Source: Candidatus Doudnabacteria bacterium RIFCSPHIGHO2_01_FULL_46_24 (GTDB lineage: Bacteria; Patescibacteriota; Doudnabacteria; UBA920; O2-02-FULL-48-8). Taken from it: a stretch of 64,000 bases of DNA. Positions 1 to 64,000 of this stretch are shown one piece after another. The position numbers and the translations under genes are program-made. The notes beneath the pieces were generated by a model that saw only the letters and a program-made list of their open reading frames with translations, made no database searches and was not told where the DNA came from. Numbering within the stretch: the first letter of the stretch is position 1; the number at the start of each line of letters is the position of its first letter. The stretch lies in NCBI GenBank assembly GCA_001777575.1, contig MFEL01000010.1, forward strand, positions 20,661 to 84,660, in the 5' to 3' direction.

Positions 1-2328
1 ACTTACCAAAAATTGCTGCTGGACAATTCTTATCTGGATTTTGGCGACTTGATTAATTTCACTTTGAAACTTTTTCGCACTCGTCCGAAAATTCTCAAAC
101 GGTACCAAGCCCAGTATAAATACATTTTGGTGGATGAATTCCAAGATACGGATTTTTCACAATACGAAATGGTCAAGCTGCTGGCCATGCCGCAAAATAA
201 CCTCACGGTGGTTGGTGATGACGACCAGTCCATCTACAAATTCCGCGGCGCATCCGTCTCCAATATTTTGCAATTCAAAAGTGATTTCAAAAAAGCTCAA
301 GAAGTCACTCTGACTGAAAATTACCGCTCCAGCCAAAATATTTTGGATCTGGCTTATAAATTCATCCAGCAAAACAACCCTGAGCGCCTGGAGAGCAAGC
401 TTAAAATCGACAAAAAATTGAAGAGTGATAAAAAAGACCAAGGCCTCATTGAGGTTCTGCATGGCTCCAACATCCACGAAGAAGTGCGCTTGGTGGCTGA
501 TAAAATAAACGAGCTCACAGAGGCCGGTCTAAATTTAAGCGACTTTGCCATTCTGGTCCGAGCCAACGATTCGGCTGAGCCGTTTATCTCCGAATTGAGC
601 CGGCGCGGGGTTGGGTATATTTTTGTCGCCAACAGAGGGCTTTACAGAAAACCTTTTATCCTTGATCTCTTGGCATACTTGCGCCTTCTGGACAACCACC
701 ACGAAAGTGAAAACCTGTTTCGGGTGCTTGCAATGGAGAATTTCAAAATCTCGGATGCGGATTTGATGAACATTACCAGAACCGCGAAAATCAAGGCTCT
801 GTCGGTTTTTCATGTCCTGAGCAATGCCCGCAGTCTGATTAGGCTTGATGCCCCATCGGCCAAAAAAATCGACACGGTTGTGGGATTGATCGAGAAACAC
901 ACAGCGATGGCCCGCAGCACGCCTATATCTGAACTTATTGTTCGGATTCTTGATGATTTGGGTTTAATTAAGGAACTAAGCGCGGACAACGCCGCTGTTT
1001 CTGAGAAACGCAGCATGCTCGAGCAATTCTATAAGAAGGTTATGAGTTTTGAGGATGAGAGCAATGACAAAACCCTCAGAGGCTTTCTTGAAAATTTAAG
1101 GCTGGAGCTGGAAGCTGGGGATTTGGGAGAGCTTTCATACAATCCCGATTTGGGCCCGGAGGCAATGCGCCTCATGACAATCCATTCAGCCAAAGGGCTG
1201 GAGTTCAAATGCGTGTTTGTAGTCAACCTGGTTGACCAAAGATTTCCTTCCAGGGAGCGCCGGGATCAGATCGAAATCCCGTCGGAGTTAGTCAAGGAAA
1301 TCCTGCCGGAAGGGGATGTGCACCTGATGGAAGAGCGGCGGTTGTTTTACGTCGCGTGCACGCGAGCGAAGCAAAATCTCTATCTGACTTGGGCCGACGA
1401 CTACGGCGGCACCACGAACAAAAAGCCTTCCCGATTTTTGATTGAGCTTGATTTTGCCAAGCTCCCCGAAAAGTCCAAACCCGCCGGCGAGGTAATTTTC
1501 AAAAACCCGCCTGCGATCACAGATCACGGATCAAAGATCACGAATCAACTATTCATCCCCGATACTTTTTCGTTTTCTCAAATCAACACTTTTCGCAACT
1601 GTCCTTTGGAATACAAGCTGCGCTATATCTACCAATTGCCCCTTCCAGGTTCTTCGCACTTGTCACTGGGCGATACGGTCCATAAGACGCTCTATAAATT
1701 TTTAAGCCACTATGACCGCCTGAATAAACAAAAACAAGCTGATCTGTTCGGGGCGAAGCAGACCGCATCCGAAGTCCCAGGTTTGGATCTTTTAAAAAAG
1801 TTCTACGAAGAGTCCTGGGTGGACGATTGGTACCCGGACGCCATTGAAAAAAACCACGCCCGCAAGCTCGGGTGGGAGATGTTAGAAACGTTTCACAAAA
1901 GATTTTCGGAGCAACCCTCAACCATCAAATTTCTTGAGCAAAAATTCAAACTGAAACTGGGCAATTTCAAATTCACGGGCAAAATTGACCGCGCGGATCT
2001 CAACAGTGACAACTCGATTGACATCATTGACTACAAAACCGGCAAAATCAAGGAAAAATTGACGGCCGAGGACAAGGATCAACTGTTCATCTACCAATGG
2101 GCGGCGCAGGAGCAATTCAAGGAAAAAGTCCGCACCCTTAAATATTGGTACCTAAAAAGCCTCGGCGACAGTCCGAAATTCCTGGGCAGCAGCCAAGACA
2201 TCGAAAAAGTTAAGGTTAAACTCCTTCAGACCATCGAGCAAATAATCGACGCCATCAAATCAAATTCCTTCCCCAAACTCGACCAAAAAATTTCCCACGA
2301 CTGCAAATACCGTGATTTTATGGTATAA
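1..2328 (+). CDS. UvrD/PcrA/AddA-like ATP-dependent DNA helicase fused to a C-terminal PD-(D/E)XK nuclease domain; 5' end lies outside the window
   Basis: Helicase motifs VVGDDDQSIYKFRGA, TENYRSSQNIL and MTIHSAKGLEFKCVFV; C-terminal nuclease-like block IDYKTGK...DCKYRDF; ORF runs to the window edge. Confidence 0.8.
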   Translation, partial: TYQKLLLDNSYLDFGDLINFTLKLFRTRPKILKRYQAQYKYILVDEFQDTDFSQYEMVKLLAMPQNNLTVVGDDDQSIYKFRGASVSNILQFKSDFKKAQEVTLTENYRSSQNILDLAYKFIQQNNPERLESKLKIDKKLKSDKKDQGLIEVLHGSNIHEEVRLVADKINELTEAGLNLSDFAILVRANDSAEPFISELSRRGVGYIFVANRGLYRKPFILDLLAYLRLLDNHHESENLFRVLAMENFKISDADLMNITRTAKIKALSVFHVLSNARSLIRLDAPSAKKIDTVVGLIEKHTAMARSTPISELIVRILDDLGLIKELSADNAAVSEKRSMLEQFYKKVMSFEDESNDKTLRGFLENLRLELEAGDLGELSYNPDLGPEAMRLMTIHSAKGLEFKCVFVVNLVDQRFPSRERRDQIEIPSELVKEILPEGDVHLMEERRLFYVACTRAKQNLYLTWADDYGGTTNKKPSRFLIELDFAKLPEKSKPAGEVIFKNPPAITDHGSKITNQLFIPDTFSFSQINTFRNCPLEYKLRYIYQLPLPGSSHLSLGDTVHKTLYKFLSHYDRLNKQKQADLFGAKQTASEVPGLDLLKKFYEESWVDDWYPDAIEKNHARKLGWEMLETFHKRFSEQPSTIKFLEQKFKLKLGNFKFTGKIDRADLNSDNSIDIIDYKTGKIKEKLTAEDKDQLFIYQWAAQEQFKEKVRTLKYWYLKSLGDSPKFLGSSQDIEKVKVKLLQTIEQIIDAIKSNSFPKLDQKISHDCKYRDFMV

Positions 2329-2710
2329 TGGAAGCGTGAACACTCTGGCTGCAAAATCTTATTTGTTAATCGCTGACATTGTCTTCGGGGCAAGCCTGGC
2401 CTCAATGATTTTCCTGCTTATGGCAGTCAGTCCCGAATCAGGATTCGTGGTACTTCTGTCTTTTTATTCAATTCTGTTTCTGCTCGTGTTTACGACAGCG
2501 ATGCTGGCTGGATATTATATCCGGCAGTCTCTCGGGAACAGGGAGTTCGCTCTTCAAGACCTTCACGTCTCGGCTCGGCAGGGCTTGTGGCTCGCAATCC
2601 TCGTCACAATATCATTCGTTTTACTTGCACTCGAAATGTTCTCAACCATGCCTGTTGCCCTGCTCACGCTTGCCTTGGTTTTCTTGGAATCATATTTAAC
2701 GCTCAAGTAA
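2312..2710 (+). CDS. small hydrophobic membrane protein, hypothetical
   Basis: Four predicted TM stretches; overlaps the helicase stop by 17 nt; no recognisable motif. Confidence 0.35.
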   Translation: MILWYNGSVNTLAAKSYLLIADIVFGASLASMIFLLMAVSPESGFVVLLSFYSILFLLVFTTAMLAGYYIRQSLGNREFALQDLHVSARQGLWLAILVTISFVLLALEMFSTMPVALLTLALVFLESYLTLK

Positions 2711-3825
2711 TGTCAATGCCAGAAACACAAAGTCAATCCGATGAAGTAAATTATGTTGTCATGCCTCCCTTAGGCAGGAAGCCTGTAGAAACGTCTCAGC
2801 ATCCGCAAGCGCAGTCTCCGGAAGTTGGCGCGCCGTTTGTTCGCAAGTGGTTTTACATTGCCGGAGCCGTGCTTTTGGTGTTGCTTTTGGCACTCCTGTG
2901 GTACTTCAGATTCGCGAATCAGGATGAAACCGATCAACCTATTGCGACGCAAACCCGCCTGCCGAGGGTTTGGTTAAACCAGCATTTTGGATCAGAGGTT
3001 TGCGCTAACGATAAAATTTGTGGCGACACTGCTGATCCTGACGCGGATGGGCTCAGCAACTTCAATGAATTCAAGGAAGGGACCGACCCCAAAAATTCCG
3101 ACACGGATATGGATGGCTTAGCTGACAGCGACGAGCTTACTGTCTTCAAGACAGACCCAAACCTCAAATACACGGACCGGCGCGAGATCGCCGCAACCAA
3201 TGATTACAATGACGCTGTATCGATTGCGAACGGTTATGACCCGCTGACTCCTGGATTTAGGATGACGAAAAGCCGCTTGGCGCAAATAGAAGCGGACACC
3301 AAGCAACATCAATTTCATGAGCCGACAATTTCGACTTTACAAACGCTTAGGCCAGAAGCGCAACCTGCGCCCACCCCAACCTCATTGGCGCCGGTAACCG
3401 CCAGTCGTCAGAACTGCGGCGTGGTCGAAGGCCTTCACCTCCTGGCGGAAAGGGATAAGCTTACAGCAGTCGAAAGTAATTCCCTTAACTGCATTGATCA
3501 GGCCATGATCAGCTGCTTGCCTGCAAAGATCTCTGTGCATAATACACTTGAGTCAACCAAAGAGCTTGGTAACAGCGAGTTTGAAGTTATCGGTAAAGTC
3601 GGCGGTGACTGCAGAATGAAAAATGATCCGCAAGCGCCCACGCAGCTTTCACCTAAACGAACTTGCGGGGTGCCTCTAGCTTTTATTGCAAATCTTGACA
3701 AGCAAGCGAAAGCTCAACCCACAGCCGGACCGGGCATTGTTTTCTTTGCCGTTTCCATTGGCATGAGCTTTGGTGAATTGACTGATTCCGCCACAGGTGA
3801 AAAAATAACCTTTTCTTGCGCATGA
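2710..3825 (+). CDS. membrane-anchored secreted protein with thrombospondin-type-3-like Ca-binding repeats
   Basis: ATG at 2710 (MSMPETQ); TM segment WFYIAGAVLLVLLLALLWYF; repeats DTADPDADGLSNFNEFKEGTDPKNSDTDMDGLADSDE. Confidence 0.5.
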   Translation: MSMPETQSQSDEVNYVVMPPLGRKPVETSQHPQAQSPEVGAPFVRKWFYIAGAVLLVLLLALLWYFRFANQDETDQPIATQTRLPRVWLNQHFGSEVCANDKICGDTADPDADGLSNFNEFKEGTDPKNSDTDMDGLADSDELTVFKTDPNLKYTDRREIAATNDYNDAVSIANGYDPLTPGFRMTKSRLAQIEADTKQHQFHEPTISTLQTLRPEAQPAPTPTSLAPVTASRQNCGVVEGLHLLAERDKLTAVESNSLNCIDQAMISCLPAKISVHNTLESTKELGNSEFEVIGKVGGDCRMKNDPQAPTQLSPKRTCGVPLAFIANLDKQAKAQPTAGPGIVFFAVSIGMSFGELTDSATGEKITFSCA

Positions 3826-4175
3826 GTCTGTTAAGTTGGTTGCATAAATCGAAATTTCCAGGAATAATCGCGGCAAGGGTTACTAAAATTGAAAAACATC
3901 CGAATGCCGATCGGTTGCGAGTCGTCGAATTGACCGACGGTGAAAGAACGATAGCGCCCGTGGTCTGCGGAGCTTTTAATTTTGAAGTTGGCGCCAAGGT
4001 AGCCTTAGCCCTCCCTGGCGCTAAAATTTTGCGTAATATCCATTCCGCAGCGCACGAGCCGTTTGTCTTGCAGAAAGCCACCATTCGCGGCATCGAAAGC
4101 CAGGGGATGATTTGCTCGGCGTTTGAACTGGGCTTATCAGATTCCCCGGCAGGGAATTATGATTTTGGAAGATGA
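3816..4175 (+). CDS. stand-alone tRNA-binding domain protein (PheT B1 / CsaA / Myf-like)
   Basis: KHPNADRLRVVELTDGERTIAPVVCGAFNFEVGAKVALALPGA...IRGIESQGMICSAFELGL matches the tRNA_bind fold of the PheT N-terminus. Confidence 0.7.
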   Translation: MRMSLLSWLHKSKFPGIIAARVTKIEKHPNADRLRVVELTDGERTIAPVVCGAFNFEVGAKVALALPGAKILRNIHSAAHEPFVLQKATIRGIESQGMICSAFELGLSDSPAGNYDFGR

Positions 4176-4226
4176 TGTAAAGATTGGTAAAAGGTTCTCA
4201 AGCGACATGGTAAATTTTCAGTAAAT

Positions 4227-4252
4227 GCTTCACTACTGCAGTGCAGTGAAGC
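4227..4252 (+). promoter_or_regulatory. hairpin GCTTCACT-N10-AGTGAAGC containing the CAGTGCAGTGAAG motif, 27 nt upstream of pheS
   Basis: Perfect 8-bp inverted repeat; the same 13-mer recurs at 16376-16396 upstream of folA. Confidence 0.4.
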
Positions 4253-4278
4253 ATATACATAGCGGAAGTTAATAGTCT

Positions 4279-5409
4279 ATGGCAACAATAAATGTTGATG
4301 CAACCGAAGAAGAAAGGCTCAAGGAACAACTTGAAAAGCGCGCAGACTTTGAAGCGCAGCGAATCAGGCGGTATTTAAGCATGCCGGATTTATCAAGAAC
4401 CGAGGGAAGTCCGATTCAAGAAATTGTCAAGCGCGCAAGCCAGGTCAAAAGCCTGCAGGATTTCGACGTAATTCAAGTGCCGGAAATCGTGCCGGCGCAT
4501 ATCTTGTTTGACCTGTTCAACATGCCGCCGGGACATCCCGCGCGAAGCAAATCGGACACTTACTATGTTGACGAAGAACATGTGCTAAGAACCCATGACA
4601 CGGTTTTCTGGTATTACTATCTGAATGACCCGGCAATCAAACAAAGAATCGCGAATAAAGAAACACTTGGAACTATTTGTTACGGCAAAGTCTACCGCAA
4701 GGATGAGATTGACAGCAGGCACATGAATGTCTTTCACCAATTTGGCGCCTGGCTAATCGCGCCCGATGACAAGCAAATTTTCACTCCCGATGATCTCAAG
4801 CGAGCGCTGGCCGAGGTTGGCACGAGCGTTTTTGGCTCCACCAATTTTCGTTTTTATGACCACAACTTCCCCTATACGGATCCGAGCTTTGAAATGGAAG
4901 CGGAAATTAAAGGACAATGGATGGAAATGGTCGGCTCGGGAATGGTCAGAAAGACCGTGCTTAAAAATTTGGGCTTGGAGGGATATAACGGTTGGGCGTT
5001 CGGCTTCGGCCTGGAAAGGCTGGCGATTGCCAGCATGGATTTGCCGGACATCCGCCTGCTGTGGTCCCAGGACCCGCGCGTGACCAAGCAGCTTAAGCTT
5101 GGCCAAAAATTCGTGGAAGTCAGCAAATACCCGCCGATCACGCGCGACATCTCTTTCATCGTGGATAAAAATTTTGTGCCCAACAATTACTTCGACTTAA
5201 TCCGCGACATCGGCGGCGATCTGGTGGAGCAGGTCGAGCTTTTGGATAAATTTGAAAACGAAGCTAAATTCCACAAAGACAAAATCAGCTACACCTATCG
5301 AGTGGTTTACAGAAGCCCTGAGCGAACCCTTAAAACCGAAGAAGTTGAACCTCTGCAAGCCAAGCTTTATGACGAAACCAAAAAGCAGTTTAACGCAGAG
5401 TTAAGATAA
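4279..5409 (+). CDS. pheS: phenylalanyl-tRNA synthetase alpha-type catalytic subunit fused to a C-terminal FDX-ACB anticodon-binding domain (mitochondrial/monomeric PheRS-like architecture)
   Basis: Class II motif 2 YRKDEIDSRHMNVFHQFG and motif 3 GWAFGFGLERLAIASMDLPDIRLLW; C-terminal ~95 aa (SKYPPITRDISFIVDKN...YRSPERTLKTEEVEPL) resembles the PheT C-terminal FDX-ACB domain. Confidence 0.85.
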   Translation: MATINVDATEEERLKEQLEKRADFEAQRIRRYLSMPDLSRTEGSPIQEIVKRASQVKSLQDFDVIQVPEIVPAHILFDLFNMPPGHPARSKSDTYYVDEEHVLRTHDTVFWYYYLNDPAIKQRIANKETLGTICYGKVYRKDEIDSRHMNVFHQFGAWLIAPDDKQIFTPDDLKRALAEVGTSVFGSTNFRFYDHNFPYTDPSFEMEAEIKGQWMEMVGSGMVRKTVLKNLGLEGYNGWAFGFGLERLAIASMDLPDIRLLWSQDPRVTKQLKLGQKFVEVSKYPPITRDISFIVDKNFVPNNYFDLIRDIGGDLVEQVELLDKFENEAKFHKDKISYTYRVVYRSPERTLKTEEVEPLQAKLYDETKKQFNAELR

Positions 5410-5452
5410 TTGTTTCTGTGGATAACTTGACTACAAAGATCACCTTCGTAAT

Positions 5453-6838
5453 ATGGAAACAGAGCGCAATGTAATAAAAAAAATCTCCTCGGAGGGGGAG
5501 GATTGGGTTAACAGACGCGAATCTGCCAGAGAAGATGAACCGGAACATAAAAGGCAGGATATATTTGGCGCCAACTTTTTGCATTGGTGGAACATTGCGC
5601 ATAAAACAGGCGAGGATTGGTCTAAAATGACCGTTGGTCGTCTTGCGGATCATATCAACAAAACAGCTGACCAAACATGGAAACGGAATTTTAAGCGATT
5701 AGAAGAAGAGATGGTCGCGGGTGCAAAAACGGATCCCTGGTCTTTTCAGCAGTTTTTCGCAAATTATCTGATGGATAGAGTGCCCGATCTTGGGCGATTA
5801 AGTAAGCGCCTCGATTTAAGCATGAAACAGCCAAGAGCGAACCAGGATCTTATCCTGTTGGCGGCTGTGTTTGAGGGAGAAAGAGGAGCTAAAGCCACGG
5901 AACTGGGGATTAGTTTGACTGCGGAATATCAGAATGGCAATAAGATTCTCCCGGCAAAACTCGTGGCTTCAATGATTGATTATCATAGTCAGCATGTGTT
6001 GGAAAGCGAGCGCCAATTTATGGAAATGATCCCGGAATACTTGGACAAGATAAAAACGCTATTACTTGCCGCTTCTAATTCGGGAGAGATTCCGATAAAG
6101 ACAGATACGATTTTAGAACGCCTGGGGGCTTTACGTTTTGCGGTTGTGGACGGCCTGACTGCGAAACTCCGGGACTTTTCCGGCGACTTTAAAGACCACA
6201 CGCATACGATTAGAATCTCGTCTGAAGCCCGGCCCGAGCACGTTGGCATGATTATGTCCCATGAAATTATCCATGCGCTGGCTGGGCAACTGGAATATTC
6301 CAGCGTTTCGAAGGTGTTTGAAGATAATCCTGAACTCTTTGTTCTAGTCGAGCGTCATGAGTTATTAAAAGGCGGCTTGCACTTTAGTAAAGACGTTGGA
6401 GAAAAACAATCGGATTTGCCTTCTCTACGCTTGCGTTGGTTAAACGAAGCATTGACGGAACAAGCGGCAATCGATTTGGTCAAGGGAACGGAATACGTAG
6501 GCTTTGACACTTATGAGCTTGAAAGAAAACTTCTAGATAAACTGGTCGCTCTGGGTATATCAAAATCGTTGCTTTATGAGGCTTATTTTGAAAATTATGC
6601 GGCTGACTCTACCGGCGGACACCGCCTTCCCAAAACGCGGGAGTTATTTGAAACAGTCAATCGTTTGCTTGGCCGCGGCTTTTTGGTTAATCTGGATATT
6701 TATATAAGATCCAATCGAGACGGCGTAAAATTAGCATTGCAGAAATGGGAAGACCTAGGTGCTGAATTTCCGTCATTTATTAACGATTTCGGCGCAGGTA
6801 AAATTAAAGAATTAAGGGATAGTTCGGAATTAAGGTAA
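5453..6838 (+). CDS. hypothetical protein with HExxH...NEAxxE gluzincin-like motif (putative zinc metallopeptidase)
   Basis: MSHEIIHAL, then about 60 aa later WLNEALTEQAA (thermolysin-like NEAxSD pattern); no signal peptide; the start may lie further downstream (next candidate ATG about 5627). Confidence 0.4.
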   Translation: METERNVIKKISSEGEDWVNRRESAREDEPEHKRQDIFGANFLHWWNIAHKTGEDWSKMTVGRLADHINKTADQTWKRNFKRLEEEMVAGAKTDPWSFQQFFANYLMDRVPDLGRLSKRLDLSMKQPRANQDLILLAAVFEGERGAKATELGISLTAEYQNGNKILPAKLVASMIDYHSQHVLESERQFMEMIPEYLDKIKTLLLAASNSGEIPIKTDTILERLGALRFAVVDGLTAKLRDFSGDFKDHTHTIRISSEARPEHVGMIMSHEIIHALAGQLEYSSVSKVFEDNPELFVLVERHELLKGGLHFSKDVGEKQSDLPSLRLRWLNEALTEQAAIDLVKGTEYVGFDTYELERKLLDKLVALGISKSLLYEAYFENYAADSTGGHRLPKTRELFETVNRLLGRGFLVNLDIYIRSNRDGVKLALQKWEDLGAEFPSFINDFGAGKIKELRDSSELR

Positions 6839-6890
6839 CTATACAAAAAGTGCCGATCGGTCAAAAGTGTATAGTGAAAAATTATAATTA

Positions 6891-7187
6891 GTGGCTTGGA
6901 TTATTACATTAGTTATTGCTCTGATTATCGGATACCTGGCGGGCCGGCGGCGGGGAAGGGTTAATTTTGCCTCACCAAACCGGGCGGCGATGGTTCAAAA
7001 ACAAGAACATCTGGACACAATTATGAAATCATTTGCGCCTGGCGATGAGTTGAGCAACGACAAAGTCCAGGATCTACTCCAGGTCTCGGATGCCACAGCA
7101 GAACGGTACTTAAACGAGCTTGAATATCAAGGTAAATTGAGGCAAATCGGCAAAGCCGGAAAATACGTGATTTATCACAAACTTTAA
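6891..7187 (+). CDS. small membrane-anchored winged-helix DNA-binding protein
   Basis: N-terminal TM WIITLVIALIIGYLAG; C-terminal DLLQVSDATAERYLNELEYQGKLRQIGKAGKYVIYHKL resembles a Fic/DeoR-type wHTH. Confidence 0.45.
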   Translation: MAWIITLVIALIIGYLAGRRRGRVNFASPNRAAMVQKQEHLDTIMKSFAPGDELSNDKVQDLLQVSDATAERYLNELEYQGKLRQIGKAGKYVIYHKL

Positions 7188-7188
7188 C

Positions 7189-7216
7189 GCCTCAGCTTCA
7201 TTTGAGGCGTTAAAAA
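7189..7216 (+). terminator. rho-independent terminator
   Basis: AACGCCTCA-gcttcatt-TGAGGCGTT followed by AAAAAT. Confidence 0.6.
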
Positions 7217-7219
7217 TAC

Positions 7220-7251
7220 CTATATTTTTAGGGCAAAAAATGTGCTATAAT
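7220..7251 (+). promoter_or_regulatory. extended -10 promoter (TGCTATAAT) for gyrB
   Basis: TGnTATAAT at 7243-7251, 85 nt upstream of the gyrB ATG. Confidence 0.45.
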
Positions 7252-7271
7252 ATTATGGGTGAATTAGCTAA

Positions 7272-7322
7272 TTGCGGGTTTGCGGATTACGCATTTAATC
7301 CGTAATTCGTTAATTCGCAATT
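7272..7322 (+). repeat. CGGATTACG / AATCCGTAATTCG hairpin repeat in the gyrB 5' UTR
   Basis: Shares words with 11161-11224, 12045-12117, 31822-31856 and 50155-50216. Confidence 0.5.
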
Positions 7323-7336
7323 AAAGAATTATCTAA

Positions 7337-9294
<1,958 letters not shown>

Positions 9295-9295
<1 letters not shown>

Positions 9296-9642
9296 TGCCG
9301 ATTAAAATCGTTACTGATAAAATCAGTCTAGAGGAACTCCGACGGCTTGCAAATGAACGTTTTGGTGATATGGTAAAAGCGGTTGTTGATATTGAGCGAA
9401 AAATCATGGCCGTGGGAGGGCAAATGCACGCAGATGAGGAGGCCTTGCTGTTACAGAAAGATTCAGAGCAGTGCAATCTTTGGGGGATAAATATTTATCC
9501 AGATAAATCAGTGGAAGATTATATCGAATTTGATTCAGTCATTAACCTGCGACCCGCGCAGAACAATAAGACACGGGGCGTGGACGATCCGAAAATTCAA
9601 GAAAAAATTAAGCAGGTCGTTTATGAATTATATTCACGGTAG
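9295..9642 (+). CDS. conserved hypothetical protein
   Basis: ORF of 115 aa starting 1 nt after the gyrB stop; no motif recognised. Confidence 0.45.
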
Positions 9643-9946
9643 CGATATCGTTGAAAAATGGCAAAAGATGTCTCTCTCGGAACAGATGGGGAACATAGGC
9701 AGTGAGGTCAGCCGCTGCCAAAAATGGCAAAACCGAGACCAGAAAATTTTTATGAATGCGTTTTGGCGGGCTTTGGAGCTGCTGGATCTGACTATTTCCG
9801 ATAAGCGATGGCTTAATGGCATCAAGGAAATTACCCGAGTCAAAGAATTGCTTTGTGACATTGTGTTTGGTAAAAATCAATACCGCACCACTCTTGCGGA
9901 TCTTGACCGCTACTTTACCCAATACGCCTTAGCCACCCGCAAATAA
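9623..9946 (+). CDS. possible MazG-like nucleotide pyrophosphohydrolase domain protein
   Basis: ATG at 9623 (MNYIHGS); the SLSEQMGNIGSEVSRC region is weakly MazG-like; low confidence. Confidence 0.3.
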   Translation: MNYIHGSDIVEKWQKMSLSEQMGNIGSEVSRCQKWQNRDQKIFMNAFWRALELLDLTISDKRWLNGIKEITRVKELLCDIVFGKNQYRTTLADLDRYFTQYALATRK

Positions 9947-9976
9947 CAACTCTGTAGCCTGTCTAGGTTCATAGAC

Positions 9977-10004
9977 TTGCTCAAAATAATCAGTATGTTA
10001 TAAT
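9977..10004 (+). promoter_or_regulatory. sigma-70-type promoter (TTGCTC -16- TATAAT, with TG extension) for secE
   Basis: -35 at 9977-9982, -10 at 9999-10004. Confidence 0.5.
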
Positions 10005-10015
10005 GACGTCACTTT

Positions 10016-10034
10016 AAGCCCGCGAGGGCTTTTT
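10016..10034 (+). promoter_or_regulatory. terminator-like hairpin plus U-run in the secE leader (possible attenuator)
   Basis: AAGCCC-GCGA-GGGCTT followed by TTT, 12 nt before the secE ATG. Confidence 0.3.
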
Positions 10035-10045
10035 AATGAGGTGTT

Positions 10046-10234
10046 ATGACAAATCCCATCCAATTCCTAAAAGAGGCCAAAAATGAGCTGTTTAAGGTCG
10101 TTTGGCCGAAGCGTCCTGAAATACTGCGCATCACCCTGGCTGTGATTATCATATCCTTGGTTATCGCTGTTTTCCTGGGCGCTGTGGATTTTGGCCTTAA
10201 TAAACTCATAAATTTCGTCTTGGATAAACAATGA
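10046..10234 (+). CDS. secE: preprotein translocase subunit SecE
   Basis: 62 aa, single TM, N-terminus MTNPIQFLKEAKNELFKVVWP; position upstream of nusG. Confidence 0.85.
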   Translation: MTNPIQFLKEAKNELFKVVWPKRPEILRITLAVIIISLVIAVFLGAVDFGLNKLINFVLDKQ

Positions 10235-10608
10235 TCACTGCCCGCCGCATTGTTTTGTGGTTTGCCGCCATTTTGATCGTGCATGTGGTCGCTGTATATT
10301 TGGATTTGTATGACAGGATTCCGAACATTGACATCCCGATGCATTTCCTGGGAGGCGGCGCCGTAAGCCTTATCTCCATTTACCTCACGAAGAACAGCAA
10401 GTTCAAAACCTGGCAATATCTGATTTTCGTCCTTGGCTTCACGATCATAGTCGGGATCGGTTGGGAATACTTTGAATTCGCTGTTGACCAAATATTTGAG
10501 GATAAGTTTGGTTGGAACCGAATGACGCTTCGAGACACTTTGGGAGATTTGCTTTATGATGGCCTTGGGGCTACAATCTTTTGGGTCGTTTACAAGGATC
10601 GAATATAA
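10231..10608 (+). CDS. hypothetical integral membrane protein inserted between secE and nusG
   Basis: About 4 TM helices; 4-nt overlap with the secE stop. Confidence 0.5.
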   Translation: MITARRIVLWFAAILIVHVVAVYLDLYDRIPNIDIPMHFLGGGAVSLISIYLTKNSKFKTWQYLIFVLGFTIIVGIGWEYFEFAVDQIFEDKFGWNRMTLRDTLGDLLYDGLGATIFWVVYKDRI

Positions 10609-11153
10609 TGGCTAGACAACAGGCAACCGGGGAAAAACATTGGTACGTGCTCCATACCTACTCGGGATACGAAGACAGCGTGGCTTTTAACCTGCACCAA
10701 CGTATCGAATCCATGGGCATGGAAGACAAGATCTTTTCCGTCATGGTCCCGAAGGAGAAGAAGATCAAAATTCGGGAAGGCAAACGCGTAACAATTGAAG
10801 AAAAAATCTTTCCCGGATACGTCTTGGTGGAAATGATCGTCACTGATGACTCATGGTACGTAGTCAGAAACACGCCCAATGTCACCGGCTTCGTCGGTTC
10901 CGGCACGATCCCGACGCCCATCGCAGATGTTGAAATCCAATCTTTGCAGAAGCGCATGGGCGTGGAGGAGCCCAAATACAAGATCGACGTGTCTTTAAGT
11001 GATCTGGTGCGCGTAATGGAGGGGCCGTTTAAGGATTACGAAGGGAAGGTTTCGGAAGTGGATGAAGAAAAAGGCAAGATTAAAGTCATGGTCTCGATCT
11101 TCGGCCGGGAAACGCCGCTTGAGCTTGACTTTTTACAAATTAAGAAGTTATAA
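10608..11153 (+). CDS. nusG: transcription termination/antitermination factor NusG
   Basis: KHWYVLHTYSGYE NGN domain, C-terminal KOW (GPFKDYEGKVSEVD). Confidence 0.9.
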   Translation: MARQQATGEKHWYVLHTYSGYEDSVAFNLHQRIESMGMEDKIFSVMVPKEKKIKIREGKRVTIEEKIFPGYVLVEMIVTDDSWYVVRNTPNVTGFVGSGTIPTPIADVEIQSLQKRMGVEEPKYKIDVSLSDLVRVMEGPFKDYEGKVSEVDEEKGKIKVMVSIFGRETPLELDFLQIKKL

Positions 11154-11160
11154 TGCGAAA

Positions 11161-11224
11161 CTACGAACCGGATTCGAATCTACGAACCGTTCGTAAATTC
11201 GTCTTAAGTTCGTAATTTCGAATT
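11161..11224 (+). repeat. CTACGAACC direct repeat plus TTCGTAA(A/T)TTCG repeats in the rplK leader
   Basis: Direct repeats ctacgaaccg x2 and ttcgtaaattcg / ttcgtaatttcg. Confidence 0.45.
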
Positions 11225-11230
11225 AAATTT

Positions 11231-11656
11231 ATGGCAAAGAAAGTTAAAACAACCGTAAAAATCCAGCTGTCGGCAGGCAAGGCCACGCCGGGACAGCAGC
11301 TTGGGACCTCCCTTGGGCCTCACGGCGTGAATTTGGGCCAGTTCGTCAAGGAATTCAACGATCGCACAGCCTCAATGGGGGACACTGTGGTGCCTGCAGA
11401 AATTACAATTTACGAGGACCGCTCGTTTAGTTTTGTCCTCAAAACACCGCCAGCCGCAGTGCTCATCCGCAAGGCAGCGGGTATAGAAAAGGGCTCGGGA
11501 AACCCGCTTTTGAACAAAGTCGGAAAAATTAATAAAATACAATTAAGAGAGATCGCGGAAACCAAACTACCCGACCTCAACGCCAGCTCAATCGAGGCAG
11601 CTGAGAAAATCGTGGCCGGCACCGCGCGCTCCATGGGTGTTGAAATCAAGGAGTAA
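11231..11656 (+). CDS. rplK: 50S ribosomal protein L11
   Basis: [43 protein letters not shown]. Confidence 0.95.
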
Positions 11657-11660
11657 AAAT

Positions 11661-12029
11661 ATGGCTCTAAATCTTACACTGAGAAAAGTATATCTTTATA
11701 TGTTCGCGATCGTCGGCCTTGTGCTTATTATCATCGGTGCGGTCAGCCTGATCAACCTGGGCCTGAAAACTTGGATTTTCACCAAAGCTGATGACGCTAT
11801 GTGTTATTATGGCCCAAGGTATGCGGCTCCTATGAAGGAGATTGGAACCACGGGACAAACCCAGGAAGAACTGGACCGCCAACGCGCGGAAGATGAACGC
11901 TATTGCAAAGAGGTCACCCGGCCGGCCCAGAAACAAACCCAGGCCGCCATGGCCATCGCCCAGCTGATCGTAGGCATTCCGCTGTTTGGCTATCACTGGA
12001 TGATTATACGCAAAGAAAACCAAATATAA
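11661..12029 (+). CDS. hypothetical small membrane protein inserted between rplK and rplA
   Basis: ATG at 11661; N- and C-terminal TM segments. Confidence 0.5.
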   Translation: MALNLTLRKVYLYMFAIVGLVLIIIGAVSLINLGLKTWIFTKADDAMCYYGPRYAAPMKEIGTTGQTQEELDRQRAEDERYCKEVTRPAQKQTQAAMAIAQLIVGIPLFGYHWMIIRKENQI

Positions 12030-12044
12030 ATAGCTTAATTATTT

Positions 12045-12117
12045 TATTTCGAATTAACGGATTATGTCTTAAACTGCAATTCGCCTGCCTACCGGCAGGC
12101 AGGCAATCCGTAATTAT
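12045..12117 (+). repeat. rplA leader with AACGGATTA / GCAATTCG / CAATCCGTAATT repeat words and palindrome GCCTGCC-tacc-GGCAGGC
   Basis: Hairpin at 12082-12103; could be an L1 autoregulatory site or a terminator for the inserted gene. Confidence 0.4.
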
Positions 12118-12131
12118 TAAATATATCAAAT

Positions 12132-12764
12132 ATGGGCAAACGAATTGAGAACGCCAAGAAAGAAATAGATCTATCCACGCTTTATGAGCCCGCGGAGGCT
12201 ATCGCTTTGGCAAAAAAAACAGCCGGGACTAAATTCACAGGCAATGTGGAAGTTCATACGAGCCTTGGAATTGACCCCAAACAGACTGACCAAACGATTC
12301 GCGCTACGGTGTCCTTGCCGCACGGCACTGGCAAGACCAGAAAAATTGCCGTTTTCAAAGGTGCCGAGGGCGAGGAATTAATCAAAAAAATCAAAGAAAC
12401 CGGCCGGGTCGATTTTGACGTCGCAATCGCTGAGCCGGCTATGATGCCAAAACTGGCCCAAATCGCCAAAATCTTGGGACCGAAAGGCTTGATGCCTAAT
12501 CCAAAGTCAGGCACGGTCACACCGGACACTGCCAAGGCCGCCGAGGAATTCGCCACTGGCAAGATTGAATTCAAAAACGACGATTCCGGAAATGTCCACC
12601 TGATTCTGGGCAAAACCAATTTTGAAGACGAAAAACTTTTGGCCAACTTTCAAACTTTCATCGACGCATTGCGGTCAATCAGACCGGCAAGCCTCAAACG
12701 GGAGTTTATACTTTCAGTGGCCGTGCATGCCACGATGGGACCGTCGATTCGAGTAAAAATTTGA
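12132..12764 (+). CDS. rplA: 50S ribosomal protein L1
   Basis: TKFTGNVEVHTSLGIDPKQTDQTIRATVSLPHGTGK. Confidence 0.95.
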   Translation: MGKRIENAKKEIDLSTLYEPAEAIALAKKTAGTKFTGNVEVHTSLGIDPKQTDQTIRATVSLPHGTGKTRKIAVFKGAEGEELIKKIKETGRVDFDVAIAEPAMMPKLAQIAKILGPKGLMPNPKSGTVTPDTAKAAEEFATGKIEFKNDDSGNVHLILGKTNFEDEKLLANFQTFIDALRSIRPASLKREFILSVAVHATMGPSIRVKI

Positions 12765-12765
12765 A

Positions 12766-13443
12766 ATGAAAGAAGGTAAACTGATTGTCATAGACGGCAT
12801 TGACGGAGCCGGAAAGGCGACGCAAGTCGCTCTTTTAGTTAAGCGGCTCAAAAGGCGACGGATTAAGGCTCAAGGCCTGGACTTTCCCCAGTATGAGACA
12901 TTCTTTGGGCGCCTGGTCACAGAATATCTCAAAGGCGATTTCGGGACACTTGATCCAAAAGTAGCCTCACTTCTTTACGGGGCCAACCGCCTGGAATTTA
13001 AGGATAAAATTTCGAATTGGCTGAAGGGAGGTTATACGGTTGTGCTTAACCGGTACGTCAGTTCCAACCAAATCCACCAGGCGGCAAATATCGAGTCAAA
13101 AAAACAGCGCCGACTGTTTGTGAAATGGATTGCCAAGATGGAATACGGTAATTTCGGCCTGCCTATGCCAGATTTGATCTTGTTTCTCAATCTGCCTGCG
13201 GAAGTCTCGTACCAGCAGGTTCTCAAAAAAACGACCAAAGCCAGAAAATACATTGCCGGCACCAAGCGCGACATCCTGGAATCAGACCTCGAGCATCAGC
13301 GAAGGGCGCTAAAACAAGCCCATGAAGCCCTGAAATCCTACGGCCCCAAATCCAAAATCGTCGAGTGTTTCGACAAGCAACTTCTATCAAAACAGGAAAT
13401 CGGCGACAAAATTTGGCAGCACGTTTCTAAATTGATAAAATAG
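12766..13443 (+). CDS. tmk: thymidylate kinase
   Basis: P-loop LIVIDGIDGAGKATQ. Confidence 0.88.
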   Translation: MKEGKLIVIDGIDGAGKATQVALLVKRLKRRRIKAQGLDFPQYETFFGRLVTEYLKGDFGTLDPKVASLLYGANRLEFKDKISNWLKGGYTVVLNRYVSSNQIHQAANIESKKQRRLFVKWIAKMEYGNFGLPMPDLILFLNLPAEVSYQQVLKKTTKARKYIAGTKRDILESDLEHQRRALKQAHEALKSYGPKSKIVECFDKQLLSKQEIGDKIWQHVSKLIK

Positions 13444-13447
13444 TCGC

Positions 13448-14017
13448 ATGATCCTCTCGGATAAAGACATCAAAAAGGCTCTGGAAGCAGGGCGCATAAA
13501 AATCACGCCCGAGCCCAACCTGGAAGTCCAGCTCGGCTCGTGTTCCATTGACCTGCATCTCGGCGACAAATTCCGAGTGTTTAAGAATTCCAGCATTCCA
13601 TTTATTGATCTTCGTAAAAACATTGAGGTCGATCAGTTTATGGACGAGGTCGAAATAACTGACGACCGGCCGTTTATCATGCAGCCTGGCTCGTTTGCGC
13701 TGGCCAACACCATGGAATCACTCGAATTGGCCGATGATATTCTGGGACGCATCGAAGGTCGAAGCTCGCTTGGCCGACTTGGCATAATTGTCCACGGCAC
13801 AGCCTCGGTCTTTGATCCGGGCTGGATCGGCTACCCAACTATGGAACTTGGGAACTTAGGGACCCTACCGGTCGCGCTATATCCCGGGATGCGCATCTGC
13901 GCCTTCACTTTCGAGGAAGTTTCCAGTAAAGTCGACGTGCCTTACCGCAAAAAAAAGGGTAACAAATACGCCGGCCAAAAAACCCCTTTGGCCTCGAAAT
14001 TAAATCAAGAGATGTGA
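13448..14017 (+). CDS. dcd: dCTP deaminase
   Basis: MILSDKDIKKALEAGRIKITP...SIDLHLG; dUTPase-fold family. Confidence 0.85.
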   Translation: MILSDKDIKKALEAGRIKITPEPNLEVQLGSCSIDLHLGDKFRVFKNSSIPFIDLRKNIEVDQFMDEVEITDDRPFIMQPGSFALANTMESLELADDILGRIEGRSSLGRLGIIVHGTASVFDPGWIGYPTMELGNLGTLPVALYPGMRICAFTFEEVSSKVDVPYRKKKGNKYAGQKTPLASKLNQEM

Positions 14018-14694
14018 CGCAGAGCTATGAAATTGAAATCAAAAGTTTGCTGGGAAGCAGGGAAGCGGCTGAAATATTAGTTGAAAAAATGCGAGCTAGC
14101 GGCGTAAACTTCCTGGAATTCGGCTCGCATAAACAGCTTAACCATTACTTTACAACAGGCAATACTGCCTTACTGCACAGTAATACAGTGAAATATCTGC
14201 CTGAGGGGCAAAAAATCCAATTCAAAAGCATCTGCGATAATGCGACTGAATTTTCCTTAAGGACACGACAAGCGGACAAGGACGTAATGCTTGTCATCAA
14301 GGCCTCAGTTGATGACACGACGAGCTCAAACGGCACAGCGCGCATGGAATTTGAAGCAAAAACTCCCGATTTATCCCTGGATCAGTTGGATAACCTTGTG
14401 CTTAAATCCGGTTTTGGATACCAAGCTAAATGGTCGAGGGAACGACGGGAGTTCAAATACAAAGGCTTAAACGTCACGATTGATAAAAACGCGGGCTACG
14501 GCTATTTGGCAGAGTTTGAGGCGCAGATCACAGACCCGAACATGATAGACACGACCAAAGCCATGATCAGGGGAGTGATGGACGAGCTTGGCACTCCAGA
14601 GCTGACGCAAGAACGACTCGAGCGCATGTTTGCTTTTTATAACGCCAATTGGGAAGATTATTACGGCACAGAAAAAACCTTTACAATCGATTAG
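14014..14694 (+). CDS. CYTH-domain protein (CyaB/ThTPase-like triphosphate tunnel metalloenzyme)
   Basis: N-terminal EIEIK (ExExK) signature; overlaps the dcd stop by 4 nt. Confidence 0.5.
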   Translation: MTQSYEIEIKSLLGSREAAEILVEKMRASGVNFLEFGSHKQLNHYFTTGNTALLHSNTVKYLPEGQKIQFKSICDNATEFSLRTRQADKDVMLVIKASVDDTTSSNGTARMEFEAKTPDLSLDQLDNLVLKSGFGYQAKWSRERREFKYKGLNVTIDKNAGYGYLAEFEAQITDPNMIDTTKAMIRGVMDELGTPELTQERLERMFAFYNANWEDYYGTEKTFTID

Positions 14695-14696
14695 CT

Positions 14697-15686
14697 ATGC
14701 AGCATCCGGAACAACAATATCTTGACCTGCTCAAGGACATCCTGAAAAATGGCTCGGACAAGCCTTTATTTTTTACGCCCGAAGTTTTGGCTCAATACAA
14801 AAAAAAAGGCCAGGAGCCGCCTTTTATCCGCTCGGTCTTCGGCCGGATAATGCGTTTTGACCTCTCAAAAAATTTTCCGCTTCTGACCACAAAAAAAGTT
14901 TTCACGCGGGGAATAATTCATGAATTACTGTGGTTTTTATCCGGCAGCTCGAATATCAAATATCTAGTGGATAATGACGTTCACATTTGGGACGATTGGG
15001 CTTGGAAGCGATATCACAAAATCGCCTTAACCGGCGCGCATCCGGACATAGCCCAGGAAGAATTCATTGCCAAGCTCAAATCCGAATCTTCTGACAGCGA
15101 ATTTGTAAAAACTTGGGGCGACCTAATCACGGTTTATGGAAGAATGTGGCGACGGTGGCCGGCTTCGGACGGCAGGGAAATCGACCAACTCGGTTGGATC
15201 ATTGAGGGCTTAAAAACCAAGCCTTACAGAAAATCTTACGTCTTATCCGCCTGGAATCCGGATTTTATATACCAAATGGCGTCCAAAGGCAATTCTAACG
15301 AAGTACCGCCGTTTTGCCACACCACCTTTCAGTTCGCAGTGGTTAATGGCAAACTGAATTGCGGCATGTTCCAGCGAAGCGGCGACTTGTTTCTTGGCGT
15401 GCCCTTCAACATCGCGAGCTATAGTTTGCTGACCTTGATGATTTCCCAAATCACCGGTATCCCTGTCGGCGAGCTCGTCCACTTTTTCGGGGACGTCCAT
15501 ATTTATTCCAATCACTTTGACGCAGTCAAAACGCAGCTGGCCAGAGAACCGAAATCATGGCCGAGCATGAAATTAAACCCGGAAAGAAAGAATATTAATG
15601 AATTCAGACTGGAAGATTTTACTCTGGAAAACTACAACCCGCACCCGGCCATTAAAGCCGAGATAGCCAACATCGGAGGTTTTTGA
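14697..15686 (+). CDS. thyA: thymidylate synthase ThyA
   Basis: [50 protein letters not shown]. Confidence 0.9.
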   Translation: [329 protein letters not shown]

Positions 15687-16369
15687 TGATCAAGCTCGTA
15701 GCGTTTGACTGGAACGGAACGATATTGTCTGACGCGGCAGCAGTGTCGCGCGCGGATAGTGCGACCGCAAAGCATTTCGGATTCAGCGGCGGGACCATTG
15801 AGGAATACCGTGCAACTTTCACTATTCCAATCCGCAATTATTGGATTGCACGCGGGTTTGACCTGAAATTCTTTGACCGCAATGCCGAAAAAATCCATAA
15901 ATATTTCCTGAACCAGTATGAACCGCTGGAAGATGTCTGCCGCTCTCGGGCCGGAACCAGACCGATTCTCGCTTGGCTGCGAAAGATGCGCATTAAATCA
16001 GTCATTTACAGTAACCACATAATCCCACACATTGAAAAGCAGCTTTGGCGGCTTGAACTTCATGGATATGTAGATAAAATAATGGCGCGTCCGACATCGG
16101 ATGACCATTCACACATGCACAACCGGTTTAAGCAGTTGAAACTATATGACTATGTTAAGAAGTTCAAGTTAAAGCCAAAAGAGGTGCTCCTGGTGGGCGA
16201 TACTGTGGAAGAAATAGAAAATGCCAAATATTACGGATATTATTCTGTAGCATTGACAGGCGGCCACAACAGCACCGTCAGACTCCGCGCCGTCAATCCG
16301 GATTTTCTCATCGACAACCTTAACGAGCTAAAAGTGATTATCCCAGGCCTAAGCAGACAGCGCCTCTAA
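15683..16369 (+). CDS. HAD-superfamily hydrolase
   Basis: Motif I variant FDWNGT at the N-terminus; LVGDT motif. Confidence 0.5.
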   Translation: MMIKLVAFDWNGTILSDAAAVSRADSATAKHFGFSGGTIEEYRATFTIPIRNYWIARGFDLKFFDRNAEKIHKYFLNQYEPLEDVCRSRAGTRPILAWLRKMRIKSVIYSNHIIPHIEKQLWRLELHGYVDKIMARPTSDDHSHMHNRFKQLKLYDYVKKFKLKPKEVLLVGDTVEEIENAKYYGYYSVALTGGHNSTVRLRAVNPDFLIDNLNELKVIIPGLSRQRL

Positions 16370-16375
16370 TACTCT

Positions 16376-16396
16376 ACTGCTTCAGTGCAGTGAAGT
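16376..16396 (+). promoter_or_regulatory. second copy of the TACTGC...CAGTGCAGTGAAG motif, 32 nt upstream of folA
   Basis: 13-mer identical to 4240-4252. Confidence 0.4.
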
Positions 16397-16428
16397 AATT
16401 GTATCATTTATCCTGACAGAAAAAATCT

Positions 16429-16917
16429 ATGAAAATATCCATTGTTGTCGCGGTGGCGAAAAACGGTGTGATCGGGAAGAGCAATGATTTGCCCTTTTAC
16501 ATTCCCGAAGATTTGAAGCACTTCAAAAAGGTCACGGACGGTCATACGGTGCTTATGGGCAAGAAAACCTACGACTCCATTATCAACCGCCTGGGCAAGC
16601 CCTTGCCGAATCGCCGCAGTGTGGTCATCACCAGACAGACTGATTTTCAAGCGCCTGATGGCGTCTTGGTTTTTCACGACCTCAATCAAGCGCTCGCAGC
16701 GCTCGAAATAGATACGGACGTACTGATGGTCATCGGCGGCGGCCAGATCTTTAAGCAGTTTGCAGATATGGGAAAAGTTGATAAAATATACATGACTCAC
16801 GTGCATCGAGAAGTTGACGGTGACGTCAAATTTCCGGATATTGATTTGTCGAAATGGCGGAAAATCAGTGAAGAGCCGCACGAGCAATTCACGTGGGTAG
16901 AATATGAAAAGAGTTGA
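16429..16917 (+). CDS. folA: dihydrofolate reductase
   Basis: ISIVVAVAKNGVIGKSNDLPFYIPEDLKHFKKVT...VIGGGQIF. Confidence 0.9.
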   Translation: MKISIVVAVAKNGVIGKSNDLPFYIPEDLKHFKKVTDGHTVLMGKKTYDSIINRLGKPLPNRRSVVITRQTDFQAPDGVLVFHDLNQALAALEIDTDVLMVIGGGQIFKQFADMGKVDKIYMTHVHREVDGDVKFPDIDLSKWRKISEEPHEQFTWVEYEKS

Positions 16918-16923
16918 ATGTTT

Positions 16924-16993
16924 ATAAAGTTCTGAGTTCTAAGTTTGTAAAGTCAAAAGCAACTTTATGAACTCAGAACTTAGAACTAAATCT
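16924..16993 (+). repeat. AGTTCTGAG/AGTTCTAAG palindromic repeat element, copy A
   Basis: tttataaagttctgagttctaagtttgtaaagtcaaaagcaactttatgaactcagaacttagaact; related copies at 20236-20286 and 59209-59270. Confidence 0.7.
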
Positions 16994-18095
16994 ATGGACA
17001 TTCAAGAGCTGATCAAGAACATCGAACAGCTCCAAGGCGATGCCGAGGCCTTGAAGGAGCACCTTTGAGCTGCCTCAAAATAAACAAAAAATTCTAGAGA
17101 TAGAAGACCGGATGTCAGCCCCTGATTTCTGGTCTGACCCTGCCAGGGCCAAAATCGTAGCCCAAGAATTAGATCGGGTTAAAACTGAGGTGTCAGGATG
17201 GGAAAAATTCGAGCAGGACTTGGCAGAGCTGGCAGGAATGGCTGAAATGGCTCTAAAAGAACAGGATAAAGCCCTGGAAGCCGACCTAATGGCAAAATTT
17301 GGCGATTTAAGAGGCCTATTCGAGCACTTGCGCCTTTCGACCTTTTTGAGCCAAAAATACGATAAAAACAACGCTTTTTTGTCCATCCACGCCGGCGCTG
17401 GGGGAGTGGACGCCCAGGACTGGGCCGAGATGCTGTTGCGCATGTATTTGCGGTTCGCGGAAAAAGAAAAATTCAAGGCATTGGTGGTTGACGAAAGTCG
17501 GGGCTCAGAGGCTGGCATAAAAAGCGCAGTGCTGGAAATTTCCGGCGCATATGCCTATGGTTACCTTAAAAGCGAAGCTGGCGTACACCGCCTGGTCCGG
17601 CTGTCGCCGTATAATCCTGCGCATACGCGCGAGACGTCTTTTGCGCTCGTCGAAGTCCTTCCAGCCATTGAGCAAGAGGAATACAAACTTAACCTAAGCG
17701 ATATTGAGATAGAAGCCAAAACTTCGCGGGGCCACGGCGGTCAAAGCGTCAACACGACTTACTCTGCGATAAGAGCGACCCACATCCCGACCGGAATCAC
17801 GGTTACCATCCAGAACGAACGCAGTCAAGCGCAAAACAAACAACAAGCCTTAAAAATTATATCGTCAAAACTCGCCGCTTTGGAAGAAGAAAAACAGCGC
17901 CAAGAGAAATTGGCCCTGCGCGGCGAGTTTCAGTCTGCCGAATGGGGCAATCAGATCCGATCTTATGTCCTTCACCCCTACAAACTAGTCAAAGACCACC
18001 GCACCGGCTTTGAGACCTCTGACGCCGAGTCTATTTTGGACGGAGAATTGGAGGAATTCATCAAGTCATATCTCGAGCATACGAAACAAAAGTAA
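16994..18095 (+). CDS. prfB: peptide chain release factor 2 with programmed +1 ribosomal frameshift: join(16994..17065,17067..18095)
   Basis: Frame-0 MDIQELIKNIEQLQGDAEALKEHL ends at CTT TGA (17063-17068), preceded by the SD-like AGGAG; the +1 frame continues ELPQNKQKILEIEDRMSAPDFW; GGQ motif present; SPY replaces the canonical SPF. Confidence 0.9.
17051..17069 (+). promoter_or_regulatory. RF2 autoregulatory frameshift site (internal SD AGGAG, CTT TGA G)
   Basis: aaggagcacCTTTGAg; arrangement analogous to E. coli AGGGGGuauCUUUGAC. Confidence 0.85.
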
Positions 18096-18096
18096 T

Positions 18097-18105
18097 CTGT
18101 TATAA
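18097..18105 (+). promoter_or_regulatory. TGTTATAAT extended -10 element, 7 nt before the ftsE ATG (possible leaderless transcript)
   Basis: The same nonamer occurs before secE and hppA. Confidence 0.3.
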
Positions 18106-18112
18106 TTAGATC

Positions 18113-18790
18113 ATGATCAAATTCGACAAGGTCACAAAGGCTTACGGAAAAATTGCCGCGCTCAAAGACATAAGCATCGGCATCCAAAAAGGCGAATTTT
18201 TGTCTGTAGTCGGCCAGTCCGGCGCTGGGAAATCAACCTTGATTAAATTAATCATCGGTGAAGAGCGCCCGGATTCAGGACGCATTTTGATCGATGACAT
18301 TGATGTGGCCAAAATCCGATCATCCGACATTCCTTATCTTCGGCGCAAGATCGGCGTGGTCTTCCAGGACATCAAACTTCTGCCCAGCAGGACCGCTTTT
18401 GAAAATGTCGCCTTTGCATTGGAAGTATCCGGCGAGAAAGAATCTAAAATCAAAACCGAAGTTCCTAAAATCCTGGAACTGGTCGGGCTTTCTGACAAAA
18501 CCGATGCTTTCCCCAACGAAATGTCCGGCGGTGAGAAGCAGCGCGTGGCAATCGCGCGGGCTTTGGCACACAAGCCGGTGCTGCTTTTGGCTGACGAACC
18601 GACCGGGAACCTCGACTCCATCAACGCCTGGGAGATTATCCAGGTGCTTTTGAAAATCAACAGCAAAGGTACAACTGTAGTTCTGGCCACTCACGCCAAG
18701 GACTTGGTCAACTCAATCAAAAAGCGCGTTGTGACGATTGAGAAAGGCCAGGTTGTTTACGATCAGGAAAAAGGGAAATACGTCCTATGA
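18113..18790 (+). CDS. ftsE: cell division ATP-binding protein FtsE
   Basis: Walker A GQSGAGKST, ABC signature LSGGEKQR, Walker B LLLADEP. Confidence 0.9.
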   Translation: MIKFDKVTKAYGKIAALKDISIGIQKGEFLSVVGQSGAGKSTLIKLIIGEERPDSGRILIDDIDVAKIRSSDIPYLRRKIGVVFQDIKLLPSRTAFENVAFALEVSGEKESKIKTEVPKILELVGLSDKTDAFPNEMSGGEKQRVAIARALAHKPVLLLADEPTGNLDSINAWEIIQVLLKINSKGTTVVLATHAKDLVNSIKKRVVTIEKGQVVYDQEKGKYVL

Positions 18791-19707
18791 ATTTTTCAAC
18801 ATTTAACAGGCTGATCAGATCAGGCAGTACCAATTTTTTACGCAACCTTGGGGTGTCGCTTTCAGCCACCGCGATTATGGTTGTGACACTGTTCATTATC
18901 TCCACCGTACTGGTGCTTTATGCGCTGACTGACCTCTCGCTCAACAATGCCCGAGACCGCGTCGGGATCTCGGTCTACTTCAGCGACTCCGCGTCGACTG
19001 AAGAAATAGGCAGCGCCCGCGAGCAAATCCAAGCTTATCCCGGAGTCCGCTCCATAACTTTCACGTCCAAGGAACAAGCCCGTGACCGCTACATCGAACG
19101 GAACAAGAACCGGCCGCGCGCACTGGAGGCGCTTAAAGAACTGGACCGCGATACTGACCCGTTTCCCAATTCTCTGGCCATAACCGCGGATGAATTTTCA
19201 AATTACGAGAGCATCGTCAATTACATCAAAAGCGATCGATTTAAGTCGTATCTTTTGGAAGATGGCGTGCGTGACAACCGTAAAATCATTGACCGCTTGT
19301 CGCGCTTAACCGACGTGGTTAGGCAATTGGGGATAGCCCTAACCGTGGTATTCATCGCCGTCACCATCATGGTCATGTTCAACACCATCAGGCTGACTAT
19401 CTACAACCGGCGCGAAGAAGTGGAAATCATGCGCCTGGTCGGGGCGACCAACTGGTACATTCGCATGCCTTTCATCATCGAGTCGATCATTTATGCCTTA
19501 TTGGCGACCTTTATCACATCACTGGCGATGCTCCTGCTGCTTTCACTGACCTCCTCCCGGATTGAAACCTTTTTGGACCTCAAAAACTTAGGCGGCAATC
19601 TCATTCGGGGCATCTTTCCTTATTTGGTCGTGATAAACCTGTTTACCGGAATCGCGCTGGGGGTCATCGCCTCGACTATTGCCATGCGCCGTTACCTTAA
19701 GATATAA
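18787..19707 (+). CDS. ftsX: cell division permease-like protein FtsX
   Basis: 4-TM topology with a large periplasmic loop; follows ftsE with a 4-nt overlap. Confidence 0.85.
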   Translation: MNFSTFNRLIRSGSTNFLRNLGVSLSATAIMVVTLFIISTVLVLYALTDLSLNNARDRVGISVYFSDSASTEEIGSAREQIQAYPGVRSITFTSKEQARDRYIERNKNRPRALEALKELDRDTDPFPNSLAITADEFSNYESIVNYIKSDRFKSYLLEDGVRDNRKIIDRLSRLTDVVRQLGIALTVVFIAVTIMVMFNTIRLTIYNRREEVEIMRLVGATNWYIRMPFIIESIIYALLATFITSLAMLLLLSLTSSRIETFLDLKNLGGNLIRGIFPYLVVINLFTGIALGVIASTIAMRRYLKI

Positions 19708-19711
19708 TAGT

Positions 19712-19820
19712 TATGAATCCCGTTAGAAATTCACTTTCAAGTTTTTTTAGCATGAATTTGTTTTATGAAATGGGCCAGGGTAAACAGCGTTCACAGCAAT
19801 TAAATTTCTAAACGGGATGA
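19712..19820 (+). repeat. inverted-repeat (MITE-like) element, copy 1: TIRs TATGAATCCCGTTAGAAATT / AATTTCTAAACGGGATGAA
   Basis: About 19-bp terminal inverted repeats flanking about 70 bp; the 3' TIR contains the rplI ATG (19817); second copy at 40021-40130. Confidence 0.75.
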
Positions 19821-20242
19821 AAATCATCCTAACCAAGGACGTTCCGGGATTTGGCAGAGCCGGAGAAATCAAGGAGGCCAGCGACGGCTATGCCCGAAAT
19901 TTTCTGCTCCGCAGACGCTTGGCGCTGCCTGCAACCGCTGAACTTCTTGCCAAGGTGCAGATTGAAGAACAGACGCGCCAAAACAGGCTAAAAGAACAGG
20001 AAGAATCAGCCGGGGCACTTAAATACAAACTGGAAGCGAAAACATTCGTCGTTAAAGCCAAAGCAAACAAGGACAGGCTATTTGCGGCCATTCATGAAAA
20101 AAACATTGCTGCGGCAACCGGTTTGGATGCGAAGCAGATTGTCATAAGTGAACCGATCAAAACTTTGGGCATGCACGAAGTAGAAGCCAAACTGTTTGAG
20201 AATATTAAAGCTAAAATTAAAATTAGCGTCGAAAGTTTATAA
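19817..20242 (+). CDS. rplI: 50S ribosomal protein L9
   Basis: [31 protein letters not shown]. Confidence 0.9.
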
Positions 20243-20286
20243 AGTTACTTTTGACTTTACTCACTTAGAACTCAGAACTTAGAACT
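20236..20286 (+). repeat. AGTTCTGAG-family repeat, copy B (partial, reverse orientation)
   Basis: tttataaagttacttttgactttactcacttagaactcagaacttagaact ends exactly at the pyrG ATG. Confidence 0.7.
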
Positions 20287-21918
20287 ATGCTTAAGAATAA
20301 GCGAAGCACTAAATACATCTTTGTTTCCGGCGGCGTCATTTCCGGTCTTGGTAAAGGCATCACCGCGGCATCCATTGCCGCTATTTTAAAAAGCAAAGGC
20401 TTCAAAGTTTCCCCTGTGAAAGTTGACATGTACCTGAATTTCGATGCCGGCACCATCCGCCCGCAGGAGCACGGGGAAGTTTTTGTCACGGACGATGGGG
20501 TAGAGACCGACCAAGATTTGGGCCACTATGAGCGTTTTTTGGACACCGACCTTTCCAAAGTCAACTACATTACCACTGGACAAGTTTATTCCGAAGTTCT
20601 GCGCCGCGAGCGCGCCTTTGAATACGACGGTGAGGATGTGGAAGCCATCCCGCACATCACAGACGAAATCATCCGCCGGTTCAAGCTCGCCGGCAAAAAC
20701 GCCGATTTTGTCATTATTGAGCTGGGCGGCACGGTCGGCGAGTATCAAAACGCGATTTTTTTCGAGGCCTCCCGATTGATGAAATTGCGAAACCCCAATG
20801 ACATCTTGCAGGTACACGTCGCGTATCTGCCAATACCCGGAAATTTAGGCGAGATGAAATCCAAACCAGTCCAGCAGTCAGTCCGGCTGCTAAACTCCAT
20901 GGGCATTGAGCCGGATTTTATTGTGGCCCGCGCTTCCTACCCGGTGGACGACCGACGCAAAGAGCGGATAGCGCTTTTTTGCAATGTCAAAAAAGAGGAT
21001 GTCATTTCCAATCCTGATGTGCCGTCCATTTACGAAGTGCCGCTAATTCTGCAACAGCAGAAGTTAGGAGAGAAAATTCTGGCCAAACTGGGCTTGTCGC
21101 CGGGCAAAAAAGACCTTTCCCCCTGGAAGAGACTAGCCAGGGTCTTCAAAACCGTTCGCAAAGAAGTCAGAATCGCAGTGGTCGGTAAATATTTTGCCAC
21201 CGGCGATTATCATTTGTCAGACGTATACGTCTCCATTATCGAAGCCCTGAAGGCCGCGTCGTGGGCGAACAAGGTCAAGCCCAAGCTAGTTTGGTTTGAT
21301 TCGGAAAAATTGGAAAAAACCGGCGCCGAAGTCCTTAAGAGTTTTGATGGTATTGTCATTACCCCCGGATTCGGAAAAAGGGGAGTGGAAGGGCTCATCC
21401 AAGCCATCACCTATGCCCGCACTAAAAAAATTCCGTATTTAGGGCTGTGCTACGGCATGCAAATGGCCACGATTGAATTCGCCAGAAACGTTTTGGGGCT
21501 CAAAGGCGCCCACACCACCGAGGTAGACCCAAAAACGCCGCATCCGATAATCCACATTATGCCAGACCAGGAAAAGAAACTTTTGAAAAAAGATTACGGC
21601 GCCTCTATGCGCTTAGGAGCCTGGCCGTGCAACCTTAGGGAGGGCACGCTAGCTTATAAAGCTTACGGCGAGAAAAAAATCCTGGAGCGCCACCGCCACC
21701 GCTATGAATTTAACAACAAGTACCGCAAACAATTCGAAGCTAAAGGCTTCATCTTCTCCGGCACCACGCCTGACGGCCTGCTGATTGAGATTATAGAACT
21801 CAAAGATCACCCCTTCTTCGTCGGCACCCAATTCCACCCTGAATTCAAATCCCGCCCGTTAAATCCCGGCCCCTTGTTCAAAGAATTCATCAAAGCCGCG
21901 GTTAAAAATAAAAAATAA
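20287..21918 (+). CDS. pyrG: CTP synthase
   Basis: YIFVSGGVISGLGKGITAASIA; GATase LGLCYGMQ; HPEF. Confidence 0.95.
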   Translation: MLKNKRSTKYIFVSGGVISGLGKGITAASIAAILKSKGFKVSPVKVDMYLNFDAGTIRPQEHGEVFVTDDGVETDQDLGHYERFLDTDLSKVNYITTGQVYSEVLRRERAFEYDGEDVEAIPHITDEIIRRFKLAGKNADFVIIELGGTVGEYQNAIFFEASRLMKLRNPNDILQVHVAYLPIPGNLGEMKSKPVQQSVRLLNSMGIEPDFIVARASYPVDDRRKERIALFCNVKKEDVISNPDVPSIYEVPLILQQQKLGEKILAKLGLSPGKKDLSPWKRLARVFKTVRKEVRIAVVGKYFATGDYHLSDVYVSIIEALKAASWANKVKPKLVWFDSEKLEKTGAEVLKSFDGIVITPGFGKRGVEGLIQAITYARTKKIPYLGLCYGMQMATIEFARNVLGLKGAHTTEVDPKTPHPIIHIMPDQEKKLLKKDYGASMRLGAWPCNLREGTLAYKAYGEKKILERHRHRYEFNNKYRKQFEAKGFIFSGTTPDGLLIEIIELKDHPFFVGTQFHPEFKSRPLNPGPLFKEFIKAAVKNKK

Positions 21919-21942
21919 ACGGTTGGGCGCAGTCCTTAATGG

Positions 21943-21986
21943 CTTCTATTCTAAAGGCTCAACCGCGGTTGAGCCTTTAGTGTTTT
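21943..21986 (+). terminator. rho-independent terminator after pyrG
   Basis: AAAGGCTCAACC-gcg-GGTTGAGCCTTT followed by agtgTTTTTg. Confidence 0.8.
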
Positions 21987-22112
21987 TGCATCAAAAACTA
22001 GACTTAAAATCAAAGATTATACTAATATAGGCTCTACAAGGAGGCGCTATGACGCAAGATGAGATCAAGAATCGGAAAGCGGAGCTCGACCTTCAGCGGG
22101 CTATAGCAAGCG

Positions 22113-22277
22113 ATGAACAAGAGGCAAGTCGAGCGAATTATCAGTAAACTTCAATCCGGGTGCAAGCACCCGAACGCGACTAGGGTCAGCGGCAACGACT
22201 GCAGCACCGAAACCTGCCTTGACTGTGGGCGTGTTCGTACCTGGAAACTCGATGGGCTAGCCATAATGATAAGCTAG
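22113..22277 (+). CDS. small Cys-rich ORF (54 aa, zinc-ribbon-like); it overlaps a 32-aa ORF (22049-22147) that has a strong SD
   Basis: MNKRQVERIISKLQSGCKHPNATRVSGNDCSTETCLDCGRVRTW...; the alternative 32-aa ORF MTQDEIKNRKAELDLQRAIASDEQEASRANYQ is preceded by AAGGAGG. Confidence 0.25.
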   Translation: MNKRQVERIISKLQSGCKHPNATRVSGNDCSTETCLDCGRVRTWKLDGLAIMIS

Positions 22278-22295
22278 ATTCCAGTCTGCGTCCTC

Positions 22296-22336
22296 ACCCC
22301 TGCAAACTCTGGCCTTGCAGGATTTTTATTTATCAA
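22296..22336 (+). terminator. rho-independent terminator
   Basis: CCTGCAA-actctggcc-TTGCAGG followed by aTTTTTaTTTaT. Confidence 0.7.
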
Positions 22337-22425
22337 GCAAATAATACCATGTTACTTAGCGTGGTAGTAGATGTAAAAAAAATAAAAAAGCCGCGGGTTG
22401 CGACTTGACTGGTTCGAGTAGGAAC

Positions 22426-22752
22426 TTAGCGTGTAGCCAAGTCCAAAATATGCTTCAACACCCTCCTTCTCCGTTCTCCGGCCTGGTGCAGAAGCAAATG
22501 AGTCTCATCAGCCTTCAGCTTCCGAAGTACAATCTCAACTTGCTGAGGAGAGCCCTGCAGGCTGTAGTTGTTGTTCTTCCGTAAAAGCTGAACTCCATTG
22601 AAAAGCATAGCCAGCTTCGGGTTGCAGACCGGGTCGCGAAATCTCGCGCGATTGAGCGTTCTGAGCTCCGACTTGCTTCCAACGATCGCAACTGCTTGCT
22701 GCACGCTGATTGGATGGCGAACTTCCGCAGCTAAGACATCGGGCGCTTTCAC
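22426..22752 (-). CDS. hypothetical protein with a C-terminal Rx4H motif (possible HEPN-like)
   Basis: GTG start preceded by AAGGGGG; RRRRVLKH near the C-terminus; its own TATACT -10 after the rpmA terminator. Confidence 0.35.
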   Translation of the reverse strand: MKAPDVLAAEVRHPISVQQAVAIVGSKSELRTLNRARFRDPVCNPKLAMLFNGVQLLRKNNNYSLQGSPQQVEIVLRKLKADETHLLLHQAGERRRRVLKHILDLATR

Positions 22753-22777
22753 GACACCCCCTTGGAGTTTGCGCTCA

Positions 22778-22812
22778 GTATATCATAAAAAAACCGCCCT
22801 AGTTCTTGGGCG
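22778..22812 (-). terminator. rho-independent terminator overlapping the rpmA stop
   Basis: Minus-strand CCGCCC-aagaacta-GGGCGG followed by TTTTTTT. Confidence 0.6.
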
Positions 22813-23083
22813 GTTCAATATGCACGAATTTTCGCTTATGCAGCTCACCGTCAAAGCCGCGGACTTTTTTGCTGGTGAATTTGACCGCGCCAGCAGCCAC
22901 GGCATAGAGACTGTCATCATTGCCGCGGCGAACATTTTTGCCCGGATGCCATTTGGTGCCGCGCTGTTTGATGATAATATTGCCGATTTTGGCTATCTGA
23001 CCGCCAAAAAGCTTGACACCCAATCTTTTGGATTGCGAATCACGCCCCAGCGCTGTACTGCCCCCGGCTTTTTTATGAGCCAT
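22799..23083 (-). CDS. rpmA: 50S ribosomal protein L27
   Basis: [29 protein letters not shown]...[20 protein letters not shown]. Confidence 0.95.
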
Positions 23084-23089
23084 ATGTGT

Positions 23090-24445
23090 TCAATTTTCAA
23101 GTTCTAAATTGCCAATTAAAACTTGATCATTATTTGATAATTGATCATTGCTAATTGTTAATTCTTCTTGCAATTTTCCGTATTGAAAAATTATTATTTC
23201 CCGTGCTACCACTTGATCCTTGCGGTCGTAGACGGTTGAGCCGCGCTCGGTAATTTTCAAAAATTTGTACTTCTTGGCAATGTCTTTGGGCAGCGGATCC
23301 ACAACAGTATAGCCGGAAGTGAGAGCAAAGTCAATGCTGGGCATATACTCATACTCGCTGGCTCTCAACTTATATGCCGGCAGACACATGACCACGCGGC
23401 ATCCGGACTGTAAAAATTTGGCAAATTCCTTAAAGACTTGGCTGTAAAGTTTTGTCAGCATTTTGAAATTTGCAGCCATCTCAGTCTTTTTTGGAACTTG
23501 GCCGTAAATGGGTCCAAGCGTGCCTTCGGTAATGATGGCTTTAATGTCGAACTTAGGCAGTTGCAAAGAAATTTCCGCGGCGTCGGATTGAAACAGCTTA
23601 TAACGCCCGATTGCGATATGGTAGCGGTTGCGAAACCATTCCAAATTTTTTTCGCTGTTCTCAATAGCTTTACTGTCTAGGTCCGAACCCACGACGCGCA
23701 AACCCAGCAAAGTCGCTTCCTGCAAGATCGTGCCGGAGCCGCAAAAAGGATCGAGGACGTAATCCAGCGGTTTGAAGTTGCCGCCCAGATTGATCATGGA
23801 TTGCGCCACTTTCGGCGGAATCATGCCCGCTTTTTCATCCCTGGCCGGGCGTTGGTAATCGCGACGACCATAGTCCTCGTAATTCTGCACGGATATGGTT
23901 TTGCCTATAAACACCCTCTGGGTGCCCGACACCACCACGATCTCCGCCCCTTTGGCCAAAATTTGGTTTTCAGTGACCTGCACTGACGACAAAGCCTGCG
24001 AGGGAAATAGCGGGATCACGGCGCGCACGCTGAGCGCGTCTTCTTGCAAAATCTTCTTGATTAGAAAAGCGACCCGGGTCGCTTCCTCGCGAAATCGAAG
24101 GGCCGGATCAAGAGTATAAATCGAAACGCCAAATTGTTTTTTGCCGGTGTAGGGCGTAAAATAATCGTTATTGATTTTCTTGAACGTAAAATAAGGGCCG
24201 AGGACTTGCGAGGGGTATTCCTTGCCCTTCTTTTGAAAAGTGTCAATAAGTCGTATAATCTTAATAACGCCGCCCAGACGAGGCTGAAGCTTTTCGGGGT
24301 TAAGTGGCTGGTCAAGCTCCAAGACCACGACTTCAGGGCCGCAAGCCATGACTTTATAGGCAAAGCCGGAATTTTTCAAAACCTCCAACAGCTCGGCAAG
24401 CGACAGGGTATACACCCGGCCCAAAATAAATGCGTATCTATGCAT
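23090..24445 (-). CDS. RNA methyltransferase, DPFCGSGT (N6-adenine/N2-guanine) class, RlmL/Trm14/THUMP-like
   Basis: SAM-motif VLDPFCGSGTILQEA; the first ATG at 24445 sits inside the palindrome ATGCAT (the alternative TTG at 24475 would give the 461-aa ORF). Confidence 0.55.
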   Translation of the reverse strand: MHRYAFILGRVYTLSLAELLEVLKNSGFAYKVMACGPEVVVLELDQPLNPEKLQPRLGGVIKIIRLIDTFQKKGKEYPSQVLGPYFTFKKINNDYFTPYTGKKQFGVSIYTLDPALRFREEATRVAFLIKKILQEDALSVRAVIPLFPSQALSSVQVTENQILAKGAEIVVVSGTQRVFIGKTISVQNYEDYGRRDYQRPARDEKAGMIPPKVAQSMINLGGNFKPLDYVLDPFCGSGTILQEATLLGLRVVGSDLDSKAIENSEKNLEWFRNRYHIAIGRYKLFQSDAAEISLQLPKFDIKAIITEGTLGPIYGQVPKKTEMAANFKMLTKLYSQVFKEFAKFLQSGCRVVMCLPAYKLRASEYEYMPSIDFALTSGYTVVDPLPKDIAKKYKFLKITERGSTVYDRKDQVVAREIIIFQYGKLQEELTISNDQLSNNDQVLIGNLELEN

Positions 24446-24820
24446 AAATTCAAAGAATTCGTAAAAAACCACCAACTAAAAATTGCGCTTTCTATAGGCT
24501 ATTTGCTGGTGGCCAGCCTGGCATTTGGATTGGGAAGGCTCACGGCGTTCAAATACGATGCCCCGGAAATTAATATTGAGCAGGCTTTCAGCGCGCCCAC
24601 CAATTATAGCGGAAGTGTCGCGGGAATTCAAACCGAAACTACTTCATCGACTAGCCCGACTGCCGATGATTGTCCCGGCAAAATCAAGGGCAACATCAGC
24701 TCAACCGGAAAAATTTATCATATGCCAGGCGGCGCGTTTTACAACCGCACAAACCCGGAAATCTGCTTTACGACCGAATCCGAAGCCCAAGCCGCCGGAT
24801 TCAGGAGGTCAAGTCGATGA
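24440..24820 (+). CDS. small secreted or membrane-anchored protein with a conserved C-terminal Cys-pair domain
   Basis: N-terminal hydrophobic anchor LKIALSIGYLLVASLAFGL; C-terminal CPGKIKGNISSTGKIYHMPGGAFYNRTNPEICFTTESEAQAAGFR. Confidence 0.35.
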   Translation: MHKFKEFVKNHQLKIALSIGYLLVASLAFGLGRLTAFKYDAPEINIEQAFSAPTNYSGSVAGIQTETTSSTSPTADDCPGKIKGNISSTGKIYHMPGGAFYNRTNPEICFTTESEAQAAGFRRSSR

Positions 24821-25998
24821 ATCGAATTTATCTCGACTACGCGGCAACCACGCCCCTTGACCCCGCTGTATCGAAAACCATACGGGACTTCGAATTGAAA
24901 TATTTAGGCAACCCAAGCTCGGTCCATCGCGAAGGGCAGCAGGCTCGGGCCGAAATAGATTTTGCCCGCGCCGCCATTGCCAAATTCCTCAATGCCAAAC
25001 CTCAAGAAATAATTTTTACATCAGGAGCCACAGAAGCAAACAATCATGCTATCAAGGGAGTGGTCAGCCGCGCCCTTTTTGACTGGGGGATGCGGCCGCA
25101 TATCATTACAACCGAACTTGAGCATCATTCCGTTTACAATGTCGTCAAGGAAATGGAAAAAAGGGGAGTGGTGGAAGCGACCTTCATTAAGCCAAGTTCA
25201 GACGGCCTGATTTCCGCTGACCAAGTGATCAAGGAAATCAAGAATAATACCGTCTTAATCTCCGTTATTTTCGTCTCCAACGAGATCGGCTCCGTCCTGC
25301 CAATCAGAGAAATAGGCAAGCAACTATCATCTATCAACTCTCATCTATCAACTAACCGAAAAGTTTTTTTCCACGTTGACGCCGTCCAGGCCGCTAAATT
25401 CTACAATCTCAACGTCGAAAAACTAGGATGCGACCTCATGACTATTACTGCCCACAAACTTTACGGCCCCAAGGGAGTTGGGGCACTATATATGAGAACA
25501 GGGCTTAAAATCGATAATTTGATGTCTGGCGGGGCTCAAGAATACGCCATGAGGCCGGGCACCCAAAATACGGCTGGGATCATCGGTTTTGCCAAGGCAG
25601 TTAAACTGTTAGGCGGTTTGGAAGAGCGCGAAGCTTTGGGTAAAAAAATTGGCGAATTACGTAATCAATTACGTAATTCAATCGAATCAATTCCCGGCGT
25701 TGAAATGAATGGTCCGATGGGGGACTGTCGAAGCCCGGACAACTTAAGCGTTACCGTGCGCGACATTGACCAAGACAGCCTGATTACCGCTCTGGATCTA
25801 GCCGGCATCGCGGCTTCCACCGGCTCGGCCTGCGTTTCCGGCTCATCCGAGCCCTCCCACGTCATCCAAGCGCTTGGTAAAATTACAGACAGCCAGTCAG
25901 CCACAGTTAGATTCACTTTGGGTAAATTCACTACTGAAAAAGAGATTAAACAAATACTCAAAATTTTTCCCGAAATTGTAAACAGGCTTAGGAAATAA
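24817..25998 (+). CDS. cysteine desulfurase (class V aminotransferase, IscS/NifS-like)
   Basis: ATG at 24817 preceded by AGGAGG; YLDYAATTPLDP; SGATEANN; a PLP lysine region in AHKLYGPKG. Confidence 0.9.
   Translation: MNRIYLDYAATTPLDPAVSKTIRDFELKYLGNPSSVHREGQQARAEIDFARAAIAKFLNAKPQEIIFTSGATEANNHAIKGVVSRALFDWGMRPHIITTELEHHSVYNVVKEMEKRGVVEATFIKPSSDGLISADQVIKEIKNNTVLISVIFVSNEIGSVLPIREIGKQLSSINSHLSTNRKVFFHVDAVQAAKFYNLNVEKLGCDLMTITAHKLYGPKGVGALYMRTGLKIDNLMSGGAQEYAMRPGTQNTAGIIGFAKAVKLLGGLEEREALGKKIGELRNQLRNSIESIPGVEMNGPMGDCRSPDNLSVTVRDIDQDSLITALDLAGIAASTGSACVSGSSEPSHVIQALGKITDSQSATVRFTLGKFTTEKEIKQILKIFPEIVNRLRK
25318..25360 (+). repeat. in-frame ATCAACTATCA-type short repeat inserted in the cysteine desulfurase CDS
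   Basis: caactatcatctatcaactctcatctatcaacta encodes QLSSINSHLSTN; related to 34262-34312 in fmt. Confidence 0.6.
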
Positions 25999-26000
25999 AA

Positions 26001-26031
26001 AAAGGGGACAGCCATAGACTGTCCCGACTGC
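26001..26031 (-). terminator. terminator for the minus-strand gene at 26048-26902 (hairpin plus T-run on the minus strand)
   Basis: GGGACAG-ccataga-CTGTCCC with AAAAAAA upstream on the plus strand (a T-run on the minus strand). Confidence 0.55.
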
Positions 26032-26047
26032 GGCGATCGGTCCGTCG

Positions 26048-26902
26048 CTAGTCCAACTTCAACTTGCCGACCGCCTTGCGCCACTTCCTGAGCAAGCCGT
26101 CGAGCCTCCTATTCTCCGCCCGAAGGCGCTTGTTTTCCTCGAGAACCTCGAGCGTAGCCGTTGCGATCAGCTCGATGTTCTCAGCCAGGAATACGGCCGA
26201 GTCCTTCTGCGCCGCTTCCTGCTTCAGCACGCGCTTCCGCTGGCGTACCGACTTCCGCGTCGTCTTTTTGGCAGGCTTGGCCGTGACCACGCCCGCTGCC
26301 TGGCGGGCCTTGCGGATCGCTTGCGCCAAGCCGCCGAGCGTGGCGTCCTTGTAGCCAGTCTCATGTACCTTGCCAAGGATTGCCTTAGCAGAGGCCTGAC
26401 AACTCAGGGCGGCATTGTCCAGCGTGGCTGCAAACTTCCACAACTGCTGCAAGCCAAGCTTGGTGTACTTATCTTTGCCATGCTTGGTAGCACTGGCTGT
26501 TGCCGGGGTCATACGCACCTCCTTCGGAATTGCCGCCACCAGCCTGGCTGGCAGAACGGCGGTTGTGATTGGCACTGTTGCCGGAGCCGGCTTGATCGGC
26601 CTCCGGTAGGCCAGAATCAGGTTCTTGATCTGACCAATTTCCATCAGCTGGACCGAGAACGCGATCCCTTGCCGCTTCGCCATCTTCTTCACCCGTTCTA
26701 CGATAGGATGGGAAAGATACTTGGCAAAGTACACCTGAAACACCGAACCCGGAATATCACTCTTGCGTTCCCCATCCTGGTCGCTCCAGAAGATTACCTT
26801 CGGATCGCGCCAAAGCTCGGCCCAGTCCCTAGGCAGCCCCCCAACGACGAGTATATGTCCGCGTCGCACTCTGATATCACCTCCTTCAAACGTGCCAGTC
26901 AC
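26048..26902 (-). CDS. DUF2325-like domain protein with a C-terminal basic region plus leucine-zipper-like coiled coil (high GC)
   Basis: HILVVGG...DIPGSVFQVYFAKYLSHPIVERVKKMAKRQGIAF resembles DUF2325; C-terminus KKTTRKSVRQRKRVLKQEAAQK followed by LEENKRLRAENRRLDGLLRK; GC about 60 percent against a background of about 47 percent. Confidence 0.5.
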   Translation of the reverse strand: MTGTFEGGDIRVRRGHILVVGGLPRDWAELWRDPKVIFWSDQDGERKSDIPGSVFQVYFAKYLSHPIVERVKKMAKRQGIAFSVQLMEIGQIKNLILAYRRPIKPAPATVPITTAVLPARLVAAIPKEVRMTPATASATKHGKDKYTKLGLQQLWKFAATLDNAALSCQASAKAILGKVHETGYKDATLGGLAQAIRKARQAAGVVTAKPAKKTTRKSVRQRKRVLKQEAAQKDSAVFLAENIELIATATLEVLEENKRLRAENRRLDGLLRKWRKAVGKLKLD

Positions 26903-27060
26903 GAACTAATAAACCTACCATAACCGAGTAATTTTGTCCAGGCGCCACGGATGTGCAGGATTGACTTTGTCGGAGATTTTTGTTATACTTATCCGTTCTT
27001 TCGTATATGAGTCCCAAGGAGGACTTTTTGCGCGCCATACCGGCGCGCGTGGAGGCAACG

Positions 27061-28137
27061 ATGAGACGCTTGCTCGTAGCGGTCGCGCTCGTGGCATTTC
27101 TGCTCGGTATCGTGACTGGAGCAAAAGCTGGCGGAGTGGAACGGACCATCTTGTCGCTGGACCTCAACAGCGACGGTCGGGAGGATCTGCTCGTATACGA
27201 CCCGACGACCGGCGCGTTCACACGAGTGTTCCAGTATCCCGGCTGGCCATACGCCGCGCCGACCGAATACTGGCTGCCAGGGATGAATGTGGTCATGGGA
27301 TTTCTGGACGAGGATGCCTCGCCAGACGTGATCTTCTACGACCCGGCAACCGGCCTGGTCTGGCAGGCTCTCAACTACGCTGGGACGCTATATGTTACCA
27401 CCGTCACGTCCTGGCCCAGGGGCATGCTGGCGTACCCGTTTGACCACAACGGCGACGGGGCTACGGATTTCTTCCTGTACAACCGGGTAACAGGGGAGTG
27501 GTCACTCCAGCTCAACACCTGGAACGGCTACTTCACGGAAGTCAACGGCCGGTGGTCTGAGGGCTGGGAGATACGAGTGGGTAACTTCTCCGCCTTCGAT
27601 CATAACCAGGACCTGCTCCTGTACAACCGGGAGACAGGCGTCTGGTACAAGGCCCTGTCTGACGGCTTCGGCGGGTTCTATTACTCACAGCCTGGCCGCT
27701 GGTCGCCGGGATGGAACGTGTCCATCGGGCGATTCAATATCGACGCGGCCGATGACGTGTTCCTCTACAACCCTGTAACCGGAGTCTGGTTTCGGGTCTT
27801 CTCGGATGGCTGGACCGGCTTCTACTGGTACGAGAGGGGGGGATGGTCGGCGGGGTGGAGTGTTCTCATCGCGAGGCTGGAAAAACGCGGCCTCGATGAC
27901 CTGATTCTCTACCATGCTGGCACTGGCGCTGGGTTCGCCTGCGTAACGCAAGCCTACGCCGGCTTCAGGTACCATCGGCTGACGCTGTACAATAGTGCCG
28001 TGCCGATGGTGCAGGACTTCAGCGGGGATCGGCTGTCCGATCTGCTGCTGTGGATTGACCTGACCAACCCGGTCGGGTTCAGTCGGTACAAGTCCGTGCT
28101 AAGAGGAGGCAACTTCGACCACCTTGAGTGGTGGTAG
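27061..28137 (+). CDS. secreted FG-GAP/VCBS-like repeat protein, predicted 7-bladed beta-propeller (high GC)
   Basis: Signal peptide MRRLLVAVALVAFLLGIVTGAKA; 7 repeats of about 50 aa with D-x-[DN]-x-D-G-x-x-D-L/F plus the hydrophobic YNxxTGxW pattern. Confidence 0.6.
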   Translation: MRRLLVAVALVAFLLGIVTGAKAGGVERTILSLDLNSDGREDLLVYDPTTGAFTRVFQYPGWPYAAPTEYWLPGMNVVMGFLDEDASPDVIFYDPATGLVWQALNYAGTLYVTTVTSWPRGMLAYPFDHNGDGATDFFLYNRVTGEWSLQLNTWNGYFTEVNGRWSEGWEIRVGNFSAFDHNQDLLLYNRETGVWYKALSDGFGGFYYSQPGRWSPGWNVSIGRFNIDAADDVFLYNPVTGVWFRVFSDGWTGFYWYERGGWSAGWSVLIARLEKRGLDDLILYHAGTGAGFACVTQAYAGFRYHRLTLYNSAVPMVQDFSGDRLSDLLLWIDLTNPVGFSRYKSVLRGGNFDHLEWW

Positions 28138-28166
28138 CTACGCCGAGCCGACTCGACGCAGCAAGG

Positions 28167-28212
28167 GTCGCGCGGCAGGGTTCAGCCCCTGACCGCGCGA
28201 CCCTTCTTTTTT
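28167..28212 (+). terminator. rho-independent terminator
   Basis: GGGTCGCGCGG-17nt-CCGCGCGACCC followed by TTCTTTTTTT. Confidence 0.85.
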
Positions 28213-28399
28213 TGAAAAACCGTTCCACGCCATATTCGATTTTTACGCTAGGGAAGTGTCCCCAGAATATCTAATATCTGATTTCTAAAACAGAAAGAGC
28301 GTATTATCGAAGCGATAAGAAAGCTAAGGGGAGTGGGCTGAAAGAGGCTTATTCTGAGATATTAAGCTCGCCGCACAATGGCACTTGGACGACTAGCTA

Positions 28400-28930
28400 T
28401 TATATGGAATTAAATTTAAAAGGGTTTGGTCTAGATGATTTATATTCCAGCATTTGGTTTCTTATCTTATGCAACTCTTTTTCAATATCTGGCTCTAAAT
28501 GATTAGAAATGAATCCTCGCACACCTTTTTTGACATTAATATTTTTCAAACGTGCGCCTGAGATTAACTCTACTCCCCTACTCCAAAGCTTAAAATCCGA
28601 CGCTTTCTTCCCACGTAAGGGATGTTTATTAAATAATGGAATAAATATTTCTCTCAACAGCTTTGGATTCTGTACAGAATACCTTGCTAACTTGCCACCG
28701 TTAACGAAAGTCACTGATCCGCATCCAAGCGTATCTCTAATTTTATGCAAAAGATTGGCATCATCGGAGCGTAAAACTATTGCGAACTCTGCATTCCAGT
28801 AAAAATATTCTCTCGTCTTCCCATTTCTTATCTTTCTATCCAATCTATACTTCAGAGCAAAACAACCCTCACCTTCAACAAATCCGGCTAAGTAATCGCC
28901 AGGCAATTTATCAATAGTTTCAGGCTGCAT
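28400..28930 (-). CDS. LAGLIDADG-family homing endonuclease (single-motif, homodimer type), free-standing
   Basis: DYLAGFVEGEGCFAL motif; 176 aa; AT-rich (about 33 percent GC); starts 9 nt after the M23 peptidase stop. Confidence 0.75.
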   Translation of the reverse strand: MQPETIDKLPGDYLAGFVEGEGCFALKYRLDRKIRNGKTREYFYWNAEFAIVLRSDDANLLHKIRDTLGCGSVTFVNGGKLARYSVQNPKLLREIFIPLFNKHPLRGKKASDFKLWSRGVELISGARLKNINVKKGVRGFISNHLEPDIEKELHKIRNQMLEYKSSRPNPFKFNSI

Positions 28931-28938
28931 GATCTAAA

Positions 28939-30255
28939 CTACAAAAATTCCAGAGGGTTGTAAGTGTAGCCGTAAGGCACTCGGTAAGGGCCAAAGACGT
29001 TTGTAAATTGCCCATCTGCCACGCCATAGCCTTCTTCGTCAAATAAGGTGAAGTGCAGGTGGTAACCGCGGTGCGAACCGTAAAGCAACCTGGTCGTATT
29101 GCCGGTATTGCCCTCAAAGCCGACGAGGTCGCCCATTTTGACTGTCTGTCCGACCTTGGCCTTAAAACTGCTCATATGCGCGTACAGACTGATAAGCGCC
29201 CGCCCGCCGGAACTTATGGTGTGCTTGATCGTCACCCAATTGCCATAAGCGCCCGCTCCGGTGCCGGCGTCGATCACCACGCCATCAGCCGCGGCGTAGA
29301 TTGGCGTGCCGGCCGGACCTGCAATGTCAATGCCATTATGGAAATTGTAGCCAAGCGCGGTAAATCCGGTATTGCCATAGCCTTGGGTCAAAACCCCGTC
29401 CATGGGCCAGGCCAGCAGGCCTTTCCTGGCCGGCAGCCGCCTGTTGCCGAGTTTGCTGCGCAGTTCCACTTCCAAATCGTAAATTTCGCGCGAGATTTGT
29501 TCTTCCAAACCTTTCTGCTCGGCCAAAAGTCTCTGGTAAACTTTTTCCTGGCCGCGGGTCTGGTCCAAAATCTGCTGCTTGGCCGTGCGCTGGCCTCTTA
29601 AACCGGCTTCGGCCTCCTCCAGCTGGCCGAGCAAATCATCCAATTTTGCTTTCTGCTTCTTTAAGTCGAATTGCCTTTGTTCAAGGTCTTGCTTAAGCCT
29701 TTTAATCTCGCCAAGCGCCTCATTCGTCTGATCCTGGATGGTGGTGGTGTATTGAATTTGATCAATGAATTCCGTAAGGTTGTCATTTTCCAAGGCGATT
29801 TCCAGCGGGCTCATTTCGTCCAGTTCATTGAGCTGGCGGATCAACTGTATGAGGTTTTCCTTGGTCTTCTTGATATCAGCTTGGGTTTTCACGATTTGGT
29901 CAGTGACCTCGGCAATTTCCAGGTTCGTCTCGTCAATTTTTTCGCGGTTGGCCTCGATCTGCGCTTCAGTCTCGGCGATTTCTAAATTGACCAATTTGAT
30001 TTCATTGCCCAACGAGCTGGCTTTGGCCTTGGTTTCCTTGATTTCGGACTGAATGCCGGATATTTTTTTGTTGATTTCATTCAGTTTCTGCTGTTTCTCT
30101 TGTTTGAGTTTCTGCAGTTCGTCAACGCTTTGGCCTGCTACCGGGGCATTAGAGTATAATCCAAACGCGAGCATTAGTGCCAATGCCCCGCTTAACCATA
30201 TTCGCTTGCCTGCCCCGTTAGAAAACCCGACGCAGGATATGTTAAATATACTCAA
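28939..30255 (-). CDS. M23-family peptidoglycan metalloendopeptidase with a long N-terminal coiled coil (EnvC-like)
   Basis: N-terminal signal/TM, about 250-aa coiled coil; C-terminal LytM domain HNGIDIAGPAGTPIYAAADG...HLHF. Confidence 0.85.
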   Translation of the reverse strand: MSIFNISCVGFSNGAGKRIWLSGALALMLAFGLYSNAPVAGQSVDELQKLKQEKQQKLNEINKKISGIQSEIKETKAKASSLGNEIKLVNLEIAETEAQIEANREKIDETNLEIAEVTDQIVKTQADIKKTKENLIQLIRQLNELDEMSPLEIALENDNLTEFIDQIQYTTTIQDQTNEALGEIKRLKQDLEQRQFDLKKQKAKLDDLLGQLEEAEAGLRGQRTAKQQILDQTRGQEKVYQRLLAEQKGLEEQISREIYDLEVELRSKLGNRRLPARKGLLAWPMDGVLTQGYGNTGFTALGYNFHNGIDIAGPAGTPIYAAADGVVIDAGTGAGAYGNWVTIKHTISSGGRALISLYAHMSSFKAKVGQTVKMGDLVGFEGNTGNTTRLLYGSHRGYHLHFTLFDEEGYGVADGQFTNVFGPYRVPYGYTYNPLEFL

Positions 30256-30356
30256 CGCAGCAATTTGCCAGTTATTACAGGTTTTGAGTTTTCTCTTTGT
30301 TTTTCTAACGGGGTAAATTTTGATTTCAAGTAAGAAATCATCCTGTATATATTATA

Positions 30357-31802
30357 TCACGATTGGAATAATTTTTCAATGGCCGTATTTAATCTTTTCA
30401 AAATTATTTCCTTACCGTTTGGCAAAACAGCAAACGCATCCATGATTTCAAACGGCCCGGGGCTGGCTTCCAATCCAGTCAAAGCCACCCTAAGCGGCCA
30501 GAGTATAGCACCTTTGTCTTTATCCCCGATCTCGGCAAAAAAAGCATTTTGAATTTCTTCTTTGGAAATTGGGAATTGGCAATTGATAATTATTTTTTTA
30601 GCAATTTCTAGTGATTCGCTTAATTGGCGATTATCCACCTTTTTCCACCGAAGCATCTCTGGGTCATATGCAGGATCGCTAAAAAAATATTTGACCCTCT
30701 CCCCTATCTCAGAGAGCTTCTTAAGCCTCGCTTGTTCCAAAAGCAAAATCCTCAGCAAAAATTCTTTGGGATATTTTTCAAGCTCAAACCCCGCCCTGAT
30801 TAAGTACGGACTAATTCGCGCGAATAAGTCCTCGACTTTCAGGCTGCGGATATAAACTCCATTGAGCCAATCCAGTTTTTCCGGATCAAACACTGCGCCG
30901 GCTTTATTGAGCTTATCCAGGGAAAATTCTTCAGTCAGTTCGCGAAGGTTAAAAATTTCCTGCTCGGTTTTGGGGTTCCAGCCAAGCAGAGCGACGAAGT
31001 TAAGCAGGGCCTCGGGCAAATAACCTTGCTCCAAAAAATCTTTGACCGCAACATCGCCTTCCCGCTTGGAAAGTTTTTTGCGCGTTTTGGAAAGCAGCAG
31101 CGGCAGATGCACGAATTGAGGCAGCGGCCAGCCGAAAAATGAGTAAAGCAAAATATGCTTCGGCGCCGAAGGTACCCACTCCTCTCCCCTAATGACATGG
31201 GTGATGCCCATCAAATGATCATCAACCGTCGCCGCCAAATGGTAAGTCGGAAAACCGTCAGATTTCAAAAGCACCTGGTCATCCAAATCGTCCGATGAAA
31301 CGGAAATTTGCCCATGAATCACATCGGCAAAACTTATCCGCTGGCCGGCAGGTACGTTCATCCGGATTACGTGTGGCTCATTAGCTCGCAGTTTCGCTTC
31401 TGTTTCATCCTTTGAAAGCTTAAGACAATGTTTGTCATATTTAGGCGGCTGCTTGTTCTCCTGCTGCTGTTTGCGCAATTGATCAAGTCTCTCTGGCGCG
31501 CAAAAACAATGGTAGGCATGGCCTTTGTCTATAAGTTCCTGTGCGTGTTTGAAGTAAATGTCCAGTCGCTGCGACTGCAAAATAGGGCCTTCATCGAAGT
31601 TAAGCCTGAAATCCTTGAGGGTCTGCACGATATTCTCAAGTGATCCCGGCACAGTTCTTTTGACATCCGTGTCTTCGATGCGCAGGATAAATTTGCCGTT
31701 GTTTTTCCTGGCCCACAAAAATTCATAAAGCGCGGTGCGCAATCCGCCGATATGCAAAAATCCCGTGGGACTTGGAGCAAACCTGGTTCGTACTTCGGGC
31801 AT
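30357..31802 (-). CDS. gltX: glutamyl-tRNA synthetase
   Basis: RFAPSPTGFLHIGGLRTALY (HIGH), KKLSKREG (KMSKS). Confidence 0.95.
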   Translation of the reverse strand: MPEVRTRFAPSPTGFLHIGGLRTALYEFLWARKNNGKFILRIEDTDVKRTVPGSLENIVQTLKDFRLNFDEGPILQSQRLDIYFKHAQELIDKGHAYHCFCAPERLDQLRKQQQENKQPPKYDKHCLKLSKDETEAKLRANEPHVIRMNVPAGQRISFADVIHGQISVSSDDLDDQVLLKSDGFPTYHLAATVDDHLMGITHVIRGEEWVPSAPKHILLYSFFGWPLPQFVHLPLLLSKTRKKLSKREGDVAVKDFLEQGYLPEALLNFVALLGWNPKTEQEIFNLRELTEEFSLDKLNKAGAVFDPEKLDWLNGVYIRSLKVEDLFARISPYLIRAGFELEKYPKEFLLRILLLEQARLKKLSEIGERVKYFFSDPAYDPEMLRWKKVDNRQLSESLEIAKKIIINCQFPISKEEIQNAFFAEIGDKDKGAILWPLRVALTGLEASPGPFEIMDAFAVLPNGKEIILKRLNTAIEKLFQS

Positions 31803-31821
31803 AATTATTTATTGCTGACTA

Positions 31822-31856
31822 AGGATTACGAATTGTCAATCCGTAATCCGTAATTC
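31822..31856 (+). repeat. GGATTACG-aattgtcaat-CCGTAATCC hairpin (CGGATTACG repeat family) in the gltX 5' region
   Basis: 8-bp stem; the same word family as 7272-7322. Confidence 0.5.
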
Positions 31857-32665
31857 TTCAATTTATATTTATACACTTTCCAAATAAACACCGGCACCGC
31901 GTTCCACATTCGCTTAATCCGCCACGGCTGGGTGATCAGCCGCCACAGCCACTCCAAGCCCATGTCATGCAAGAACTTGGGCGCCTGGGGCTGTTTTCCG
32001 GCGATATAATCGAATGTGCCGCCCAAACCAATGGCGACTTTAACGTTCAATTTTTGAAGATTTTGGGCCAGCCACATCTCTTGCTTGGGCGGCGAATAAG
32101 CTATAAGCAGTATATCAGAATTACTCTGGTTTATCCTCTCGACCAGAGCGTCGTCAAATTCACAGTCAGACAAGGCCAGATTAATCCTTAATTCTTTATT
32201 CTGACTCCTTAATTCTTCTCCAGCTTTTCCTGCAACATCATCGGTTCCGCCGACCAGGGCCAAAGAGTAGCCGCGGTCAGCCGCAAGTTTAGCGATATCC
32301 CAAATTAAATGGCTGCCGGTGACCTGTTCTTTTATGACCGACCGAATCCAAGCGGGATAAAAAATTATTGCGGCAAGCGAGAGAATAAGATTTGAAAAAT
32401 GAAAATTGAAAATTGAAAATTGTTTCTTTCGTTGCAACGAAAGAAACTTAGCTGCCCAAAGTATACCAATGCCGTCCGGCAATGAAAGATTCGCGCTGTT
32501 AAGGACTTTTTTATAATTTTCGTCCCGTTGAGCAAATACAATCAGCTCTGAATATGGCGTAGTGACCAGGTGCGGCTGACCGTTTTGAACAAATTGATCA
32601 ATCGCGGCAATAGCCTCCTGCTTCAATACGCTGACAACCTGCACACCGGCAATGTCTATTTTCAT
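31826..32665 (-). CDS. WecB/TagA/CpsF-family glycosyltransferase
   Basis: LSLPDGIGILWAAKFL, GGTDDVAGKAGEEL, 279 aa; carries an in-frame repeat insertion. Confidence 0.75.
   Translation of the reverse strand: MKIDIAGVQVVSVLKQEAIAAIDQFVQNGQPHLVTTPYSELIVFAQRDENYKKVLNSANLSLPDGIGILWAAKFLSLQRKKQFSIFNFHFSNLILSLAAIIFYPAWIRSVIKEQVTGSHLIWDIAKLAADRGYSLALVGGTDDVAGKAGEELRSQNKELRINLALSDCEFDDALVERINQSNSDILLIAYSPPKQEMWLAQNLQKLNVKVAIGLGGTFDYIAGKQPQAPKFLHDMGLEWLWRLITQPWRIKRMWNAVPVFIWKVYKYKLKNYGLRIDNS
32394..32447 (+). repeat. in-frame insertion in the WecB/TagA CDS: (GAAAATT)x3 tandem repeat plus perfect palindrome GTTTCTTTCG-ttgcaa-CGAAAGAAAC
   Basis: Encodes LQRKKQFSIFNFHF on the minus strand; reading frame preserved. 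Confidence 0.6.
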
Positions 32666-33192
32666 TTCAAAGTTATTTCAATCAATTGTGTGTGGTGAGC
32701 GTGGTGCAACAAAAGTTTGCTCTCATAGAGCACGACTCTGTCAGCCATAAAACTTAGCTGTCTTAATTCTTCATTCGGGAAGTCTTCGATTTTCCGGTCC
32801 TTGAACATGACTTTGTCCATGTGCAAATTCGAGAGTTTGACATGCGGGTAATAGATCCGATCCTGAAACAGGAAGCCTGAATCATGAAACAGGACCTCAA
32901 GCTGAGACTGCAGCTTGCCCAAGGCAGGATTGGGCTTAAGCGTCATGTGTATCTGTTGGTGGAATTTCACCAGCTTGTCAAACTGGATTTCAAAAGGCTT
33001 GGCCTCAATCACCGCTTGGGAAAAAATCTCTTTAACTTTTTTCTGTTCATCATCAATTAACTCGCCGAAAAAATTTAGAGTAATATGGAGGTTTGTCGTG
33101 TTGATATAAGGCACTGGCAATCGTCCCTGAAAGATTTGAGTAGCCCTATCCTTAATTTCTTTTGGCAATGATATTGCTGTAAAAATACGCAT
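32662..33192 (-). CDS. RNA 2',3'-cyclic phosphodiesterase (2H family, LigT/ThpR-like)
   Basis: MRIFTAISLP start; HITL motif and a second HVKL motif; the ORF-track 5' extension (33193-33372) is probably non-coding. Confidence 0.55.
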   Translation of the reverse strand: MRIFTAISLPKEIKDRATQIFQGRLPVPYINTTNLHITLNFFGELIDDEQKKVKEIFSQAVIEAKPFEIQFDKLVKFHQQIHMTLKPNPALGKLQSQLEVLFHDSGFLFQDRIYYPHVKLSNLHMDKVMFKDRKIEDFPNEELRQLSFMADRVVLYESKLLLHHAHHTQLIEITLK

Positions 33193-33488
33193 AAAGACAT
33201 GGAAATTATAGCATATATCTGATAAACTTAGGTCATGCAGATTAATCGGCAATTCAAGAGAGATCACCACCTCCATTCGCCCGCCCACGTCTTGGCTGAA
33301 GAGCTTTCGGTCAAGCTTGATGACAAAAAGCATTTCGGGTTTTATTTGAAAATGGCGCTTATCCATGACCACAGTCTGCTGCGCAGAATCGCGGGTGAAG
33401 TCCTCGAAAGCAAGTCAACCAAAAAACCCGGCGCGCTCTTCGCTTACCTAGTTAAGAAATCAAAGACGCCTGATGTCAAAGGGAATCT

Positions 33489-33992
33489 TTGACACTTATG
33501 ATTCTTGAAATAATCACTGTTCCCAATCCAATCCTGACCACAAAAACCCAGCCGGTTGCCAAAATCACGCCGGACGTTTTGAAATTGGCGCAAGACATGA
33601 TTGAAACATGCAAACAAGCCCAAGGCATTGGCCTAGCCGCTCCCCAAATCGGCAAATCAATCCGCCTCTGCGTCGTCAATCTGGAGCACATGGGTATTCC
33701 GCTGTTTGCGCTCATCAATCCCAAAATTAAAAAAAAATCTTGGAAAAAGTCCGAAATGGAAGAAGGTTGTCTGTCAATCCCGGGAATTTACGGCATCGTC
33801 AGGCGACCGGATAAAATTAAGGTTGGAGCTTTGAATCTCAAAGGCCAAGAAAATGAGCTCTCGGCCGACGGTTTGCTAGCCCGCGTGATCCAGCACGAAG
33901 TGGATCACTTGGACGGGATTTTAATCACATCGAAGCTGGTCAGGCGAACAGACGGGACAGAAACCAAAGATAGGAAAAAATTAAAAGATTAG
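33489..33992 (+). CDS. def: peptide deformylase
   Basis: GIGLAAPQIG, EEGCLSIPG, HEVDHLDG. Confidence 0.92.
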   Translation: MTLMILEIITVPNPILTTKTQPVAKITPDVLKLAQDMIETCKQAQGIGLAAPQIGKSIRLCVVNLEHMGIPLFALINPKIKKKSWKKSEMEEGCLSIPGIYGIVRRPDKIKVGALNLKGQENELSADGLLARVIQHEVDHLDGILITSKLVRRTDGTETKDRKKLKD

Positions 33993-34080
33993 CGGTTACG
34001 ATGCCCGTATCGTGAGGTGTTCGACGCCTGACGTAACCTCAAGACGATACTGGATTCGTTACCGTAAGACACTAAACTAT

Positions 34081-35004
34081 ATGGCGCATAAAATAGTCTT
34101 TGCAGGCACAACTGATTTTGGCATCCCGACTCTCGAAATACTAAATACTAAATACCAAATACTGGCCATTGTCACCCAACCTGATCGACCCGCTGGAAGA
34201 AAAAAAGCGCTCTCCCCTTCCCCGATCAAACTGTGGGCCGAAAAAAATAACATTCCGGTTTTACAACCCGAGGAACTATCAACTATCACCCATCAACTAT
34301 CAACTTTAGAGCCCGGTCTTTTGCTTGTCGCCGCGTACGGCCAGATCATTCCCAAGGATATCCTCGACATCCCTAAATTCGGCTCAATCAACATTCACGG
34401 ATCCCTCCTTCCCAAATACCGTGGAGCTAGCCCGATCCAAGCGGCGATATTGCGCGGAGAAACCGAAACCGGCATCACGCTTATCAAAATGGACGAGAAA
34501 ATGGATCATGGCCCTGTTATCGCCCAAGCAATGATGACGATTGATGATAATGATGACTTCATAACTCTTTACAAAAAACTCTCGGATCTCTCAGCCGACT
34601 TGGTCATGGAAACCCTACCCAAGTGGTTTACCGGCCAAATGAGAAGTACCGAGCAGCGTCATGAGCAAGCTACTTACACCAAGCTTTTTGCGCACAGCGA
34701 TGGCCGGGTCGACTGGGCTACACCGGCTGTTGAGGTAGATCGAAAAGTCAAAGCCTTGAATCCTGAACCGGGCGTGTGGACTACGCTTGACAAAAAATCT
34801 GTTAAAATACTAAAAACAAAAGCGCTGCCTGATGCCAAAATTGAGCTTCCCGGAAAAATTTACGAAAGCGGCAATGAAATGCTGGTCAAATGCCAACTGG
34901 GGAGCCTGCAAATTCTCTATCTGCATCCGGAAGGCCGCAAACCCATGACCGGCCGCGACTTCTTAAACGGCCTGAAGTCAAGATCTAACGCAATGTTTAT
35001 ATAA
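34081..35004 (+). CDS. fmt: methionyl-tRNA formyltransferase
   Basis: MAHKIVFAGTTDFGIPTLE start; formyltransferase core SLLPKYRGASPIQ; C-terminal domain. Confidence 0.9.
   Translation: MAHKIVFAGTTDFGIPTLEILNTKYQILAIVTQPDRPAGRKKALSPSPIKLWAEKNNIPVLQPEELSTITHQLSTLEPGLLLVAAYGQIIPKDILDIPKFGSINIHGSLLPKYRGASPIQAAILRGETETGITLIKMDEKMDHGPVIAQAMMTIDDNDDFITLYKKLSDLSADLVMETLPKWFTGQMRSTEQRHEQATYTKLFAHSDGRVDWATPAVEVDRKVKALNPEPGVWTTLDKKSVKILKTKALPDAKIELPGKIYESGNEMLVKCQLGSLQILYLHPEGRKPMTGRDFLNGLKSRSNAMFI
34262..34312 (+). repeat. in-frame ATCAACTATCA-type short repeat inserted in the fmt CDS
   Basis: gaactatcaactatcacccatcaactatcaacttta encodes EELSTITHQLSTL; same repeat words as 25318-25360. Confidence 0.6.
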
Positions 35005-35006
35005 AA

Positions 35007-37457
35007 ATGGAAACAACGGGCTTAACCACAACTGAAGCTAAAGCGCTTCTGAATAAAATCGGGCCGAATAAAATTTCGATTGAACACAGGTTCAGCTTTT
35101 TTGGCTTGCTGTTTTCGGAAACTTTCAATTTGCTCAACATTCTACTGATGATCGCTTCTGCGGTATCGCTTATGATCGGCGACCTTCTCGATTCAATCCT
35201 CATCTTCGCCATCGTCATCCTCAACACCATTATTTCTTTTTGGCAGGAATACAAAGCCGAGCGCACGCTCCAAGAATTGCGCAACTTAACCCACACATAC
35301 GTCAAAGTCCTGCGGGACGGCAAAATGTCCCAAATTGACAGCGTCGAGCTGATCCCCGGCGATGTCATTCATCTGGAAAGCGGCGACAAGATTCCTGCCG
35401 ACGGCGTCATATTCCAATCCTACGGCTTGGAAGCAAACGAAGCTTCCTTAAGCGGCGAATCGCTCCCGGTATTTAAGCGTTCCGAAGCCGGACACAATCA
35501 AGTTTTCGCCGGCACACTGATTTCCGCCGGACACGGCATTGTCTTGGTTTCAGCTACCGGCATGTCCACCAGATTCGGACGCATCGCCCTTTCGCTCAAG
35601 GGTATCAAAGAAACCGAAACTCCGCTACAGAAACAGATAAAGCATCTGGCCCTAAATATCGGCTTAATCGCCCTGGCGTTGAGCGTTTTGATTTATTTTG
35701 TTGGGGTCTCACTGGGCCAAAGAGCCGTGGACATGTTTTTAACTTCGGTCAGCGCCGCGGTGGCGGCCATTCCAGAGGGGTTGCCAGCGATCATTCTTAT
35801 TACGCTGGCTGTGGGGGTGCGGCGCATGGCCCAGCGGAAAGCCGTGATCCGAAAAATAATCGCGGTGGAAGCGTTGGGTGCGGTCAATGTCATTGCCACG
35901 GACAAAACCGGGACCCTGACCAAAGGCGAGATGCGGGCTGAAAAACTCTACGTTTTAGGCAAACATTACACCCCGCAGTCTATCAAAACAGCTCTGAATC
36001 AGCCAAAAATGAAAAAATTCCTCGACGCGTTGGTAATTCCCAATACGGCCAGCCTGCTTTACCGCTTCGATCATGGGACCAAAGCCGTTTTGGGCGATTC
36101 CACCGAAGGAGCGCTGCTGCAGTTGGCTGAGTTTTTGGGAATCAACACCGAACTGCACAAAGCAAGCGCCGAAATATTGGAAGAATTTTCTTTTGACCAA
36201 AAACGAAAAAGCATGAGCATGGTCGTCCGCAAAGACGGCAAAGTAGAAGCTCTGGTCAAGTCCTCGCCGGAATTTATGGTCTCTGCCTCAACCAGGATCC
36301 CGCAAGATGATCGAATCAAAATTCTTACGGAAGAAGATAAGCAACAACTTGCCGACGTCTATTCATCACTGACCAAATCGGGCTACCGCGTCTTGGGCTT
36401 CGGGTATAAGCCGATGGATGAGCAGACCGGCTACAGACGCGATGAAATTGAATCCGATCTGATTTTCCTGGGGTTCATTGCGCTCTCCGATCCCATTCGG
36501 GATGAAGTCAAAGAATCCATCCGGCTGGCCAAGCAGGCCGGTATTATGACTGTCATGATCACCGGCGACAATGAACTGACTGCTCATGCGGTTGCCGTCA
36601 AACTGGAGCTGGCCGAAGAGGGCGATGAAATCATAACCGGGAAAGACTTGGAAAAAATCAGCGACGAACAATTAAAAAATATAATCCAGAAGGTGCGCGT
36701 GTTCGCCCGAACCAATCCCGAAGACAAACTGCGCATTGTCAAAGCCTTTCAACAGCTCGGGTTGTCGGTGGCCGTGACCGGCGACGGCGTCAATGACGCC
36801 CTGGCGCTGAAGCAGGCTGAAGTGGGTGTGGCCATGGGTAAAAAAGGCACGGACGTGGCCAAAGAAGCCGCCGACATTGTTATCACTGACGACAATTACG
36901 CCACCATTGTCAAAGCCATCGAGGAAGGGCGCACGATCTACGACAATGTCCTCAAATCCATCCGTTACCTGATCTCCACCAACATTTCCGAGCTGCTCAC
37001 GATCTTAATTGCGCTAATCTTGGGCCTCCCCTCTCCCCTCCTGCCCGCCCAAATATTGTGGATCAATTTGGTCTCCGACGGATTTCCGGCAATCGCTCTG
37101 GCTTTGGACCCCAAAGATCCCATGGCTATGAAAAAACTTCCCCGCTCCAAAGAACATCGGCTTCTGAATCTTAACTCTCTGGCTTTGCTTATCGGCATCG
37201 GGCTTGCGGTTTCGCTGATCGCCCTCATAGTCTATTGGCACACTTATAAATCCTCGGGCAACCTCGCATTCGCCAGGACCTGGACTTTCAGCACGCTGAT
37301 TTTGCTTCAAATGCTCGTGGCCTTCATCATCCGCGGCAACCGCAAACACGCCAACCAAAAACTGGTCGCGGCCGTGGTCTTCACCCTCGCCATCCAAGCC
37401 CTCATTTTGGTCAACCCGATCTTCTACCCCATATTCAAAATCGAAAAAATCTGGTGA
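35007..37457 (+). CDS. P-type cation-transporting ATPase (type IIA Ca2+/Mg2+-like)
   Basis: DKTGTLT, TGDN, GDGVNDA, 10 TM. Confidence 0.9.
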   Translation: METTGLTTTEAKALLNKIGPNKISIEHRFSFFGLLFSETFNLLNILLMIASAVSLMIGDLLDSILIFAIVILNTIISFWQEYKAERTLQELRNLTHTYVKVLRDGKMSQIDSVELIPGDVIHLESGDKIPADGVIFQSYGLEANEASLSGESLPVFKRSEAGHNQVFAGTLISAGHGIVLVSATGMSTRFGRIALSLKGIKETETPLQKQIKHLALNIGLIALALSVLIYFVGVSLGQRAVDMFLTSVSAAVAAIPEGLPAIILITLAVGVRRMAQRKAVIRKIIAVEALGAVNVIATDKTGTLTKGEMRAEKLYVLGKHYTPQSIKTALNQPKMKKFLDALVIPNTASLLYRFDHGTKAVLGDSTEGALLQLAEFLGINTELHKASAEILEEFSFDQKRKSMSMVVRKDGKVEALVKSSPEFMVSASTRIPQDDRIKILTEEDKQQLADVYSSLTKSGYRVLGFGYKPMDEQTGYRRDEIESDLIFLGFIALSDPIRDEVKESIRLAKQAGIMTVMITGDNELTAHAVAVKLELAEEGDEIITGKDLEKISDEQLKNIIQKVRVFARTNPEDKLRIVKAFQQLGLSVAVTGDGVNDALALKQAEVGVAMGKKGTDVAKEAADIVITDDNYATIVKAIEEGRTIYDNVLKSIRYLISTNISELLTILIALILGLPSPLLPAQILWINLVSDGFPAIALALDPKDPMAMKKLPRSKEHRLLNLNSLALLIGIGLAVSLIALIVYWHTYKSSGNLAFARTWTFSTLILLQMLVAFIIRGNRKHANQKLVAAVVFTLAIQALILVNPIFYPIFKIEKIW

Positions 37458-37461
37458 ACAA

Positions 37462-37492
37462 AAAAATCCCCCTTTCGGGGGATTTTTTTGAA
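37462..37492. terminator. bidirectional rho-independent terminator
   Basis: AAAAAATCCCCC-tttc-GGGGGATTTTTTT between convergent genes. Confidence 0.85.
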
Positions 37493-37493
37493 A

Positions 37494-37907
37494 TTACATT
37501 TGCGGATTGCCCATGCCACCGCTTGGCATGGATGAACCTTTGCTCATAGACGCATAAAGCGCCCAAGCGCCCACCACCACGTGCAACAAAGAATCAGCAG
37601 GATTTTCCAGATTTGCGCCCAAGAACGACTGGGAGATGATAAAGCTGTACAGGCCGATTAATACTGCCACCGCTCCCACCACCATGGCCAGAGTTTTCTG
37701 CGCGGCAGCCGGCAGGGTGTACGCCGCGAGCAAAGCGACTACGCCAATCACGATATGCGTCCAGTTCTCGGCGTTATCAAACCACCAGCCTGAGCCGAAA
37801 ATGCTTTGCTCGGCTGTCGGTCCGATGAGGAAAAAACCCAATACGCCGACAACTACCAGGATCACGCCGCCCCAGACCAAAAATTGCTTAGGATTCAAGT
37901 TTATCAC
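37494..37907 (-). CDS. hypothetical membrane protein
   Basis: 4 TM helices, 137 aa. Confidence 0.5.
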   Translation of the reverse strand: MINLNPKQFLVWGGVILVVVGVLGFFLIGPTAEQSIFGSGWWFDNAENWTHIVIGVVALLAAYTLPAAAQKTLAMVVGAVAVLIGLYSFIISQSFLGANLENPADSLLHVVVGAWALYASMSKGSSMPSGGMGNPQM

Positions 37908-38058
37908 CCCCTTTACATGCGATTATTCTAAGGCAGGTCTAAATTTATGGCAATTCACCCCGTTACAGTTTCAGAGTATTTTCGTTAGAAAAAGGCATTT
38001 TGTTACATTTTATCCACTTTAGTTATCAACAAATTATTTTTAAAAACTATAACGGGGT

Positions 38059-39246
38059 TCAGTTATCAACAGAGGTGATTTTGTAAATTACCCCGGACTT
38101 GTCGTCAGAGACATAAAGCCCCCGGTTATAAAAAACCACATCCACCGGCCGGCCTAAGACAGTGTTACCTTGCAGCCAACCGGTGATGAAGTCCTCAAAC
38201 TCCTCAAAGTTGCCTTTTGAGTCCAATTTTACGCGCACCAATTTGTAACCGGTTGGATCCGACCGATTCCAGGAGCCGTGAAAAGCCACTATCAGATCAT
38301 GCCAGTAATCCTCAGGCCAGCCTTCTTCCGGCACAAACGCCAAGCCAAGCGGCGCGGAATGCGCCGGCATTTCGACTTTTGGCGCCTCTGAATCTTGGCA
38401 TGGATCGCGGATGTACTGATTTTTATCAAAATTCCGATCGTTGACCTTATTGCCATAACAAATCGGCCAGCCGTAATCCTTTCCTTCTGCCAGAATGTTG
38501 ATCTCTTCCGGCGGCAGGTTGTCGCCCAAATTGTCGCGACCCATGTCCGTGCCCCACATCCGGCCATCCACATAGCTCCAGGTAAAAAATACGGTGTTGC
38601 GCAAACCGGACGCGAATTTTTTGAAATCCGACCCGTCCGGATTCATGCTGTAAACCGCCGCCCTGCGAAGATCACCTTCGTTGCAGACATTGCAGGAAGA
38701 GCCGATTGATACGTACAACCTCAGATCTTCCGGGCCAAACCCCAGAGTGCGGGTGAAATGCCCGCCGCCTGATGGCAAGTCCGCAATCTTCTGCCCCGGA
38801 TCATCGGAATTGAGGGTAACGCGGGTGATTTTATTTTCCTCGGCGAAATAAAGCAGGCCAGGTGTCCGATAATCAAAAGCCAAGCCGTGTGGCTTGCGCA
38901 AATTCCGAAAAATGTCATGCTGGGCAATAACCCGGCCGTCCTTCATCTCAAGCTGGGTGATGACCCCTGCTGAAGTCCTGGATACCCACATATTGCCCGA
39001 GCCATCAAACGCCATCACTCTCGCTCCGGGCAATCCTTTGGCAAAAATTTCAATGGAAAAACCATCCGGCAACTTAAGTGGCATGCCGGTGGTGTTCTGA
39101 GGCGTATCATTTTTTAGATCAGTCTCAGCCGGCGGATTCACCGCGGGTCTCACCCCACGCAAGTTTTGCCAATAGAAAAGTATCCCTGCTAAAACGGCAA
39201 CGCCGACTATCGTGATTCCTAAATTTTTAAGTGTTGAGTTATTCAT
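38059..39246 (-). CDS. PQQ-dependent sugar (glucose/sorbosone) dehydrogenase-like beta-propeller, membrane anchored
   Basis: N-terminal TM; PHGLAF, GKDYGWPICYG motifs. Confidence 0.65.
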   Translation of the reverse strand: MNNSTLKNLGITIVGVAVLAGILFYWQNLRGVRPAVNPPAETDLKNDTPQNTTGMPLKLPDGFSIEIFAKGLPGARVMAFDGSGNMWVSRTSAGVITQLEMKDGRVIAQHDIFRNLRKPHGLAFDYRTPGLLYFAEENKITRVTLNSDDPGQKIADLPSGGGHFTRTLGFGPEDLRLYVSIGSSCNVCNEGDLRRAAVYSMNPDGSDFKKFASGLRNTVFFTWSYVDGRMWGTDMGRDNLGDNLPPEEINILAEGKDYGWPICYGNKVNDRNFDKNQYIRDPCQDSEAPKVEMPAHSAPLGLAFVPEEGWPEDYWHDLIVAFHGSWNRSDPTGYKLVRVKLDSKGNFEEFEDFITGWLQGNTVLGRPVDVVFYNRGLYVSDDKSGVIYKITSVDN

Positions 39247-39384
39247 GCTATTAACCCGGACCCATCCCCGAGGCGGGCGTTAAGAGAGAAATCGGGGATC
39301 TTACTGAGTCCTCGGCAAGATCCCGGATCCGCCGCTCTCCTGTCCCATACCGGGCGGTCCGGGATGGGACGCGAGGGCTTAATG

Positions 39385-40026
39385 TTAAACCTCAAGCCAA
39401 TTCTGCTCTCGCAAATCATTGAATTCAATGTCTGCCTTGGGTAAAAAAGTTTTGGGAATTCCGTGATGACCGCTAAACATGCTGATATTAATCATGGCAT
39501 CATGAACCGGAAACGCGATTTTGGGTTTGATTGCTATGGCATAATCAACCGCATCAGAAATTTTGAGCCACGGCCCGGCCACTGGCAGCGCCAAAATTTC
39601 AACCGATTTTTTCGGGTTATAAAGGCTGTCGCCAGGGTAAAACAATCGATCAGCAATCATAAACCCTGTGTTTTGGACCTGTCCATATTCCTGATAAATC
39701 ACGGCATGTTTTTCGCCGTGCCCTTCGAGTGTAATGCCCTTGAAATTTTCGCTCTGTCCATGCTCAAGCAAGCTAAAAGATATCTCGGCTTCTGACAAAA
39801 TTTTGCCAACGGCTGAATTGGTCCATATAACAGCCGCGGGATTATTCTGCAAAATTTTTTTGACCGAGTCCATGTGCAAATGATCCGAATGTTCGTGGGT
39901 GATCAAAACCAAATCAATATTTTTGATTTCATTCTGGGCCGTACTCCAAGCGCCGGGATCAGTCAAAATCCTGACTCCATTTTCTTCGATAAGCAAACAG
40001 CAATGTCCCGGTTTTGTAATCTTCAT
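39385..40026 (-). CDS. metallo-beta-lactamase-fold hydrolase
   Basis: LVLITHEHSDHLH (HxHxDH); start ATG lies within the repeat TIR. Confidence 0.8.
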   Translation of the reverse strand: MKITKPGHCCLLIEENGVRILTDPGAWSTAQNEIKNIDLVLITHEHSDHLHMDSVKKILQNNPAAVIWTNSAVGKILSEAEISFSLLEHGQSENFKGITLEGHGEKHAVIYQEYGQVQNTGFMIADRLFYPGDSLYNPKKSVEILALPVAGPWLKISDAVDYAIAIKPKIAFPVHDAMINISMFSGHHGIPKTFLPKADIEFNDLREQNWLEV

Positions 40027-40130
40027 CCCGTTTAGAAATTTAATTGCCTAGATTAATAGTTGAAACTTGATATTCCTGTTTAGCGATGCCTCCTTGAAGC
40101 TAGTCTAAAAAATTTCTAACGGGATTCATA
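40021..40130 (-). repeat. inverted-repeat (MITE-like) element, copy 2, inverted relative to copy 1
   Basis: TIRs CTTCATCCCGTTTAGAAATTT (40021-40041) and AATTTCTAACGGGATTCATA (40111-40130), identical to the copy-1 TIRs; the MBL start codon lies in the TIR. Confidence 0.75.
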
Positions 40131-40276
40131 ATTGATCAATTTTGGCAGCCATAATAAAATCATTTTCCGAAAGCCCGCCGATGGCATGCCAGATTCGCAC
40201 GGCACGCATTTTTTGTGAATCAATTTCATATAGGCATTTTAGCACAAAAAAACAAGCAAAATCTGGAAGCCAACAC

Positions 40277-40483
40277 CTACTCGAGGTGGGAACGGATAGC
40301 TTGAACCTGATTTGGGGTCAGGTCCTTCACCGGGATCCGATCTCGGCAACGGAATCCATTCAGCAAAATATCCTGAATAATTCCGTAATGGGGCTCAACT
40401 CCGTGAGTGATGTCGTGCGCGTGCTTGACTTGTGCCAGGCTGTAAAAGCCGTCTTCCGCTTGCTTGGTTGCAAGAACTCTCAT
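40277..40483 (-). CDS. small protein (68 aa), weakly HicB/UPF0150-like
   Basis: Strong SD GGAAGGAGGG and a TATAAT -10 upstream; ATKQAEDGFYSL resembles the HicB N-terminus; no partner toxin found. Confidence 0.4.
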   Translation of the reverse strand: MRVLATKQAEDGFYSLAQVKHAHDITHGVEPHYGIIQDILLNGFRCRDRIPVKDLTPNQVQAIRSHLE

Positions 40484-40515
40484 GATCCCTCCTTCCTTTG
40501 TGCTAAGATTATAGC

Positions 40516-42168
40516 ATGAGCTTGCTTAACACAAAAACGAAAATTGCCCTCATCTTTGCGGCTGTCGGTTTAATTCTTTATGCCAACAGCTTAAATAACC
40601 AAATGTTTTGGGATGACCAGGACATCATCCTTAACAACCAGTATGTCCAAAATTTCGATTGGCCGAAGTTTTTCAGCGAAAACCAGATCGCGGGCGCGGG
40701 GCTTACCAGCAACTACTGGCGGCCGCTGATGCTGACGGCGTTCTCAATTGAGTGGCAGCTCTGGAATGACTGGGCTCCCGGATACCACTTGATAAATCTC
40801 TTATTGCACATCGCCAATACTATCTTACTGTACAGTATTACAGTAAGGTTATTTCGCTTGCCCTGGGTTTCTTTTCTGACAAGCTTAATCTTCCTCATCC
40901 ATCCGCTGCAGACCGAGGCGGTCACCTATGTCTCCGGCCTGGCCGATGTGCTTTCAACTTTTTTTATTTTCTTAGGCATATTATTTTACTGCAAATTTCG
41001 GCTTACCCAAAATAGCGGTCACAATTTTAGGTACTTCCATAAATACTACGGTTACACTTTACTTTGCTATATCGCAGCTATACTTTCCAAAGACACGGCT
41101 GTGGTTATGCCGGCCATGCTGGCCCTGACAGATTTTTTTGCCCTGCCCTCAGAGCTTACGGTCAAGCAACGTCTGTTCAAAGTTGTCAAAAATATCTGGC
41201 CATTTTTCCTGCTGGCCGGCCTCTACCTGCTTCTGCGCGCCACCGCGCTTAACTTCAGCAACACCTTCAATGTTTATGGCGAAGAAAATCTGTTTACGGA
41301 AAATTTTGGCGTCCGGCTGCTGGCTTTCTTCCGCGCCATGGCAATTTATTTCCAACTTTTGTTTTGGCCGAATAATCTGCATATGGAGCGCGGCTTCGAC
41401 ATTCCCCACAACCTACTCATTCCGGACGTCTTTGTTGGGGGCTTACTCGTCTTTGGCCTAATAACCGCGGCCTTTTTATGCATCAAAAAATACCCAATCA
41501 TAAGTTTTGGGATTTTCTGGTTCTTCATCCGCCTGTTTCCCAATTCCAACCTCCTCATTCCGAATTCGGGCCTGATTTACGAGCATTGGATGTACGTGCC
41601 GATGATTGGAATATTTTTGGTCATGTCTTATCTTGCGTTAAATGTAGCGGAGGCCTTTAGGCCTCCATTATGGAAACCTAAAGGTTTCCGCTACATACTT
41701 GCATTGCTGCTTATATTCTATCTCGCGATTTTGGGCAAAAAAACCATTGCCCGCAACAATGACTGGCAAGACCCAATCACTTTTTACAACCAAACGCTTA
41801 AGTATTCCCAAACTTATCGCGTCTTAAACAACCTCGGTATGGCCTATGCCGACGCCAAGCTGTCTGCCGAAGCGATTGAAACTTACCAAAAAGCCATCAA
41901 CCTGGACGCCCACAACGCCGTGGCTTACCACAACCTCGGCAACTCCTATAAAGAAATTGGCAACCGCGGGCAGGCGGTCAAAAACTTCGAAACCGCCATC
42001 GAAAAGCAGCCTGATTTCTTCTTCTCTTACTACGCGCTCGCTCAGCTCTATCTGGACGAAAAAAACTATGCCTCGGCAATCAGTGTTCTTGAAAAATTAC
42101 AGAAGTTAAATCCAGCAGACCAGAAAATAGCGAGGTTAATTGAACAAATAAAAAGGCTCCGCAAATAG
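40516..42168 (+). CDS. TMTC-like multi-pass membrane protein (DUF1736, GT39/PMT-like) with C-terminal TPR repeats
   Basis: YWRPLMLTAFSIEWQLW...HLINLLLH; about 11 TM; 4-5 TPR repeats at the C-terminus. Confidence 0.7.
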   Translation: MSLLNTKTKIALIFAAVGLILYANSLNNQMFWDDQDIILNNQYVQNFDWPKFFSENQIAGAGLTSNYWRPLMLTAFSIEWQLWNDWAPGYHLINLLLHIANTILLYSITVRLFRLPWVSFLTSLIFLIHPLQTEAVTYVSGLADVLSTFFIFLGILFYCKFRLTQNSGHNFRYFHKYYGYTLLCYIAAILSKDTAVVMPAMLALTDFFALPSELTVKQRLFKVVKNIWPFFLLAGLYLLLRATALNFSNTFNVYGEENLFTENFGVRLLAFFRAMAIYFQLLFWPNNLHMERGFDIPHNLLIPDVFVGGLLVFGLITAAFLCIKKYPIISFGIFWFFIRLFPNSNLLIPNSGLIYEHWMYVPMIGIFLVMSYLALNVAEAFRPPLWKPKGFRYILALLLIFYLAILGKKTIARNNDWQDPITFYNQTLKYSQTYRVLNNLGMAYADAKLSAEAIETYQKAINLDAHNAVAYHNLGNSYKEIGNRGQAVKNFETAIEKQPDFFFSYYALAQLYLDEKNYASAISVLEKLQKLNPADQKIARLIEQIKRLRK

Positions 42169-42205
42169 TGGAAATTTTTGTGTCATCCTGAACTTGTTTC
42201 AGGAT

Positions 42206-42646
42206 CTATCCCCAGAGCGCGAGGATGACTCCAAACATGAGCAACTGGACCAGGTAATATCCGCTGTTTAAGCTCCACAACTTCCAGCTCTTCTGGCCCC
42301 AAAGCACATCGCTCATGGTCACAGGCAGCACAAACCCCAGCCACATCCAGAAGCCGGTGGAAAGCCCGGCGGCATATCCTTCGACATTCATATACGAACT
42401 GGCAAACACCAGCGCGTGCGCCAAAACATAGGCCATAACCAATGCTCCGACAAATGACAAAGCATAGCTTTTGATCATACCCTTTTTGGCTTCAGCCATT
42501 TGCTCCGGATTCATCTTGTCCCAGCCCATCAAACGCATCCACATTTTGCCGAACACCGGCCCGTACCACAAAGAACCCAAGGCAATGCTGACCACTCCAC
42601 AAACCAGCACGGCCCAATAATTCAAAGGCACTGCTTGCATATACAT
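42206..42646 (-). CDS. hypothetical membrane protein (DUF1761-like)
   Basis: 4 TM helices, 146 aa. Confidence 0.45.
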   Translation of the reverse strand: MYMQAVPLNYWAVLVCGVVSIALGSLWYGPVFGKMWMRLMGWDKMNPEQMAEAKKGMIKSYALSFVGALVMAYVLAHALVFASSYMNVEGYAAGLSTGFWMWLGFVLPVTMSDVLWGQKSWKLWSLNSGYYLVQLLMFGVILALWG

Positions 42647-42785
42647 TTCCTTATTTAATAATCTGCTTTAATTATACATCCCAATTAAATCCCGGCCAAC
42701 TTAGCTATGGTGTTCATGTGCTCAATATACTACAATCAAATTATTCCAGTACTTACTACGGACATAACAAGGAGGTAAAAACGGA

Positions 42786-44162
42786 ATGTGCGCCATATTT
42801 GGCATCACAGGAACCAATACAGCGGCTAACAGCGCATTCTTCGGTTTGCACGCCATGCAACACCGAGGACAGGAATCCGCAGGCATCGCCAGTCACGACG
42901 GCGAACTGATCCACAAGGTCGCCGGCATGGGGTATGTCGATGACGTTTTCCCCGATGAAAAAGTCCTCGGCACCCTGACAGGCAAAACCGCCATCGGCCA
43001 TACCCGCTACTCGACTACCGGCACCAGCCGGCTCAAGAACGCCCAGCCGTTCGAAATCAAATGCAAGCACGGGCGGTTCGCAATCGCCCACAACGGAAAC
43101 CTGACGAACACCGACGCGCTGCGAGCAGATCTGGAAGGGGAAGGAGCTATCTTCCAGACCGAATCCGACACTGAGGTCATTCTTCACCTCTATGCCCGCG
43201 CAAACGCCACCAACTCCCAGGAAGCCATCATCCGGGCTTTGACCCAGGTCGAAGGCTCATACGCGCTGGTGATGTTGACTCCTGACGGACTGGTCGCAGC
43301 TCGCGACCCGAGGGGTTTCAAGCCCCTGGTCATCGGCAGGCTCGATGATTCATGGATCGTGGCTTCCGAAACCTGCGCCCTCGATATCCTGGAGGCGAAA
43401 TACGTGCGCGATGTTGAGCGCGGAGAAATCGTGTTCTTCACCGCAAACGGCATGCCCAAGAGCATCCGCCCCTTCGGCAAGCTTCCACCACAAGCCGCCT
43501 GCATCTTTGAGCACGTTTACTTCGCACGGCCCGACAGCTACATTTTCGGCAACGCCAGCGTTTCGGTCCACCGACAGCGGTTCGGATATTTGCTGGCAAA
43601 ACAGTCTCCGGCGGATGCCGACATCGTGGCTGCAGTGCCGGATTCGGGAGTCCATGCGGCATTAGGCTTCGCCGAAGGCTCAGGCCTTCCCTACAAAGTC
43701 GCGCTGACCCGCAACCACTATGTCGGCAGGACATTCATCAACCCCTCCGGGGACGGCCGCAGGATCGGGGTGCGGATGAAGCTCAATCCCATTCGCAGCG
43801 TGGTCGAAGGCAAGCGCATCGTGCTTGTGGATGACTCCATCGTCCGCGGCATTACCAGCCGCAAGATCGTTCGTCTGGTCAAAACGGCCGGAGCGAAGGA
43901 AGTCCATGTGCGGATCAGCTGCCCGCCAACGATCGCGCCGTGCCACTACGGCATCGACACCCCTGATTTCAACGAACTGATTGCGTCGAGCAACAGCGTT
44001 GAGGAAATCTGCCGCTTCATCGAAGCCGACAGCTTGGCGTATCTTAAGCTCGATGCAACTCTGGCGGCAGTGGATGGTACGGAAGGAGGTTTCTGCACCG
44101 CTTGCTATACCGGCGACTACCCTGTTCTGCCCCACGGCGCCATTCCGCTTCGACCCGCTTAG
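42786..44162 (+). CDS. purF: amidophosphoribosyltransferase (class II glutamine amidotransferase + PRTase), high GC
   Basis: N-terminal MCAIFGI (Ntn Cys), VDDSIVRGITS PRTase motif, C-terminal Cys cluster; GC about 58 percent. Confidence 0.85.
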   Translation: MCAIFGITGTNTAANSAFFGLHAMQHRGQESAGIASHDGELIHKVAGMGYVDDVFPDEKVLGTLTGKTAIGHTRYSTTGTSRLKNAQPFEIKCKHGRFAIAHNGNLTNTDALRADLEGEGAIFQTESDTEVILHLYARANATNSQEAIIRALTQVEGSYALVMLTPDGLVAARDPRGFKPLVIGRLDDSWIVASETCALDILEAKYVRDVERGEIVFFTANGMPKSIRPFGKLPPQAACIFEHVYFARPDSYIFGNASVSVHRQRFGYLLAKQSPADADIVAAVPDSGVHAALGFAEGSGLPYKVALTRNHYVGRTFINPSGDGRRIGVRMKLNPIRSVVEGKRIVLVDDSIVRGITSRKIVRLVKTAGAKEVHVRISCPPTIAPCHYGIDTPDFNELIASSNSVEEICRFIEADSLAYLKLDATLAAVDGTEGGFCTACYTGDYPVLPHGAIPLRPA

Positions 44163-45380
44163 GCAAATCGCCCAGCTGGTCTTTTTTTATGCGAAAAAAA
44201 AGGCTTCCAAACAGGCGGAAGCCGGGGTAACGAACAAAACGTGGTTGGGATCAGGCTCGCGGCCGGAGGCCGCGTATGGGTATGGGACCATACGCTAGGC
44301 GCTGATCAAACGCCATGAAAGCCACAAGCCCGACCCCTTCCACGGGCTGCAAGAGCAGGATCACAGGCTCTAATGAAAGACGCTTAAGCGGCAACTTGAG
44401 CGTCCGAGCCACAATCGATTCAGTAAGAAGGCTGGTGTGGCCTTGGAACAACGCTTATGGTCGGGCATATGAACCCTCCACAAACTTGGGCAGTTCCTCG
44501 CCGCCCTAAGTCCCATGCCGCCTTCTCGCTTTCGCAGCCACGCTTAAAGTCACTTGGGGCGGGGTTGCCATCGTGACTCGAAAATCCTAGAGCAGCGGGT
44601 CGAACGGCTCATCAGTCGCATCAGTGATGCTCTGTCGCATCCCTTCCCCGGAACGCAGCTGTCCTGTCAGATCCGGAGTCGCAGCAGCGTCTGACTGGTT
44701 CCTCCGATCAGCCAAGACCTGGGCATATGCGATCCTGCGATGGGTCGCGAGCCACTCATCGATTTCCGCGCGCCTGTAGTTATTCGCGTCACTCATTCGA
44801 TTCCTCCATCAAAGTGCTTCAAGCATAACAAAAAATTCAAGCCAACGCAAAATCCCCGTCAAATTTCCAGTACCTGGTAAGAGGTAATGTTTTCAACTTA
44901 AACACTAAAACGATCCATATGCAGAATCAATTAGATATTTATTAAAATAAAAAAGCAAGAGCCTTGAGCCTTGCTGAAAACGAAGGTCGCCTTTATGTCT
45001 ATGGAATTTCGACCGGTTCGGCGCGCTGCGCGAGATGGAGAAAGCGTTCCTCGGACGGGTGTAAGCAGATGCACACGACGCCATTATCACCAACCTGTGC
45101 GTACTCGGGGGTGAAGAGGAAGCGAAAGAAATAGGAGCTGACGAGAATTACAGCGTCCCAACGCACGCTTTTGTCAGAGGGCACATGGAACATGAATTCG
45201 AACACTCTCCTCCCCTCGCAAGCGTCAAATGCCCTGCGTCGAACACAATAGCCGTTACTCCCGATGTGTCATCAACGGCATCCGCTATCTTCTGTGCAGT
45301 CTGAGTCATGTTTCCTCCTTGTGTCATTGATAGTATACCCTTGAATCATTAGGCAAAAACAGATAAAATAATACCGCTAT

Positions 45381-45454
45381 TCCGGGATCGTCTAACGGTA
45401 GGACGGCGGACTCTGAATCCGCTAATCTTGGTTCGAATCCAAGTCCCGGAGCCA
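45381..45454 (+). tRNA. tRNA-Gln (anticodon CUG)
   Basis: Acceptor TCCGGGA/TCCCGGA, D-arm TCGTCTAACGGTAGGACG, anticodon stem GCGGA-ctCTGaa-TCCGC, T-arm TTGGTTCGAATCCAAG, CCA encoded. Confidence 0.88.
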
Positions 45455-45456
45455 AA

Positions 45457-45492
45457 AAAAAATCCCGCCAAGGCGGGACTTTTGCGTTTTTA
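45457..45492. terminator. bidirectional rho-independent terminator
   Basis: AAAAAAAATCCCGCC-aag-GGCGGGACTTTTGCGTTTTT. Confidence 0.8.
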
Positions 45493-46092
45493 GAACCCCA
45501 AAACTTCGTTGACGAAAATCAGGTGGATCCGGCCGGGTTTGACTTCTTTGTTGATGATCAAAAGTTTGCTGACGTTGGAACCCATGCCATAGGCTTTCTG
45601 AGCTCGGGCGTCTTCCAGAGGCAAAACATACTCGTGGATTCTTTTTATTCCCTCATCCACATTGGCTACTATTTTTTGAGCGCCCACAACCCAAATCACA
45701 TGATCCGCGCCGTAGACATATGAAGGAAGCTGGCTGCCGGTGTTGGACGCGATCAAAACACTGCCGTCCATAGTTACGGCATGCACCGAACCTATGGTCC
45801 ATTCTGGCGCTGCCCCTGATTTTTGCTTTTCCCTTTGGCTCTGGTCTTTAAACTTTGCTCTGGCGGGATTATATTTGCTTGAGCCATTGATCTCGTCTGC
45901 AATGCCAAGGGTACTCAAAGTAACGGAGGTTTGGGTCATAATATCCGCGCCTTCCGGCAGCAATTCAAACACCCGCCGTTTGGCATCAGCGCCTATCTCC
46001 ACAAACTCCGCCTCAATGCCATTCTCCTTGAGGGCTTCAATTGTATTCTGGATATTTTTTTGAGATGCCAGTTTGGAATATTCTTTCAACAT
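45490..46092 (-). CDS. LUD-domain (LutC/YkgG-like) protein
   Basis: 200 aa; C-terminal pattern VIWVVGAQKIV...LIINKE. Confidence 0.6.
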   Translation of the reverse strand: MLKEYSKLASQKNIQNTIEALKENGIEAEFVEIGADAKRRVFELLPEGADIMTQTSVTLSTLGIADEINGSSKYNPARAKFKDQSQREKQKSGAAPEWTIGSVHAVTMDGSVLIASNTGSQLPSYVYGADHVIWVVGAQKIVANVDEGIKRIHEYVLPLEDARAQKAYGMGSNVSKLLIINKEVKPGRIHLIFVNEVLGF

Positions 46093-46160
46093 ATTTTTTC
46101 TTTCTTATATTAGTTATTTTTTAGAAATTTCATATATCAATCTCGTACAAACTGTTCACT

Positions 46161-46188
46161 TACTACCATGATACTTATCATGGTAGTA
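46161..46188. promoter_or_regulatory. 28-bp perfect palindrome TACTACCATGATA-ct-TATCATGGTAGTA (candidate operator)
   Basis: Lies between the LUD gene start and the TrpR-like gene end; near-identical copy at 46719-46745. Confidence 0.6.
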
Positions 46189-46206
46189 TTAACCCGAAAA
46201 ATTAAA

Positions 46207-46716
46207 TCATTGAGTAAGTAACTTATTTAACTCTGATGTCAAATGGGTTTTAGTTCTTAGCTGCTCAACAACCTTTAAGAGCCGCTGTTTTTCTCGCTTC
46301 TTAGCAGATTTTATAATCTCTTTCAAAAGCAGTTCTGGCCAAAAATACATCGGGTACTTCTTTTTAAGCTGGGAGTAGGGTTTGGCCAGTTCATCATCTG
46401 ACTTATTCCTGCTAGCGCATCTTTTAATAACTTCGCGATAGCCGTCTCCATAAAGCTCCAACCATGTTTGCACTCGCGCGATCGTGCCGGGGCCTGCCTT
46501 CAACCTTGACCTGATTTGATCATAGGTCAGGCCTTCGATCAGAAGTTCTGCTATTTGCAGGCGTCTAGCCAGCATTAATACTTCGACTTCAGAAAGTAAA
46601 TCCCTCAAAAAGTTGGCTGCTTCTTGGGAACTGTGCAGCGTTGTGATTGCTTTCGCAAGTTTGATAAAAAGTTCGTTCTGCTCCTGCTTCTTTAATTTAT
46701 ATTTCAAATTATGCAT
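46207..46716 (-). CDS. TrpR/YerC/YecD-family DNA-binding protein
   Basis: LSEVEVLMLARRLQIAELLIEGLTYDQIRSRLKAGPGTIARVQ. Confidence 0.7.
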   Translation of the reverse strand: MHNLKYKLKKQEQNELFIKLAKAITTLHSSQEAANFLRDLLSEVEVLMLARRLQIAELLIEGLTYDQIRSRLKAGPGTIARVQTWLELYGDGYREVIKRCASRNKSDDELAKPYSQLKKKYPMYFWPELLLKEIIKSAKKREKQRLLKVVEQLRTKTHLTSELNKLLTQ

Positions 46717-46718
46717 AT

Positions 46719-46745
46719 GCTACCATGATACTTATGATGGTAGTA
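46719..46745. promoter_or_regulatory. second copy of the palindromic operator (1 mismatch), abutting the start codon of the TrpR-like gene
   Basis: GCTACCATGATACTTATGATGGTAGTA. Confidence 0.6.
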
Positions 46746-46842
46746 TTTGTCAAACAATAAAATAGCTATTTGAATAAAATGTTATTTTCCAGTAAGCTTA
46801 AGCCTAAGAACTTATTATAAGTGGAATAATGTCATCCTGATG

Positions 46843-46851
46843 TGTTATAAT
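46843..46851 (+). promoter_or_regulatory. TGTTATAAT extended -10 for hppA
   Basis: 25 nt upstream of the ATG at 46876. Confidence 0.45.
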
Positions 46852-46875
46852 TGATAATACTATTATTTTTTTATT

Positions 46876-48876
46876 ATGCTCACAGAAACAAGTATTGTTT
46901 GGTTTGCAATTATCGCAGGCTTAGCCGCGATTGTTTATGGGTTCATTCTTACGCGGCTGGTCTTGAAAAAACCGTCGGGTGACGACAAAATGCGCTCCAT
47001 CGCCGCGGCCATCCAGGAAGGCGCATCTGCTTACCTTACGCGGCAATACAAAACCGTGGGGACAGTCGCAGCCGTGCTGGCGGTTTTGATTTATTTCTTT
47101 TTCAACATCCAGACCGCACTTGGTTTTTTGCTGGGAGCTATAGCTTCTGCCCTGGCTGGCTTCATCGGAATGTACGTGGCTGTGCGCGCCAATGTCCGAA
47201 CTGCCGAGGCGGCCAAAGTCGGATTGAAACCGGCTTTTGCCCTGGCTTTCAAGGGTGGTGCTGTAACCGGCTTGTTTGTGGTGGGTTTGGGGCTTCTGGC
47301 CGTGACTTTGTTTTTCGAATGGACGAATCATGATATCCCGCCCTTGATCGGCCTAGGTTTTGGCGCCAGCTTGATTTCAGTGTTTGCGCGCTTAGGCGGC
47401 GGCATCTTTACCAAAGGTGCGGATGTGGGCGCGGACTTGGTGGGTAAAATTGAAGCCGGGATTCCGGAAGATGACCCCAGAAACCCGGCCGTGATCGCGG
47501 ACAATGTCGGTGATAACGTCGGCGATGACGCGGGTATGGCCGCTGACCTTTTTGAGACCTATGCCGTGACCACGATTGCCGCCATGATTTTGGGCAGCAT
47601 CTTGTTTAGCAATAATGAAGTCTTTGTGCTTTATCCCCTGGCTCTGGGTGCAGTGTCCATATTCGCCTCAATTATTGGCAGCTTCTTTGTCAGGCTCACA
47701 GGCAAAGCCATTATGACCGCATTATACAAAGGCTTGGCCGTTTCGGGAGTCTTAGCTGCCATCGGCTTCTACTGGGTCACCAAAAGCTTATTTATCCCCT
47801 TCTTTAGCCAGAGCTTGTTTTATTCAACGCTGGTCGGCTTAGGAGTGACAGCGCTGATGGTTGTCATTACCGAATATTACACTTCCAAAAAATTCAAACC
47901 AGTCAAGTCAATTGCCCAGGCTTCCACCACAGGCCACGGCACCAATATCATCACGGGCCTGGCAGTTTCGATGCAGTCAACGGCTCTGCCGGTGCTGACG
48001 ATCGTTGCCGGAGTCATGCTCTCTTATCATTTCGGAGGCATTTACGGTTCAGCCATTGCCGTAGTTTCCATGCTCTCCATGGCTGGCATAATCGTAGCCA
48101 TAGACGCATTTGGGCCGATTACCGATAATGCCGGCGGAATCGCGGAAATGGCCGGACTGCCTGAGAACGTCCGACAATCAACGGATGCCTTGGATGCCGT
48201 GGGTAATACTACCAAAGCTGTGACCAAAGGTTATGCCATTGCCTCGGCCGGACTGGCTGCCGTCGTTTTATTCGCTTCATACACCGAGGAGCTTAAGCGC
48301 CTTGGGCAGAATTTAACTTTTGACCTTTCTGACGTGCAAGTGCTGGCCGGCTTGATCATCGGCGGCCTACTCCCCTATCTGTTCGCTTCCATGGCCATGC
48401 AGGCCGTGGGCAAAGCCGGGCACGCGGTGGTGGAGGAAGTCCGCAGACAATTCAAAGAAATTCCCGGCATTATGGAAGGCACCAGCAAACCTGATTACGG
48501 CAAAGCCGTGGACATTGTGACCAAAGCCGCAATCAAGGAAATGGTTATCCCCGCTTTGCTTCCGGTGGTGGTGCCAATCTTGGTCGCTGTGATTCCGTTT
48601 CTCGGTTTGAAAGCTCTCGGTGGTGTATTGGTTGGCTCAATCGTCACAGGACTTTTCGTCGCCATTTCTATGACCTCAGGCGGCGCGGCCTGGGACAATG
48701 CCAAAAAATTTATAGAGGAAGGTAACTTTGGCGGCAAGAAATCTTTTGCCCACCAAGCGGCCGTAACCGGCGACACTGTCGGCGACCCGTACAAAGACAC
48801 GGCCGGCCCAGCGATTAACCCCATGATTAAGATCATAAATATCGTCGCACTGCTAATTATCGGATTGCTGGTCTAA
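46876..48876 (+). CDS. hppA: membrane-bound proton-translocating inorganic pyrophosphatase
   Basis: [27 protein letters not shown], 15-16 TM. Confidence 0.95.
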
Positions 48877-48884
48877 AAAACCTT

Positions 48885-48935
48885 CAACGCCTCATATGCA
48901 TGTGAGGCGTTGAATTTTGTCGTATTTTCGGGTAT
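48885..48935 (+). terminator. rho-independent terminator
   Basis: CAACGCCTCA-tatgcatg-TGAGGCGTTG followed by aatTTTgtcgtaTTTT. Confidence 0.8.
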
Positions 48936-48967
48936 GCTTATGTTATTCCAAGCCCAAGGAGGCTTCT

Positions 48968-49399
48968 ATGAGACAGCGGGTTATTCCCACTGTAAGTCAA
49001 CAGCAAAGGCTGGTTCTTGACCAGGATTGCGCCATCGGAATCATTCCTCGCCCTGGGACATGCCGCGCACTCGAACTGGTCATCCATCACGGCATGATTT
49101 ATCCGGCTCTCATCCTGCGCCGAAGCCGGTACAGCAAGCTGATTGTGTTTGACCAGGCCTTCTCCGGTTTGGATACAAAGGAAGCCCGAGCCCGCTTCCT
49201 AGAAAGCACCGTTATCCGATTCGACGAAGGCGAACCGGGGGCCGATATCTGCATTCTCCTCAACTTCGACGACCAGTGGCTGGAACAGTGGGTTTCTCCA
49301 GACTCACTCAAGCTGTTCCTTGCAAACGAAAACGACGTCCCGCCTATGCACCCGGCACGAGCCTCCGACCTCGAAGATTCAGCATTCGCGTTCTGCTGA
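48968..49399 (+). CDS. hypothetical protein (high GC)
   Basis: Strong SD AAGGAGG 7 nt upstream; 143 aa; GC about 58 percent. Confidence 0.45.
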   Translation: MRQRVIPTVSQQQRLVLDQDCAIGIIPRPGTCRALELVIHHGMIYPALILRRSRYSKLIVFDQAFSGLDTKEARARFLESTVIRFDEGEPGADICILLNFDDQWLEQWVSPDSLKLFLANENDVPPMHPARASDLEDSAFAFC

Positions 49400-49485
49400 T
49401 GCTAGACTTTTTGGGGTTATTTTTTTCGCAAACGATATTATACTTTTTTGCCCGTACGAGCAGAAAGGTATAATATCAAAAACCG

Positions 49486-50697
49486 CTAAAAAACTTTATC
49501 TATCACTCCGCCGCCCAGAAGCTCATCGCCCTGGTAAATCACCGCTGCCTGCCCAGGTGTTATCGCCCTCTGGGGTTGATCAAAGACTATTTTTAATCTG
49601 TTTTCTGTTTCCTGTTTACTGATTACTGCTGGATAATTCAGATGATGATACCGGATGCTAACCCCGGCTTCCAACGAAAACTCAGGAACATTGCCTACCC
49701 AACTGACATCAGTAATCGTAAATTCTTTTTTCCAGAGCTGGGGATCGTTCTGATCATTACTTACAAACAGCCGGTTAGTTTCAAAGTCCTTATTGACGAC
49801 GTAATAAGGACCATCGCCGCCCAAACCCATGCCCTCTCTTTGGCCGATCGTATAATAGGGCAAACCATCATGCTGCCCGATTACCTGGCCTGAAGTAGCA
49901 ACTATCTCTCCTGCTACGGCCGGGATTTTTTCTTTCAAAAATTCTCTGACATTAATTTTGCCGATGAAACAAATCCCTTGGGAATCTTTTTTGGCATAAT
50001 TGGGCAATCCAAACTTTTTGGCTATTTGACGAACTTTTGACTTCTTGTATTCCCCTATCGGAAACAAAATTTTTGCCAGCTGTTCTTGTTTCAAAGTGTA
50101 AAGAAAGTAGCTTTGGTCTTTAGCTGGGTCAATCCCTTTGCGCAATTGATAAATTTTAGGATTGCGGATTGCGGATTGCGGATTGGCTTTTAATTCGTAA
50201 TTCGTAATTCGTAATTTTTTAATTCTGGCATAATGCCCCGTCGCGACATAATCCGCGCCAAGGGATAAGGCCTTGTCCAAAAATAACTTAAATTTAATCT
50301 CGCGATTGCACATCACATCCGGATTGGGCGTCCGACCGGCTGCATATTCGCGCAAAAAATACTCCACCACTTTCTCGTAATACTCTTTTTCAAAATTCCA
50401 GACGTAAAACGAGATGTCCAAAACCTTGGCCACTTTTCTGGCATCCTCAGCGTCCTCGACCCAAGTGCAGCCAAAGTCTCCCCGCCCAGTTCTGCTGGGC
50501 GAGGCTCCCGCTCCAGAGCGAGGCTCGCTCAACTCTGTTGAGCGGCGCCCCGATTTCGGGGCGGCAAAATCCTGCGACCAATTCTTCATAAACACGCCAA
50601 TAACATCATAGCCCTGCTTCTTAAGCAAAGCTGCAGCCACGGAGGAGTCAACTCCCCCACTCATGCCCACGACAATTTTTTGCTTGGGGTTGGACAT
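49486..50697 (-). CDS. mnmA: tRNA-specific 2-thiouridylase MnmA with two in-frame repeat insertions
   Basis: PP-loop VGMSGGVDSS, GHYAR, DQSYFL. Confidence 0.9.
   Translation of the reverse strand: MSNPKQKIVVGMSGGVDSSVAAALLKKQGYDVIGVFMKNWSQDFAAPKSGRRSTELSEPRSGAGASPSRTGRGDFGCTWVEDAEDARKVAKVLDISFYVWNFEKEYYEKVVEYFLREYAAGRTPNPDVMCNREIKFKLFLDKALSLGADYVATGHYARIKKLRITNYELKANPQSAIRNPKIYQLRKGIDPAKDQSYFLYTLKQEQLAKILFPIGEYKKSKVRQIAKKFGLPNYAKKDSQGICFIGKINVREFLKEKIPAVAGEIVATSGQVIGQHDGLPYYTIGQREGMGLGGDGPYYVVNKDFETNRLFVSNDQNDPQLWKKEFTITDVSWVGNVPEFSLEAGVSIRYHHLNYPAVISKQETENRLKIVFDQPQRAITPGQAAVIYQGDELLGGGVIDKVF
50155..50216 (+). repeat. in-frame tandem repeats (GCGGATT)x3 plus (AATTCGT)x3 inside mnmA
   Basis: Encodes ITNYELKANPQSAIRNPKI on the minus strand; same words as the UTR hairpin repeats (CGGATTACG family). 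Confidence 0.65.
50478..50570 (+). repeat. in-frame GC-rich palindromic insertion inside mnmA
   Basis: Three hairpins: GAGCGA-ggc-TCGCTC, CGCTCAAC-tctg-TTGAGCG and GCCCCG-attt-CGGGGC; encodes AAPKSGRRSTELSEPRSGAGASPSRTGRGDFG. Confidence 0.6.
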
Positions 50698-50746
50698 ATA
50701 ACCATCGGCGTCTAGTATAAATAAAAAAGAGTCATGCTTCAAGCAG

Positions 50747-50929
50747 CTAGGCGCCGTTTGCGATGACTTTGTTGACTTGCCCCAGGGCAACGTGCAGCGC
50801 TCTCGCGATCTCCCGCTGTGATGCTCCTCTTGCTGCCAGTTGCCTGATAGCCCGGTCTCTGCGCTTTTTGAGTCGCATCAACTCTCTACGGAAATTGAAC
50901 TCCATGCTCGTCTCTAATGCCATGTTCAC
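50747..50929 (-). CDS. small HTH protein (sigma region-4 / Fis-like HTH)
   Basis: ASQREIARALHVALGQVNKVI; about 58 aa. Confidence 0.35.
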   Translation of the reverse strand: MNMALETSMEFNFRRELMRLKKRRDRAIRQLAARGASQREIARALHVALGQVNKVIANGA

Positions 50930-50966
50930 CCTCCTTCAGAATCATGGCTATGTTAGCAGATTATTC

Positions 50967-51713
50967 TTATTTTGTCACACGATCTAAAATCTCGTCTGCC
51001 TGCATCAACTGTTGCGAAGTGTTGATGCCGAACGCTTCCAAAGGATCAACGGGAATGGTTTCAATCCTGGTGCCGTTTCGGATGCCGATTTCCAATAGAT
51101 CGGTCAAATAAAACTCACCATGTTTGTTTTGGCGCACAGCATCGATATTTCGCTTAAGCCATTCGGTCTGGAATAAATAAATGCTGGGATTGACTTCTAA
51201 AATATTCTTTTCCTGATCGCTTGCGTCGACAAGTTCCACATTTCTAACCAAATTGCCGTTTTCTCGAAGCAGCCGGCCGAAGCCGAAATGGGAAGCGTAA
51301 ATCCCTTCAAAGTGCGGCACTGTGCTTGAGAACATGGTAAATTCCAAGTTTCGTTGTAAATGATGCTGTATAAGCCTCTGCAGGCTCTGGGATTTTATAA
51401 ACGGCATGTCGCCATACAATATCAGCGCGTGTTCAGCGCTTACATGGGGAACAGCGGCCTTCACAGCCGCGCCCGTGCCATGCTCGTCGTTCTGAAACAC
51501 ATACTTAAACGAGCTTCCCAATGCCGACTGAACCAGCTGATATTTGTGCTTAACAACAACGATCGGCCTGGATTCCAAGCCAAGTTTTTCAACTTCTTTC
51601 AAGAGCCAAGAGATCAACGGCACGTTTTTCAGATGGACCAAAACCTTGGGCAAATCTGAAGCTCCCATTCTTGTCCCCTTGCCTCCGGCTAGAATTATCG
51701 GTTGAACATTCAT
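50967..51713 (-). CDS. sugar-phosphate nucleotidyltransferase (GlmU N-terminal-like)
   Basis: IILAGGKGTRMG; native-like GC (about 46 percent). Confidence 0.75.
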   Translation of the reverse strand: MNVQPIILAGGKGTRMGASDLPKVLVHLKNVPLISWLLKEVEKLGLESRPIVVVKHKYQLVQSALGSSFKYVFQNDEHGTGAAVKAAVPHVSAEHALILYGDMPFIKSQSLQRLIQHHLQRNLEFTMFSSTVPHFEGIYASHFGFGRLLRENGNLVRNVELVDASDQEKNILEVNPSIYLFQTEWLKRNIDAVRQNKHGEFYLTDLLEIGIRNGTRIETIPVDPLEAFGINTSQQLMQADEILDRVTK

Positions 51714-51763
51714 GCAATTGTTATGTTAAAAAGAAGAGAGGGGAAGAAGCAGGCCTTCCCCAT

Positions 51764-52825
51764 TCACACTACCGGCTGCGGATTGTGCTCGATGCGCCAC
51801 AGCAACTGCAGCCGCAAAAATGCATCGGCACGCACTTGCTGCCAGCACCAGCCTTCAAACTCTGGGTCCCGAGGAAGAGCCGAGAACAGCAGAAACCCAG
51901 CACCCTCATCTGCCCAAAGGAATTGATCCGGGCCCATCGGCGACCCGATGCCAACGCCGTACTCTGCACGCCATTGTCGGACGAATTGGAGGATCCGCTC
52001 CATGTCATCGTCCCATTCCAGCGGACGCAGCTCAGTCATAGCCACCTCTCTGGTTCTGATTACAGCTCGAACTTCGTCCAGCTCCTCGCTGGTGTTGACT
52101 CCGAGCGCTTCGCTTGCGTCTTCCAGAGGCACTTCCAGGATCTTCGCACCCTGGTCGTGCGCGATCAACAGCAGCTTGGGCAAGTGCAGCTCCGGCGGAT
52201 GGCCGTCGCCTTTGTCTACAGGTGGGATGTGCGACAAGTTTTGAGCCAGCCACTTCCGCTTAAAGACATACAGCGATGGATTTACAGTCGCCGCTCCCGA
52301 AAGCATCCGGCCGGCAAGCTCTGATGGTTCAAACGCTGCCAAAATGGCGCCGCGCTCATCCCGGGCGATACGACCGTACCGCTCGGTACTGTGTCCCGGC
52401 CGCAAACGCAGCGTGACCATGCTGATTGCAGCATCGCCATCATTTAAGTGTGCCTTTGCCAATCTCCGCAGGGTGTCCGGCCTCCACAAAGGCATGTCGC
52501 CAAATGTGACGAGCACGTCTGCAGCATCGCCGAGCTCTGGCAGGGCACAACGTACGGCGTCAGCAGCCCCATATCTTCCCGCCTGCTCAACGATTCGCAA
52601 GCCGCGGCATTCAAAGGGTTCCAGCGCTTTCCGAATCTGCGCACCGTAACCATTGTTGCCAACAACAACGGCAAGCTGATCCTCAATGCCTGCTTCCAGC
52701 ACGATACGGATGATCCGCTGAATCATCAGTTCGTCGCCGGTCGTTTCCAGTACTTTCGGGCTGGAACGAACAGGGCAGACTGACCCCCAGCCGGCAGCTG
52801 GAATAACACACGCAAGCTTTCCCAC
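51764..52825 (-). CDS. second sugar-phosphate nucleotidyltransferase paralog with an extra about 100-aa C-terminal domain (high GC)
   Basis: VIPAAGWGS; shared EALGVNT/EAFGINT block with the neighbouring paralog; GC about 60 percent. Confidence 0.7.
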   Translation of the reverse strand: MGKLACVIPAAGWGSVCPVRSSPKVLETTGDELMIQRIIRIVLEAGIEDQLAVVVGNNGYGAQIRKALEPFECRGLRIVEQAGRYGAADAVRCALPELGDAADVLVTFGDMPLWRPDTLRRLAKAHLNDGDAAISMVTLRLRPGHSTERYGRIARDERGAILAAFEPSELAGRMLSGAATVNPSLYVFKRKWLAQNLSHIPPVDKGDGHPPELHLPKLLLIAHDQGAKILEVPLEDASEALGVNTSEELDEVRAVIRTREVAMTELRPLEWDDDMERILQFVRQWRAEYGVGIGSPMGPDQFLWADEGAGFLLFSALPRDPEFEGWCWQQVRADAFLRLQLLWRIEHNPQPVV

Positions 52826-52876
52826 GATGTCCTCCTTCGTGTTTCCCAGCCAAAACTGGTTTCCAAGTTCAATCGG

Positions 52877-53623
52877 CTATAATTTGCTCCAATTGAACTC
52901 AAAAATGAGTTTCTGCGTCTCAGCAATTTCCCGATTTTGAATTAGCACACCGACCGGATTGTCAGTGTTGTCCAGACTGATATGCGCGACCTTGCCGTCA
53001 TAAATCAGTTCGTAAGTCGCGTCGAGGCCGGTTTTTCGGCTCGCTATCCACCTTCTTTCATCCAGGCCGACCAGCTGCCCGCCTTCTCCTAAGGATATGG
53101 TCTGCACGGCAATTCCCCGCTTGATGCGCTTGCTGCTGAAATCCGGCATGGCAGCATAGACATTTTTACGGACACTGGCCGAGGAAAAAACATAGTATTT
53201 TTTTTCTGAAGCCTTTTCCATGCTATCCAGCACGTCCTGAAGTATGGCCCGAATGCCCTCCGGTCCTTCGTAGAGCTTGACCACAGGTTTGCCTCCCCTT
53301 TTTTCAAAAATCAACTTAAGCTCAGGTAGGGTTTCTTCCACTTGCTTTTTGACCTTTTCAAGTTCCTTTTGCTTTCGCTCAACCAGCATAAGGATTTTCT
53401 CCGGGTCGCTGGCCACAAAATATTGGTGCGTGGTCTTGTCCAAATAATTCACCAAGTCCAACTCAAGCAGTCTCTTGAGAATGTCATATGTGGTACCGCG
53501 ATTGATCTTGGAATGCTGCGCCAGGGTTCGTACCGGCACGGCGCCCAATTCTATAAGACACAGATAAATCGCGATCTCCTTGTCAGTCAAGCCTATTTCT
53601 TTAAGCAAGCTTTCAGTTTGCAT
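52877..53623 (-). CDS. TrmB-family transcriptional regulator
   Basis: N-terminal wHTH LGLTDKEIAIYLCLIELGAVPVRTLAQHSKINRGTTYDILKRL; TrmB C-terminal domain. Confidence 0.8.
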   Translation of the reverse strand: MQTESLLKEIGLTDKEIAIYLCLIELGAVPVRTLAQHSKINRGTTYDILKRLLELDLVNYLDKTTHQYFVASDPEKILMLVERKQKELEKVKKQVEETLPELKLIFEKRGGKPVVKLYEGPEGIRAILQDVLDSMEKASEKKYYVFSSASVRKNVYAAMPDFSSKRIKRGIAVQTISLGEGGQLVGLDERRWIASRKTGLDATYELIYDGKVAHISLDNTDNPVGVLIQNREIAETQKLIFEFNWSKL

Positions 53624-53684
53624 GGCATAGCCATTTTACTTTTTTCGTCGGGCAGGTGTCAAATTTATTTCTGCAGTAAATCGA

Positions 53685-53735
53685 AAATAGCCTCAAATAT
53701 GAGGCTATTTTACGATTTTTCTTGTCAATCTAAAA
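53685..53735. promoter_or_regulatory. two palindromes between the ATPase operon end and the trmB start: TAGCCTCA-aat-ATGAGGCTA (terminator-like) and TTGTCAAT-ctaaa-ATTGACAA (operator-like)
   Basis: 8-bp perfect arms each. Confidence 0.45.
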
Positions 53736-53743
53736 TTGACAAA

Positions 53744-55510
53744 TTAAAATTTTACCGTCTCGCCAGGCTGGATATGTCCTGTCTGGTCATGACTTTTATC
53801 CACAGGTAAATCTGCTTCTTGCTGCGGCTTTTTTAAGGATTCCGCCAGACCCTTGCTCAGGGTTTCAACTGCAGACTCTGTTTTCTTCGTCTGCTGATTG
53901 AGTACCTTGTCCCAAACCGGATTATCCGGCTTTTTCTCATTACTTCTTCGGGTGGAATGCTCTTGGGTTTGCTTTTGCCTTCTCTCAATCTGCCTGCGAT
54001 CCTCTCGCTGAGGTTTCTTTTGCTCAGTTGGCTTAAACGGTGCGGTGCGGTCAGTCTTTGGTTCAAGCGGGTCTGCCTGCCCAGCATCAGCTTGGTGCTG
54101 GGTCTGCCTGATGGCTTGGGCGCTCCCTGCCGTTACACGCTCGCGATAGCGCAGCTCTTCCTGCAGGTCTTGCTGGTCCACCGCCGCACTCTCGGCCTGG
54201 GCAGCCTCTGCATGAAACTCAGCGCCCATCCATTTGTTGATTTTTTCCTCGATCACAGACCTGGGCGTGGCGTAACGCTCTCTGGAAACTTTAATCACTT
54301 TTTCGGTGTTACCGGTGGGAACCGAGATTGGGGGCAGAGTGGTTGCGGAAAACGGATGCGAGGCCACACCGTTAATCATCAGTTTGAGATAAATATTGTA
54401 CTTGGCTAAATTCACCAAATCATTCATCGTATATTCCGGCTCAAATTCCTTTTCCAGAAACTCGGCATCTTCCGCTCCCATCCTGAAACAAACCATGGTC
54501 CCGACGTTGCCGAAAATGGCGTCCCGAACCGTTGTGTTTCGCTCAAATACCAGCTGGCCGATATACTGGTGCGCCACGATTAGGTTGAGTCGGTACTTCC
54601 TGGCTTCGGATAATATATTGGCAAAAGAATTGGTCGCGAAATTTTGGAACTCGTCGACGTAAAGGTAAAAATCTTCGCGAGTTTCCTCGGGTATATCCAC
54701 CCGGCTCATGGCCGCCAGCTGCAATTTGGTGATGAGCATCGCACCCAGCAGGGCGGAGTTGTCTTCCCCAATGCGGCCCTTGGACAGGTTGATCAAAAAG
54801 ATCTTCTTGTTATCCATAATATCGCGCAAATCTATGGCGCTTTTAGTCTGGCCGACTATGTTGCGGATGATGGCCGAGGAAAGAAATTGCCCAACCTTGT
54901 TTTGGATAGGGGCAATGGCTTCGTTTCGGAATTTATCGTTATAATTGGCAAATTCGTCCACCCAAAAAGACTTGACCACCGGGTCTTTGATATTGTCCAC
55001 AATTTTTTTTCGGTAAGCTTTATTGACCAGCATCCGCGCAATCCCAAGCATGGTGTTGCCGGGAGAGTCAAGCAGGGCCAAAATCGTGTTGCTTAAAATA
55101 TATTCCATCCTGGCCGACCACACTCCGGCCCAGATTTTGGTAAACACCCCCATCAATCCCGAGGCGACCAAATGCTTGTATTTGGGATCCACCGCTTCCA
55201 GCGGATTGAACGCGATCGGAAAGTCCAAATCAGCCGGATTGAAATAAACCACGTCATTGACTCTGTCGGAGGGGATATATTCCAAGACTTTTTCCACCGA
55301 ATCGCCGTGCGGATCGACAAACGTCACGCCGTGTCCGTTTTGGATATCCTGAACGACCATATTCTCGATCAAAGTGGTTTTACCCATGCCGGTTTTTCCA
55401 ATGATGTACATGTGCCGGCGCCGGTCGTCTTGGCGGATGCCAAAAGGCGTTTCGCGGTTGCGAAAATTGGTTTTGGCGAACAAGATGATATCGTTATTCT
55501 GGTCCATAAT
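53744..55510 (-). CDS. FtsK/HerA-superfamily P-loop ATPase (DUF87 / T4CP-like), lacking its own TM anchor, with a long disordered Q/E/K-rich C-terminal tail
   Basis: Walker A IIGKTGMGKTT, FVDPHGD, Walker B LYVDEFQNF, AHQYIGQL; probable start MDQNND at 55510, 1 nt after the upstream stop. Confidence 0.7.
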   Translation of the reverse strand: MMDQNNDIILFAKTNFRNRETPFGIRQDDRRRHMYIIGKTGMGKTTLIENMVVQDIQNGHGVTFVDPHGDSVEKVLEYIPSDRVNDVVYFNPADLDFPIAFNPLEAVDPKYKHLVASGLMGVFTKIWAGVWSARMEYILSNTILALLDSPGNTMLGIARMLVNKAYRKKIVDNIKDPVVKSFWVDEFANYNDKFRNEAIAPIQNKVGQFLSSAIIRNIVGQTKSAIDLRDIMDNKKIFLINLSKGRIGEDNSALLGAMLITKLQLAAMSRVDIPEETREDFYLYVDEFQNFATNSFANILSEARKYRLNLIVAHQYIGQLVFERNTTVRDAIFGNVGTMVCFRMGAEDAEFLEKEFEPEYTMNDLVNLAKYNIYLKLMINGVASHPFSATTLPPISVPTGNTEKVIKVSRERYATPRSVIEEKINKWMGAEFHAEAAQAESAAVDQQDLQEELRYRERVTAGSAQAIRQTQHQADAGQADPLEPKTDRTAPFKPTEQKKPQREDRRQIERRQKQTQEHSTRRSNEKKPDNPVWDKVLNQQTKKTESAVETLSKGLAESLKKPQQEADLPVDKSHDQTGHIQPGETVKF

Positions 55511-55511
55511 T

Positions 55512-56822
55512 TTAACCAATCGGTAAATCAGCCGGCGGAGCTGATTTGACTGCCTGAACTTTTTCAAGCTGGGAGACCCTGACATTCGGCGCAACTGGGA
55601 AATGAAAAACCGTGGCGAGCTCTTCGGTATTCATATAGTTCTCTCCAGTTCCCTGCCAAATTTTTCGCCCGAGGAAATAATGCCACATATGGCGCTTGCG
55701 GACCAAGGTTTGGTGGCGCAAAGCCGGGGCTTCCAAAGTTGGCGACAGCTTATAATCCGGGTTGGTCCAGGTGTGGGCGATATCCGGCTTAAGGCCGTTC
55801 AAATTCACATCATCAAAATTGCGGAATGCGCCAATAATCTCCGGCACGCGCAATGATCGGTTGAACTTGTCCTTGGGCGCCAGATAAAGCAGGCGAAGTT
55901 TGAACTTGTAATAAATTTTGCCAAGAGCATTCTCCACGTCTGCAATAATTTTTTTTTCCACGTCGCTTTTGTGCAGCATCAGAGTCGGCGGCTCTTCCTT
56001 GACATGCTGTTGTTCCACTTCTGCTTCAACTCCCATAATATCATGCACTAAAATATCCATAAAATACCTGGGAATGGAGATAACACTGTTAAACCAGCCG
56101 TTCTTATGTTCAGAGCGAGCGCCCTTGAGTTCGTCCAAAAGATACTTGGTGTTTTTTTTCCAGTCGTCATTAATCGGCTGGATGCAAAGCTGGTAAGCCA
56201 GCAGTTCCCAGGGTTGAATATTGCTCATAACTTCAATAATATTGGATACCGGGTCAATGAATGTCTCCTGCTCCTTGTGTTCAAATCCCATAATCAGCCG
56301 GATGGGATAGGCATTGTCTTTTTTTTTGTTCAGCTGTGTGCCCCAAAATTCAAAATCAGCGGATTGAGGATAATACTCATGCGGCATATTCCTGAGGTAG
56401 TCTTCGGTTTCACTAATCTCGGCTCTTGGGTACTGGGCGAAAATAGCGCTCTCCAAAAGCGCGCGATAACGCTTTGGTATTTTGAATATGTACGAAACCT
56501 TGCCGCCGAGAGAAACAATTTCGCAAGACAACCACAACACGCTCTTGCCGCCAAATAGAGTTTCACCGAAGCTGTAATTGGTATGGATTGCGTGGAGCGC
56601 GGCGAATACTTGCTCCATGGCTAACGACGAGCGCTCGTTCAGGTCATGAATTTTAAGCTCCAAGAAAATCCATTCAATGCTGTTAATATAAGCCGTATTG
56701 TTTTTGATCGTGGTCAGCTTGTACCACATCCAAAGCAGCAGGCCCAAAAAAAATACCCAGCCAAATGGGACCAAGCCGTAATCCACCGCAAAACTGAATA
56801 AATCTCGTAGCGCTTGAATCAT
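55512..56822 (-). CDS. hypothetical membrane protein (N-terminal TM), partner of the ATPase
   Basis: TM GLVPFGWVFFLGLLLWMW followed by an about 400-aa soluble domain with no known motif. Confidence 0.5.
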   Translation of the reverse strand: MIQALRDLFSFAVDYGLVPFGWVFFLGLLLWMWYKLTTIKNNTAYINSIEWIFLELKIHDLNERSSLAMEQVFAALHAIHTNYSFGETLFGGKSVLWLSCEIVSLGGKVSYIFKIPKRYRALLESAIFAQYPRAEISETEDYLRNMPHEYYPQSADFEFWGTQLNKKKDNAYPIRLIMGFEHKEQETFIDPVSNIIEVMSNIQPWELLAYQLCIQPINDDWKKNTKYLLDELKGARSEHKNGWFNSVISIPRYFMDILVHDIMGVEAEVEQQHVKEEPPTLMLHKSDVEKKIIADVENALGKIYYKFKLRLLYLAPKDKFNRSLRVPEIIGAFRNFDDVNLNGLKPDIAHTWTNPDYKLSPTLEAPALRHQTLVRKRHMWHYFLGRKIWQGTGENYMNTEELATVFHFPVAPNVRVSQLEKVQAVKSAPPADLPIG

Positions 56823-56828
56823 GGAAAA

Positions 56829-57929
56829 TTAAACCAAAGTGAATTTATCTTTGCCGACTTTCTGAAAACGCTTCTTATTGGACAGGCCGACGAGGATCGT
56901 ATTGCGCTTGACCATGCGGCGTTTCAACACCTCGTTGATGATCTCATCGCGGGAAAGCGGCCGCTGAGCGGCGGTCAACGTTTCTATAATCACATCGGCA
57001 ACTACGCCTTTTTTATACCCCCATTCGGAAAGCGCATAAATCCCCCGGCCGATCAGGACAAACCGGTTATCTTTAATCAGCTCATTATGGACCGTCTCCT
57101 GATAGGCTGTCCGGTGGTCAAACTTACGCGCGTTGATCATCTTGGTGATGATCGAATAGTGCTCCGGTTTGCCGTGATGCTTCAAAACCAGATAAGCCTT
57201 GTCGCCCACATCCCGCGGCCTGACTTCATTCCAACTGGCCAGACCGATTTCTCCAAACGGATTGATCAGAATTTGTTTGGATAAGCTTAGATAGCTTTTC
57301 AACACCTTGTCGGTCAGCTCAAACTGGTGTCGCCGATAATAGTCAGTGTCCTTGAGTTTGGCGCTTAAGTCATCCTGCTTAAACACACGGCCCTCTGCCT
57401 TCAAAATATCAATCAGGACTGCTATAGTTCCGGTAAGCCGCTCTTCGTTAAACCCGGCCAATGCAAAAGCATGGTAGTAATCGCCGGTCTCTTTCCATTC
57501 ATGAAACTGCTCGCCCACCGCCAGTAAAAACTTAACTGCCTGGCGATCTTTCTCGTTTTCTTTACCGGGCAAGAGAGTTTCCAGGAAAAATTCCTCAGAC
57601 ATGACATCCCCATACTCGGCAATAGTGTCGAAAATCAAGCGCAGCGCCGCTTCCAGCTCTGTCCCGCCTTTGTGTCGCAGAGCCTCAATCGAATCCTTTT
57701 CAATTTGCCGCACCCTTTCTCTGGTGAGATTGTGCTGTGTGCCAATCGCCTCGAGTGTGGAAAGTTCCCGTCCTTCCAGCCCGAACCGCCGGACAAGTAT
57801 TTCCCTGTCTCGTTCTTTGAGCATTGCCAAAAGTTTGCTTACAATCCCTTCCGGCTCAAAGGACGAAAGGCTGCTCTGGGTCTGCGAACCCATGATAGTA
57901 TCAAGTATGTTGGAAGATAATTCTGTCAT
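56829..57929 (-). CDS. DNA-binding protein: sigma-70 region 4 HTH plus C-terminal HARE-HTH domain
   Basis: REILVRRFGLEGRELSTLEAIGTQHNLTRERVRQIEKDSIEALRH (sigma region 4); GKPEHYSIITKMINA...RFVLIGRGIYALSEWGY matches the HARE-HTH signature of RNAP delta/ASXL/restriction-enzyme HTH. Confidence 0.6.
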   Translation of the reverse strand: MTELSSNILDTIMGSQTQSSLSSFEPEGIVSKLLAMLKERDREILVRRFGLEGRELSTLEAIGTQHNLTRERVRQIEKDSIEALRHKGGTELEAALRLIFDTIAEYGDVMSEEFFLETLLPGKENEKDRQAVKFLLAVGEQFHEWKETGDYYHAFALAGFNEERLTGTIAVLIDILKAEGRVFKQDDLSAKLKDTDYYRRHQFELTDKVLKSYLSLSKQILINPFGEIGLASWNEVRPRDVGDKAYLVLKHHGKPEHYSIITKMINARKFDHRTAYQETVHNELIKDNRFVLIGRGIYALSEWGYKKGVVADVIIETLTAAQRPLSRDEIINEVLKRRMVKRNTILVGLSNKKRFQKVGKDKFTLV

Positions 57930-58011
57930 ATATTACAGTATAGCACAAAACTAGATTTCTGTCAACTCCTAATGGATTGACCTCTAAATAACTACCAGGC
58001 ATAATTTCTTT

Positions 58012-58227
58012 ATGAATACCCCAGAAGCCCGGCGATTCGAAACGCCCAGCATAGCTCACGAGGATCGCGACTGCGCACTGTGCGGCCAGCCAGAGGGCAC
58101 CAATCCCTCCTGTGATGCCTGCGCGAGGATCATGGGCGCCCAAAGGAGGGATCAGATGCTCCGCGATATTGAAGCGGAGGGAAAACGTCTTGGTTTAGGA
58201 AAAACTAAGCGAAATAAAAGACGCTAA
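58012..58227 (+). CDS. small zinc-ribbon protein with a basic tail (high GC)
   Basis: CALCG-x10-CDAC; its own TTGACC -18- ATAATT promoter (57978-58006) and terminator. Confidence 0.45.
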   Translation: MNTPEARRFETPSIAHEDRDCALCGQPEGTNPSCDACARIMGAQRRDQMLRDIEAEGKRLGLGKTKRNKRR

Positions 58228-58246
58228 CCCTTTCAACGTATAAATA

Positions 58247-58272
58247 CCTCCGGTCCGGAGGATATTTTTTTG
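58247..58272 (+). terminator. rho-independent terminator
   Basis: CCTCCGG-t-CCGGAGG followed by atatTTTTTTT. Confidence 0.7.
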
Positions 58273-58309
58273 CCAAATGTTTTTTTAAGCCAACACGAAC
58301 CGCAAGAGA

Positions 58310-59209
58310 TTATCCCGAGCGACGCCTTTGCCAATTGTGCCACACCAAAAGCAACGGCGAGGCGATGAAAATCGAAGAATAAGTCCCAGCCGTGATGCCA
58401 ACCAAAAGCGCCAGCACGAACCAGCGAATAGTTTCGCCGCCGAACAAAAGCAGAGCCAGTAGCACGAAAATCACGGTTAAGGAAGTGTTAATGGATCGCA
58501 CTAACGTCTGGTTGATGCTGTTACTGATAATTTCCGATAACGGCAGTCCACCGCTGATTCGCAGATTCTCGCGGATGCGGTCAAAGACCACGATGGTGTC
58601 ATGCACCGAAAAGCCCAGCACAGTCAAGAGGGCTGTAATAAACAAACTGTCGATTTCGACGTGCAAGAACCGGCCCAAAATCGCAAACACGCCGATGACA
58701 ATCATCAAATCATGGACCAGGGCAACGATCGCGGCGATGCCGAATTTCCAAGATGACACGGGTTTGGAAACTTTTCTGAAAGCGTAGGCAATGTAGAAAA
58801 TGATGCCGAAACTGACCACGATCAGCTGCAACATGGCGGACGAGCGTAGCTCCCTGCCGATAACCGGACCGATGGAAGTAAACTGCTCCTCCTCCACCAA
58901 GCCGTATTTGTCCCCTAAAACCTGAAGCAGTCGGTCATGTTCTTTTTTTTCCATGGGCGGCGTTCGGACAATCGCCGACCTCTCCCCTGCCGGCTGGACA
59001 ACCAAATCGCCGAAATTGCTGTCACCCAAGAAGCCTCTGATTTCAGCCGCACTCGGCACATTGTCGCCAAACTTGACTTGGGTTAACGTTCCGCCATTAA
59101 AATCGATGCCAAAATTCAAGCCAAAGGCGATCAATGCCGCGATGCTGATTGCCAGGGCAACGCCTGAGACTAAAAACCAAAATTTGTAGTGCTTAATGAT
59201 GTTTAGCAT
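58310..59209 (-). CDS. secF: protein translocase subunit SecF
   Basis: 6 TM, ALVHDLMIVIGVFAI. Confidence 0.9.
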   Translation of the reverse strand: MLNIIKHYKFWFLVSGVALAISIAALIAFGLNFGIDFNGGTLTQVKFGDNVPSAAEIRGFLGDSNFGDLVVQPAGERSAIVRTPPMEKKEHDRLLQVLGDKYGLVEEEQFTSIGPVIGRELRSSAMLQLIVVSFGIIFYIAYAFRKVSKPVSSWKFGIAAIVALVHDLMIVIGVFAILGRFLHVEIDSLFITALLTVLGFSVHDTIVVFDRIRENLRISGGLPLSEIISNSINQTLVRSINTSLTVIFVLLALLLFGGETIRWFVLALLVGITAGTYSSIFIASPLLLVWHNWQRRRSG

Positions 59210-59270
59210 AGTTCTGAGTTCTAAGTTTCTAAAGTTAAACGCAACTTTATGAACTTAGAACTTTATAAAC
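59209..59270 (-). repeat. AGTTCTGAG-family repeat, copy C, between the secD stop and the secF start
   Basis: tagttctgagttctaagtttctaaagttaaacgcaactttatgaacttagaactttataaac; abuts the secF ATG. Confidence 0.7.
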
Positions 59271-59272
59271 TT

Positions 59273-60613
59273 TCAACTTTCCTCTGACATTTTTGGCACG
59301 CCGTACAGCCAATGATGCACTAAGAGATTATGCCCCACCAAAAGTCTTAAGAAAGTCCGCGTGAGCGTGATTGCGGTGAACATGGAAACGATGATGCCGA
59401 TGGACAGGGTGATGGCAAAACCGCGGATGATACTGGAGCCGAAGTAACCCAAGATAAAGGTGGTGATCAAGCTGGAGAAGTTGGAATCGCGGACGGACAG
59501 CCAGGCGCGCTTAAATCCCTCCTCCACCGCCTGCTCCAAGGTCCGACCCTTGCGCAATTCTTCCTTCAGGCGTTCAAAAATTAAAATATTGGCATCCACC
59601 GCCATGCCGATGGACAGGATAAAGCCGGCAATGCCCGCTAGCGTAAATGTGATGCCGAAAACTTTGAACAAGGCAATGCTGAGAGCGGTATAAATGGAAA
59701 GTGCGATGACGGCCAACAAACCGGGCAGGCGGTAGTAAACAATCATGAATAGGGCGATAATGGCAAAACCGATCAAACCGGCAGCCACGCTTTTCTGAAC
59801 CGATGCCAGTCCCAATGTAGCGCCGACATTCTGCTGTTGGATAAGTTTGATCGGCACTGGCAAAGCTCCCGAGTTGAGCCTGGTCACCAATTCCTTGGCT
59901 TCCTGCACCGTAAATTGACCGGTAATCACGGCCCGGCCATCAGTGATGGCGGTTTGCACCGTGGGTGCGGATAAAATTTGGCCGTCGAGGAAAATAGCCA
60001 CCCGCTTGCCGATATTGCGCTGAGTGATGTCAGCGAACTTTTTGGTCCCTTCAGCGTCGAACTGCAGCGAAATCTGAGGGACTCCGGTCCGTTGATCAAA
60101 TTCCAAACTCGCGCGCTTGAATTCCTTGCCGGTTAAACCTGTGGGGATAAAGGCCTGGTCAGCGCTGATAGTCACTTCGCCATTCACATCCGGGGTCACT
60201 TCGGGCGGATTGGGGTTTTCTACGCGGAATTCCAAAAACGGCGTTTGGCCGATCAGCTTGATCGCTTCATCGATGTCTTTCACCCCGGGCAATTCGATAA
60301 TGATGCGATCTGTTCCCGAGACCTGCACCAAGGGTTCGGATACGCCAAAGGCATTGACGCGCCGCTCGATAACGTCCCGGGCCGAATTCATGGCGTCGGC
60401 ACGGGCGTCTTGAGGAATGTCTTTGAGGTTACCCTCATAGACCAAGTGGGTGCCGCCCTGTAAATCTAAGCCCAAATTGAGCTTGAACTGCTTCTCAAAA
60501 TTGATTCTGGCCCATTTCAGGCTGATTTTACTCCCAGCCGGCAAGGCAATATAAAAAACCGCCCCAGCCAGCAGCAGAATCAGGATAAATTTGAAATATA
60601 AACCCTTGCGCAT
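59273..60613 (-). CDS. secD: protein translocase subunit SecD
   Basis: N-terminal TM, periplasmic domain, 6 C-terminal TM; LDLQGGTHLVYE. Confidence 0.9.
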   Translation of the reverse strand: MRKGLYFKFILILLLAGAVFYIALPAGSKISLKWARINFEKQFKLNLGLDLQGGTHLVYEGNLKDIPQDARADAMNSARDVIERRVNAFGVSEPLVQVSGTDRIIIELPGVKDIDEAIKLIGQTPFLEFRVENPNPPEVTPDVNGEVTISADQAFIPTGLTGKEFKRASLEFDQRTGVPQISLQFDAEGTKKFADITQRNIGKRVAIFLDGQILSAPTVQTAITDGRAVITGQFTVQEAKELVTRLNSGALPVPIKLIQQQNVGATLGLASVQKSVAAGLIGFAIIALFMIVYYRLPGLLAVIALSIYTALSIALFKVFGITFTLAGIAGFILSIGMAVDANILIFERLKEELRKGRTLEQAVEEGFKRAWLSVRDSNFSSLITTFILGYFGSSIIRGFAITLSIGIIVSMFTAITLTRTFLRLLVGHNLLVHHWLYGVPKMSEES

Positions 60614-60682
60614 TGTTTGAGGTATTATAATGCTAATTTTTTATTTCCGCAACTGGGAATGCCAAGCGACAAAAGGATAGTT

Positions 60683-61843
60683 TCATAATTTAATTAAGGA
60701 ATTAAGAAATGCTCTGCTTGCAGCTCTGTCAATTTTGTTGTTTGGCGAAAAAATCAATCTGCCGATTGTCTCACCCTCAAATTGCGTTACCCCGCGAGAG
60801 TTTCTGCCCGACCAATGTTTGAGCAAAATCGTTGACTTTAATAAATTAACCTGAAACATTGAAATTAAAACCTTGTTCACTATTTTATTCGTCTCAATTC
60901 CGATAAAATAAAACATGAACACCGATTTGTCGGTTGCCAGAAATTCGAGCAGCTTATCAATGTTGTATCCCTTAGGATTTGAGCTAAGCACCATTATCTT
61001 TGTTTTGACATCTGTTGCCGTGTCATATTTATCGAATGTGCAAATATAATCGGCAAGTCTATTTTTTGTCCTGAATCCCGGAATAACATTACTACTATCG
61101 TGTAGTGCCTTAACTAAACTTTCTCTCAATTTTTCATCCTCACCTGCAATCAGATATTCAATAATTCTCCCCCTGATATTCACGTTTTCAATAAAGCCAG
61201 CAATCAGAATTTCGGTTTTATACTTCTCAACCTTGGCGTCTAACTCCGCCTTCAATTGCGAATATTCTTTTGATCCCACAAAATCAGCCGCTCGTTCGGG
61301 TGCGTTTTGTATCACCTTTTTTGCGGCTGATGAAACTTCAAACTTTTTACCCGAAGGACTGATGTTTGTGGTCGCTTCTACAAGTCGAGCAAGGTTGCCT
61401 TCAAAGCCCAATTCGGCATGAATACTAAATAGCTTCTCAAAATTCTCTGGTGAATTTGTTAAATCCCCGAACTTTTTTGCAATATCCGAACCGTTAATAC
61501 TTCCACGGATATTATCAATCCGCAGTAATTGAGAACTATGACTTATTTTTTGCAAAAAAGTTGTATTTGCTAAATAAAGGACATTCTTTAACGGCGTTAT
61601 TAAGCAAACAATAAACGGCAAGTCATCATATTTTTGTAGATTTGAAAGTGAAATTACGGTATTTGAAAAACTCAACGAGGAAGAATAGCTGAAACGAACA
61701 GAAAAATGCTTTGAATAATAGACCGATTTATCTTTAGTCAGCTTGAATTTTTTCTGCACTTCACTAATCAAGTTTGCTTTATTGGCAACCCCGCCTTTCG
61801 ATTTTATGAAGTTGATAAATAAAACTATATCTTCGTGCATCAT
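60683..61843 (-). CDS. hypothetical protein, candidate type II restriction endonuclease (AT-rich)
   Basis: Immediately downstream of, and 4-nt overlapping with, the DNA MTase gene; no conserved motif; GC about 33 percent. Confidence 0.35.
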   Translation of the reverse strand: MMHEDIVLFINFIKSKGGVANKANLISEVQKKFKLTKDKSVYYSKHFSVRFSYSSSLSFSNTVISLSNLQKYDDLPFIVCLITPLKNVLYLANTTFLQKISHSSQLLRIDNIRGSINGSDIAKKFGDLTNSPENFEKLFSIHAELGFEGNLARLVEATTNISPSGKKFEVSSAAKKVIQNAPERAADFVGSKEYSQLKAELDAKVEKYKTEILIAGFIENVNIRGRIIEYLIAGEDEKLRESLVKALHDSSNVIPGFRTKNRLADYICTFDKYDTATDVKTKIMVLSSNPKGYNIDKLLEFLATDKSVFMFYFIGIETNKIVNKVLISMFQVNLLKSTILLKHWSGRNSRGVTQFEGETIGRLIFSPNNKIDRAASRAFLNSLIKL

Positions 61844-62850
61844 AGTAATTTTGAATTAAACAGATTTCCCGATTTTTCCTGATCTTTCTTTCCATTTCCG
61901 TTCATCTGTTCATTGAGCGTATTTCTTTCCCAAAAAACGCCGTCAGAATATCCTTGTATAATTTTATTCTGTCGCGCATTTTCTAAGCGTTTTTCTGCTA
62001 AACAGCAATATAGCTCATCTATATCAATGCCAACATATTTACGCCCTAACTTATGCGCGACAACAGACGTTGTTCCCGAACCCAAAAATGGATCAAAAAC
62101 AACATCATTTGGCCTTGAGCTCGCTAAAATTATTTTGGCTACAAGTTTTTCCGGTTTTTGGGTCGGGTGGTCCGTATTTTCAGGCATAGACCAAAACGGG
62201 ATTGCAATATCGGTCCAAACATTCGAGGGATGAGTGATTCTATATTTCCCGTCGCCGTTATCTTCCCAATCTTTAGGTTTTCCGTTCTCGTCTTTATACG
62301 GCGCGATAACTTTACGCTTCATTTTTACCGCTTCAACATCAAAATGATAGTCGTCTGACAAAGTGCAGAACCAAATATCTTCAGAGCAATTTTTCCAGTT
62401 TGATTTTGCGCCTCGCCCTTTTTCTCGTTCAAAAGTAATGCGATTTTGAATTTGAAAATACTTTTTTGCAACGTTTAAAATTGCTCCGGACGACTTCCAG
62501 TCTCCGCAAATATAGATCGAAGCGTGGGGTTTTAAAAGACGAATAATTTTTTGAACCCATGAATCCAGCCACTCCTCGTATTTTTCTGACTCCATTGCTT
62601 TAAATGAAGTAAGGTTGAACGTTTTGTTTAGATTGTATGGAGGGTCAACAAAAACAAGATCAACAAACTTATCGGGCAAATGTTCCAGCGCTTCAAAAAT
62701 ATTTTGATGTATTGTTTTGTTTTCTATCTCGTTCAAAGATGCCGGCTTGTCCAGTTTTATTAAACGCTGTTTGAGCATTGAAATATCCTCATCACTCAAA
62801 GTCATGGTGCGATTTCGGGGCGCTCTTTGTTTTTGGGATATTTCATTCAT
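61840..62850 (-). CDS. site-specific DNA methyltransferase, beta-class N6A/N4C (motif IV DPPY before motif I FxGxG)
   Basis: LVFVDPPYNL and later VVFDPFLGSGTT. Confidence 0.85.
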   Translation of the reverse strand: MNEISQKQRAPRNRTMTLSDEDISMLKQRLIKLDKPASLNEIENKTIHQNIFEALEHLPDKFVDLVFVDPPYNLNKTFNLTSFKAMESEKYEEWLDSWVQKIIRLLKPHASIYICGDWKSSGAILNVAKKYFQIQNRITFEREKGRGAKSNWKNCSEDIWFCTLSDDYHFDVEAVKMKRKVIAPYKDENGKPKDWEDNGDGKYRITHPSNVWTDIAIPFWSMPENTDHPTQKPEKLVAKIILASSRPNDVVFDPFLGSGTTSVVAHKLGRKYVGIDIDELYCCLAEKRLENARQNKIIQGYSDGVFWERNTLNEQMNGNGKKDQEKSGNLFNSKLL

Positions 62851-62898
62851 TCTTTTATAAGTATACTCCGGGATTAGCTTTAAAAAAAGTGGTTTAAT

Positions 62899-63078
62899 TC
62901 ACAAGCCTGGCTTCACATTGACTCTTAAAGGCCTCTCAGCAGCGCTGGCGACCGGGACAACTGCCGATGAGCCAGGTCCCAGCGGCTGTCCCTCTGTCTG
63001 CCTACTGCTCCATAACAAAACGGCGAGGATTATTATTCCAAGGGCGATGACGATTTTGATAATCAAAGATTTGTTCAT
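62899..63078 (-). CDS. small secreted/membrane peptide (59 aa)
   Basis: MNKSLIIKIVIALGIIILAVLLWSS signal-anchor; just downstream of cls. Confidence 0.3.
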   Translation of the reverse strand: MNKSLIIKIVIALGIIILAVLLWSSRQTEGQPLGPGSSAVVPVASAAERPLRVNVKPGL

Positions 63079-63079
63079 A

Positions 63080-64000
63080 TCACATAAAATGGTGGGCAGG
63101 CCAGGTCAATAACTCCAGAACTTTCTGGCGCCAAGGCCTTTTCCCCCATTCAAACGGTGACACGACCTTGGCAAATTGCAAGTCATCCAAAAATTGCTGC
63201 TTGAGCTCTCGATTGAAATTTTTGTTGGTGCTGACGATGTTGGCCTCGTATTGAAACTTAAAACTGAGGTTGTCGAGGTTGGCGCTGCCCACCGACCCCC
63301 ACTCGTCATCAATGATCGCGGTTTTGGTATGGAGGATAGTTTTTTGATAGCGATAAATCTTGATTCCGGCATTGAAAGCCAGACCGAAGTACGAGCTGGC
63401 GGCGATATCCAATGATCTAAGGTCAGAAAATTCCGGCAGCAGCAATATGACTTCCACTCCCCGCCGGGCCGCCAGGCGCAGGCTGCGGAAAAATCCCCAA
63501 TCCGGCACAAAATATGGGGTCGTCAAATAAATGTAGCGTCTCGCCCCACGGATGGCGTCGATTAAGGAATCACGGATGTGGCGCTGGCTGCCCATCGGCC
63601 GCAAAATCGGCGAATTGGTCACATACCAGAATCCTGGAGCGGGTACAATGTCGTCCTTCAAATCCAAAAATTTGCTCTTGACCGTGGTCTCCCACATGCC
63701 GACAAAGCAGGCTTCCATGGATTTCACGATTGGGCCGGTGAAACGAATATTAGTGTCGCGCCAGTCCGCCATCTGGAATTTAACGCCCAAACTTCCGGTG
63801 TGCCCAATTTGAGAATCGACGATTAGCAATTTCTTATGGTCGCGGAAAAACCAGGACGTGAAATTGGTCAGCCGCCAGGGGCTGATGGGGTTGAAAAACA
63901 TCACCTGAATCCCGGCTTCCGAGAGTTTTTTGGGATATTGCGAGTTATAAAGGTTCCAGCTGCCCACGGCGTCGCACAAAAGTCTGATGCGTACGCCATG
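63080..64000 (-). CDS. cls: cardiolipin synthase / phospholipase D-family protein, C-terminal part (N-terminus beyond the window)
   Basis: HKD motif HKKLLIVDSQIGHTGSLG; ORF open to the window end. Confidence 0.8.
   Translation of the reverse strand, partial: HGVRIRLLCDAVGSWNLYNSQYPKKLSEAGIQVMFFNPISPWRLTNFTSWFFRDHKKLLIVDSQIGHTGSLGVKFQMADWRDTNIRFTGPIVKSMEACFVGMWETTVKSKFLDLKDDIVPAPGFWYVTNSPILRPMGSQRHIRDSLIDAIRGARRYIYLTTPYFVPDWGFFRSLRLAARRGVEVILLLPEFSDLRSLDIAASSYFGLAFNAGIKIYRYQKTILHTKTAIIDDEWGSVGSANLDNLSFKFQYEANIVSTNKNFNRELKQQFLDDLQFAKVVSPFEWGKRPWRQKVLELLTWPAHHFM

Follow-up and report, generated by a model that had tools for sequence, protein, structure and literature searches.

Eukaryotic basic-leucine-zipper (bZIP) proteins, such as GCN4, C/EBP and Pap1, combine a heptad repeat of at least four heptads, bearing an Asn at a core 'a' position, with a basic segment that lies N-terminal to the zipper, is directly continuous with it and carries the signature N-x7-R/K. 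In the bacterial coiled-coil regulators YabA, GpsB, ZapB and DivIC, short dimerising or tetramerising coiled coils are joined to small globular modules, and YabA has a Zn-binding domain in addition. DUF2325 (PF10087), whose model covers 94 positions, is an uncharacterised bacterial alpha/beta domain for which no functional data were found in the literature. The FG-GAP/VCBS propellers, known from the N-termini of integrin alpha chains and from many bacterial surface proteins, are built of seven repeats in tandem, each about 45-60 residues long. Horizontally acquired islands are recognised by a composition distinct from that of the host, with a sharp break in GC, GC3 and dinucleotide usage, by lineage-specific genes in a variable slot amid conserved genes, and by an integrase, a tRNA and direct or inverted repeats.

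Features that recall these systems are present in a GC-rich patch of about 2.2 kb (26030-28212) within the 64-kb stretch of a Ca. Doudnabacteria contig that was analysed here (the window). The patch contains two divergent genes. The product of the minus-strand gene belongs to an undescribed family of proteins of 250-300 residues, whose members run from a DUF2325-like alpha/beta domain through a disordered linker, a three-helix bundle and a basic patch to a leucine zipper with two core Asn residues, and it has a tail that only loosely resembles a bZIP module. The plus-strand gene encodes a secreted protein of the FG-GAP/VCBS type. The patch as a whole is a genuine variable segment of the Ca. 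Doudnabacteria chromosome, situated between the cysteine desulfurase gene and the LAGLIDADG/M23-peptidase pair.

Composition and boundaries of the patch

The GC content of the patch is 0.591, compared with 0.478 in the remainder of the window, and no other window of 2183 bp in the stretch reaches this value (mean 0.482, sd 0.031). The edges are sharp. Binned at 200 bp, GC goes from 0.46 to 0.60 around 26000-26030, and around 28200 it drops from 0.64 to 0.42. The description given in the earlier note, an island of about 60% GC in a background of about 47%, was therefore borne out, and closer measurement did not reveal the uniform GC that would have spoken against it. Directly at the right side, the patch is adjoined by the LAGLIDADG gene.

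The GC content of the two genes scarcely differs (0.588 and 0.602). The GC3 value is 0.72 in the minus-strand family gene and 0.76-0.77 in the FG-GAP gene, against 0.55 ± 0.075 in 58 other ORFs; the codon-preference score was low for both genes, though not extreme. The composition-normalised dinucleotide distance between patch and host amounts to 0.155, which nothing else in the window exceeds, compared with 0.053 ± 0.021 for 2.2-kb host windows. The tetranucleotide comparison proposed in the earlier note did not set the patch apart (z-score correlation 0.32 against a mean of 0.37) and is uninformative at 2 kb. When the genes were considered separately, the distance to the host was 0.114 (about 2 sd) for the family gene and 0.224 (about 7 sd) for the FG-GAP gene, against 0.071 ± 0.022 for 1-kb host pieces, and the latter value could be inflated by the internal repeats and the unusual amino-acid content of the FG-GAP protein (11.5% Gly, 5.3% Trp, 6.1% Tyr). 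The distance between the two genes, 0.19, exceeds the 95th percentile (0.149) of host piece pairs.

Six contigs, each from a different assembly, carry the patch and both of its junctions at 99.93-100% identity. An assembly chimera was considered and is ruled out by this recurrence of the same sequence and junctions in independent assemblies.

With respect to GC, GC3 and dinucleotide distance, the patch is distinct from its host in the way that genomic islands are, and it shares with horizontally acquired islands the sharp break, the presence of a lineage-specific gene and the location in a variable slot amid conserved genes. It differs from them in its size of only 2.2 kb, in the lack of an integrase, a tRNA and direct or inverted repeats, and in that a sister species has a homologue of one of its two genes in the same position. 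No mobility gene was found inside the patch and no direct or inverted repeats at its flanks; the only tRNA of the window lies at 45381, and no Rfam families were detected inside or near the patch.

Each gene ends in a strong intrinsic terminator at the outer side of the patch, as had been noted earlier. The terminator of the minus-strand gene (26005..26025, minus strand) consists of a 9-bp stem with six G-C pairs and a 3-nt loop, followed by CTTTTTTTAT. That of the plus-strand gene (28163..28212, plus strand) has a perfect G+C-rich stem of 13 bp (28163-28205) followed by T8 and coincides with the right edge of the patch; the surrounding 76 nt (28150-28225) fold with -39.7 kcal/mol (z -5.1). 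The divergent intergenic region (26870..27060) has a GC content of about 0.51 and contains a sigma-70-like promoter for the plus-strand gene (26961-26989, plus strand; TTGACT, a 17-nt spacer and an extended -10 element TATACT). No operator-like inverted repeats were found in this region, and the fold of the 5' leader was not significant.

The minus-strand gene, its family and a possible function

The maximal minus-strand ORF (26048-26902) encodes 284 aa. The likely true start is the GTG at 26869, preceded by AAGGAGGTGA, so that the gene occupies 26048..26869 on the minus strand and encodes 273 aa, the length also given by other gene callers. Residue positions below follow the 284-aa numbering, and all segments lie on the minus strand. 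The AF2 model (overall pLDDT 78.8) has three folded modules. The N-terminal alpha/beta domain (residues 12-100; 26603..26869; pLDDT mostly 74-95) is formed by strands 16-20, 36-39 and 54-60 and helices 65-78 and 89-100, and no conserved catalytic residues were found in it. The likeness of this domain to DUF2325, proposed earlier, is weak and comes out more clearly in the family than in the window protein: the latter remains below threshold (E 0.026, 15.1 bits against a gathering cutoff of 33.6, residues 38-82 only), whereas 13 of 23 family members match the domain weakly, with a best E of 1.3e-5. In a fold search of the viral collection BFVD, a DUF2325 protein was the third-best match of the model (prob 0.94, E 0.07). 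The PDB fold matches, to PTS IIB, BRCT, RecR Toprim and receiver domains, were weak, and the full-length model gave no match below E 0.03 in either PDB or BFVD. The DUF2325 model, moreover, includes none of the linker, three-helix bundle, basic patch and zipper that follow in the window protein.

The linker (residues 101-147; 26462..26602) is disordered and rich in Pro, Ala and Thr, with pLDDT below 50 at 116-146, and it differs in length and sequence among the members of the family alignment. It leads to a three-helix bundle (residues 148-202; 26297..26461) with helices 148-161, 168-181 and 189-202 (pLDDT 88-96), which is conserved in the same alignment and contains the near-invariant Gly183. 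The pattern of the bundle, with Ala, Gly183, Thr-Thr and its hydrophobic spacing, is suggestive of a helix-turn-helix; a search of the bundle sub-alignment against Pfam and PDB profiles returned no match to an HTH family. The basic patch (residues 211-227, AKKTTRKSVRQRKRVLK; 26222..26272) reaches a net charge of +8 in its most basic 15-residue window, is modelled with low confidence (pLDDT 54-64) and is poorly conserved in the family, its end being marked in relatives by a conserved Asp-Ser. The coiled coil or leucine zipper (residues 236-281; 26060..26197) keeps the heptad register, with a core that reads A L I I T V N L N L L W V L and with Asn257 and Asn264 at 'a' positions. EENxxLRxEN is conserved in the closest relatives. 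The zipper belongs to a single long predicted helix (222-283; pLDDT 89-98 over 240-280).

The Lys/Arg-rich segment followed by a heptad leucine repeat, on which the comparison with bZIP was originally based, is thus present. As in bZIP proteins, at least four heptads are predicted as a confident helix, which would form a dimer, and both the basic segment N-terminal to the zipper and Asn at core 'a' positions are shared. The comparison fails in other respects. About eight non-basic residues (QEAAQKDS) separate the basic patch from the heptads, the patch contains no Asn and hence no N-x7-R/K signature, and the window protein has two extra folded domains. Neither the window protein nor the family members had a Pfam bZIP match, and the PDB profile matches to Pap1 and C/EBP had E values of 0.15-8. 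The best matches of the C-terminus, themselves still weak, were to YabA, GpsB, ZapB and DivIC, from which the window protein differs in the lack of significant similarity, in its domain order and in having no Zn-binding domain like that of YabA.

A word-indexed protein search suggested that the minus-strand protein was an orphan, a status overturned by an exhaustive HMMER search, in which 56 relatives were found at E<=1e-3 (best identity 34%). All but one of these (55/56) have 221-404 aa, and many are aligned over nearly their full length. Searches of PHROGs and NCBIfam gave nothing meaningful, and phage and plasmid collections contained no match. The family is from CPR bacteria in every taxon-labelled case (n=4; Zambryskibacteria, the Parcubacteria group and two Doudnabacteria). 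Other members are found in low-GC housekeeping loci, for example beside EF-Tu/S10/L3, SSB, DnaX or HisRS; one distant member is located on a phage-like contig of 60% GC together with an AAA ATPase (phrog_8638) and DUF2997. In six other low-GC loci, the family genes exceed their own flanks by 5-12 GC points. Part of the GC excess of the family gene is a family trait. The window copy has elevated GC at codon positions 1+2 (0.52 vs 0.44, z 2.2), and its GC3 excess (z 2.3) is greater than that of family genes elsewhere (z -0.5 to 1.7).

In the sister species L003, a distant family homologue occupies the syntenic position (hhalign prob 96.6, E 5e-10; hmmsearch E 2e-10) and is likewise GC-richer than its host. 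The DNA synteny with L003 stops at 26003/26004, the left edge of the patch, just before the minus-strand terminator, and the same slot in L003 also holds an unrelated ORF of 129 aa. The window protein is nearer to the relatives P0017-P0019 (87 bits to P0017) than to its positional counterpart in L003, and it is not among the best 20 family matches of the L003 protein. With other family members closer to either copy than the two are to each other, the family gene may itself have been displaced by a xenologue. The slot that holds it is a hotspot of gene turnover.

From this architecture, a role for the 273-aa protein can be proposed. The zipper, with its two core 'a' Asn residues, would make the protein a parallel homodimer. 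The dimer would unite two three-helix bundles and two basic patches and could in this way bind nucleic acid. The N-terminal domain, having no conserved catalytic residues, might serve in interaction or sensing. Such a protein would act as a regulator or as a replication- or nucleoid-associated factor. Against a role in DNA binding stand the missing HTH match of the bundle, the fold searches with nothing below E 0.03 and the lack of operator-like repeats in the intergenic region. It is also possible, though rather doubtful, that the protein, rather than binding DNA, serves cell division or replication control as a coiled-coil adaptor comparable to YabA, GpsB, ZapB and DivIC, in which the zipper oligomerises the protein and the N-terminal domain recruits a partner. 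Weak C-terminal Pfam matches to YabA (4 members), ZapB and DivIC and PDB matches to YabA and GpsB (E 0.04-0.3) are consistent with such an adaptor, as are the RNase H-fold or 3'-5' exonuclease genes that adjoin the family gene in three other loci and DnaX at a distance of <=4 kb in two. However, none of these matches reaches significance, and matches of this sort are typical of coiled coils in general. An adaptor would also leave the basic patch and the three-helix bundle unexplained.

The FG-GAP gene

The plus-strand gene (27061..28137, plus strand; 358 aa) probably starts at the ATG at 27061, with GGAGG 5 nt upstream, within a maximal ORF (26980-28137) of 385 aa. Its product has the signal peptide MRRLLVAVALVAFLLGIVTGAKA and seven repeats of 47-48 residues each, anchored at residues 42, 89, 136, 184, 232, 280 and 327, in accordance with the secreted protein of seven blades of about 50 aa that had been described from this DNA. 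At the DNA level, the repeats have a period of 144 nt and an identity of 77-83%, and D-x-N-x-D-G-x-x-D-like loops are present in blades 1, 3 and 7. The protein thus has the seven tandem repeats of FG-GAP/VCBS propellers and, in addition to the signal peptide, significant homology to proteins with these Pfam domains: homologues were found at E 7e-65 to 1e-34, most of which bear FG-GAP or FG-GAP_3 in precomputed tables. The Pfam scores of the window protein itself are below gathering, with 16.9 against 26.9 bits for FG-GAP_3 (PF13517) and 14.7 against 22.1 bits for FG-GAP (PF01839). The UniRef label is 'VCBS repeat-containing protein', and the single-sequence AF2 model is strand-rich but unreliable (pLDDT 44.7). 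Whereas the relatives mostly have 440-610 aa, several with GDSL-lipase or fibronectin-III domains, the window protein is a minimal form, a putative propeller alone.

Apart from the entry of its own population, the homologues of the FG-GAP protein show 32-38% identity. Acidobacteria are the source of the only homologue that bears a taxon name, and no taxon-labelled homologue from CPR bacteria was found. The three homologue loci inspected have a GC content of 59-67%, two of them being polysaccharide-biosynthesis clusters, and one relative is located on contigs of up to 5.4 Mb. Plasmid collections contained no match, and the related genomes L003 and L004 lack the gene at the corresponding position. 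The import of the gene from a GC-rich bacterium outside CPR is therefore plausible; its donor cannot be named, because an identity of about 35% is too low. The protein would be a secreted seven-bladed propeller of the FG-GAP/VCBS type, most likely acquired from such a bacterium, with a probable role in binding or adhesion at the cell surface.

Origin of the patch

The patch as a whole is best explained, with somewhat more confidence than doubt, as two functionally unlinked genes of probably different histories, the proposed mechanism of the 273-aa protein being included in this judgement. The acquisition from a GC-rich donor put forward in the earlier note is plausible for the FG-GAP gene, with its GC3, its dinucleotide distance of about 7 sd and relatives of 59-67% GC, but not for the family gene. 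The best-hit taxonomy divides along the same line: the sole named relative of the FG-GAP protein is non-CPR, whereas the labelled relatives of the 273-aa protein are all CPR, so that for the family gene the import hypothesis fails at the level of the superphylum by the refuting condition of the earlier note, best hits confined to the same lineage. Judged by these homologues, an origin of the 273-aa protein outside the lineage seems unlikely.

The differing dinucleotide signatures of the two genes mean that a single co-transferred island is not supported, and it is unlikely that both genes arrived as one 2.2-kb cassette from one GC-rich donor, replacing the content downstream of the cysteine desulfurase gene. 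For such a cassette, the donor might be a further CPR bacterium or else a phage or plasmid of CPR bacteria with about 60% GC. The near-equal GC and GC3 (0.72, 0.77) of the two genes, their contiguous and divergent arrangement with a terminator at each outer end, the sharp edges and the exact end of L003 synteny at the left edge would all agree with one transfer, as would the closer relationship of the window protein to P0017-P0019 than to its L003 counterpart and the distant family member on the 60% GC phage-like contig. Nevertheless, the dinucleotide distance between the two genes lies above the 95th percentile of host piece pairs, the phage and plasmid collections gave no match, and an FG-GAP neighbour was not found at any other family locus examined. 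Moreover, a family member is already present in the same slot of L003, and the landing of a homologue-carrying cassette exactly there would be a coincidence.

It is very unlikely that nothing in the patch is foreign, the GC excess of two native genes resulting from amino-acid composition or local selection. The raised GC at codon positions 1+2 of the family gene, the GC-richness of its relatives elsewhere and in L003 relative to their hosts, and codon-preference scores that are not extreme would fit such an origin, but the GC3 of both genes (0.72-0.77, host mean 0.55) and the dinucleotide distance of the patch do not, and for the FG-GAP gene no taxon-labelled CPR homologue was found, nor does it occur in the L003 and L004 slots. 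Far less credible still is the proposal that the island came from a GC-rich host, for example an actinobacterium bearing the cell as an epibiont. The high GC and GC3 and the GC-rich loci of the inspected FG-GAP relatives would accord with it. However, the organism belongs to Ca. Doudnabacteria, which are neither known epibionts of Actinobacteria nor Saccharibacteria epibionts, and nothing in the analysis identifies a host. No match is labelled Actinobacteria, and identities of about 35% exclude a recent transfer from any sampled genome. Given the CPR labels of its relatives, the family gene is not from an actinobacterial host.

A further reading, quite unlikely as it stands, is that the minus-strand proteins form a fast-turning-over family, mainly or only of CPR bacteria, which would be a bacterial analogue of basic-zipper DNA binders and would reside at, and perhaps help to create or regulate, a turnover hotspot with species-specific GC-rich cargo, that is, the FG-GAP gene here and the unrelated 129-aa ORF in L003. 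The preferred account, two unlinked genes with separate histories, carries no evidence about a host and opens no long-standing question. The genomes of CPR bacteria are tiny, and dependence on other cells is assumed for these organisms; secreted adhesion-type propellers acquired from other phyla are therefore candidates for a part in cell-cell contact. The many unannotated genes of CPR bacteria include lineage-specific regulators, and the family described here for the first time has a clear modular layout that is open to tests of dimerisation and nucleic-acid binding. The patch offers a clear instance of a small variable slot that is marked out by its composition. It is not unique in kind, since GC is similarly high in two other genes of the window, purF (42786-44162; 0.59) and an NTP-transferase gene (51764-52825; 0.587).

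Composition and boundaries of the GC-rich island

The GC-rich island at window positions 26030-28212 is real, and the earlier note's description of its two proteins was largely accurate, both ORFs being present in the sequence. The GC content of this stretch is 0.591 against 0.478 in the remainder, a value that no other 2183-bp window reaches (mean 0.482, sd 0.031). In 1-kb bins, GC reaches 0.573 (26001-27000) and 0.603 (27001-28000) against a window mean of about 0.48. At a resolution of 200 bp, the left edge is a step from 0.46 up to 0.60 near 26000-26030 and the right edge a drop from 0.64 to 0.42 near 28200. Between them GC holds at 0.59-0.645, except in the divergent promoter region and at the 5' end of the minus-strand gene, where it sinks to 0.505-0.545. 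The GC3 of the island genes (0.723 and 0.762) exceeded that of 58 other ORFs (0.55 ± 0.075; z 2.3 and 2.8). Tetranucleotide correlation, a comparison proposed in the earlier note, was uninformative at a length of 2.2 kb. Karlin's delta*, the composition-normalised dinucleotide distance, was 0.155 between island and remainder against 0.053 ± 0.021 for 2.2-kb host windows, the most extreme value within the window. The plus-strand FG-GAP gene alone was very atypical (0.224 against 0.071 ± 0.022 in 1-kb host pieces), a difference that its internal repeats may overstate, and the minus-strand gene only mildly so (0.114). The distance between the two genes (0.19) exceeded the host 95th percentile of 0.149.

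The island, together with both junctions, was 99.93-100% identical across six contigs from six different assemblies; therefore, an assembly chimera is ruled out. The terminators previously noticed at its ends are real: on the left, a 9-bp stem at 26005-26025(-) is followed by a T-run on the minus strand, and on the right, a 13-bp perfect stem lies at 28163-28205 with T8 after it, in a 76-nt segment with a folding energy of -39.7 kcal/mol (z -5.1). Housekeeping genes (L27, methyltransferase, cysteine desulfurase, M23 peptidase, and GltX) flank the island, and no tRNA, integrase, or flanking repeats marking it were found. Directly adjoining it, 9 bp downstream of the M23 peptidase gene, is a free-standing single-domain LAGLIDADG_1 endonuclease gene of very low GC (28400-28930(-), 0.365), in whose surroundings neither a group I intron nor any further Rfam element turned up.

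The minus-strand protein and its family

A likely GTG start at 26869, preceded by AAGGAGGTGA and chosen also by other gene callers, suggests that the true minus-strand gene (26048-26869(-), 273 aa) is shorter than the maximal ORF of 284 aa, whose residue numbering is used here. In Candidatus Doudnabacteria RIFCSPHIGHO2_12_FULL the protein is annotated as a 211-aa hypothetical protein. The orphan status implied by word-indexed search was overturned by an exhaustive HMMER scan, which recovered 56 relatives (E<=1e-3), the best of them at 34% identity. With one exception these are 221-404 residues long, and many align over nearly their full length. The family alignment, together with the AlphaFold model derived from it (pLDDT 78.8), gives a five-part layout: an alpha/beta domain (residues 12-100) with the motifs ILIVG, FWxS, P..VE.V.FTRF.SH, and TGEIK; a Pro-rich disordered linker (101-147); a three-helix bundle (148-202) in which Gly183 is near-invariant; a basic patch (211-227) whose most basic stretch of 15 residues carries a net charge of +8; and a long C-terminal helix with the heptad core A L I I T V N L N L L W V L.

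The DUF2325-like character attributed to the N-terminus is weak but consistent: the protein itself matches DUF2325 at E 0.026, 13 of 23 relatives also match (best E 1.3e-5), and a viral DUF2325 protein ranked third in the BFVD fold search (prob 0.94). The PDB fold search returned only generic small alpha/beta domains (E>=0.03). The middle bundle shows an HTH-like residue pattern and matched no HTH profile. As for the bZIP-like tail, the basic patch and the heptad helix are indeed present, but the defining basic region fails. The N-x7-R/K signature is not present, the patch is set apart from the heptads (in relatives by a conserved Asp-Ser), its conservation is poor and the model's confidence there is low, and matches to bZIP structures are insignificant. 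The likeness is superficial.

The closest relatives conserve the two Asn residues in the core of the C-terminal helix, as EENxxLRxEN, and core Asn pairs in coiled coils are a hallmark of in-register parallel dimers. Judging from its anatomy only, the zipper would form such a dimer, which could offer nucleic acid a pair of helical bundles and a pair of basic patches, the non-catalytic N-terminal domain possibly serving for interaction. Neighbouring genes may hint at a nucleic-acid-related role, as RNase H-fold proteins are encoded beside the family gene at three metagenomic loci (L083 94-672, L085 3059-3637, L089 1789-2418), RNase_H_2/PolB-exonuclease-like (divergent) in two and RNase H1 with an N-terminal hybrid-binding domain in one. 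A YabA/GpsB-like adaptor is a live rival to the nucleic-acid reading. Small compositional islands and unannotated CPR (candidate phyla radiation) families are common, so the finding is of modest interest, and the description of this family is the most useful product of the analysis.

A variable slot and the origin of the two genes

The site downstream of the cysteine desulfurase gene differs in content among three related genomes (window 26004-28212, L003 9172-11050, L004 5047-5418). In the sister genome L003 (Ca. Doudnabacteria JACPFQ01), the proteins encoded nearby share 72-84% identity with their window counterparts (cysteine desulfurase 78%), and DNA synteny ends exactly at the desulfurase stop codon. 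A 273-aa ORF follows directly, in the same convergent orientation. BLAST detected no relation between it and the minus-strand protein; it does match the family profile (hhalign prob 96.6, E 5e-10; hmmsearch E 2e-10). Its GC is 0.568 against 0.469-0.476 for its genome, and beyond it an unrelated GC-rich 129-aa ORF takes the place of the FG-GAP gene. In L004, yet another gene fills the slot. The L003 and window copies are not each other's best match within the family; therefore, either one very fast-evolving gene has persisted in the slot or different family members have entered it repeatedly.

In L003, the homologue and the convergent desulfurase gene overlap by 20 bp at their 3' ends (9172-9191). 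The homologue's last residues, IDFFICYIF, are encoded antisense to the desulfurase 3' end, so it may have lost its original C-terminus and terminator. The L004 contig (DASPNG010000084.1, 44% GC) is labelled Candidatus Binatia, yet it is collinear with the window through CTP synthase, L27, methyltransferase, and cysteine desulfurase (61% identity), and is probably mis-binned. A second variable slot lies between CTP synthase and L27: about 0.9 kb in the window (21918-22826) against about 4.7 kb in L003 (1260-5996), where the proteins encoded include one that is bactofilin/FapA-like (376 aa) and one that is DUF6818-like (248 aa).

The earlier note had suggested that both genes came from a GC-rich donor, perhaps an actinobacterial host. 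The organism is a Doudnabacterium, a CPR member and not a Saccharibacteria epibiont, and no finding of this analysis identifies a host. The minus-strand gene appears not to be host-derived, since the four taxon-labelled family members are all CPR (Ca. Zambryskibacteria, one Parcubacteria-group bacterium, and two Doudnabacteria) and the gene sits in a variable slot. Other members lie on contigs of 34-39% GC beside EF-Tu/S10/L3, S6/SSB, DnaX, HisRS, and Ddl, and one distant member lies on a phage-like contig of 60% GC. In six low-GC loci, family genes exceed their flanks by 5-12 GC points, partly via codon positions 1 and 2. An FG-GAP neighbour was found at the window locus and at no other family locus; therefore, the pairing of the two genes is not conserved.

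Of the two genes, only the FG-GAP gene has decent evidence of import from outside the CPR. Its likely ATG start at 27061, with GGAGG upstream and the N-terminus MRRLLVAVALVAFLLGIVTGAKA read from the DNA, suggests a gene (27061-28137(+), 358 aa) shorter than the maximal ORF. The signal peptide and seven repeats described earlier were borne out, with anchors at residues 42, 89, 136, 184, 232, 280, and 327, and the repeats and homology point to a propeller fold. Blades 3-5 (27473-27790) share 77-83% DNA identity with a 144-nt period, which suggests recent blade duplication or gene conversion. A hypothetical protein from Candidatus Doudnabacteria bacterium RIFCSPHIGHO2_12_FULL matches the FG-GAP protein at 100% identity. 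The Pfam matches of the window protein itself to FG-GAP_3 and FG-GAP are below threshold, and it is clearly homologous to longer proteins (E 7e-65 to 1e-34, 32-38% identity) that mostly carry these domains, some with GDSL-lipase or fibronectin-III domains as well. Of these relatives, the sole one with a taxon name comes from Acidobacteria. Loci were examined for three relatives, all in DNA of 59-67% GC: two of the genes are in polysaccharide-biosynthesis clusters (one on a 2.4-Mb contig), and one is surrounded by other FG-GAP genes. No CPR-labelled homologue was found outside this Doudnabacteria population, and two related genomes lack the gene at the equivalent site. The evidence is best read as import from a GC-rich bacterium outside the CPR, with a donor that cannot be named at about 35% identity.

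Other compositional outliers in the window

A purF-like amidophosphoribosyltransferase gene (42786-44162(+); GATase_6/7 and Pribosyltran; GC 0.591, GC3 0.71) lies in the stretch that ranks second in GC within the window, and may be another acquired gene. The GC of a MobA-like NTP-transferase gene (51764-52825(-), 0.587) also exceeds the host mean. At the opposite extreme, a low-GC pair (60683-62850(-), 0.36-0.38) with a 4-bp overlap encodes a 386-aa protein with no Pfam match and an N6/N4 DNA methylase, and is probably an acquired restriction-modification system.

Follow-up and report, generated by a model that had tools for sequence, protein, structure and literature searches.

Paired heptanucleotide repeat arrays inside mnmA and dispersed hairpin families of 7-nt units in a genome of Candidatus Doudnabacteria

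A 62-bp element made of 7-nt units lies in frame within mnmA. It is read, on balance and with moderate confidence, as a pair of heptanucleotide simple-sequence-repeat (SSR) arrays of STRR-like type, belonging to a hairpin-forming family and carried as a tolerated passenger. The 7-nt tandem-repeat population of this genome is unusually dense. At least two dispersed hairpin families are present, family A (RATTRCG) and family B (AGTTCTR). The repeat family behaves like a young, fast-changing one and not like a conserved regulatory signal. The window is the whole 64-kb stretch of DNA that was analysed, and coordinates refer to it.

Anatomy and folding of the mnmA element

The host of the repeat arrays is a groundwater CPR bacterium, Candidatus Doudnabacteria. 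The gene and the parts of the element are listed below.

49486-50697, - strand: mnmA, tRNA 2-thiouridine(34) synthase, 403 aa as annotated (OGE81144.1); the mechanical ORF reaches 50790
50159-50185, + strand: left arm, perfect (GGATTGC)x3.9, 100% matches in Tandem Repeats Finder
50186-50190, + strand: hairpin loop, GCTTT on the + strand, falling in AATTAAAAGCC on the sense strand
50191-50216, + strand: right arm, perfect (TAATTCG)x3.7, 100% matches in Tandem Repeats Finder

The ORF 49486-50790 on the - strand contains ...GHYARIKKLRITNYELKANPQSAIRNPKIYQLRKG... in the translation of the mnmA reading frame. On the mnmA sense strand the left arm is (AATCCGC)n and encodes NPQSAIRNP, and the right arm is (AATTACG)n and encodes ITNYEL. 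The coding-strand order is (AATTACG)3, loop, (AATCCGC)3, the two arrays being oppositely oriented. With 3.9 and 3.7 copies, both arms hold the three or more head-to-tail 7-nt units of a heptanucleotide SSR or STRR. Jointly they form a 29-bp stem (50158-50218), the highest-scoring hairpin in the window.

Folding is asymmetric. The + strand of the element has an MFE of -32.3 kcal/mol (z = -8.5), equalled in 0 of 200 shuffles. The sense strand reaches only -2.6 kcal/mol (z = +0.7) and is essentially unstructured as mRNA. Arm-to-arm G:U pairing is available on the + strand only. Stops occur in all three frames of the + strand; the sense-strand frame is open. The copy has the polarity of the leader hairpins described below, lies antisense to mnmA, and stands in the only orientation that is free of stops. 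Leader polarity, antisense position and an open, unstructured sense strand together lead us to read the mnmA copy as a tolerated passenger. The antisense orientation and the lack of folding in the mnmA mRNA had been overlooked in the preliminary description.

The element is identical in sequence in independent ENA, JGI and NCBI assemblies, which rules out an assembly artefact. An origin at the protein level, as a peptide repeat or coiled coil, was rejected; the arrays cover only ~1.3 periods of a 7-aa cycle, and many are non-coding.

The MnmA loop in homologs and relatives

The segment had been taken for an insertion of about 20 aa in a surface loop, and the alignment of MnmA homologs bears out the insertion. 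The loop is 29 aa long here; ~115 homologs span 8-34 aa, with the mode at 12 aa. The excess is 17 aa over the mode and 6 to 12 aa over the nearest relatives, and a gap of 15 aa stands at the insert in the comparison with a solved PDB structure of MnmA, so that the figure of about 20 aa is roughly right. Among the homologs compared, no distant ortholog carries the same segment. The insert has a pLDDT of ~57-60 in an AlphaFold2 model. The loop is variable and modelled at low confidence, and the mnmA segment in it is an insertion specific to the lineage.

Orthologous MnmA loops of relatives differ in heptamer unit and copy number. L004 has (AATCCGA)x4.5, a word one base off; the units are GAAATCC/GAAGTAC in L208 and of (CAAAAGT) type in L206 and L207. 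The second arm of the hairpin is missing from the relatives. Heptamer arrays at the same loop in four relatives favour growth that is at least partly local. A third variable site of mnmA is also heptameric, and relative L208 has the same word at the same position:

49597-49621, - strand: imperfect array of heptamers, read as (AACAGAA)-type units in the sense direction and encoding SKQETENR

Family A leader hairpins

Repeat words had been reported at 50155-50216, 7272-7322, 11161-11224, 12045-12117 and 31822-31856, and are present at all five sites. The hairpins with related words upstream of gyrB, rplK, rplA and gltX are real.

7269-7323, + strand: hairpin in the gyrB leader, starting 19 nt past a TGnTATAAT -10 box and ending 14 nt before the ATG
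11161-11224, + strand: hairpin filling the rplK leader downstream of a TTGACT-18-TATAAT promoter, 7 nt short of the ATG
12045-12117, + strand: outer stem TTAACGGATTA...AATCCGTAATT around a GC-rich inner hairpin, between a small DUF5671 gene and rplA and not directly after rplK, 15 nt before the ATG
31821-31858, - strand: hairpin ATTACGGATTACGGATT / AATTCGTAATCC upstream of gltX, its end 18 nt from the ATG

The hairpin at 31821-31858 overlaps the 3' end (last ~11 codons) of the upstream WecG-family gene. The layout common to the five sites is a G-rich left arm followed by a AATTCGTAATTCG-type right arm, at 51% mean column identity. Copies vary in length, loop and unit order, and the periodicity of the rplK hairpin is only loose. 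The gyrB leader hairpin folds at -24.9 kcal/mol sense vs -16.0 antisense. The words occur about twice as often as composition predicts: with at most one mismatch, CGGATTACG has 24 matches (11.6 ± 3.2 expected; 0 of 100 shuffles reach 24) and RATTRCGRATT has 33 (16.5 ± 3.9 expected; 1 of 100 shuffles reaches 33). Exact matches to RATTRCGRATT number 14 and fall at the five sites, save two singletons.

The leader hairpins are identical in strain variants L209 and L210 (99.93% identity). They are missing from the orthologous gyrB, rplK and rplA leaders of L211 and L212, whose GyrB is 84% and 81% identical to that of the source and in which synteny is conserved. In L211, rplK has the same promoter with the ATG directly after it and no hairpin. 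In L006, whose RplA is 70% identical, rplA directly follows rplK. To judge from these leaders, a conserved regulatory leader is ruled out, and the absence of the gyrB, rplK and rplA hairpins from L211 and L212 marks them as recent gains and not conserved regulators. The proposal that leader copies are binding sites of a regulatory protein does not fit these orthologous leaders. The RplA search of genome contigs returned mostly distant taxa and was usable only as a control set, and a sliding 70-nt MFE scan was too unspecific.

At the Rfam gathering threshold only a tRNA passes in the whole window. In permissive scans the mnmA element has no match, and the gyrB leader gives a mir-1005 match of 45 bits, under the 80-bit threshold; this match was rejected as a generic hairpin resemblance.

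Family B hairpins and arrays inside other genes

Family B, made of AGTTCTR units, has three copies, and AACTYAGAACT is kept next to the ATG in all three.

16928-16987, + strand: hairpin of AGTTCTR units in front of prfB, 6 nt from the ATG, folding at -30.0 kcal/mol
20263-20286, + strand: right arm only, ACTTAGAACTCAGAACTTAGAACT, abutting the pyrG ATG
59216-59263, - strand: hairpin in the gap between secD (stop) and secF (start), its end 6 nt from the ATG

Arrays inside other genes were found with Tandem Repeats Finder.

30562-30591, - strand: TTGNNAA-type heptamer array inside gltX, no net insertion
34136-34163, + strand: (AAATACT)x4 inside fmt, no net insertion
34274-34305, + strand: (AACTATC)x4.6 inside fmt

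The sole deviant base of the fmt (AAATACT)x4 array removes a would-be TAA stop, an instance of ORF constraint acting on the arrays. Further genes besides fmt, gltX and mnmA also contain heptamer arrays.

Period 7 in the window and spread of the word

Of the tandem periods, only period 7 is enriched in the window. Five strict tandem loci have period 7 (with its harmonic 14), and periods 4-13 otherwise have none; the shuffled window gives practically none, with one chance locus at period 15. Several unrelated units contribute to the excess. Local lag-7 runs number 19 in the 64-kb window vs 7 in 168 kb of Firmicutes loci, and heptamer arrays 12 per 64 kb vs ~0 in most Firmicutes loci. The excess is confined to local runs. 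A pervasive lag-7 mutational bias was rejected; the global lag-7 identity is 0.2514, equal to that of the other lags not divisible by 3. The 7-nt period, its enrichment across the window, family B and the other intragenic arrays had escaped the preliminary description.

The same unit is arrayed in other bacteria. RATTRCG arrays occur on at least 120 metagenome contigs (GC 34-73%), and array records also come from cyanobacteria, Bacteroidetes and Acidobacteria; peptides encoded by RATTRCG occur in Nostoc, Cylindrospermopsis and Sphaerospermopsis records. In viral contigs at least 120 stretches carry the array vs 13, 20 and 38 for three composition-matched control heptamers, that is, RATTRCG is at least 3-9 times commoner. 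This excess indicates that the word itself is favoured. Inverted partners accompany 6 of 120 and 14 of 120 RATTRCG arrays vs 1 of 71 control-heptamer arrays, all small numbers. The two-array element of mnmA recurs, also in frame, in the TsaD gene of another organism (L129), with the same sense orientation and the same folding asymmetry.

Comparison with known repeat systems

Heptanucleotide SSRs are reported to be over-represented in many bacteria, and polymerase slippage is the proposed cause; heptamer arrays in inverted pairs or close to start codons are on record as well (PMC4692102, PMC4679880). The arrays resemble the STRR of cyanobacteria (Calothrix, Nostoc), GGGAATC of Xanthomonas and GGGGA(T/C)T of Nostoc (PMC4692102) in their head-to-tail 7-nt units. 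As in STRR and heptanucleotide SSRs, many different units occur per genome, period 7 is specifically enriched, and arrays are sometimes inverted pairs able to form stem-loops. GCGGATT here is one base from GGGGATT of Nostoc. They differ from STRR in that the host is a CPR bacterium, arrays run to only 3-5 units and often lie within essential genes, and inverted pairs form dispersed families with G:U-rich stems beside start codons.

TAACTGA direct repeats occur in marine Beggiatoaceae, cyanobacteria and Bacteroidetes (PMC4679880). Shared with them are arrays directly upstream of starts, a patchy phylogenetic distribution and a few copies read through in ORFs as 7-aa periodic peptides. TAACTGA is one dominant word in direct repeats; the present genome uses several words, and its leader copies pair inverted arrays into hairpins. 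The element is like a Rickettsia palindromic element (RPE) in that palindromic copies occur between genes and in frame in a conserved protein, where a peptide is added at a permissive site; both the in-frame palindrome at such a site and the intergenic copies were found. RPEs are ~100-150 bp long with a family consensus, while this element is 62 bp of 7-nt units, has no sequence relation to them and comes from another taxon. It is not an RPE member and only behaves like one. With REP/REPIN (PMC3116915) it shares short dispersed hairpin repeats in intergenic or intercistronic positions, doublets of which make long hairpins; it differs in having no conserved tetranucleotide head, no RAYT in the window, one intragenic copy and 7-nt periodic arms.

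Origin and alternative explanations

Under the SSR reading, slipped-strand mispairing would lengthen, shorten and homogenise the arrays in steps of 7 nt. Inverted partners would arise and stay in step through intrastrand (hairpin) template switching or through copying from other family members. In a compact genome, copies would persist only where harm is small, namely in permissive protein loops and in the short gap that separates a start codon from the promoter or stop codon before it. An intragenic copy would have to total a multiple of 3 nt and to take the stop-free orientation. Leader copies would necessarily place 20-30 bp stems at mRNA 5' ends or between cistrons, and these stems may alter mRNA stability or translation as a side effect. 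The mnmA copy would lengthen a surface loop of MnmA as a tolerated passenger, presumably with no function of its own. Local slippage alone leaves several things unexplained: the words and layout common to five or three dispersed copies, the ~70-nt rplK hairpin between -10 box and ATG where L211 has nothing, and the 28-32-nt arrays in fmt and gltX with no net change of length. A counterpoint to slippage is that the only copy-number variant, in L005, may be an assembler collapse and breaks the mnmA frame.

Selection for function could be responsible for the ends of the seven intergenic copies, 0-18 nt before start codons, and for the 3' words of family B. On that footing, and in a genome with few Shine-Dalgarno sites, the leader copies would be functional cis-regulatory RNA hairpins and the mnmA copy a by-product; 5'-end protection, RNase III cutting or a protein reading 7-nt units (e.g. 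a cold-shock protein) would set mRNA stability or translation initiation. We hold this to be unlikely. RNase III acts on stems of 20-29 bp, and the stems here are of that substrate size. All seven intergenic copies have the position just given, the compact genome placing almost any intergenic position near a start codon. The gyrB and rplK hairpins stand just past good -10 boxes and would thus be in the 5' UTR, and at gyrB, prfB and gltX the sense strand folds better owing to G:U pairs, but the rplK copy folds better antisense (-26.0 vs -18.3). The terminator-type hairpins of the window (7183, 21951, 37459, 48883, 49434) are not periodic, and the word next to the ATG is kept in family B. TAACTGA upstream of starts offers a precedent, translational control having been proposed for it with citation of CspB binding to heptamer repeats (PMC4679880). 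The hairpin-free leaders of L211 and L212 and the lack of an Rfam family speak against regulation. A second alternative, rather more doubtful, treats the elements as non-autonomous mobile DNA of MITE, REPIN or RPE type. An enzyme encoded elsewhere in the genome would move them in trans, and both the copy in mnmA and that in TsaD would be true insertions. Families of five and three dispersed copies within 64 kb, presence or absence between species with a clean gain of ~70 nt in the rplK leader, and the in-frame unit in TsaD of L129 agree with it; so does a Y1 transposase-family gene (PF01797) that adjoins mnmA in relative L206, and RPEs offer a precedent for in-frame palindromic insertions (PMC10969869, PMC1779305). 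The copies are, however, unequal in length, loop and unit order, and the low column identity of family A and the arrays already present in the same MnmA loop of relatives, with the L004 word one base away, point elsewhere. Terminal inverted repeats are lacking, and comparison with L004 and L211 shows no target duplications at the flanks. No transposase is present in the window, no Y1 homolog being found there by tblastn with the L206 Y1_Tnp query, and the gene in L206 comes with a 17-bp palindrome of its own, which is not periodic. The earlier statement that the repeat is mobile or expandable is supported as to its expandable units but not as to mobility. Two named classes were rejected: a MITE, since the whole element is hairpin, terminal repeats and flanking duplications are missing and lengths run from 38 to 73 nt; and RAYT/REPIN, since there is no GTAG/CTAC or other common head, copies are not near-identical and the window has no Y1 transposase.

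Two further explanations concern mnmA only, and both are considered very improbable. On the + strand the copy might act as an intrinsic terminator antisense to mnmA: its stem of -32 kcal/mol has TTTTTT after it and would stop read-through from the convergent H+-PPase operon into the gene. The upstream + strand genes do converge on mnmA, the stem is strong on the + strand only, and a consensus scan finds the stable stem-loop and U-tract of a terminator there, as a pattern match only. Against this, two terminator-type hairpins (48883-48914 and 49434-49477) already stand right after the + strand genes, the T-run simply complements KK codons, the TsaD copy has just TTT past its stem, and relatives are without the second arm. 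Equally improbable, mnmA might be a phase-variable (contingency) gene in which gain or loss of units shifts the frame and toggles s2U34 tRNA modification. The unit length of 7 nt is not divisible by 3, and the L005 assembly, with one unit fewer per arm (2+2) and zero other differences across 20.7 kb, has a broken mnmA frame, the gene being split into 155 aa + 249 aa. The tract has only 3-4 units, under the typical length of contingency tracts; both arms changed jointly, as if a k-mer assembler had collapsed two repeats of equal length, and MEGAHIT may have collapsed the repeats into the 2+2 form; the intact 3+3 form is found in at least four other assemblies.

Significance for CPR biology

The SSR arrays are a DNA-level source of lineage-specific insertions in otherwise conserved CPR proteins, with three such sites in MnmA alone. 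Filtering of a repeat family by the reading frame is visible in orientation, in multiples of 3 nt and in single-base changes that remove stops. Annotation is affected: gene callers render such arrays as spurious 40-80-aa "proteins", and at least one assembly has an mnmA frameshift exactly at the repeat. The compact genome is suited to the study of 7-nt dominance among bacterial microsatellites and of the preference for RATTRCG.

Among the papers covered by a literature search, none ties heptamer repeats to Patescibacteria. Periodic-arm hairpins have so far been seen at an Uhrbacteria locus, L018 (~10 hairpins of 20-37 bp within 18.7 kb), and at a Komeilibacteria locus, L032 (one hairpin and five period-7 arrays in 15.6 kb). 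As a speculation that draws its support from these two loci and to which we give little credence, hairpins with tandem arms of 7-8-nt units might be a self-propagating, transposase-independent repeat class characteristic of CPR (Patescibacteria), which would colonise gaps from promoter or stop to start and, in stop-free orientation, the loops of essential proteins. Such a class would be one source of unexplained CPR protein insertions and, in lineages with few Shine-Dalgarno sites, possibly a set of modules for 5'-UTR or intercistronic processing or translation control. Such sites are few in the genome studied here (7 of 59 genes). If the leader copies influence expression, they would give a new handle on translation initiation in bacteria largely without such sites.

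Description of the mnmA element

The element lies inside the tRNA 2-thiouridine(34) synthase gene mnmA (minus-strand ORF 49486-50790) and consists of two heptamer arrays and a loop. Its sequence is as given in the preliminary description:

50159-50185, left array (GGATTGC)x3.9, 100% matches, Tandem Repeats Finder
50191-50216, right array (TAATTCG)x3.7, 100% matches, Tandem Repeats Finder

Arrays mutually complementary once G:U pairs are counted. The 29-bp stem at 50158-50218 is the top-scoring simple hairpin of the 64-kb window. As RNA, the plus strand reaches -32.3 kcal/mol (z = -8.5), a value that none of 200 shuffles equalled; the minus strand (mnmA sense) reaches only -2.6 kcal/mol (z = +0.7). 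GHYARIKKLRITNYELKANPQSAIRNPKIYQLRKG is encoded across the element. Stops are present in all three plus-strand frames, because (TAATTCG)n contains TAA; on the minus strand the arrays are open. Polarity is that of the leader hairpins, yet antisense to mnmA, and this is the sole orientation compatible with the ORF. On an unrelated metagenome contig (L129), the same two-array unit, there (AATTACG)4-AAAC-(AATCCGC)3, is in frame in TsaD, in sense orientation as in mnmA, and folds at -14.7 kcal/mol sense versus -35.0 kcal/mol antisense.

Source organism Candidatus Doudnabacteria, Rifle groundwater. The MnmA loop after GHYAR has 29 aa (mode 12 aa, range 8-34, ~115 MnmA homologs). Opposite LRITNYELKANPQSA, a solved MnmA structure has a 15-aa gap in the alignment; pLDDT of the loop insert in the AlphaFold2 model is ~57-60. 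The segment was not found in any distant ortholog among the ~115 homologs compared. Other heptamer arrays are carried in the same loop by four Doudnabacteria relatives:

L004, (AATCCGA)x4.5
L208, GAAATCC/GAAGTAC units
L206 and L207, (CAAAAGT)-type units

These relatives mark the array at this loop as old, with a word that drifts over time; the second arm and loop, ~31 nt, are the new part in the window species. A third mnmA site, 49597-49621, holds an AACAGAA-type array common to L208.

A second in-frame insertion is present in mnmA at 50470-50571 (minus strand; GC 0.68 versus ~0.42 for the gene). It is built of four small hairpins in series (-61 kcal/mol) and codes for AAPKSGRRSTELSEPRSGAGASPSRTGRG, at a site with 8 aa in 105 of 115 homologs versus 36 aa in the window; AlphaFold2 pLDDT below 50. 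It looks like the version of the MnmA homologs P0013/P0117 with a further nested insertion. Directly upstream of L206 mnmA is a Y1 transposase-family gene (PF01797; 9308-10004, GCA_016182875.1), preceded by a perfect 17-bp palindrome; no homolog was found in the 64-kb window.

Description of the leader hairpins

The four leader sites described earlier, at gyrB, rplK, rplA and gltX, are present and fold significantly (gyrB leader -24.9 kcal/mol, z = -5.8). Together with the mnmA element they constitute family A, with RATTRCG units. Aligned along the sense strand of the gene that follows, its copies all run from a G-rich left arm (CGGATTRCGG) through a loop to a right arm of AATTCGTAATTCG type, but column identity averages only 51%. 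Family B, with AGTTCTR units, has a column identity of 73% and three copies:

16928-16987, prfB copy, directly before the start codon
20263-20286, pyrG copy, right arm only, directly before the start codon
59216-59263, secF copy, directly before the start codon

AACTYAGAACT words stand against the ATG in all three. AGAACTYAGAACT occurs 7 times versus 0.1 expected. Intergenic copies (7 of 7) end 0-18 nt upstream of the start codon; the gyrB and rplK hairpins are just 3' of good -10 boxes. Terminator-type hairpins of the window are non-periodic, unlike the leader hairpins. Two of them, 7183-7214 and 48883-48914, have common arms (AACGCCTCA...TGAGGCGTT) and form a separate non-periodic family at gene ends.

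Shine-Dalgarno sites are few (7 of 59 starts). Many TATAAT-like -10 boxes are only 4-30 nt upstream of the ATG (e.g. 46876, 56829-57929 (-), 59273-60613 (-), 18113), which suggests short-leader or leaderless mRNAs. Despite the scarcity of Shine-Dalgarno sites, prfB keeps a classical AGGAG and CTT TGA frameshift site near 17055-17068. The genes for rplI (L9) and an MBL-fold hydrolase share, right before the ATG, a 19-nt leader, AATTAAATTTCTAAACGGG, that is identical in both (19795-19816 and 40027-40048, minus strand); a partial copy precedes 40142.

In the strain variants L209 and L210 (99.93% identity) the hairpins are identical to those of the window. In the syntenic species L211 and L212 (GyrB 84% and 81% identical) no hairpin is present at gyrB, rplK or rplA. 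The rplK gene of L211 has the same promoter (…TTTTTACAAATTAAGAA.CTATAA…), then the ATG after four bases; in the window ~70 nt of hairpin are inserted between promoter and ATG. Absence from L211 and L212 marks the leader hairpins as recent, lineage-specific gains, not conserved regulatory structures, and the earlier proposal of binding sites for a regulator is not borne out. A small DUF5671 gene (11700-12029; ORF listed 11637-12029), kept in position in L209-L212, separates rplK from rplA, which are therefore non-adjacent in this clade.

Period-7 repeats of the window

Period, not words, is the defining property of the repeats. In the period scan, strict tandem loci are confined to period 7 and the harmonic 14, with 0 at the other periods of 4-13; shuffled sequence gives almost none (one chance locus, period 15). 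Local lag-7 runs number 19, other lags not multiples of 3 giving 0-8; pooled Firmicutes loci have 7 per 168 kb. Several unrelated array units are present: RATTRCG, AGTTCTR, AACTATC, AAATACT, TTGNNAA. The shared words on which the preliminary description founded its repeat family are real, being ~2x commoner in the window than composition predicts (CGGATTACG, at most 1 mismatch, 24 observed versus 11.6 ± 3.2 expected; RATTRCGRATT, at most 1 mismatch, 33 versus 16.5 ± 3.9); the 7-nt period had been overlooked.

Eight of the 12 clearest arrays are intragenic (mnmA, fmt, gltX, WecG-family gene). Two of these genes show no net length change versus solved homologs:

34136-34163 and 34274-34305, fmt arrays
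30562-30591, gltX array

Homologous positions are occupied there, without net insertion. In fmt (AAATACT)x4 the lone deviant base turns a would-be TAC-TAA into TAC-CAA and so removes the TAA; the reading frame therefore filters these arrays. The ORF of a TPR protein (40516-42168) contains a 20-bp hairpin at 41642-41696, each arm a palindrome (GGAGGCCTTTAGGCCTCC / GGAAACCTAAAGGTTTCC), translated in frame as NVAEAFRPPLWKPKGFRY; this in-frame palindrome is non-heptameric.

Distribution

RATTRCGx3 arrays are present on at least 120 metagenome contigs (GC 34 to 73%), RATTRCG arrays in at least 120 viral-contig stretches (IMG/VR; three composition-matched control heptamers, 13, 20 and 38 stretches). 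An inverted partner at most 150 nt away accompanies ~5-12% of RATTRCG arrays. The array-encoded peptides ITNYELR and NPQSAIR occur in 177 database 'proteins', mostly spurious 40-83-aa ORFs, from sources including Nostoc, Cylindrospermopsis, Chitinophaga, Acidobacteriota, Verrucomicrobia and Bordetella. Some viral contigs (loci L213-L292) have 5-7 RATTRCG copies, including hairpin pairs (e.g. L278 4790-4850, IMGVR_UViG_3300009868_000138).

The same hairpin architecture is present in other CPR loci. L018 (Candidatus Uhrbacteria nzgw360, 4080-17466) has ~10 hairpins of 20-37 bp in 18.7 kb, with arms of tandem 7-8-nt units; they fill intergenic gaps of a ribosomal-protein region, and some end 6 nt upstream of the next start codon. 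L032 (Komeilibacteria, 2329-3356) has five period-7 arrays, one of them a hairpin.

Affiliation and interpretation

An excess of heptanucleotide simple-sequence repeats has been reported for many bacteria and put down to polymerase slippage as a proposed cause. PMC4692102 describes or cites the STRR of Calothrix, GGGGA(T/C)T arrays in Nostoc and, in Xanthomonas, inverted GGGAATC arrays. TAACTGA repeats lie directly upstream of start codons and are at times read through in ORFs (PMC4679880). The mnmA element has the defining features of the heptanucleotide class. Rickettsia palindromic elements are likewise inserted in frame; the mnmA element is no member by size or sequence. It also fails tests of identity as a MITE or a REP. 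No paper tying heptamer repeats to Patescibacteria was found in the literature library searched.

Functional 5'-UTR or intercistronic hairpins would suit copies placed so close to start codons; with three leaders bare in L211 and L212, this explanation is unlikely. A trans-mobilised MITE/REPIN/RPE-like element is a little more doubtful still. Very improbable is an antisense terminator in mnmA. Hardly to be credited either is a phase-variable mnmA.

A possible copy-number variant is L005 (MEGAHIT contig; ENA ERZ27254767, k141_2215835). It has 20.7 kb identical to the window but for two 7-nt deletions, one unit per arm of the mnmA element (L005 10000-10130 = window 50120-50250), and its mnmA is broken into two ORFs, 155 aa and 249 aa long. 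A real slippage allele and an assembler collapse of two equal-length repeats are equally conceivable.

The mnmA and leader elements are best read, with moderate probability, as heptanucleotide simple-sequence repeats that make up a family of hairpins. Their anatomy, period enrichment, lineage specificity and the logic of frame and orientation are demonstrated, whereas the generating mechanism and neutrality are inferred. Arrays would gain, lose and homogenise units in 7-nt steps. Inverted partners may come from hairpin template switching or be copied off other family members. Copies would survive nowhere but in the few harmless gaps that a compact genome offers and in protein loops that tolerate insertions, after also passing frame and stop-codon filters, and the mnmA copy would be a tolerated passenger.

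What the first reader, a model, noticed from the sequence alone, without database searches (positions are those of the whole stretch)
53744..57929. Three-gene operon: sigma-region-4 + HARE-HTH DNA-binding protein, membrane protein and HerA/FtsK-like ATPase; candidate DNA translocation or defence module
On the minus strand the genes follow with 6-nt and 1-nt spacers. The first is a 366-aa protein whose N-terminus is a sigma-70 region-4 HTH. Its C-terminus matches the HARE-HTH signature (PEHYSII...FVLIGRGIYALSEWGY). Aravind and Iyer found that domain in RNAP delta, restriction endonucleases and DNA-modification systems. The second is a 436-aa protein with one N-terminal TM helix and an uncharacterised soluble domain. 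The third is a 588-aa FtsK/HerA-superfamily ATPase (IIGKTGMGKTT, FVDPHGD, LYVDEFQNF). It resembles VirD4/TraG-type coupling proteins and DUF87 but lacks its own membrane anchor, and it ends in an about 150-aa disordered charged tail. A DNA-recognition module, a membrane anchor and a hexameric-type DNA pump suggest DNA translocation, such as conjugation-like transfer or uptake. Alternatively it could be a HerA-based defence system like Sir2-HerA. A TrmB regulator with an operator-like palindrome sits immediately downstream. A type II R-M pair lies 3 kb away.
Basis: partly seen in the sequence, partly recalled or inferred. Interest (0 to 1): 0.7.

Follow-up and report, generated by a model that had tools for sequence, protein, structure and literature searches.

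The report
Split conjugation-type ATPase, core to Patescibacteria
The three genes are real, but they are not a mobile or defence module: two of them encode a conjugation-type motor ATPase split into a membrane-anchor piece and a motor piece, fixed in the chromosome of nearly all Patescibacteria (ultra-small bacteria) beside secDF, and the third encodes a separate DNA-binding factor whose counterpart is essential in a cultivated relative.

Summary
On the minus strand of a Candidatus Doudnabacteria (Patescibacteria) contig lie three genes. A (366 aa) has Sigma70_r4 and HARE-HTH domains. B (436 aa) has one membrane helix and belongs to DUF8128. C (587 aa) is a VirD4/TrwB-type P-loop ATPase with a 147-aa disordered tail. 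One strong promoter-like site precedes them and one hairpin follows.

In 80 Patescibacteria species genomes, C follows B in 86% of loci, A precedes B in 71%, and secF lies upstream in 65%. The C core is 66% identical across classes, more than SecD. The window holds only housekeeping genes: no relaxase, VirB4 or integrase.

Published Tn-seq in Southlakia epibionticum calls the apparent fused B-C counterpart non-essential and the A counterpart essential.

Defence and mobile-element readings are not supported. The substrate is unknown. The ATPase was already reported in Patescibacteria; its partner, split architecture and synteny were not found described.

The parts
57937..57965 (-). Sigma-70-type promoter-like site TTGACA-17-TATACT with a TG extension. 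The -10 hexamer ends 7 nt before the ATG of gene A, so the transcript would have little or no leader.
   Evidence: Consensus scan, 11 of 12 matches; sequence read. It is a consensus match only; function is not shown.
56829..57929 (-). Gene A, 366 aa: sigma-70 region 4 HTH at residues 33-86 and HARE-HTH winged helix at 244-303. No sigma region 2.
   Evidence: Pfam and NCBIfam. More than 7,900 relatives scored, and all 120 listed carry the same two domains. The S. epibionticum counterpart SEML1_0294 is called essential in Tn-seq.
55512..56822 (-). Gene B, 436 aa, DUF8128: an N-terminal membrane helix, then a domain (oriented to the cytoplasm only by inference from the charge distribution) with the fold of the VirB4 N-terminal domain, then a disordered C-terminus ending in a conserved PPxxLP motif.
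53744..55507 (-). Gene C, 587 aa: a soluble VirD4/TrwB-type P-loop ATPase (core about residues 1-440) followed by a 147-aa disordered tail with an NP[IVL]W motif and a C-terminal KPG[DE]x[IV]xF motif.
   Evidence: Pfam, NCBIfam and PDB sequence hits to TrwB and DotL. Invariant Walker A and B. Tail motifs present in 109 and 72 of 120 relatives. Median 66% identity across Patescibacteria.
53722..53742 (.). Perfect 8+8 palindrome TTGTCAAT-N5-ATTGACAA, starting 2 nt after the stop codon of C. Role unknown.
   Evidence: one copy in the window; 6 of 100 shuffles give at least one match.
53684..53711 (.). Hairpin of 12 pairs flanked by A and T runs. It looks like a bidirectional intrinsic terminator ending the A-B-C transcription unit. 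TrmB has its own promoter-like site at 53633-53662.
   Evidence: sequence read.
58310..60613 (-). secD (59273-60613) and secF (58310-59209): conserved upstream neighbours of the module. They are context, not shown to be functionally linked.
   Evidence: Pfam families on the same contig. secF lies upstream of B in 43 of 66 loci with enough DNA.

Best explanation
B and C together make one two-piece ATPase of the type IV coupling protein (VirD4/TrwB) kind.

C is the soluble P-loop motor. B supplies what C lacks: a membrane helix and a domain, probably cytoplasmic, with the fold of the VirB4 N-terminal domain. In solved type IV secretion machines that domain docks the ATPase on the inner-membrane components VirB3 and VirB8.

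In Bacillus plasmids and phages, and in actinobacterial and haloarchaeal plasmids, the two parts are a single protein. There it is encoded next to a VirB4-like ATPase in conjugation-type clusters. In Patescibacteria the protein is split, sits in the chromosome beside secDF, is inherited vertically and has no relaxase nearby. It is a domesticated conjugation-type motor.

Inferred mechanism:
- B tethers a ring of C to the membrane.
- ATP hydrolysis by C drives a substrate, DNA or protein, into the lineage's relaxase-less type IV secretion apparatus, which is encoded elsewhere.
- The conserved short motifs on the disordered tails of B and C serve as docking peptides.

A is co-transcribed here. 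It is probably a general RNA-polymerase-associated or DNA-binding factor, not a dedicated subunit of the pump.

My confidence by step:
- Split-motor identity and conjugation ancestry: about 0.85.
- Not mobile and not defence: about 0.9.
- Coupling to the type IV secretion system: about 0.4.
- The substrate is not known.
For: Shown by computation:
- Operon anatomy: one strong promoter-like site, 6-nt and 4-nt spacers, one hairpin.
- C matches T4CP families and has intact Walker motifs.
- Fusions: phrog_5156 covers both B and C. The DUF8128 profile matches the N-terminal part of phage G gp156 (probability 98.3%, E 1.6e-14), of a B. subtilis plasmid 913-aa protein encoded beside TcpD/TcpE-family conjugation genes (98.2%, E 4.7e-14), of phage SP8 (89%), of Haladaptatus (82%) and of Embleya (73.5%). 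In each of these proteins the ATPase follows the matched N-terminal part in the same polypeptide.
- The Embleya gene order is PrgI, XF1762, VirB4-like ATPase, fused protein, Replic_Relax, NlpC/P60.
- Synteny in 80 species genomes: B then C in 62 of 72 loci, A then B in 54 of 76, secF upstream in 43 of 66.
- The C core has 66% median identity, against 30% for B and 57% for SecD.
- The window is housekeeping genes only.

From the literature:
- 5,713 VirD4-type homologues were found in 2,918 of 3,035 Patescibacteria genomes, and only 148 lie near virB4 (PMC12102498).
- The S. epibionticum T4SS lacks a recognisable coupling protein (PMC10633639).
- SEML1_0293 is 921 aa with the ATPase domain at residues 402-719. 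It is called non-essential, yet its normalised reads fall from 5817 to 2940 to 1372.
Against: - The link between B and VirB4 is at fold level only. Profile comparison with two VirB4-like proteins gives no sequence signal (probability below 1%). The tools do not print which TrwK residues align, so the assignment to the N-terminal domain is inferred from the absence of a P-loop in B and of other P-loop ATPases among the strong hits.
- The model of C is poor (pLDDT 60.1) and was not used.
- T4CP homologues occur in more genomes (2,918) than VirB4 does (2,417 of 3,035). The T4SS is essential in S. epibionticum while SEML1_0293 is not. Both facts argue against obligatory coupling to the T4SS.
- No VirB4-, PrgI- or Replic_Relax-like ORF lies within 7 kb of B in any of the 80 loci.
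- That SEML1_0293 is a B-C fusion is inferred from domain coordinates.
- No physical evidence exists for B-C binding or for any substrate.
Confidence: 0.55

Rival explanations
1. B-C is an autonomous membrane-tethered DNA translocase that works without the type IV secretion system. One example is a motor that pulls incoming DNA through ComEC during natural transformation; another is DNA export.
For: T4CP homologues are more widespread than VirB4 in Patescibacteria: 2,918 against 2,417 of 3,035 genomes. Both comEC and SEML1_0293 are non-essential in S. epibionticum while the T4SS is essential. The very high conservation of the motor core fits an invariant substrate such as DNA. There is a weak N-terminal match to the archaeal DNA-translocating ATPase CedD (E 2.7e-7).
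Against: No competence gene is adjacent in the window or in the 80 loci. Every fused relative with an informative context sits in a conjugation-type cluster. The CedD match covers only the Walker A region (residues 4-85).
Confidence: 0.25
2. One reading: A, B and C form one machine, in which A recognises DNA and loads it on the membrane-anchored pump.
For: Here the three genes share one promoter-like site, tight spacers and one hairpin. A immediately precedes B in 54 of 76 loci across many classes, Saccharibacteria included. A has two kinds of DNA-binding HTH domain.
Against: The A counterpart SEML1_0294 is called essential at all time points, while the neighbouring SEML1_0293 is called non-essential. 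A therefore has a function that does not need the pump. A is absent upstream of B in 22 of 76 loci, and A-B gaps reach 386 nt whereas most B-C gaps are under 60 nt. No protein annotated like A is encoded beside the fused plasmid and phage relatives. A diverges at a different rate from C (36% against 66% identity).
Confidence: 0.12
3. The module is an anti-phage defence system built on a HerA-like or MADS-like ATPase.
For: PADLOC: C matches mad8 (E 2.2e-16) and, weakly and partially, HerA models. A matches only the sigma region-4 part of MzaA. A type II R-M pair lies 2.7 kb away.
Against: There is no Sir2, nuclease or other effector partner, and no other MADS or MZA component. Presence is near-universal, the chromosomal position beside secDF is fixed, and the motor core is 66% identical across classes. 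Defence islands behave in the opposite way.
Confidence: 0.03
4. The genes are part of an integrated conjugative or mobilisable element.
For: C is of the coupling-protein type, and relatives occur in conjugation-type clusters.
Against: The 64-kb window has no relaxase, integrase, VirB4 or VirB6. GC content at the locus (0.47-0.51) is within the range of the rest of the window. The same secDF-linked position recurs in many classes. The literature finds relaxases in only 103 of the Patescibacteria genomes surveyed.
Confidence: 0.02

Closest known systems
Type IV coupling proteins (VirD4, TrwB, TraD, TraG)
   Same: C has the P-loop nucleotide-binding domain and matches the TrwB_AAD_bind, T4SS-DNA_transf and TraG-D_C profiles. 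TrwB and DotL are its best sequence hits in the PDB. Like TraD, it has a long C-terminal tail.
   Different: C has no N-terminal transmembrane domain in the same polypeptide. The anchor comes in trans from B, whose soluble domain resembles the VirB4 N-terminal domain, which is not a part of classical coupling proteins (my knowledge of the family). No relaxase or T4SS genes are nearby. The core is 66% identical across classes, which by my recollection is far more than is usual among coupling proteins. Classical proteobacterial TraD appears only at the weak end of the plasmid hits (E 1e-3).
VirB4 (TrwK of R388)
   Different: There is no sequence-level similarity. C scores only 16.7 bits on TIGR00929 VirB4_CagE against a cutoff of 643. 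The protein is in two polypeptides. It is not encoded beside VirB3, VirB6 or VirB8 genes.
Fused DUF8128-like plus ATPase proteins of monoderm and archaeal plasmids and Bacillus phages (phage G gp156, phage SP8 906 aa, B. subtilis plasmid CP120602.1 913 aa, Embleya 812 aa, Haladaptatus 1193 aa; PHROG 5156)
   Same: They have the same two modules in the same order, including the EELAxxxHFP-type motif at the end of the N-terminal module.
   Different: They are single polypeptides, 21-40% identical to C, and sit on plasmids or phages, often right after a VirB4/TraG-P-loop-like ATPase. Phage G gp156 has no N-terminal membrane helix. I found no experimental description of any of them.
Patescibacteria T4CP homologues (Quinonero-Coronel et al. 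2025, PMC12102498) and SEML1_0293 of S. epibionticum (Wang et al. 2023, PMC10633639)
   Same: This is the same ATPase family. It was already reported as abundant, encoded far from virB4, without a relaxase and possibly exapted. SEML1_0293 lies next to a Sigma70_r4 plus HARE-HTH gene, as C does here.
   Different: The main text of PMC12102498 mentions neither SecD, HARE nor sigma. I found no description of the DUF8128 partner, its VirB4-like fold, the split and fused relationship or the secDF-A-B-C synteny. In S. epibionticum the protein appears fused (921 aa); here it is split.
RNA polymerase delta subunit (HARE-HTH) and sigma-70 region 4, for gene A
   Same: A carries both domain types. Some sources name its relatives 'RNA polymerase delta subunit' or 'sigma factor-like HTH protein'.
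   Different: A scores 26.1 bits on TIGR04567 (delta subunit) against a cutoff of 42, and every full sigma-factor model is matched only over its region 4 part. It is neither a sigma factor nor a delta subunit by these models.

Membership tests
Type IV coupling protein (VirD4/TrwB/TraD) | FtsK-HerA-superfamily P-loop domain with Walker A and B, matching the T4CP profiles | tested here: met
   TrwB_AAD_bind 45.9 bits (cutoff 20.5), T4SS-DNA_transf 29.2 (20.1), TraG-D_C 26.4 (22). G37-T45 and D285/E286 are invariant.
Type IV coupling protein (VirD4/TrwB/TraD) | All-alpha domain inserted between Walker A and Walker B | tested here: inconclusive
   The profile match spans positions 11-312 of 387, and helices are predicted at residues 108-232, but the model is poor (pLDDT 60.1).
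Type IV coupling protein (VirD4/TrwB/TraD) | N-terminal transmembrane domain in the same polypeptide | tested here: not met
   C has no hydrophobic window above 1.6 (maximum 1.31). B carries the only such segment.
Type IV coupling protein (VirD4/TrwB/TraD) | Encoded with a relaxase and/or mating-pair-formation genes | tested here: not met
   None in the 64-kb window and none within 7 kb of B in 80 loci. In the literature, 148 of 5,713 homologues lie near virB4.
Type IV coupling protein (VirD4/TrwB/TraD) | Recruits substrates to a type IV secretion channel | not testable with these tools
   This needs genetics or biochemistry.
VirB4 | N-terminal domain with the VirB4 fold | tested here: met
   [not shown]
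VirB4 | C-terminal ATPase of the VirB4 type reaching the family score | tested here: not met
   TIGR00929 VirB4_CagE 16.7 bits against a cutoff of 643.1. The T4CP profiles score higher.
VirB4 | Encoded beside VirB3/VirB6/VirB8-type genes | tested here: not met
DUF8128 (PF26449) | Match to the Pfam model | tested here: met
   Precomputed PF26449 on the identical protein P0001 and on most relatives. The model is absent from the local Pfam copy.
HARE-HTH | Match above the Pfam gathering score | tested here: met
   29.4 bits against 25.9, residues 244-303.
Sigma-70 family sigma factor | Region 2 (binds the core enzyme and the -10 element) as well as region 4 | tested here: not met
   Only region 4 is matched. 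All full-length sigma models align with their last 60-75 positions only and stay far below their cutoffs.
RNA polymerase delta subunit (TIGR04567) | Score above the curated cutoff | tested here: not met
   26.1 bits against 42.
HerA-based defence (Sir2-HerA, DUF4297-HerA) and MADS | HerA-type ATPase encoded with an effector (Sir2 or nuclease) or with the other system genes | tested here: not met
   PADLOC gives only partial HerA hits (E 9e-7 to 3e-4) and mad8 (E 2e-16) for C, and nothing for B. No effector gene is present.
FtsK/SpoIIIE | FtsK_SpoIIIE motor domain, gamma domain and 4TM region | tested here: not met
   C has no FtsK_SpoIIIE hit. A true FtsK exists and is essential in S. epibionticum (SEML1_0096).

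The most novel reading that the evidence does not exclude
B-C and its fused relatives form an unrecognised third branch of the VirB4/VirD4 ATPases, with a VirB4-type docking domain joined to a VirD4-type motor. It would be an architectural link between the two classical T4SS ATPases. In Patescibacteria this branch has become a near-universal core machine, under stronger constraint than SecD, that works independently of the T4SS, for example as the DNA-import or DNA-export motor of these auxotrophic epibionts. It would be co-regulated with an essential, lineage-specific sigma-region-4/HARE transcription factor.
Probability: 0.2. Interest if true: 0.75.

Novelty: new variant of a known kind. Interest (0 to 1): 0.55.

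Why it matters
Patescibacteria make up a large share of uncultivated bacteria. Their type IV secretion system is essential for epibiotic growth in the one species tested by Tn-seq, yet it has no recognised coupling protein or relaxase, so what it moves is an open question.

This locus shows that the abundant "orphan" VirD4-like ATPase of the phylum is half of a two-part protein. The other half, DUF8128, has the fold of the VirB4 docking domain. The pair descends from the same kind of monoderm conjugation machinery as the phylum's T4SS.

That gives a concrete and testable candidate for the missing cytoplasmic substrate motor, or for a separate DNA translocase. The organism needed for the test, S. 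epibionticum, can be manipulated genetically, and the gene can be disrupted there.

The work also assigns a structural identity to a domain of unknown function with more than 1,400 sequence clusters. It also flags an essential sigma-region-4/HARE protein that is specific to the lineage.

Tried and rejected
- The local Pfam and NCBIfam scans gave nothing for B.
- PDB sequence searches with B, and with the DUF8128 profile, gave nothing meaningful.
- tblastn of B against phage genomes found nothing. The phage link came from the PHROG profile and from C.
- hhalign of the DUF8128 profile against two VirB4-like proteins gave no signal.
- The AlphaFold2 model of C was poor (pLDDT 60.1), because the alignment rows are 75-90% identical to the query. 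It was not used for fold search.
- The afdb50 fold library was not available. The R388 record was not in the plasmid collection.
- The literature holds nothing on DUF8128, and no paper combines T4CP with the phrase 'N-terminal domain of VirB4'.
- I considered that the 65-kb B. subtilis plasmid was pLS20. This is unlikely: the pLS20 coupling protein is 786 aa with two N-terminal membrane helices.
- I considered FtsK replacement. It is rejected because a true, essential FtsK exists in S. epibionticum.
- Rfam found only one tRNA in the window.
- No fused B-C protein occurs among the 269 DUF8128 relatives held.

Full report
**Source and observation.** The window is a chromosomal stretch of a Candidatus Doudnabacteria (Patescibacteria/CPR) metagenome-assembled genome. 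The middle protein is 100% identical to a protein named from such a genome and found on contigs up to 187 kb.

- A (56829-57929, 366 aa) carries Sigma70_r4 at residues 33-86 and HARE-HTH at 244-303, both above Pfam's cutoffs.
- B (55512-56822, 436 aa) has one hydrophobic segment near its N-terminus. The local Pfam and NCBIfam copies give no hit. The precomputed annotation is PF26449, DUF8128.
- C starts at the ATG at 55507 (587 aa, stop at 53744). It matches TrwB_AAD_bind, DUF87, T4SS-DNA_transf and TraG-D_C. TrwB and DotL are its best sequence hits in the PDB.
- The spacers are 6 nt (A-B) and 4 nt (B-C), not 1.
- A near-consensus promoter-like site (TTGACA-17-TATACT with a TG extension) ends 7 nt before the ATG of A. 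A 12-pair hairpin follows C. TrmB has its own promoter-like site.

**What B is.** An AlphaFold2 model built on 51 sequences is confident (pLDDT 85.4, pTM 0.79). It has a long N-terminal helix and a mixed alpha/beta body.

- Foldseek independently ranks 14 TrwK chains first.
- Against viral models it finds the fused phage proteins and also the VirB4-like Gp155 of phage G.
- B has no P-loop motif, and no other P-loop ATPase appears among the strong hits. I therefore conclude that the match is to the VirB4 N-terminal domain. This is an inference, because the tools do not print aligned ranges.
- There is no similarity at sequence level.

**B and C are two halves of one protein.**

- PHROG 5156 (824 positions) matches B with its positions 63-208 and C with its positions 406-816.
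- Phage G gp156 (825 aa) matches the DUF8128 profile over residues 28-323 (probability 98.3%, E 1.6e-14). It matches C downstream of that (28.6% identity, E 4e-41).
- The same architecture holds for a 913-aa protein of a 65-kb B. subtilis plasmid that lies beside TcpD/TcpE-family conjugation genes (98.2%, E 4.7e-14). It also holds for phage SP8 (89%), for a Haladaptatus plasmid protein of 1193 aa (82%) and for an Embleya plasmid protein of 812 aa (73.5%).
- The Embleya gene order is PrgI family, XF1762, a VirB4/TraG-P-loop-like ATPase, the fused protein, Replic_Relax, NlpC/P60. That is a monoderm conjugation-type cluster.
- In phage G and in Haladaptatus a VirB4/TraG-like ATPase also sits immediately upstream.
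- Classical proteobacterial TraD appears only at the weak end of the plasmid hits.

**Distribution.** DUF8128 has 1,415 clusters at 50% identity with E up to 0.001. At least 525 species genomes hold a relative, and the record titles of the 80 fetched loci name many Patescibacteria groups. In those 80 loci:

- C follows B on the same strand in 62 of 72 loci with enough downstream DNA, mostly with gaps under 60 nt.
- A precedes B in 54 of 76 loci.
- secF lies upstream in 43 of 66 loci: secF-A-B in 24 and secF-B directly in 15.
- TrmB was found downstream only in one close relative, L006.

Median identity to the window proteins is 66% for the C core, 57% for SecD, 47% for SecF, 36% for A and 30% for B. 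The motor is therefore under stronger constraint than a core secretion gene, while its anchor diverges fast. The other large ORFs of the window encode housekeeping functions or have no family match; I found no VirB4, VirB6, relaxase or integrase. No VirB4-, PrgI- or Replic_Relax-like ORF lies within 7 kb of B in the 80 loci.

**Literature.**

- Quinonero-Coronel et al. 2025 (PMC12102498) found 5,713 VirD4-type homologues in 2,918 of 3,035 Patescibacteria genomes. Only 148 lie near virB4, and VirB4 is present in 2,417 genomes. Relaxases are rare. The authors note that the coupling protein may have been exapted.
- Wang et al. 2023 (PMC10633639) state that the essential T4SS of S. epibionticum lacks a recognisable coupling protein and relaxase.
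- Their tables list SEML1_0293 as 921 aa with TrwB_AAD_bind at residues 402-719, a core and Patescibacteria-enriched family. It is called non-essential, with normalised reads falling from 5817 to 2940 to 1372.
- Next to it lies SEML1_0294 (Sigma70_r4 plus HARE-HTH), called essential at all three time points.
- A second long paralogue, SEML1_0142, is called essential, as is a true FtsK.
- The N-terminal extension of about 380 residues in SEML1_0293 is consistent with a B-C fusion. I could not test this, because I did not have the sequence.
- No paper mentions DUF8128.

**Interpretation.** B-C is a split coupling-protein-like motor with a VirB4-type docking domain. It derives from monoderm conjugation machinery and is fixed as a core chromosomal gene pair in Patescibacteria.

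- The steps from there on are inferred: B tethers a ring of C at the membrane, and C drives a substrate into the relaxase-less T4SS.
- The wider distribution of the ATPase compared with VirB4, and the difference in essentiality, keep an autonomous DNA-translocase role open.
- A is probably a general transcription-type factor. It is syntenic with the pump but functionally separable from it.
- Defence and mobile-element readings are not supported.

**Verdict.** This is a new variant of a known kind, of moderate to good interest.

Noticed in passing
window 57927-57965: The -10 hexamer of the strong promoter-like site ends 7 nt before the ATG of gene A, so the mRNA would be leaderless or nearly so. 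No Shine-Dalgarno-like sequence was seen by eye before C either (gattggTAAaattATG).
   Followed up: no
window 53744-54184 (tail of C) and 55512-55590 (C-terminus of B); proteins P0121-P0240, P0291, P0366, P0367, P0382: Conserved short motifs sit on otherwise variable disordered tails. C has NP[IVL]W (109 of 120 relatives) and a C-terminal KPG[DE]x[IV]xF (72 of 120). B ends in PPxxLP[FIY], and long B relatives repeat that motif at the very end of a 100-250-aa disordered extension. They may be docking peptides.
   Followed up: partly
window 58012-58227 (+): A 71-aa ORF with CxxC...CxxC spacing lies on the opposite strand between secF and gene A. It is called as a gene on the public contigs, has no Pfam hit and has no relative in the 80 related loci. 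A GC-rich hairpin at 58247-58261 follows it.
   Followed up: partly
window 26200-28930: A 2-kb island of 55-61% GC in a window that is mostly about 47% GC. It carries a 284-aa ORF that was not scanned and a 385-aa repeat-rich ORF (recurring 'DLLLYN..TG.W' units) without a Pfam hit. A 38% GC ORF follows whose N-terminus (LAGFVEGEGCF) looks like a LAGLIDADG homing endonuclease. This may be acquired DNA.
   Followed up: partly
window 60683-62850: A type II restriction-modification pair (PADLOC REase_II 4e-146, MTase_II 5e-69) sits between a PLD-family gene and secD. Its conservation in the related loci was not tested.
   Followed up: partly
L043:15-1055, L049:8259-9704; SEML1_0142 in PMC10633639: Some genomes carry a second, more divergent C-like ATPase near the first one. 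In S. epibionticum a 1019-aa paralogue (P-loop domain at 381-800, N-terminal 380 aa unassigned) is called essential, unlike SEML1_0293. The two paralogues may divide the work.
   Followed up: no
L004:1220-5362 (Bacillus phage G gp155-gp156); L086:3747-6467 (phage SP8): Large Bacillus phages (G, SPO1-like, CP-51-like and others; 43 records) encode the fused DUF8128-like plus ATPase protein. In phage G it directly follows a VirB4/TraG-P-loop-like ATPase. Why lytic phages keep a pair of conjugation-type ATPases is not explained.
   Followed up: partly
L088:6986-8173 (Sulfitobacter mediterraneus plasmid NZ_CP081110.1): The closest plasmid relative of C (39.5% identity, E 1e-92) is a stand-alone 395-aa ATPase with no N-terminal module, encoded beside transposase genes in an alphaproteobacterium.
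   Followed up: no
[not shown]
   Followed up: no
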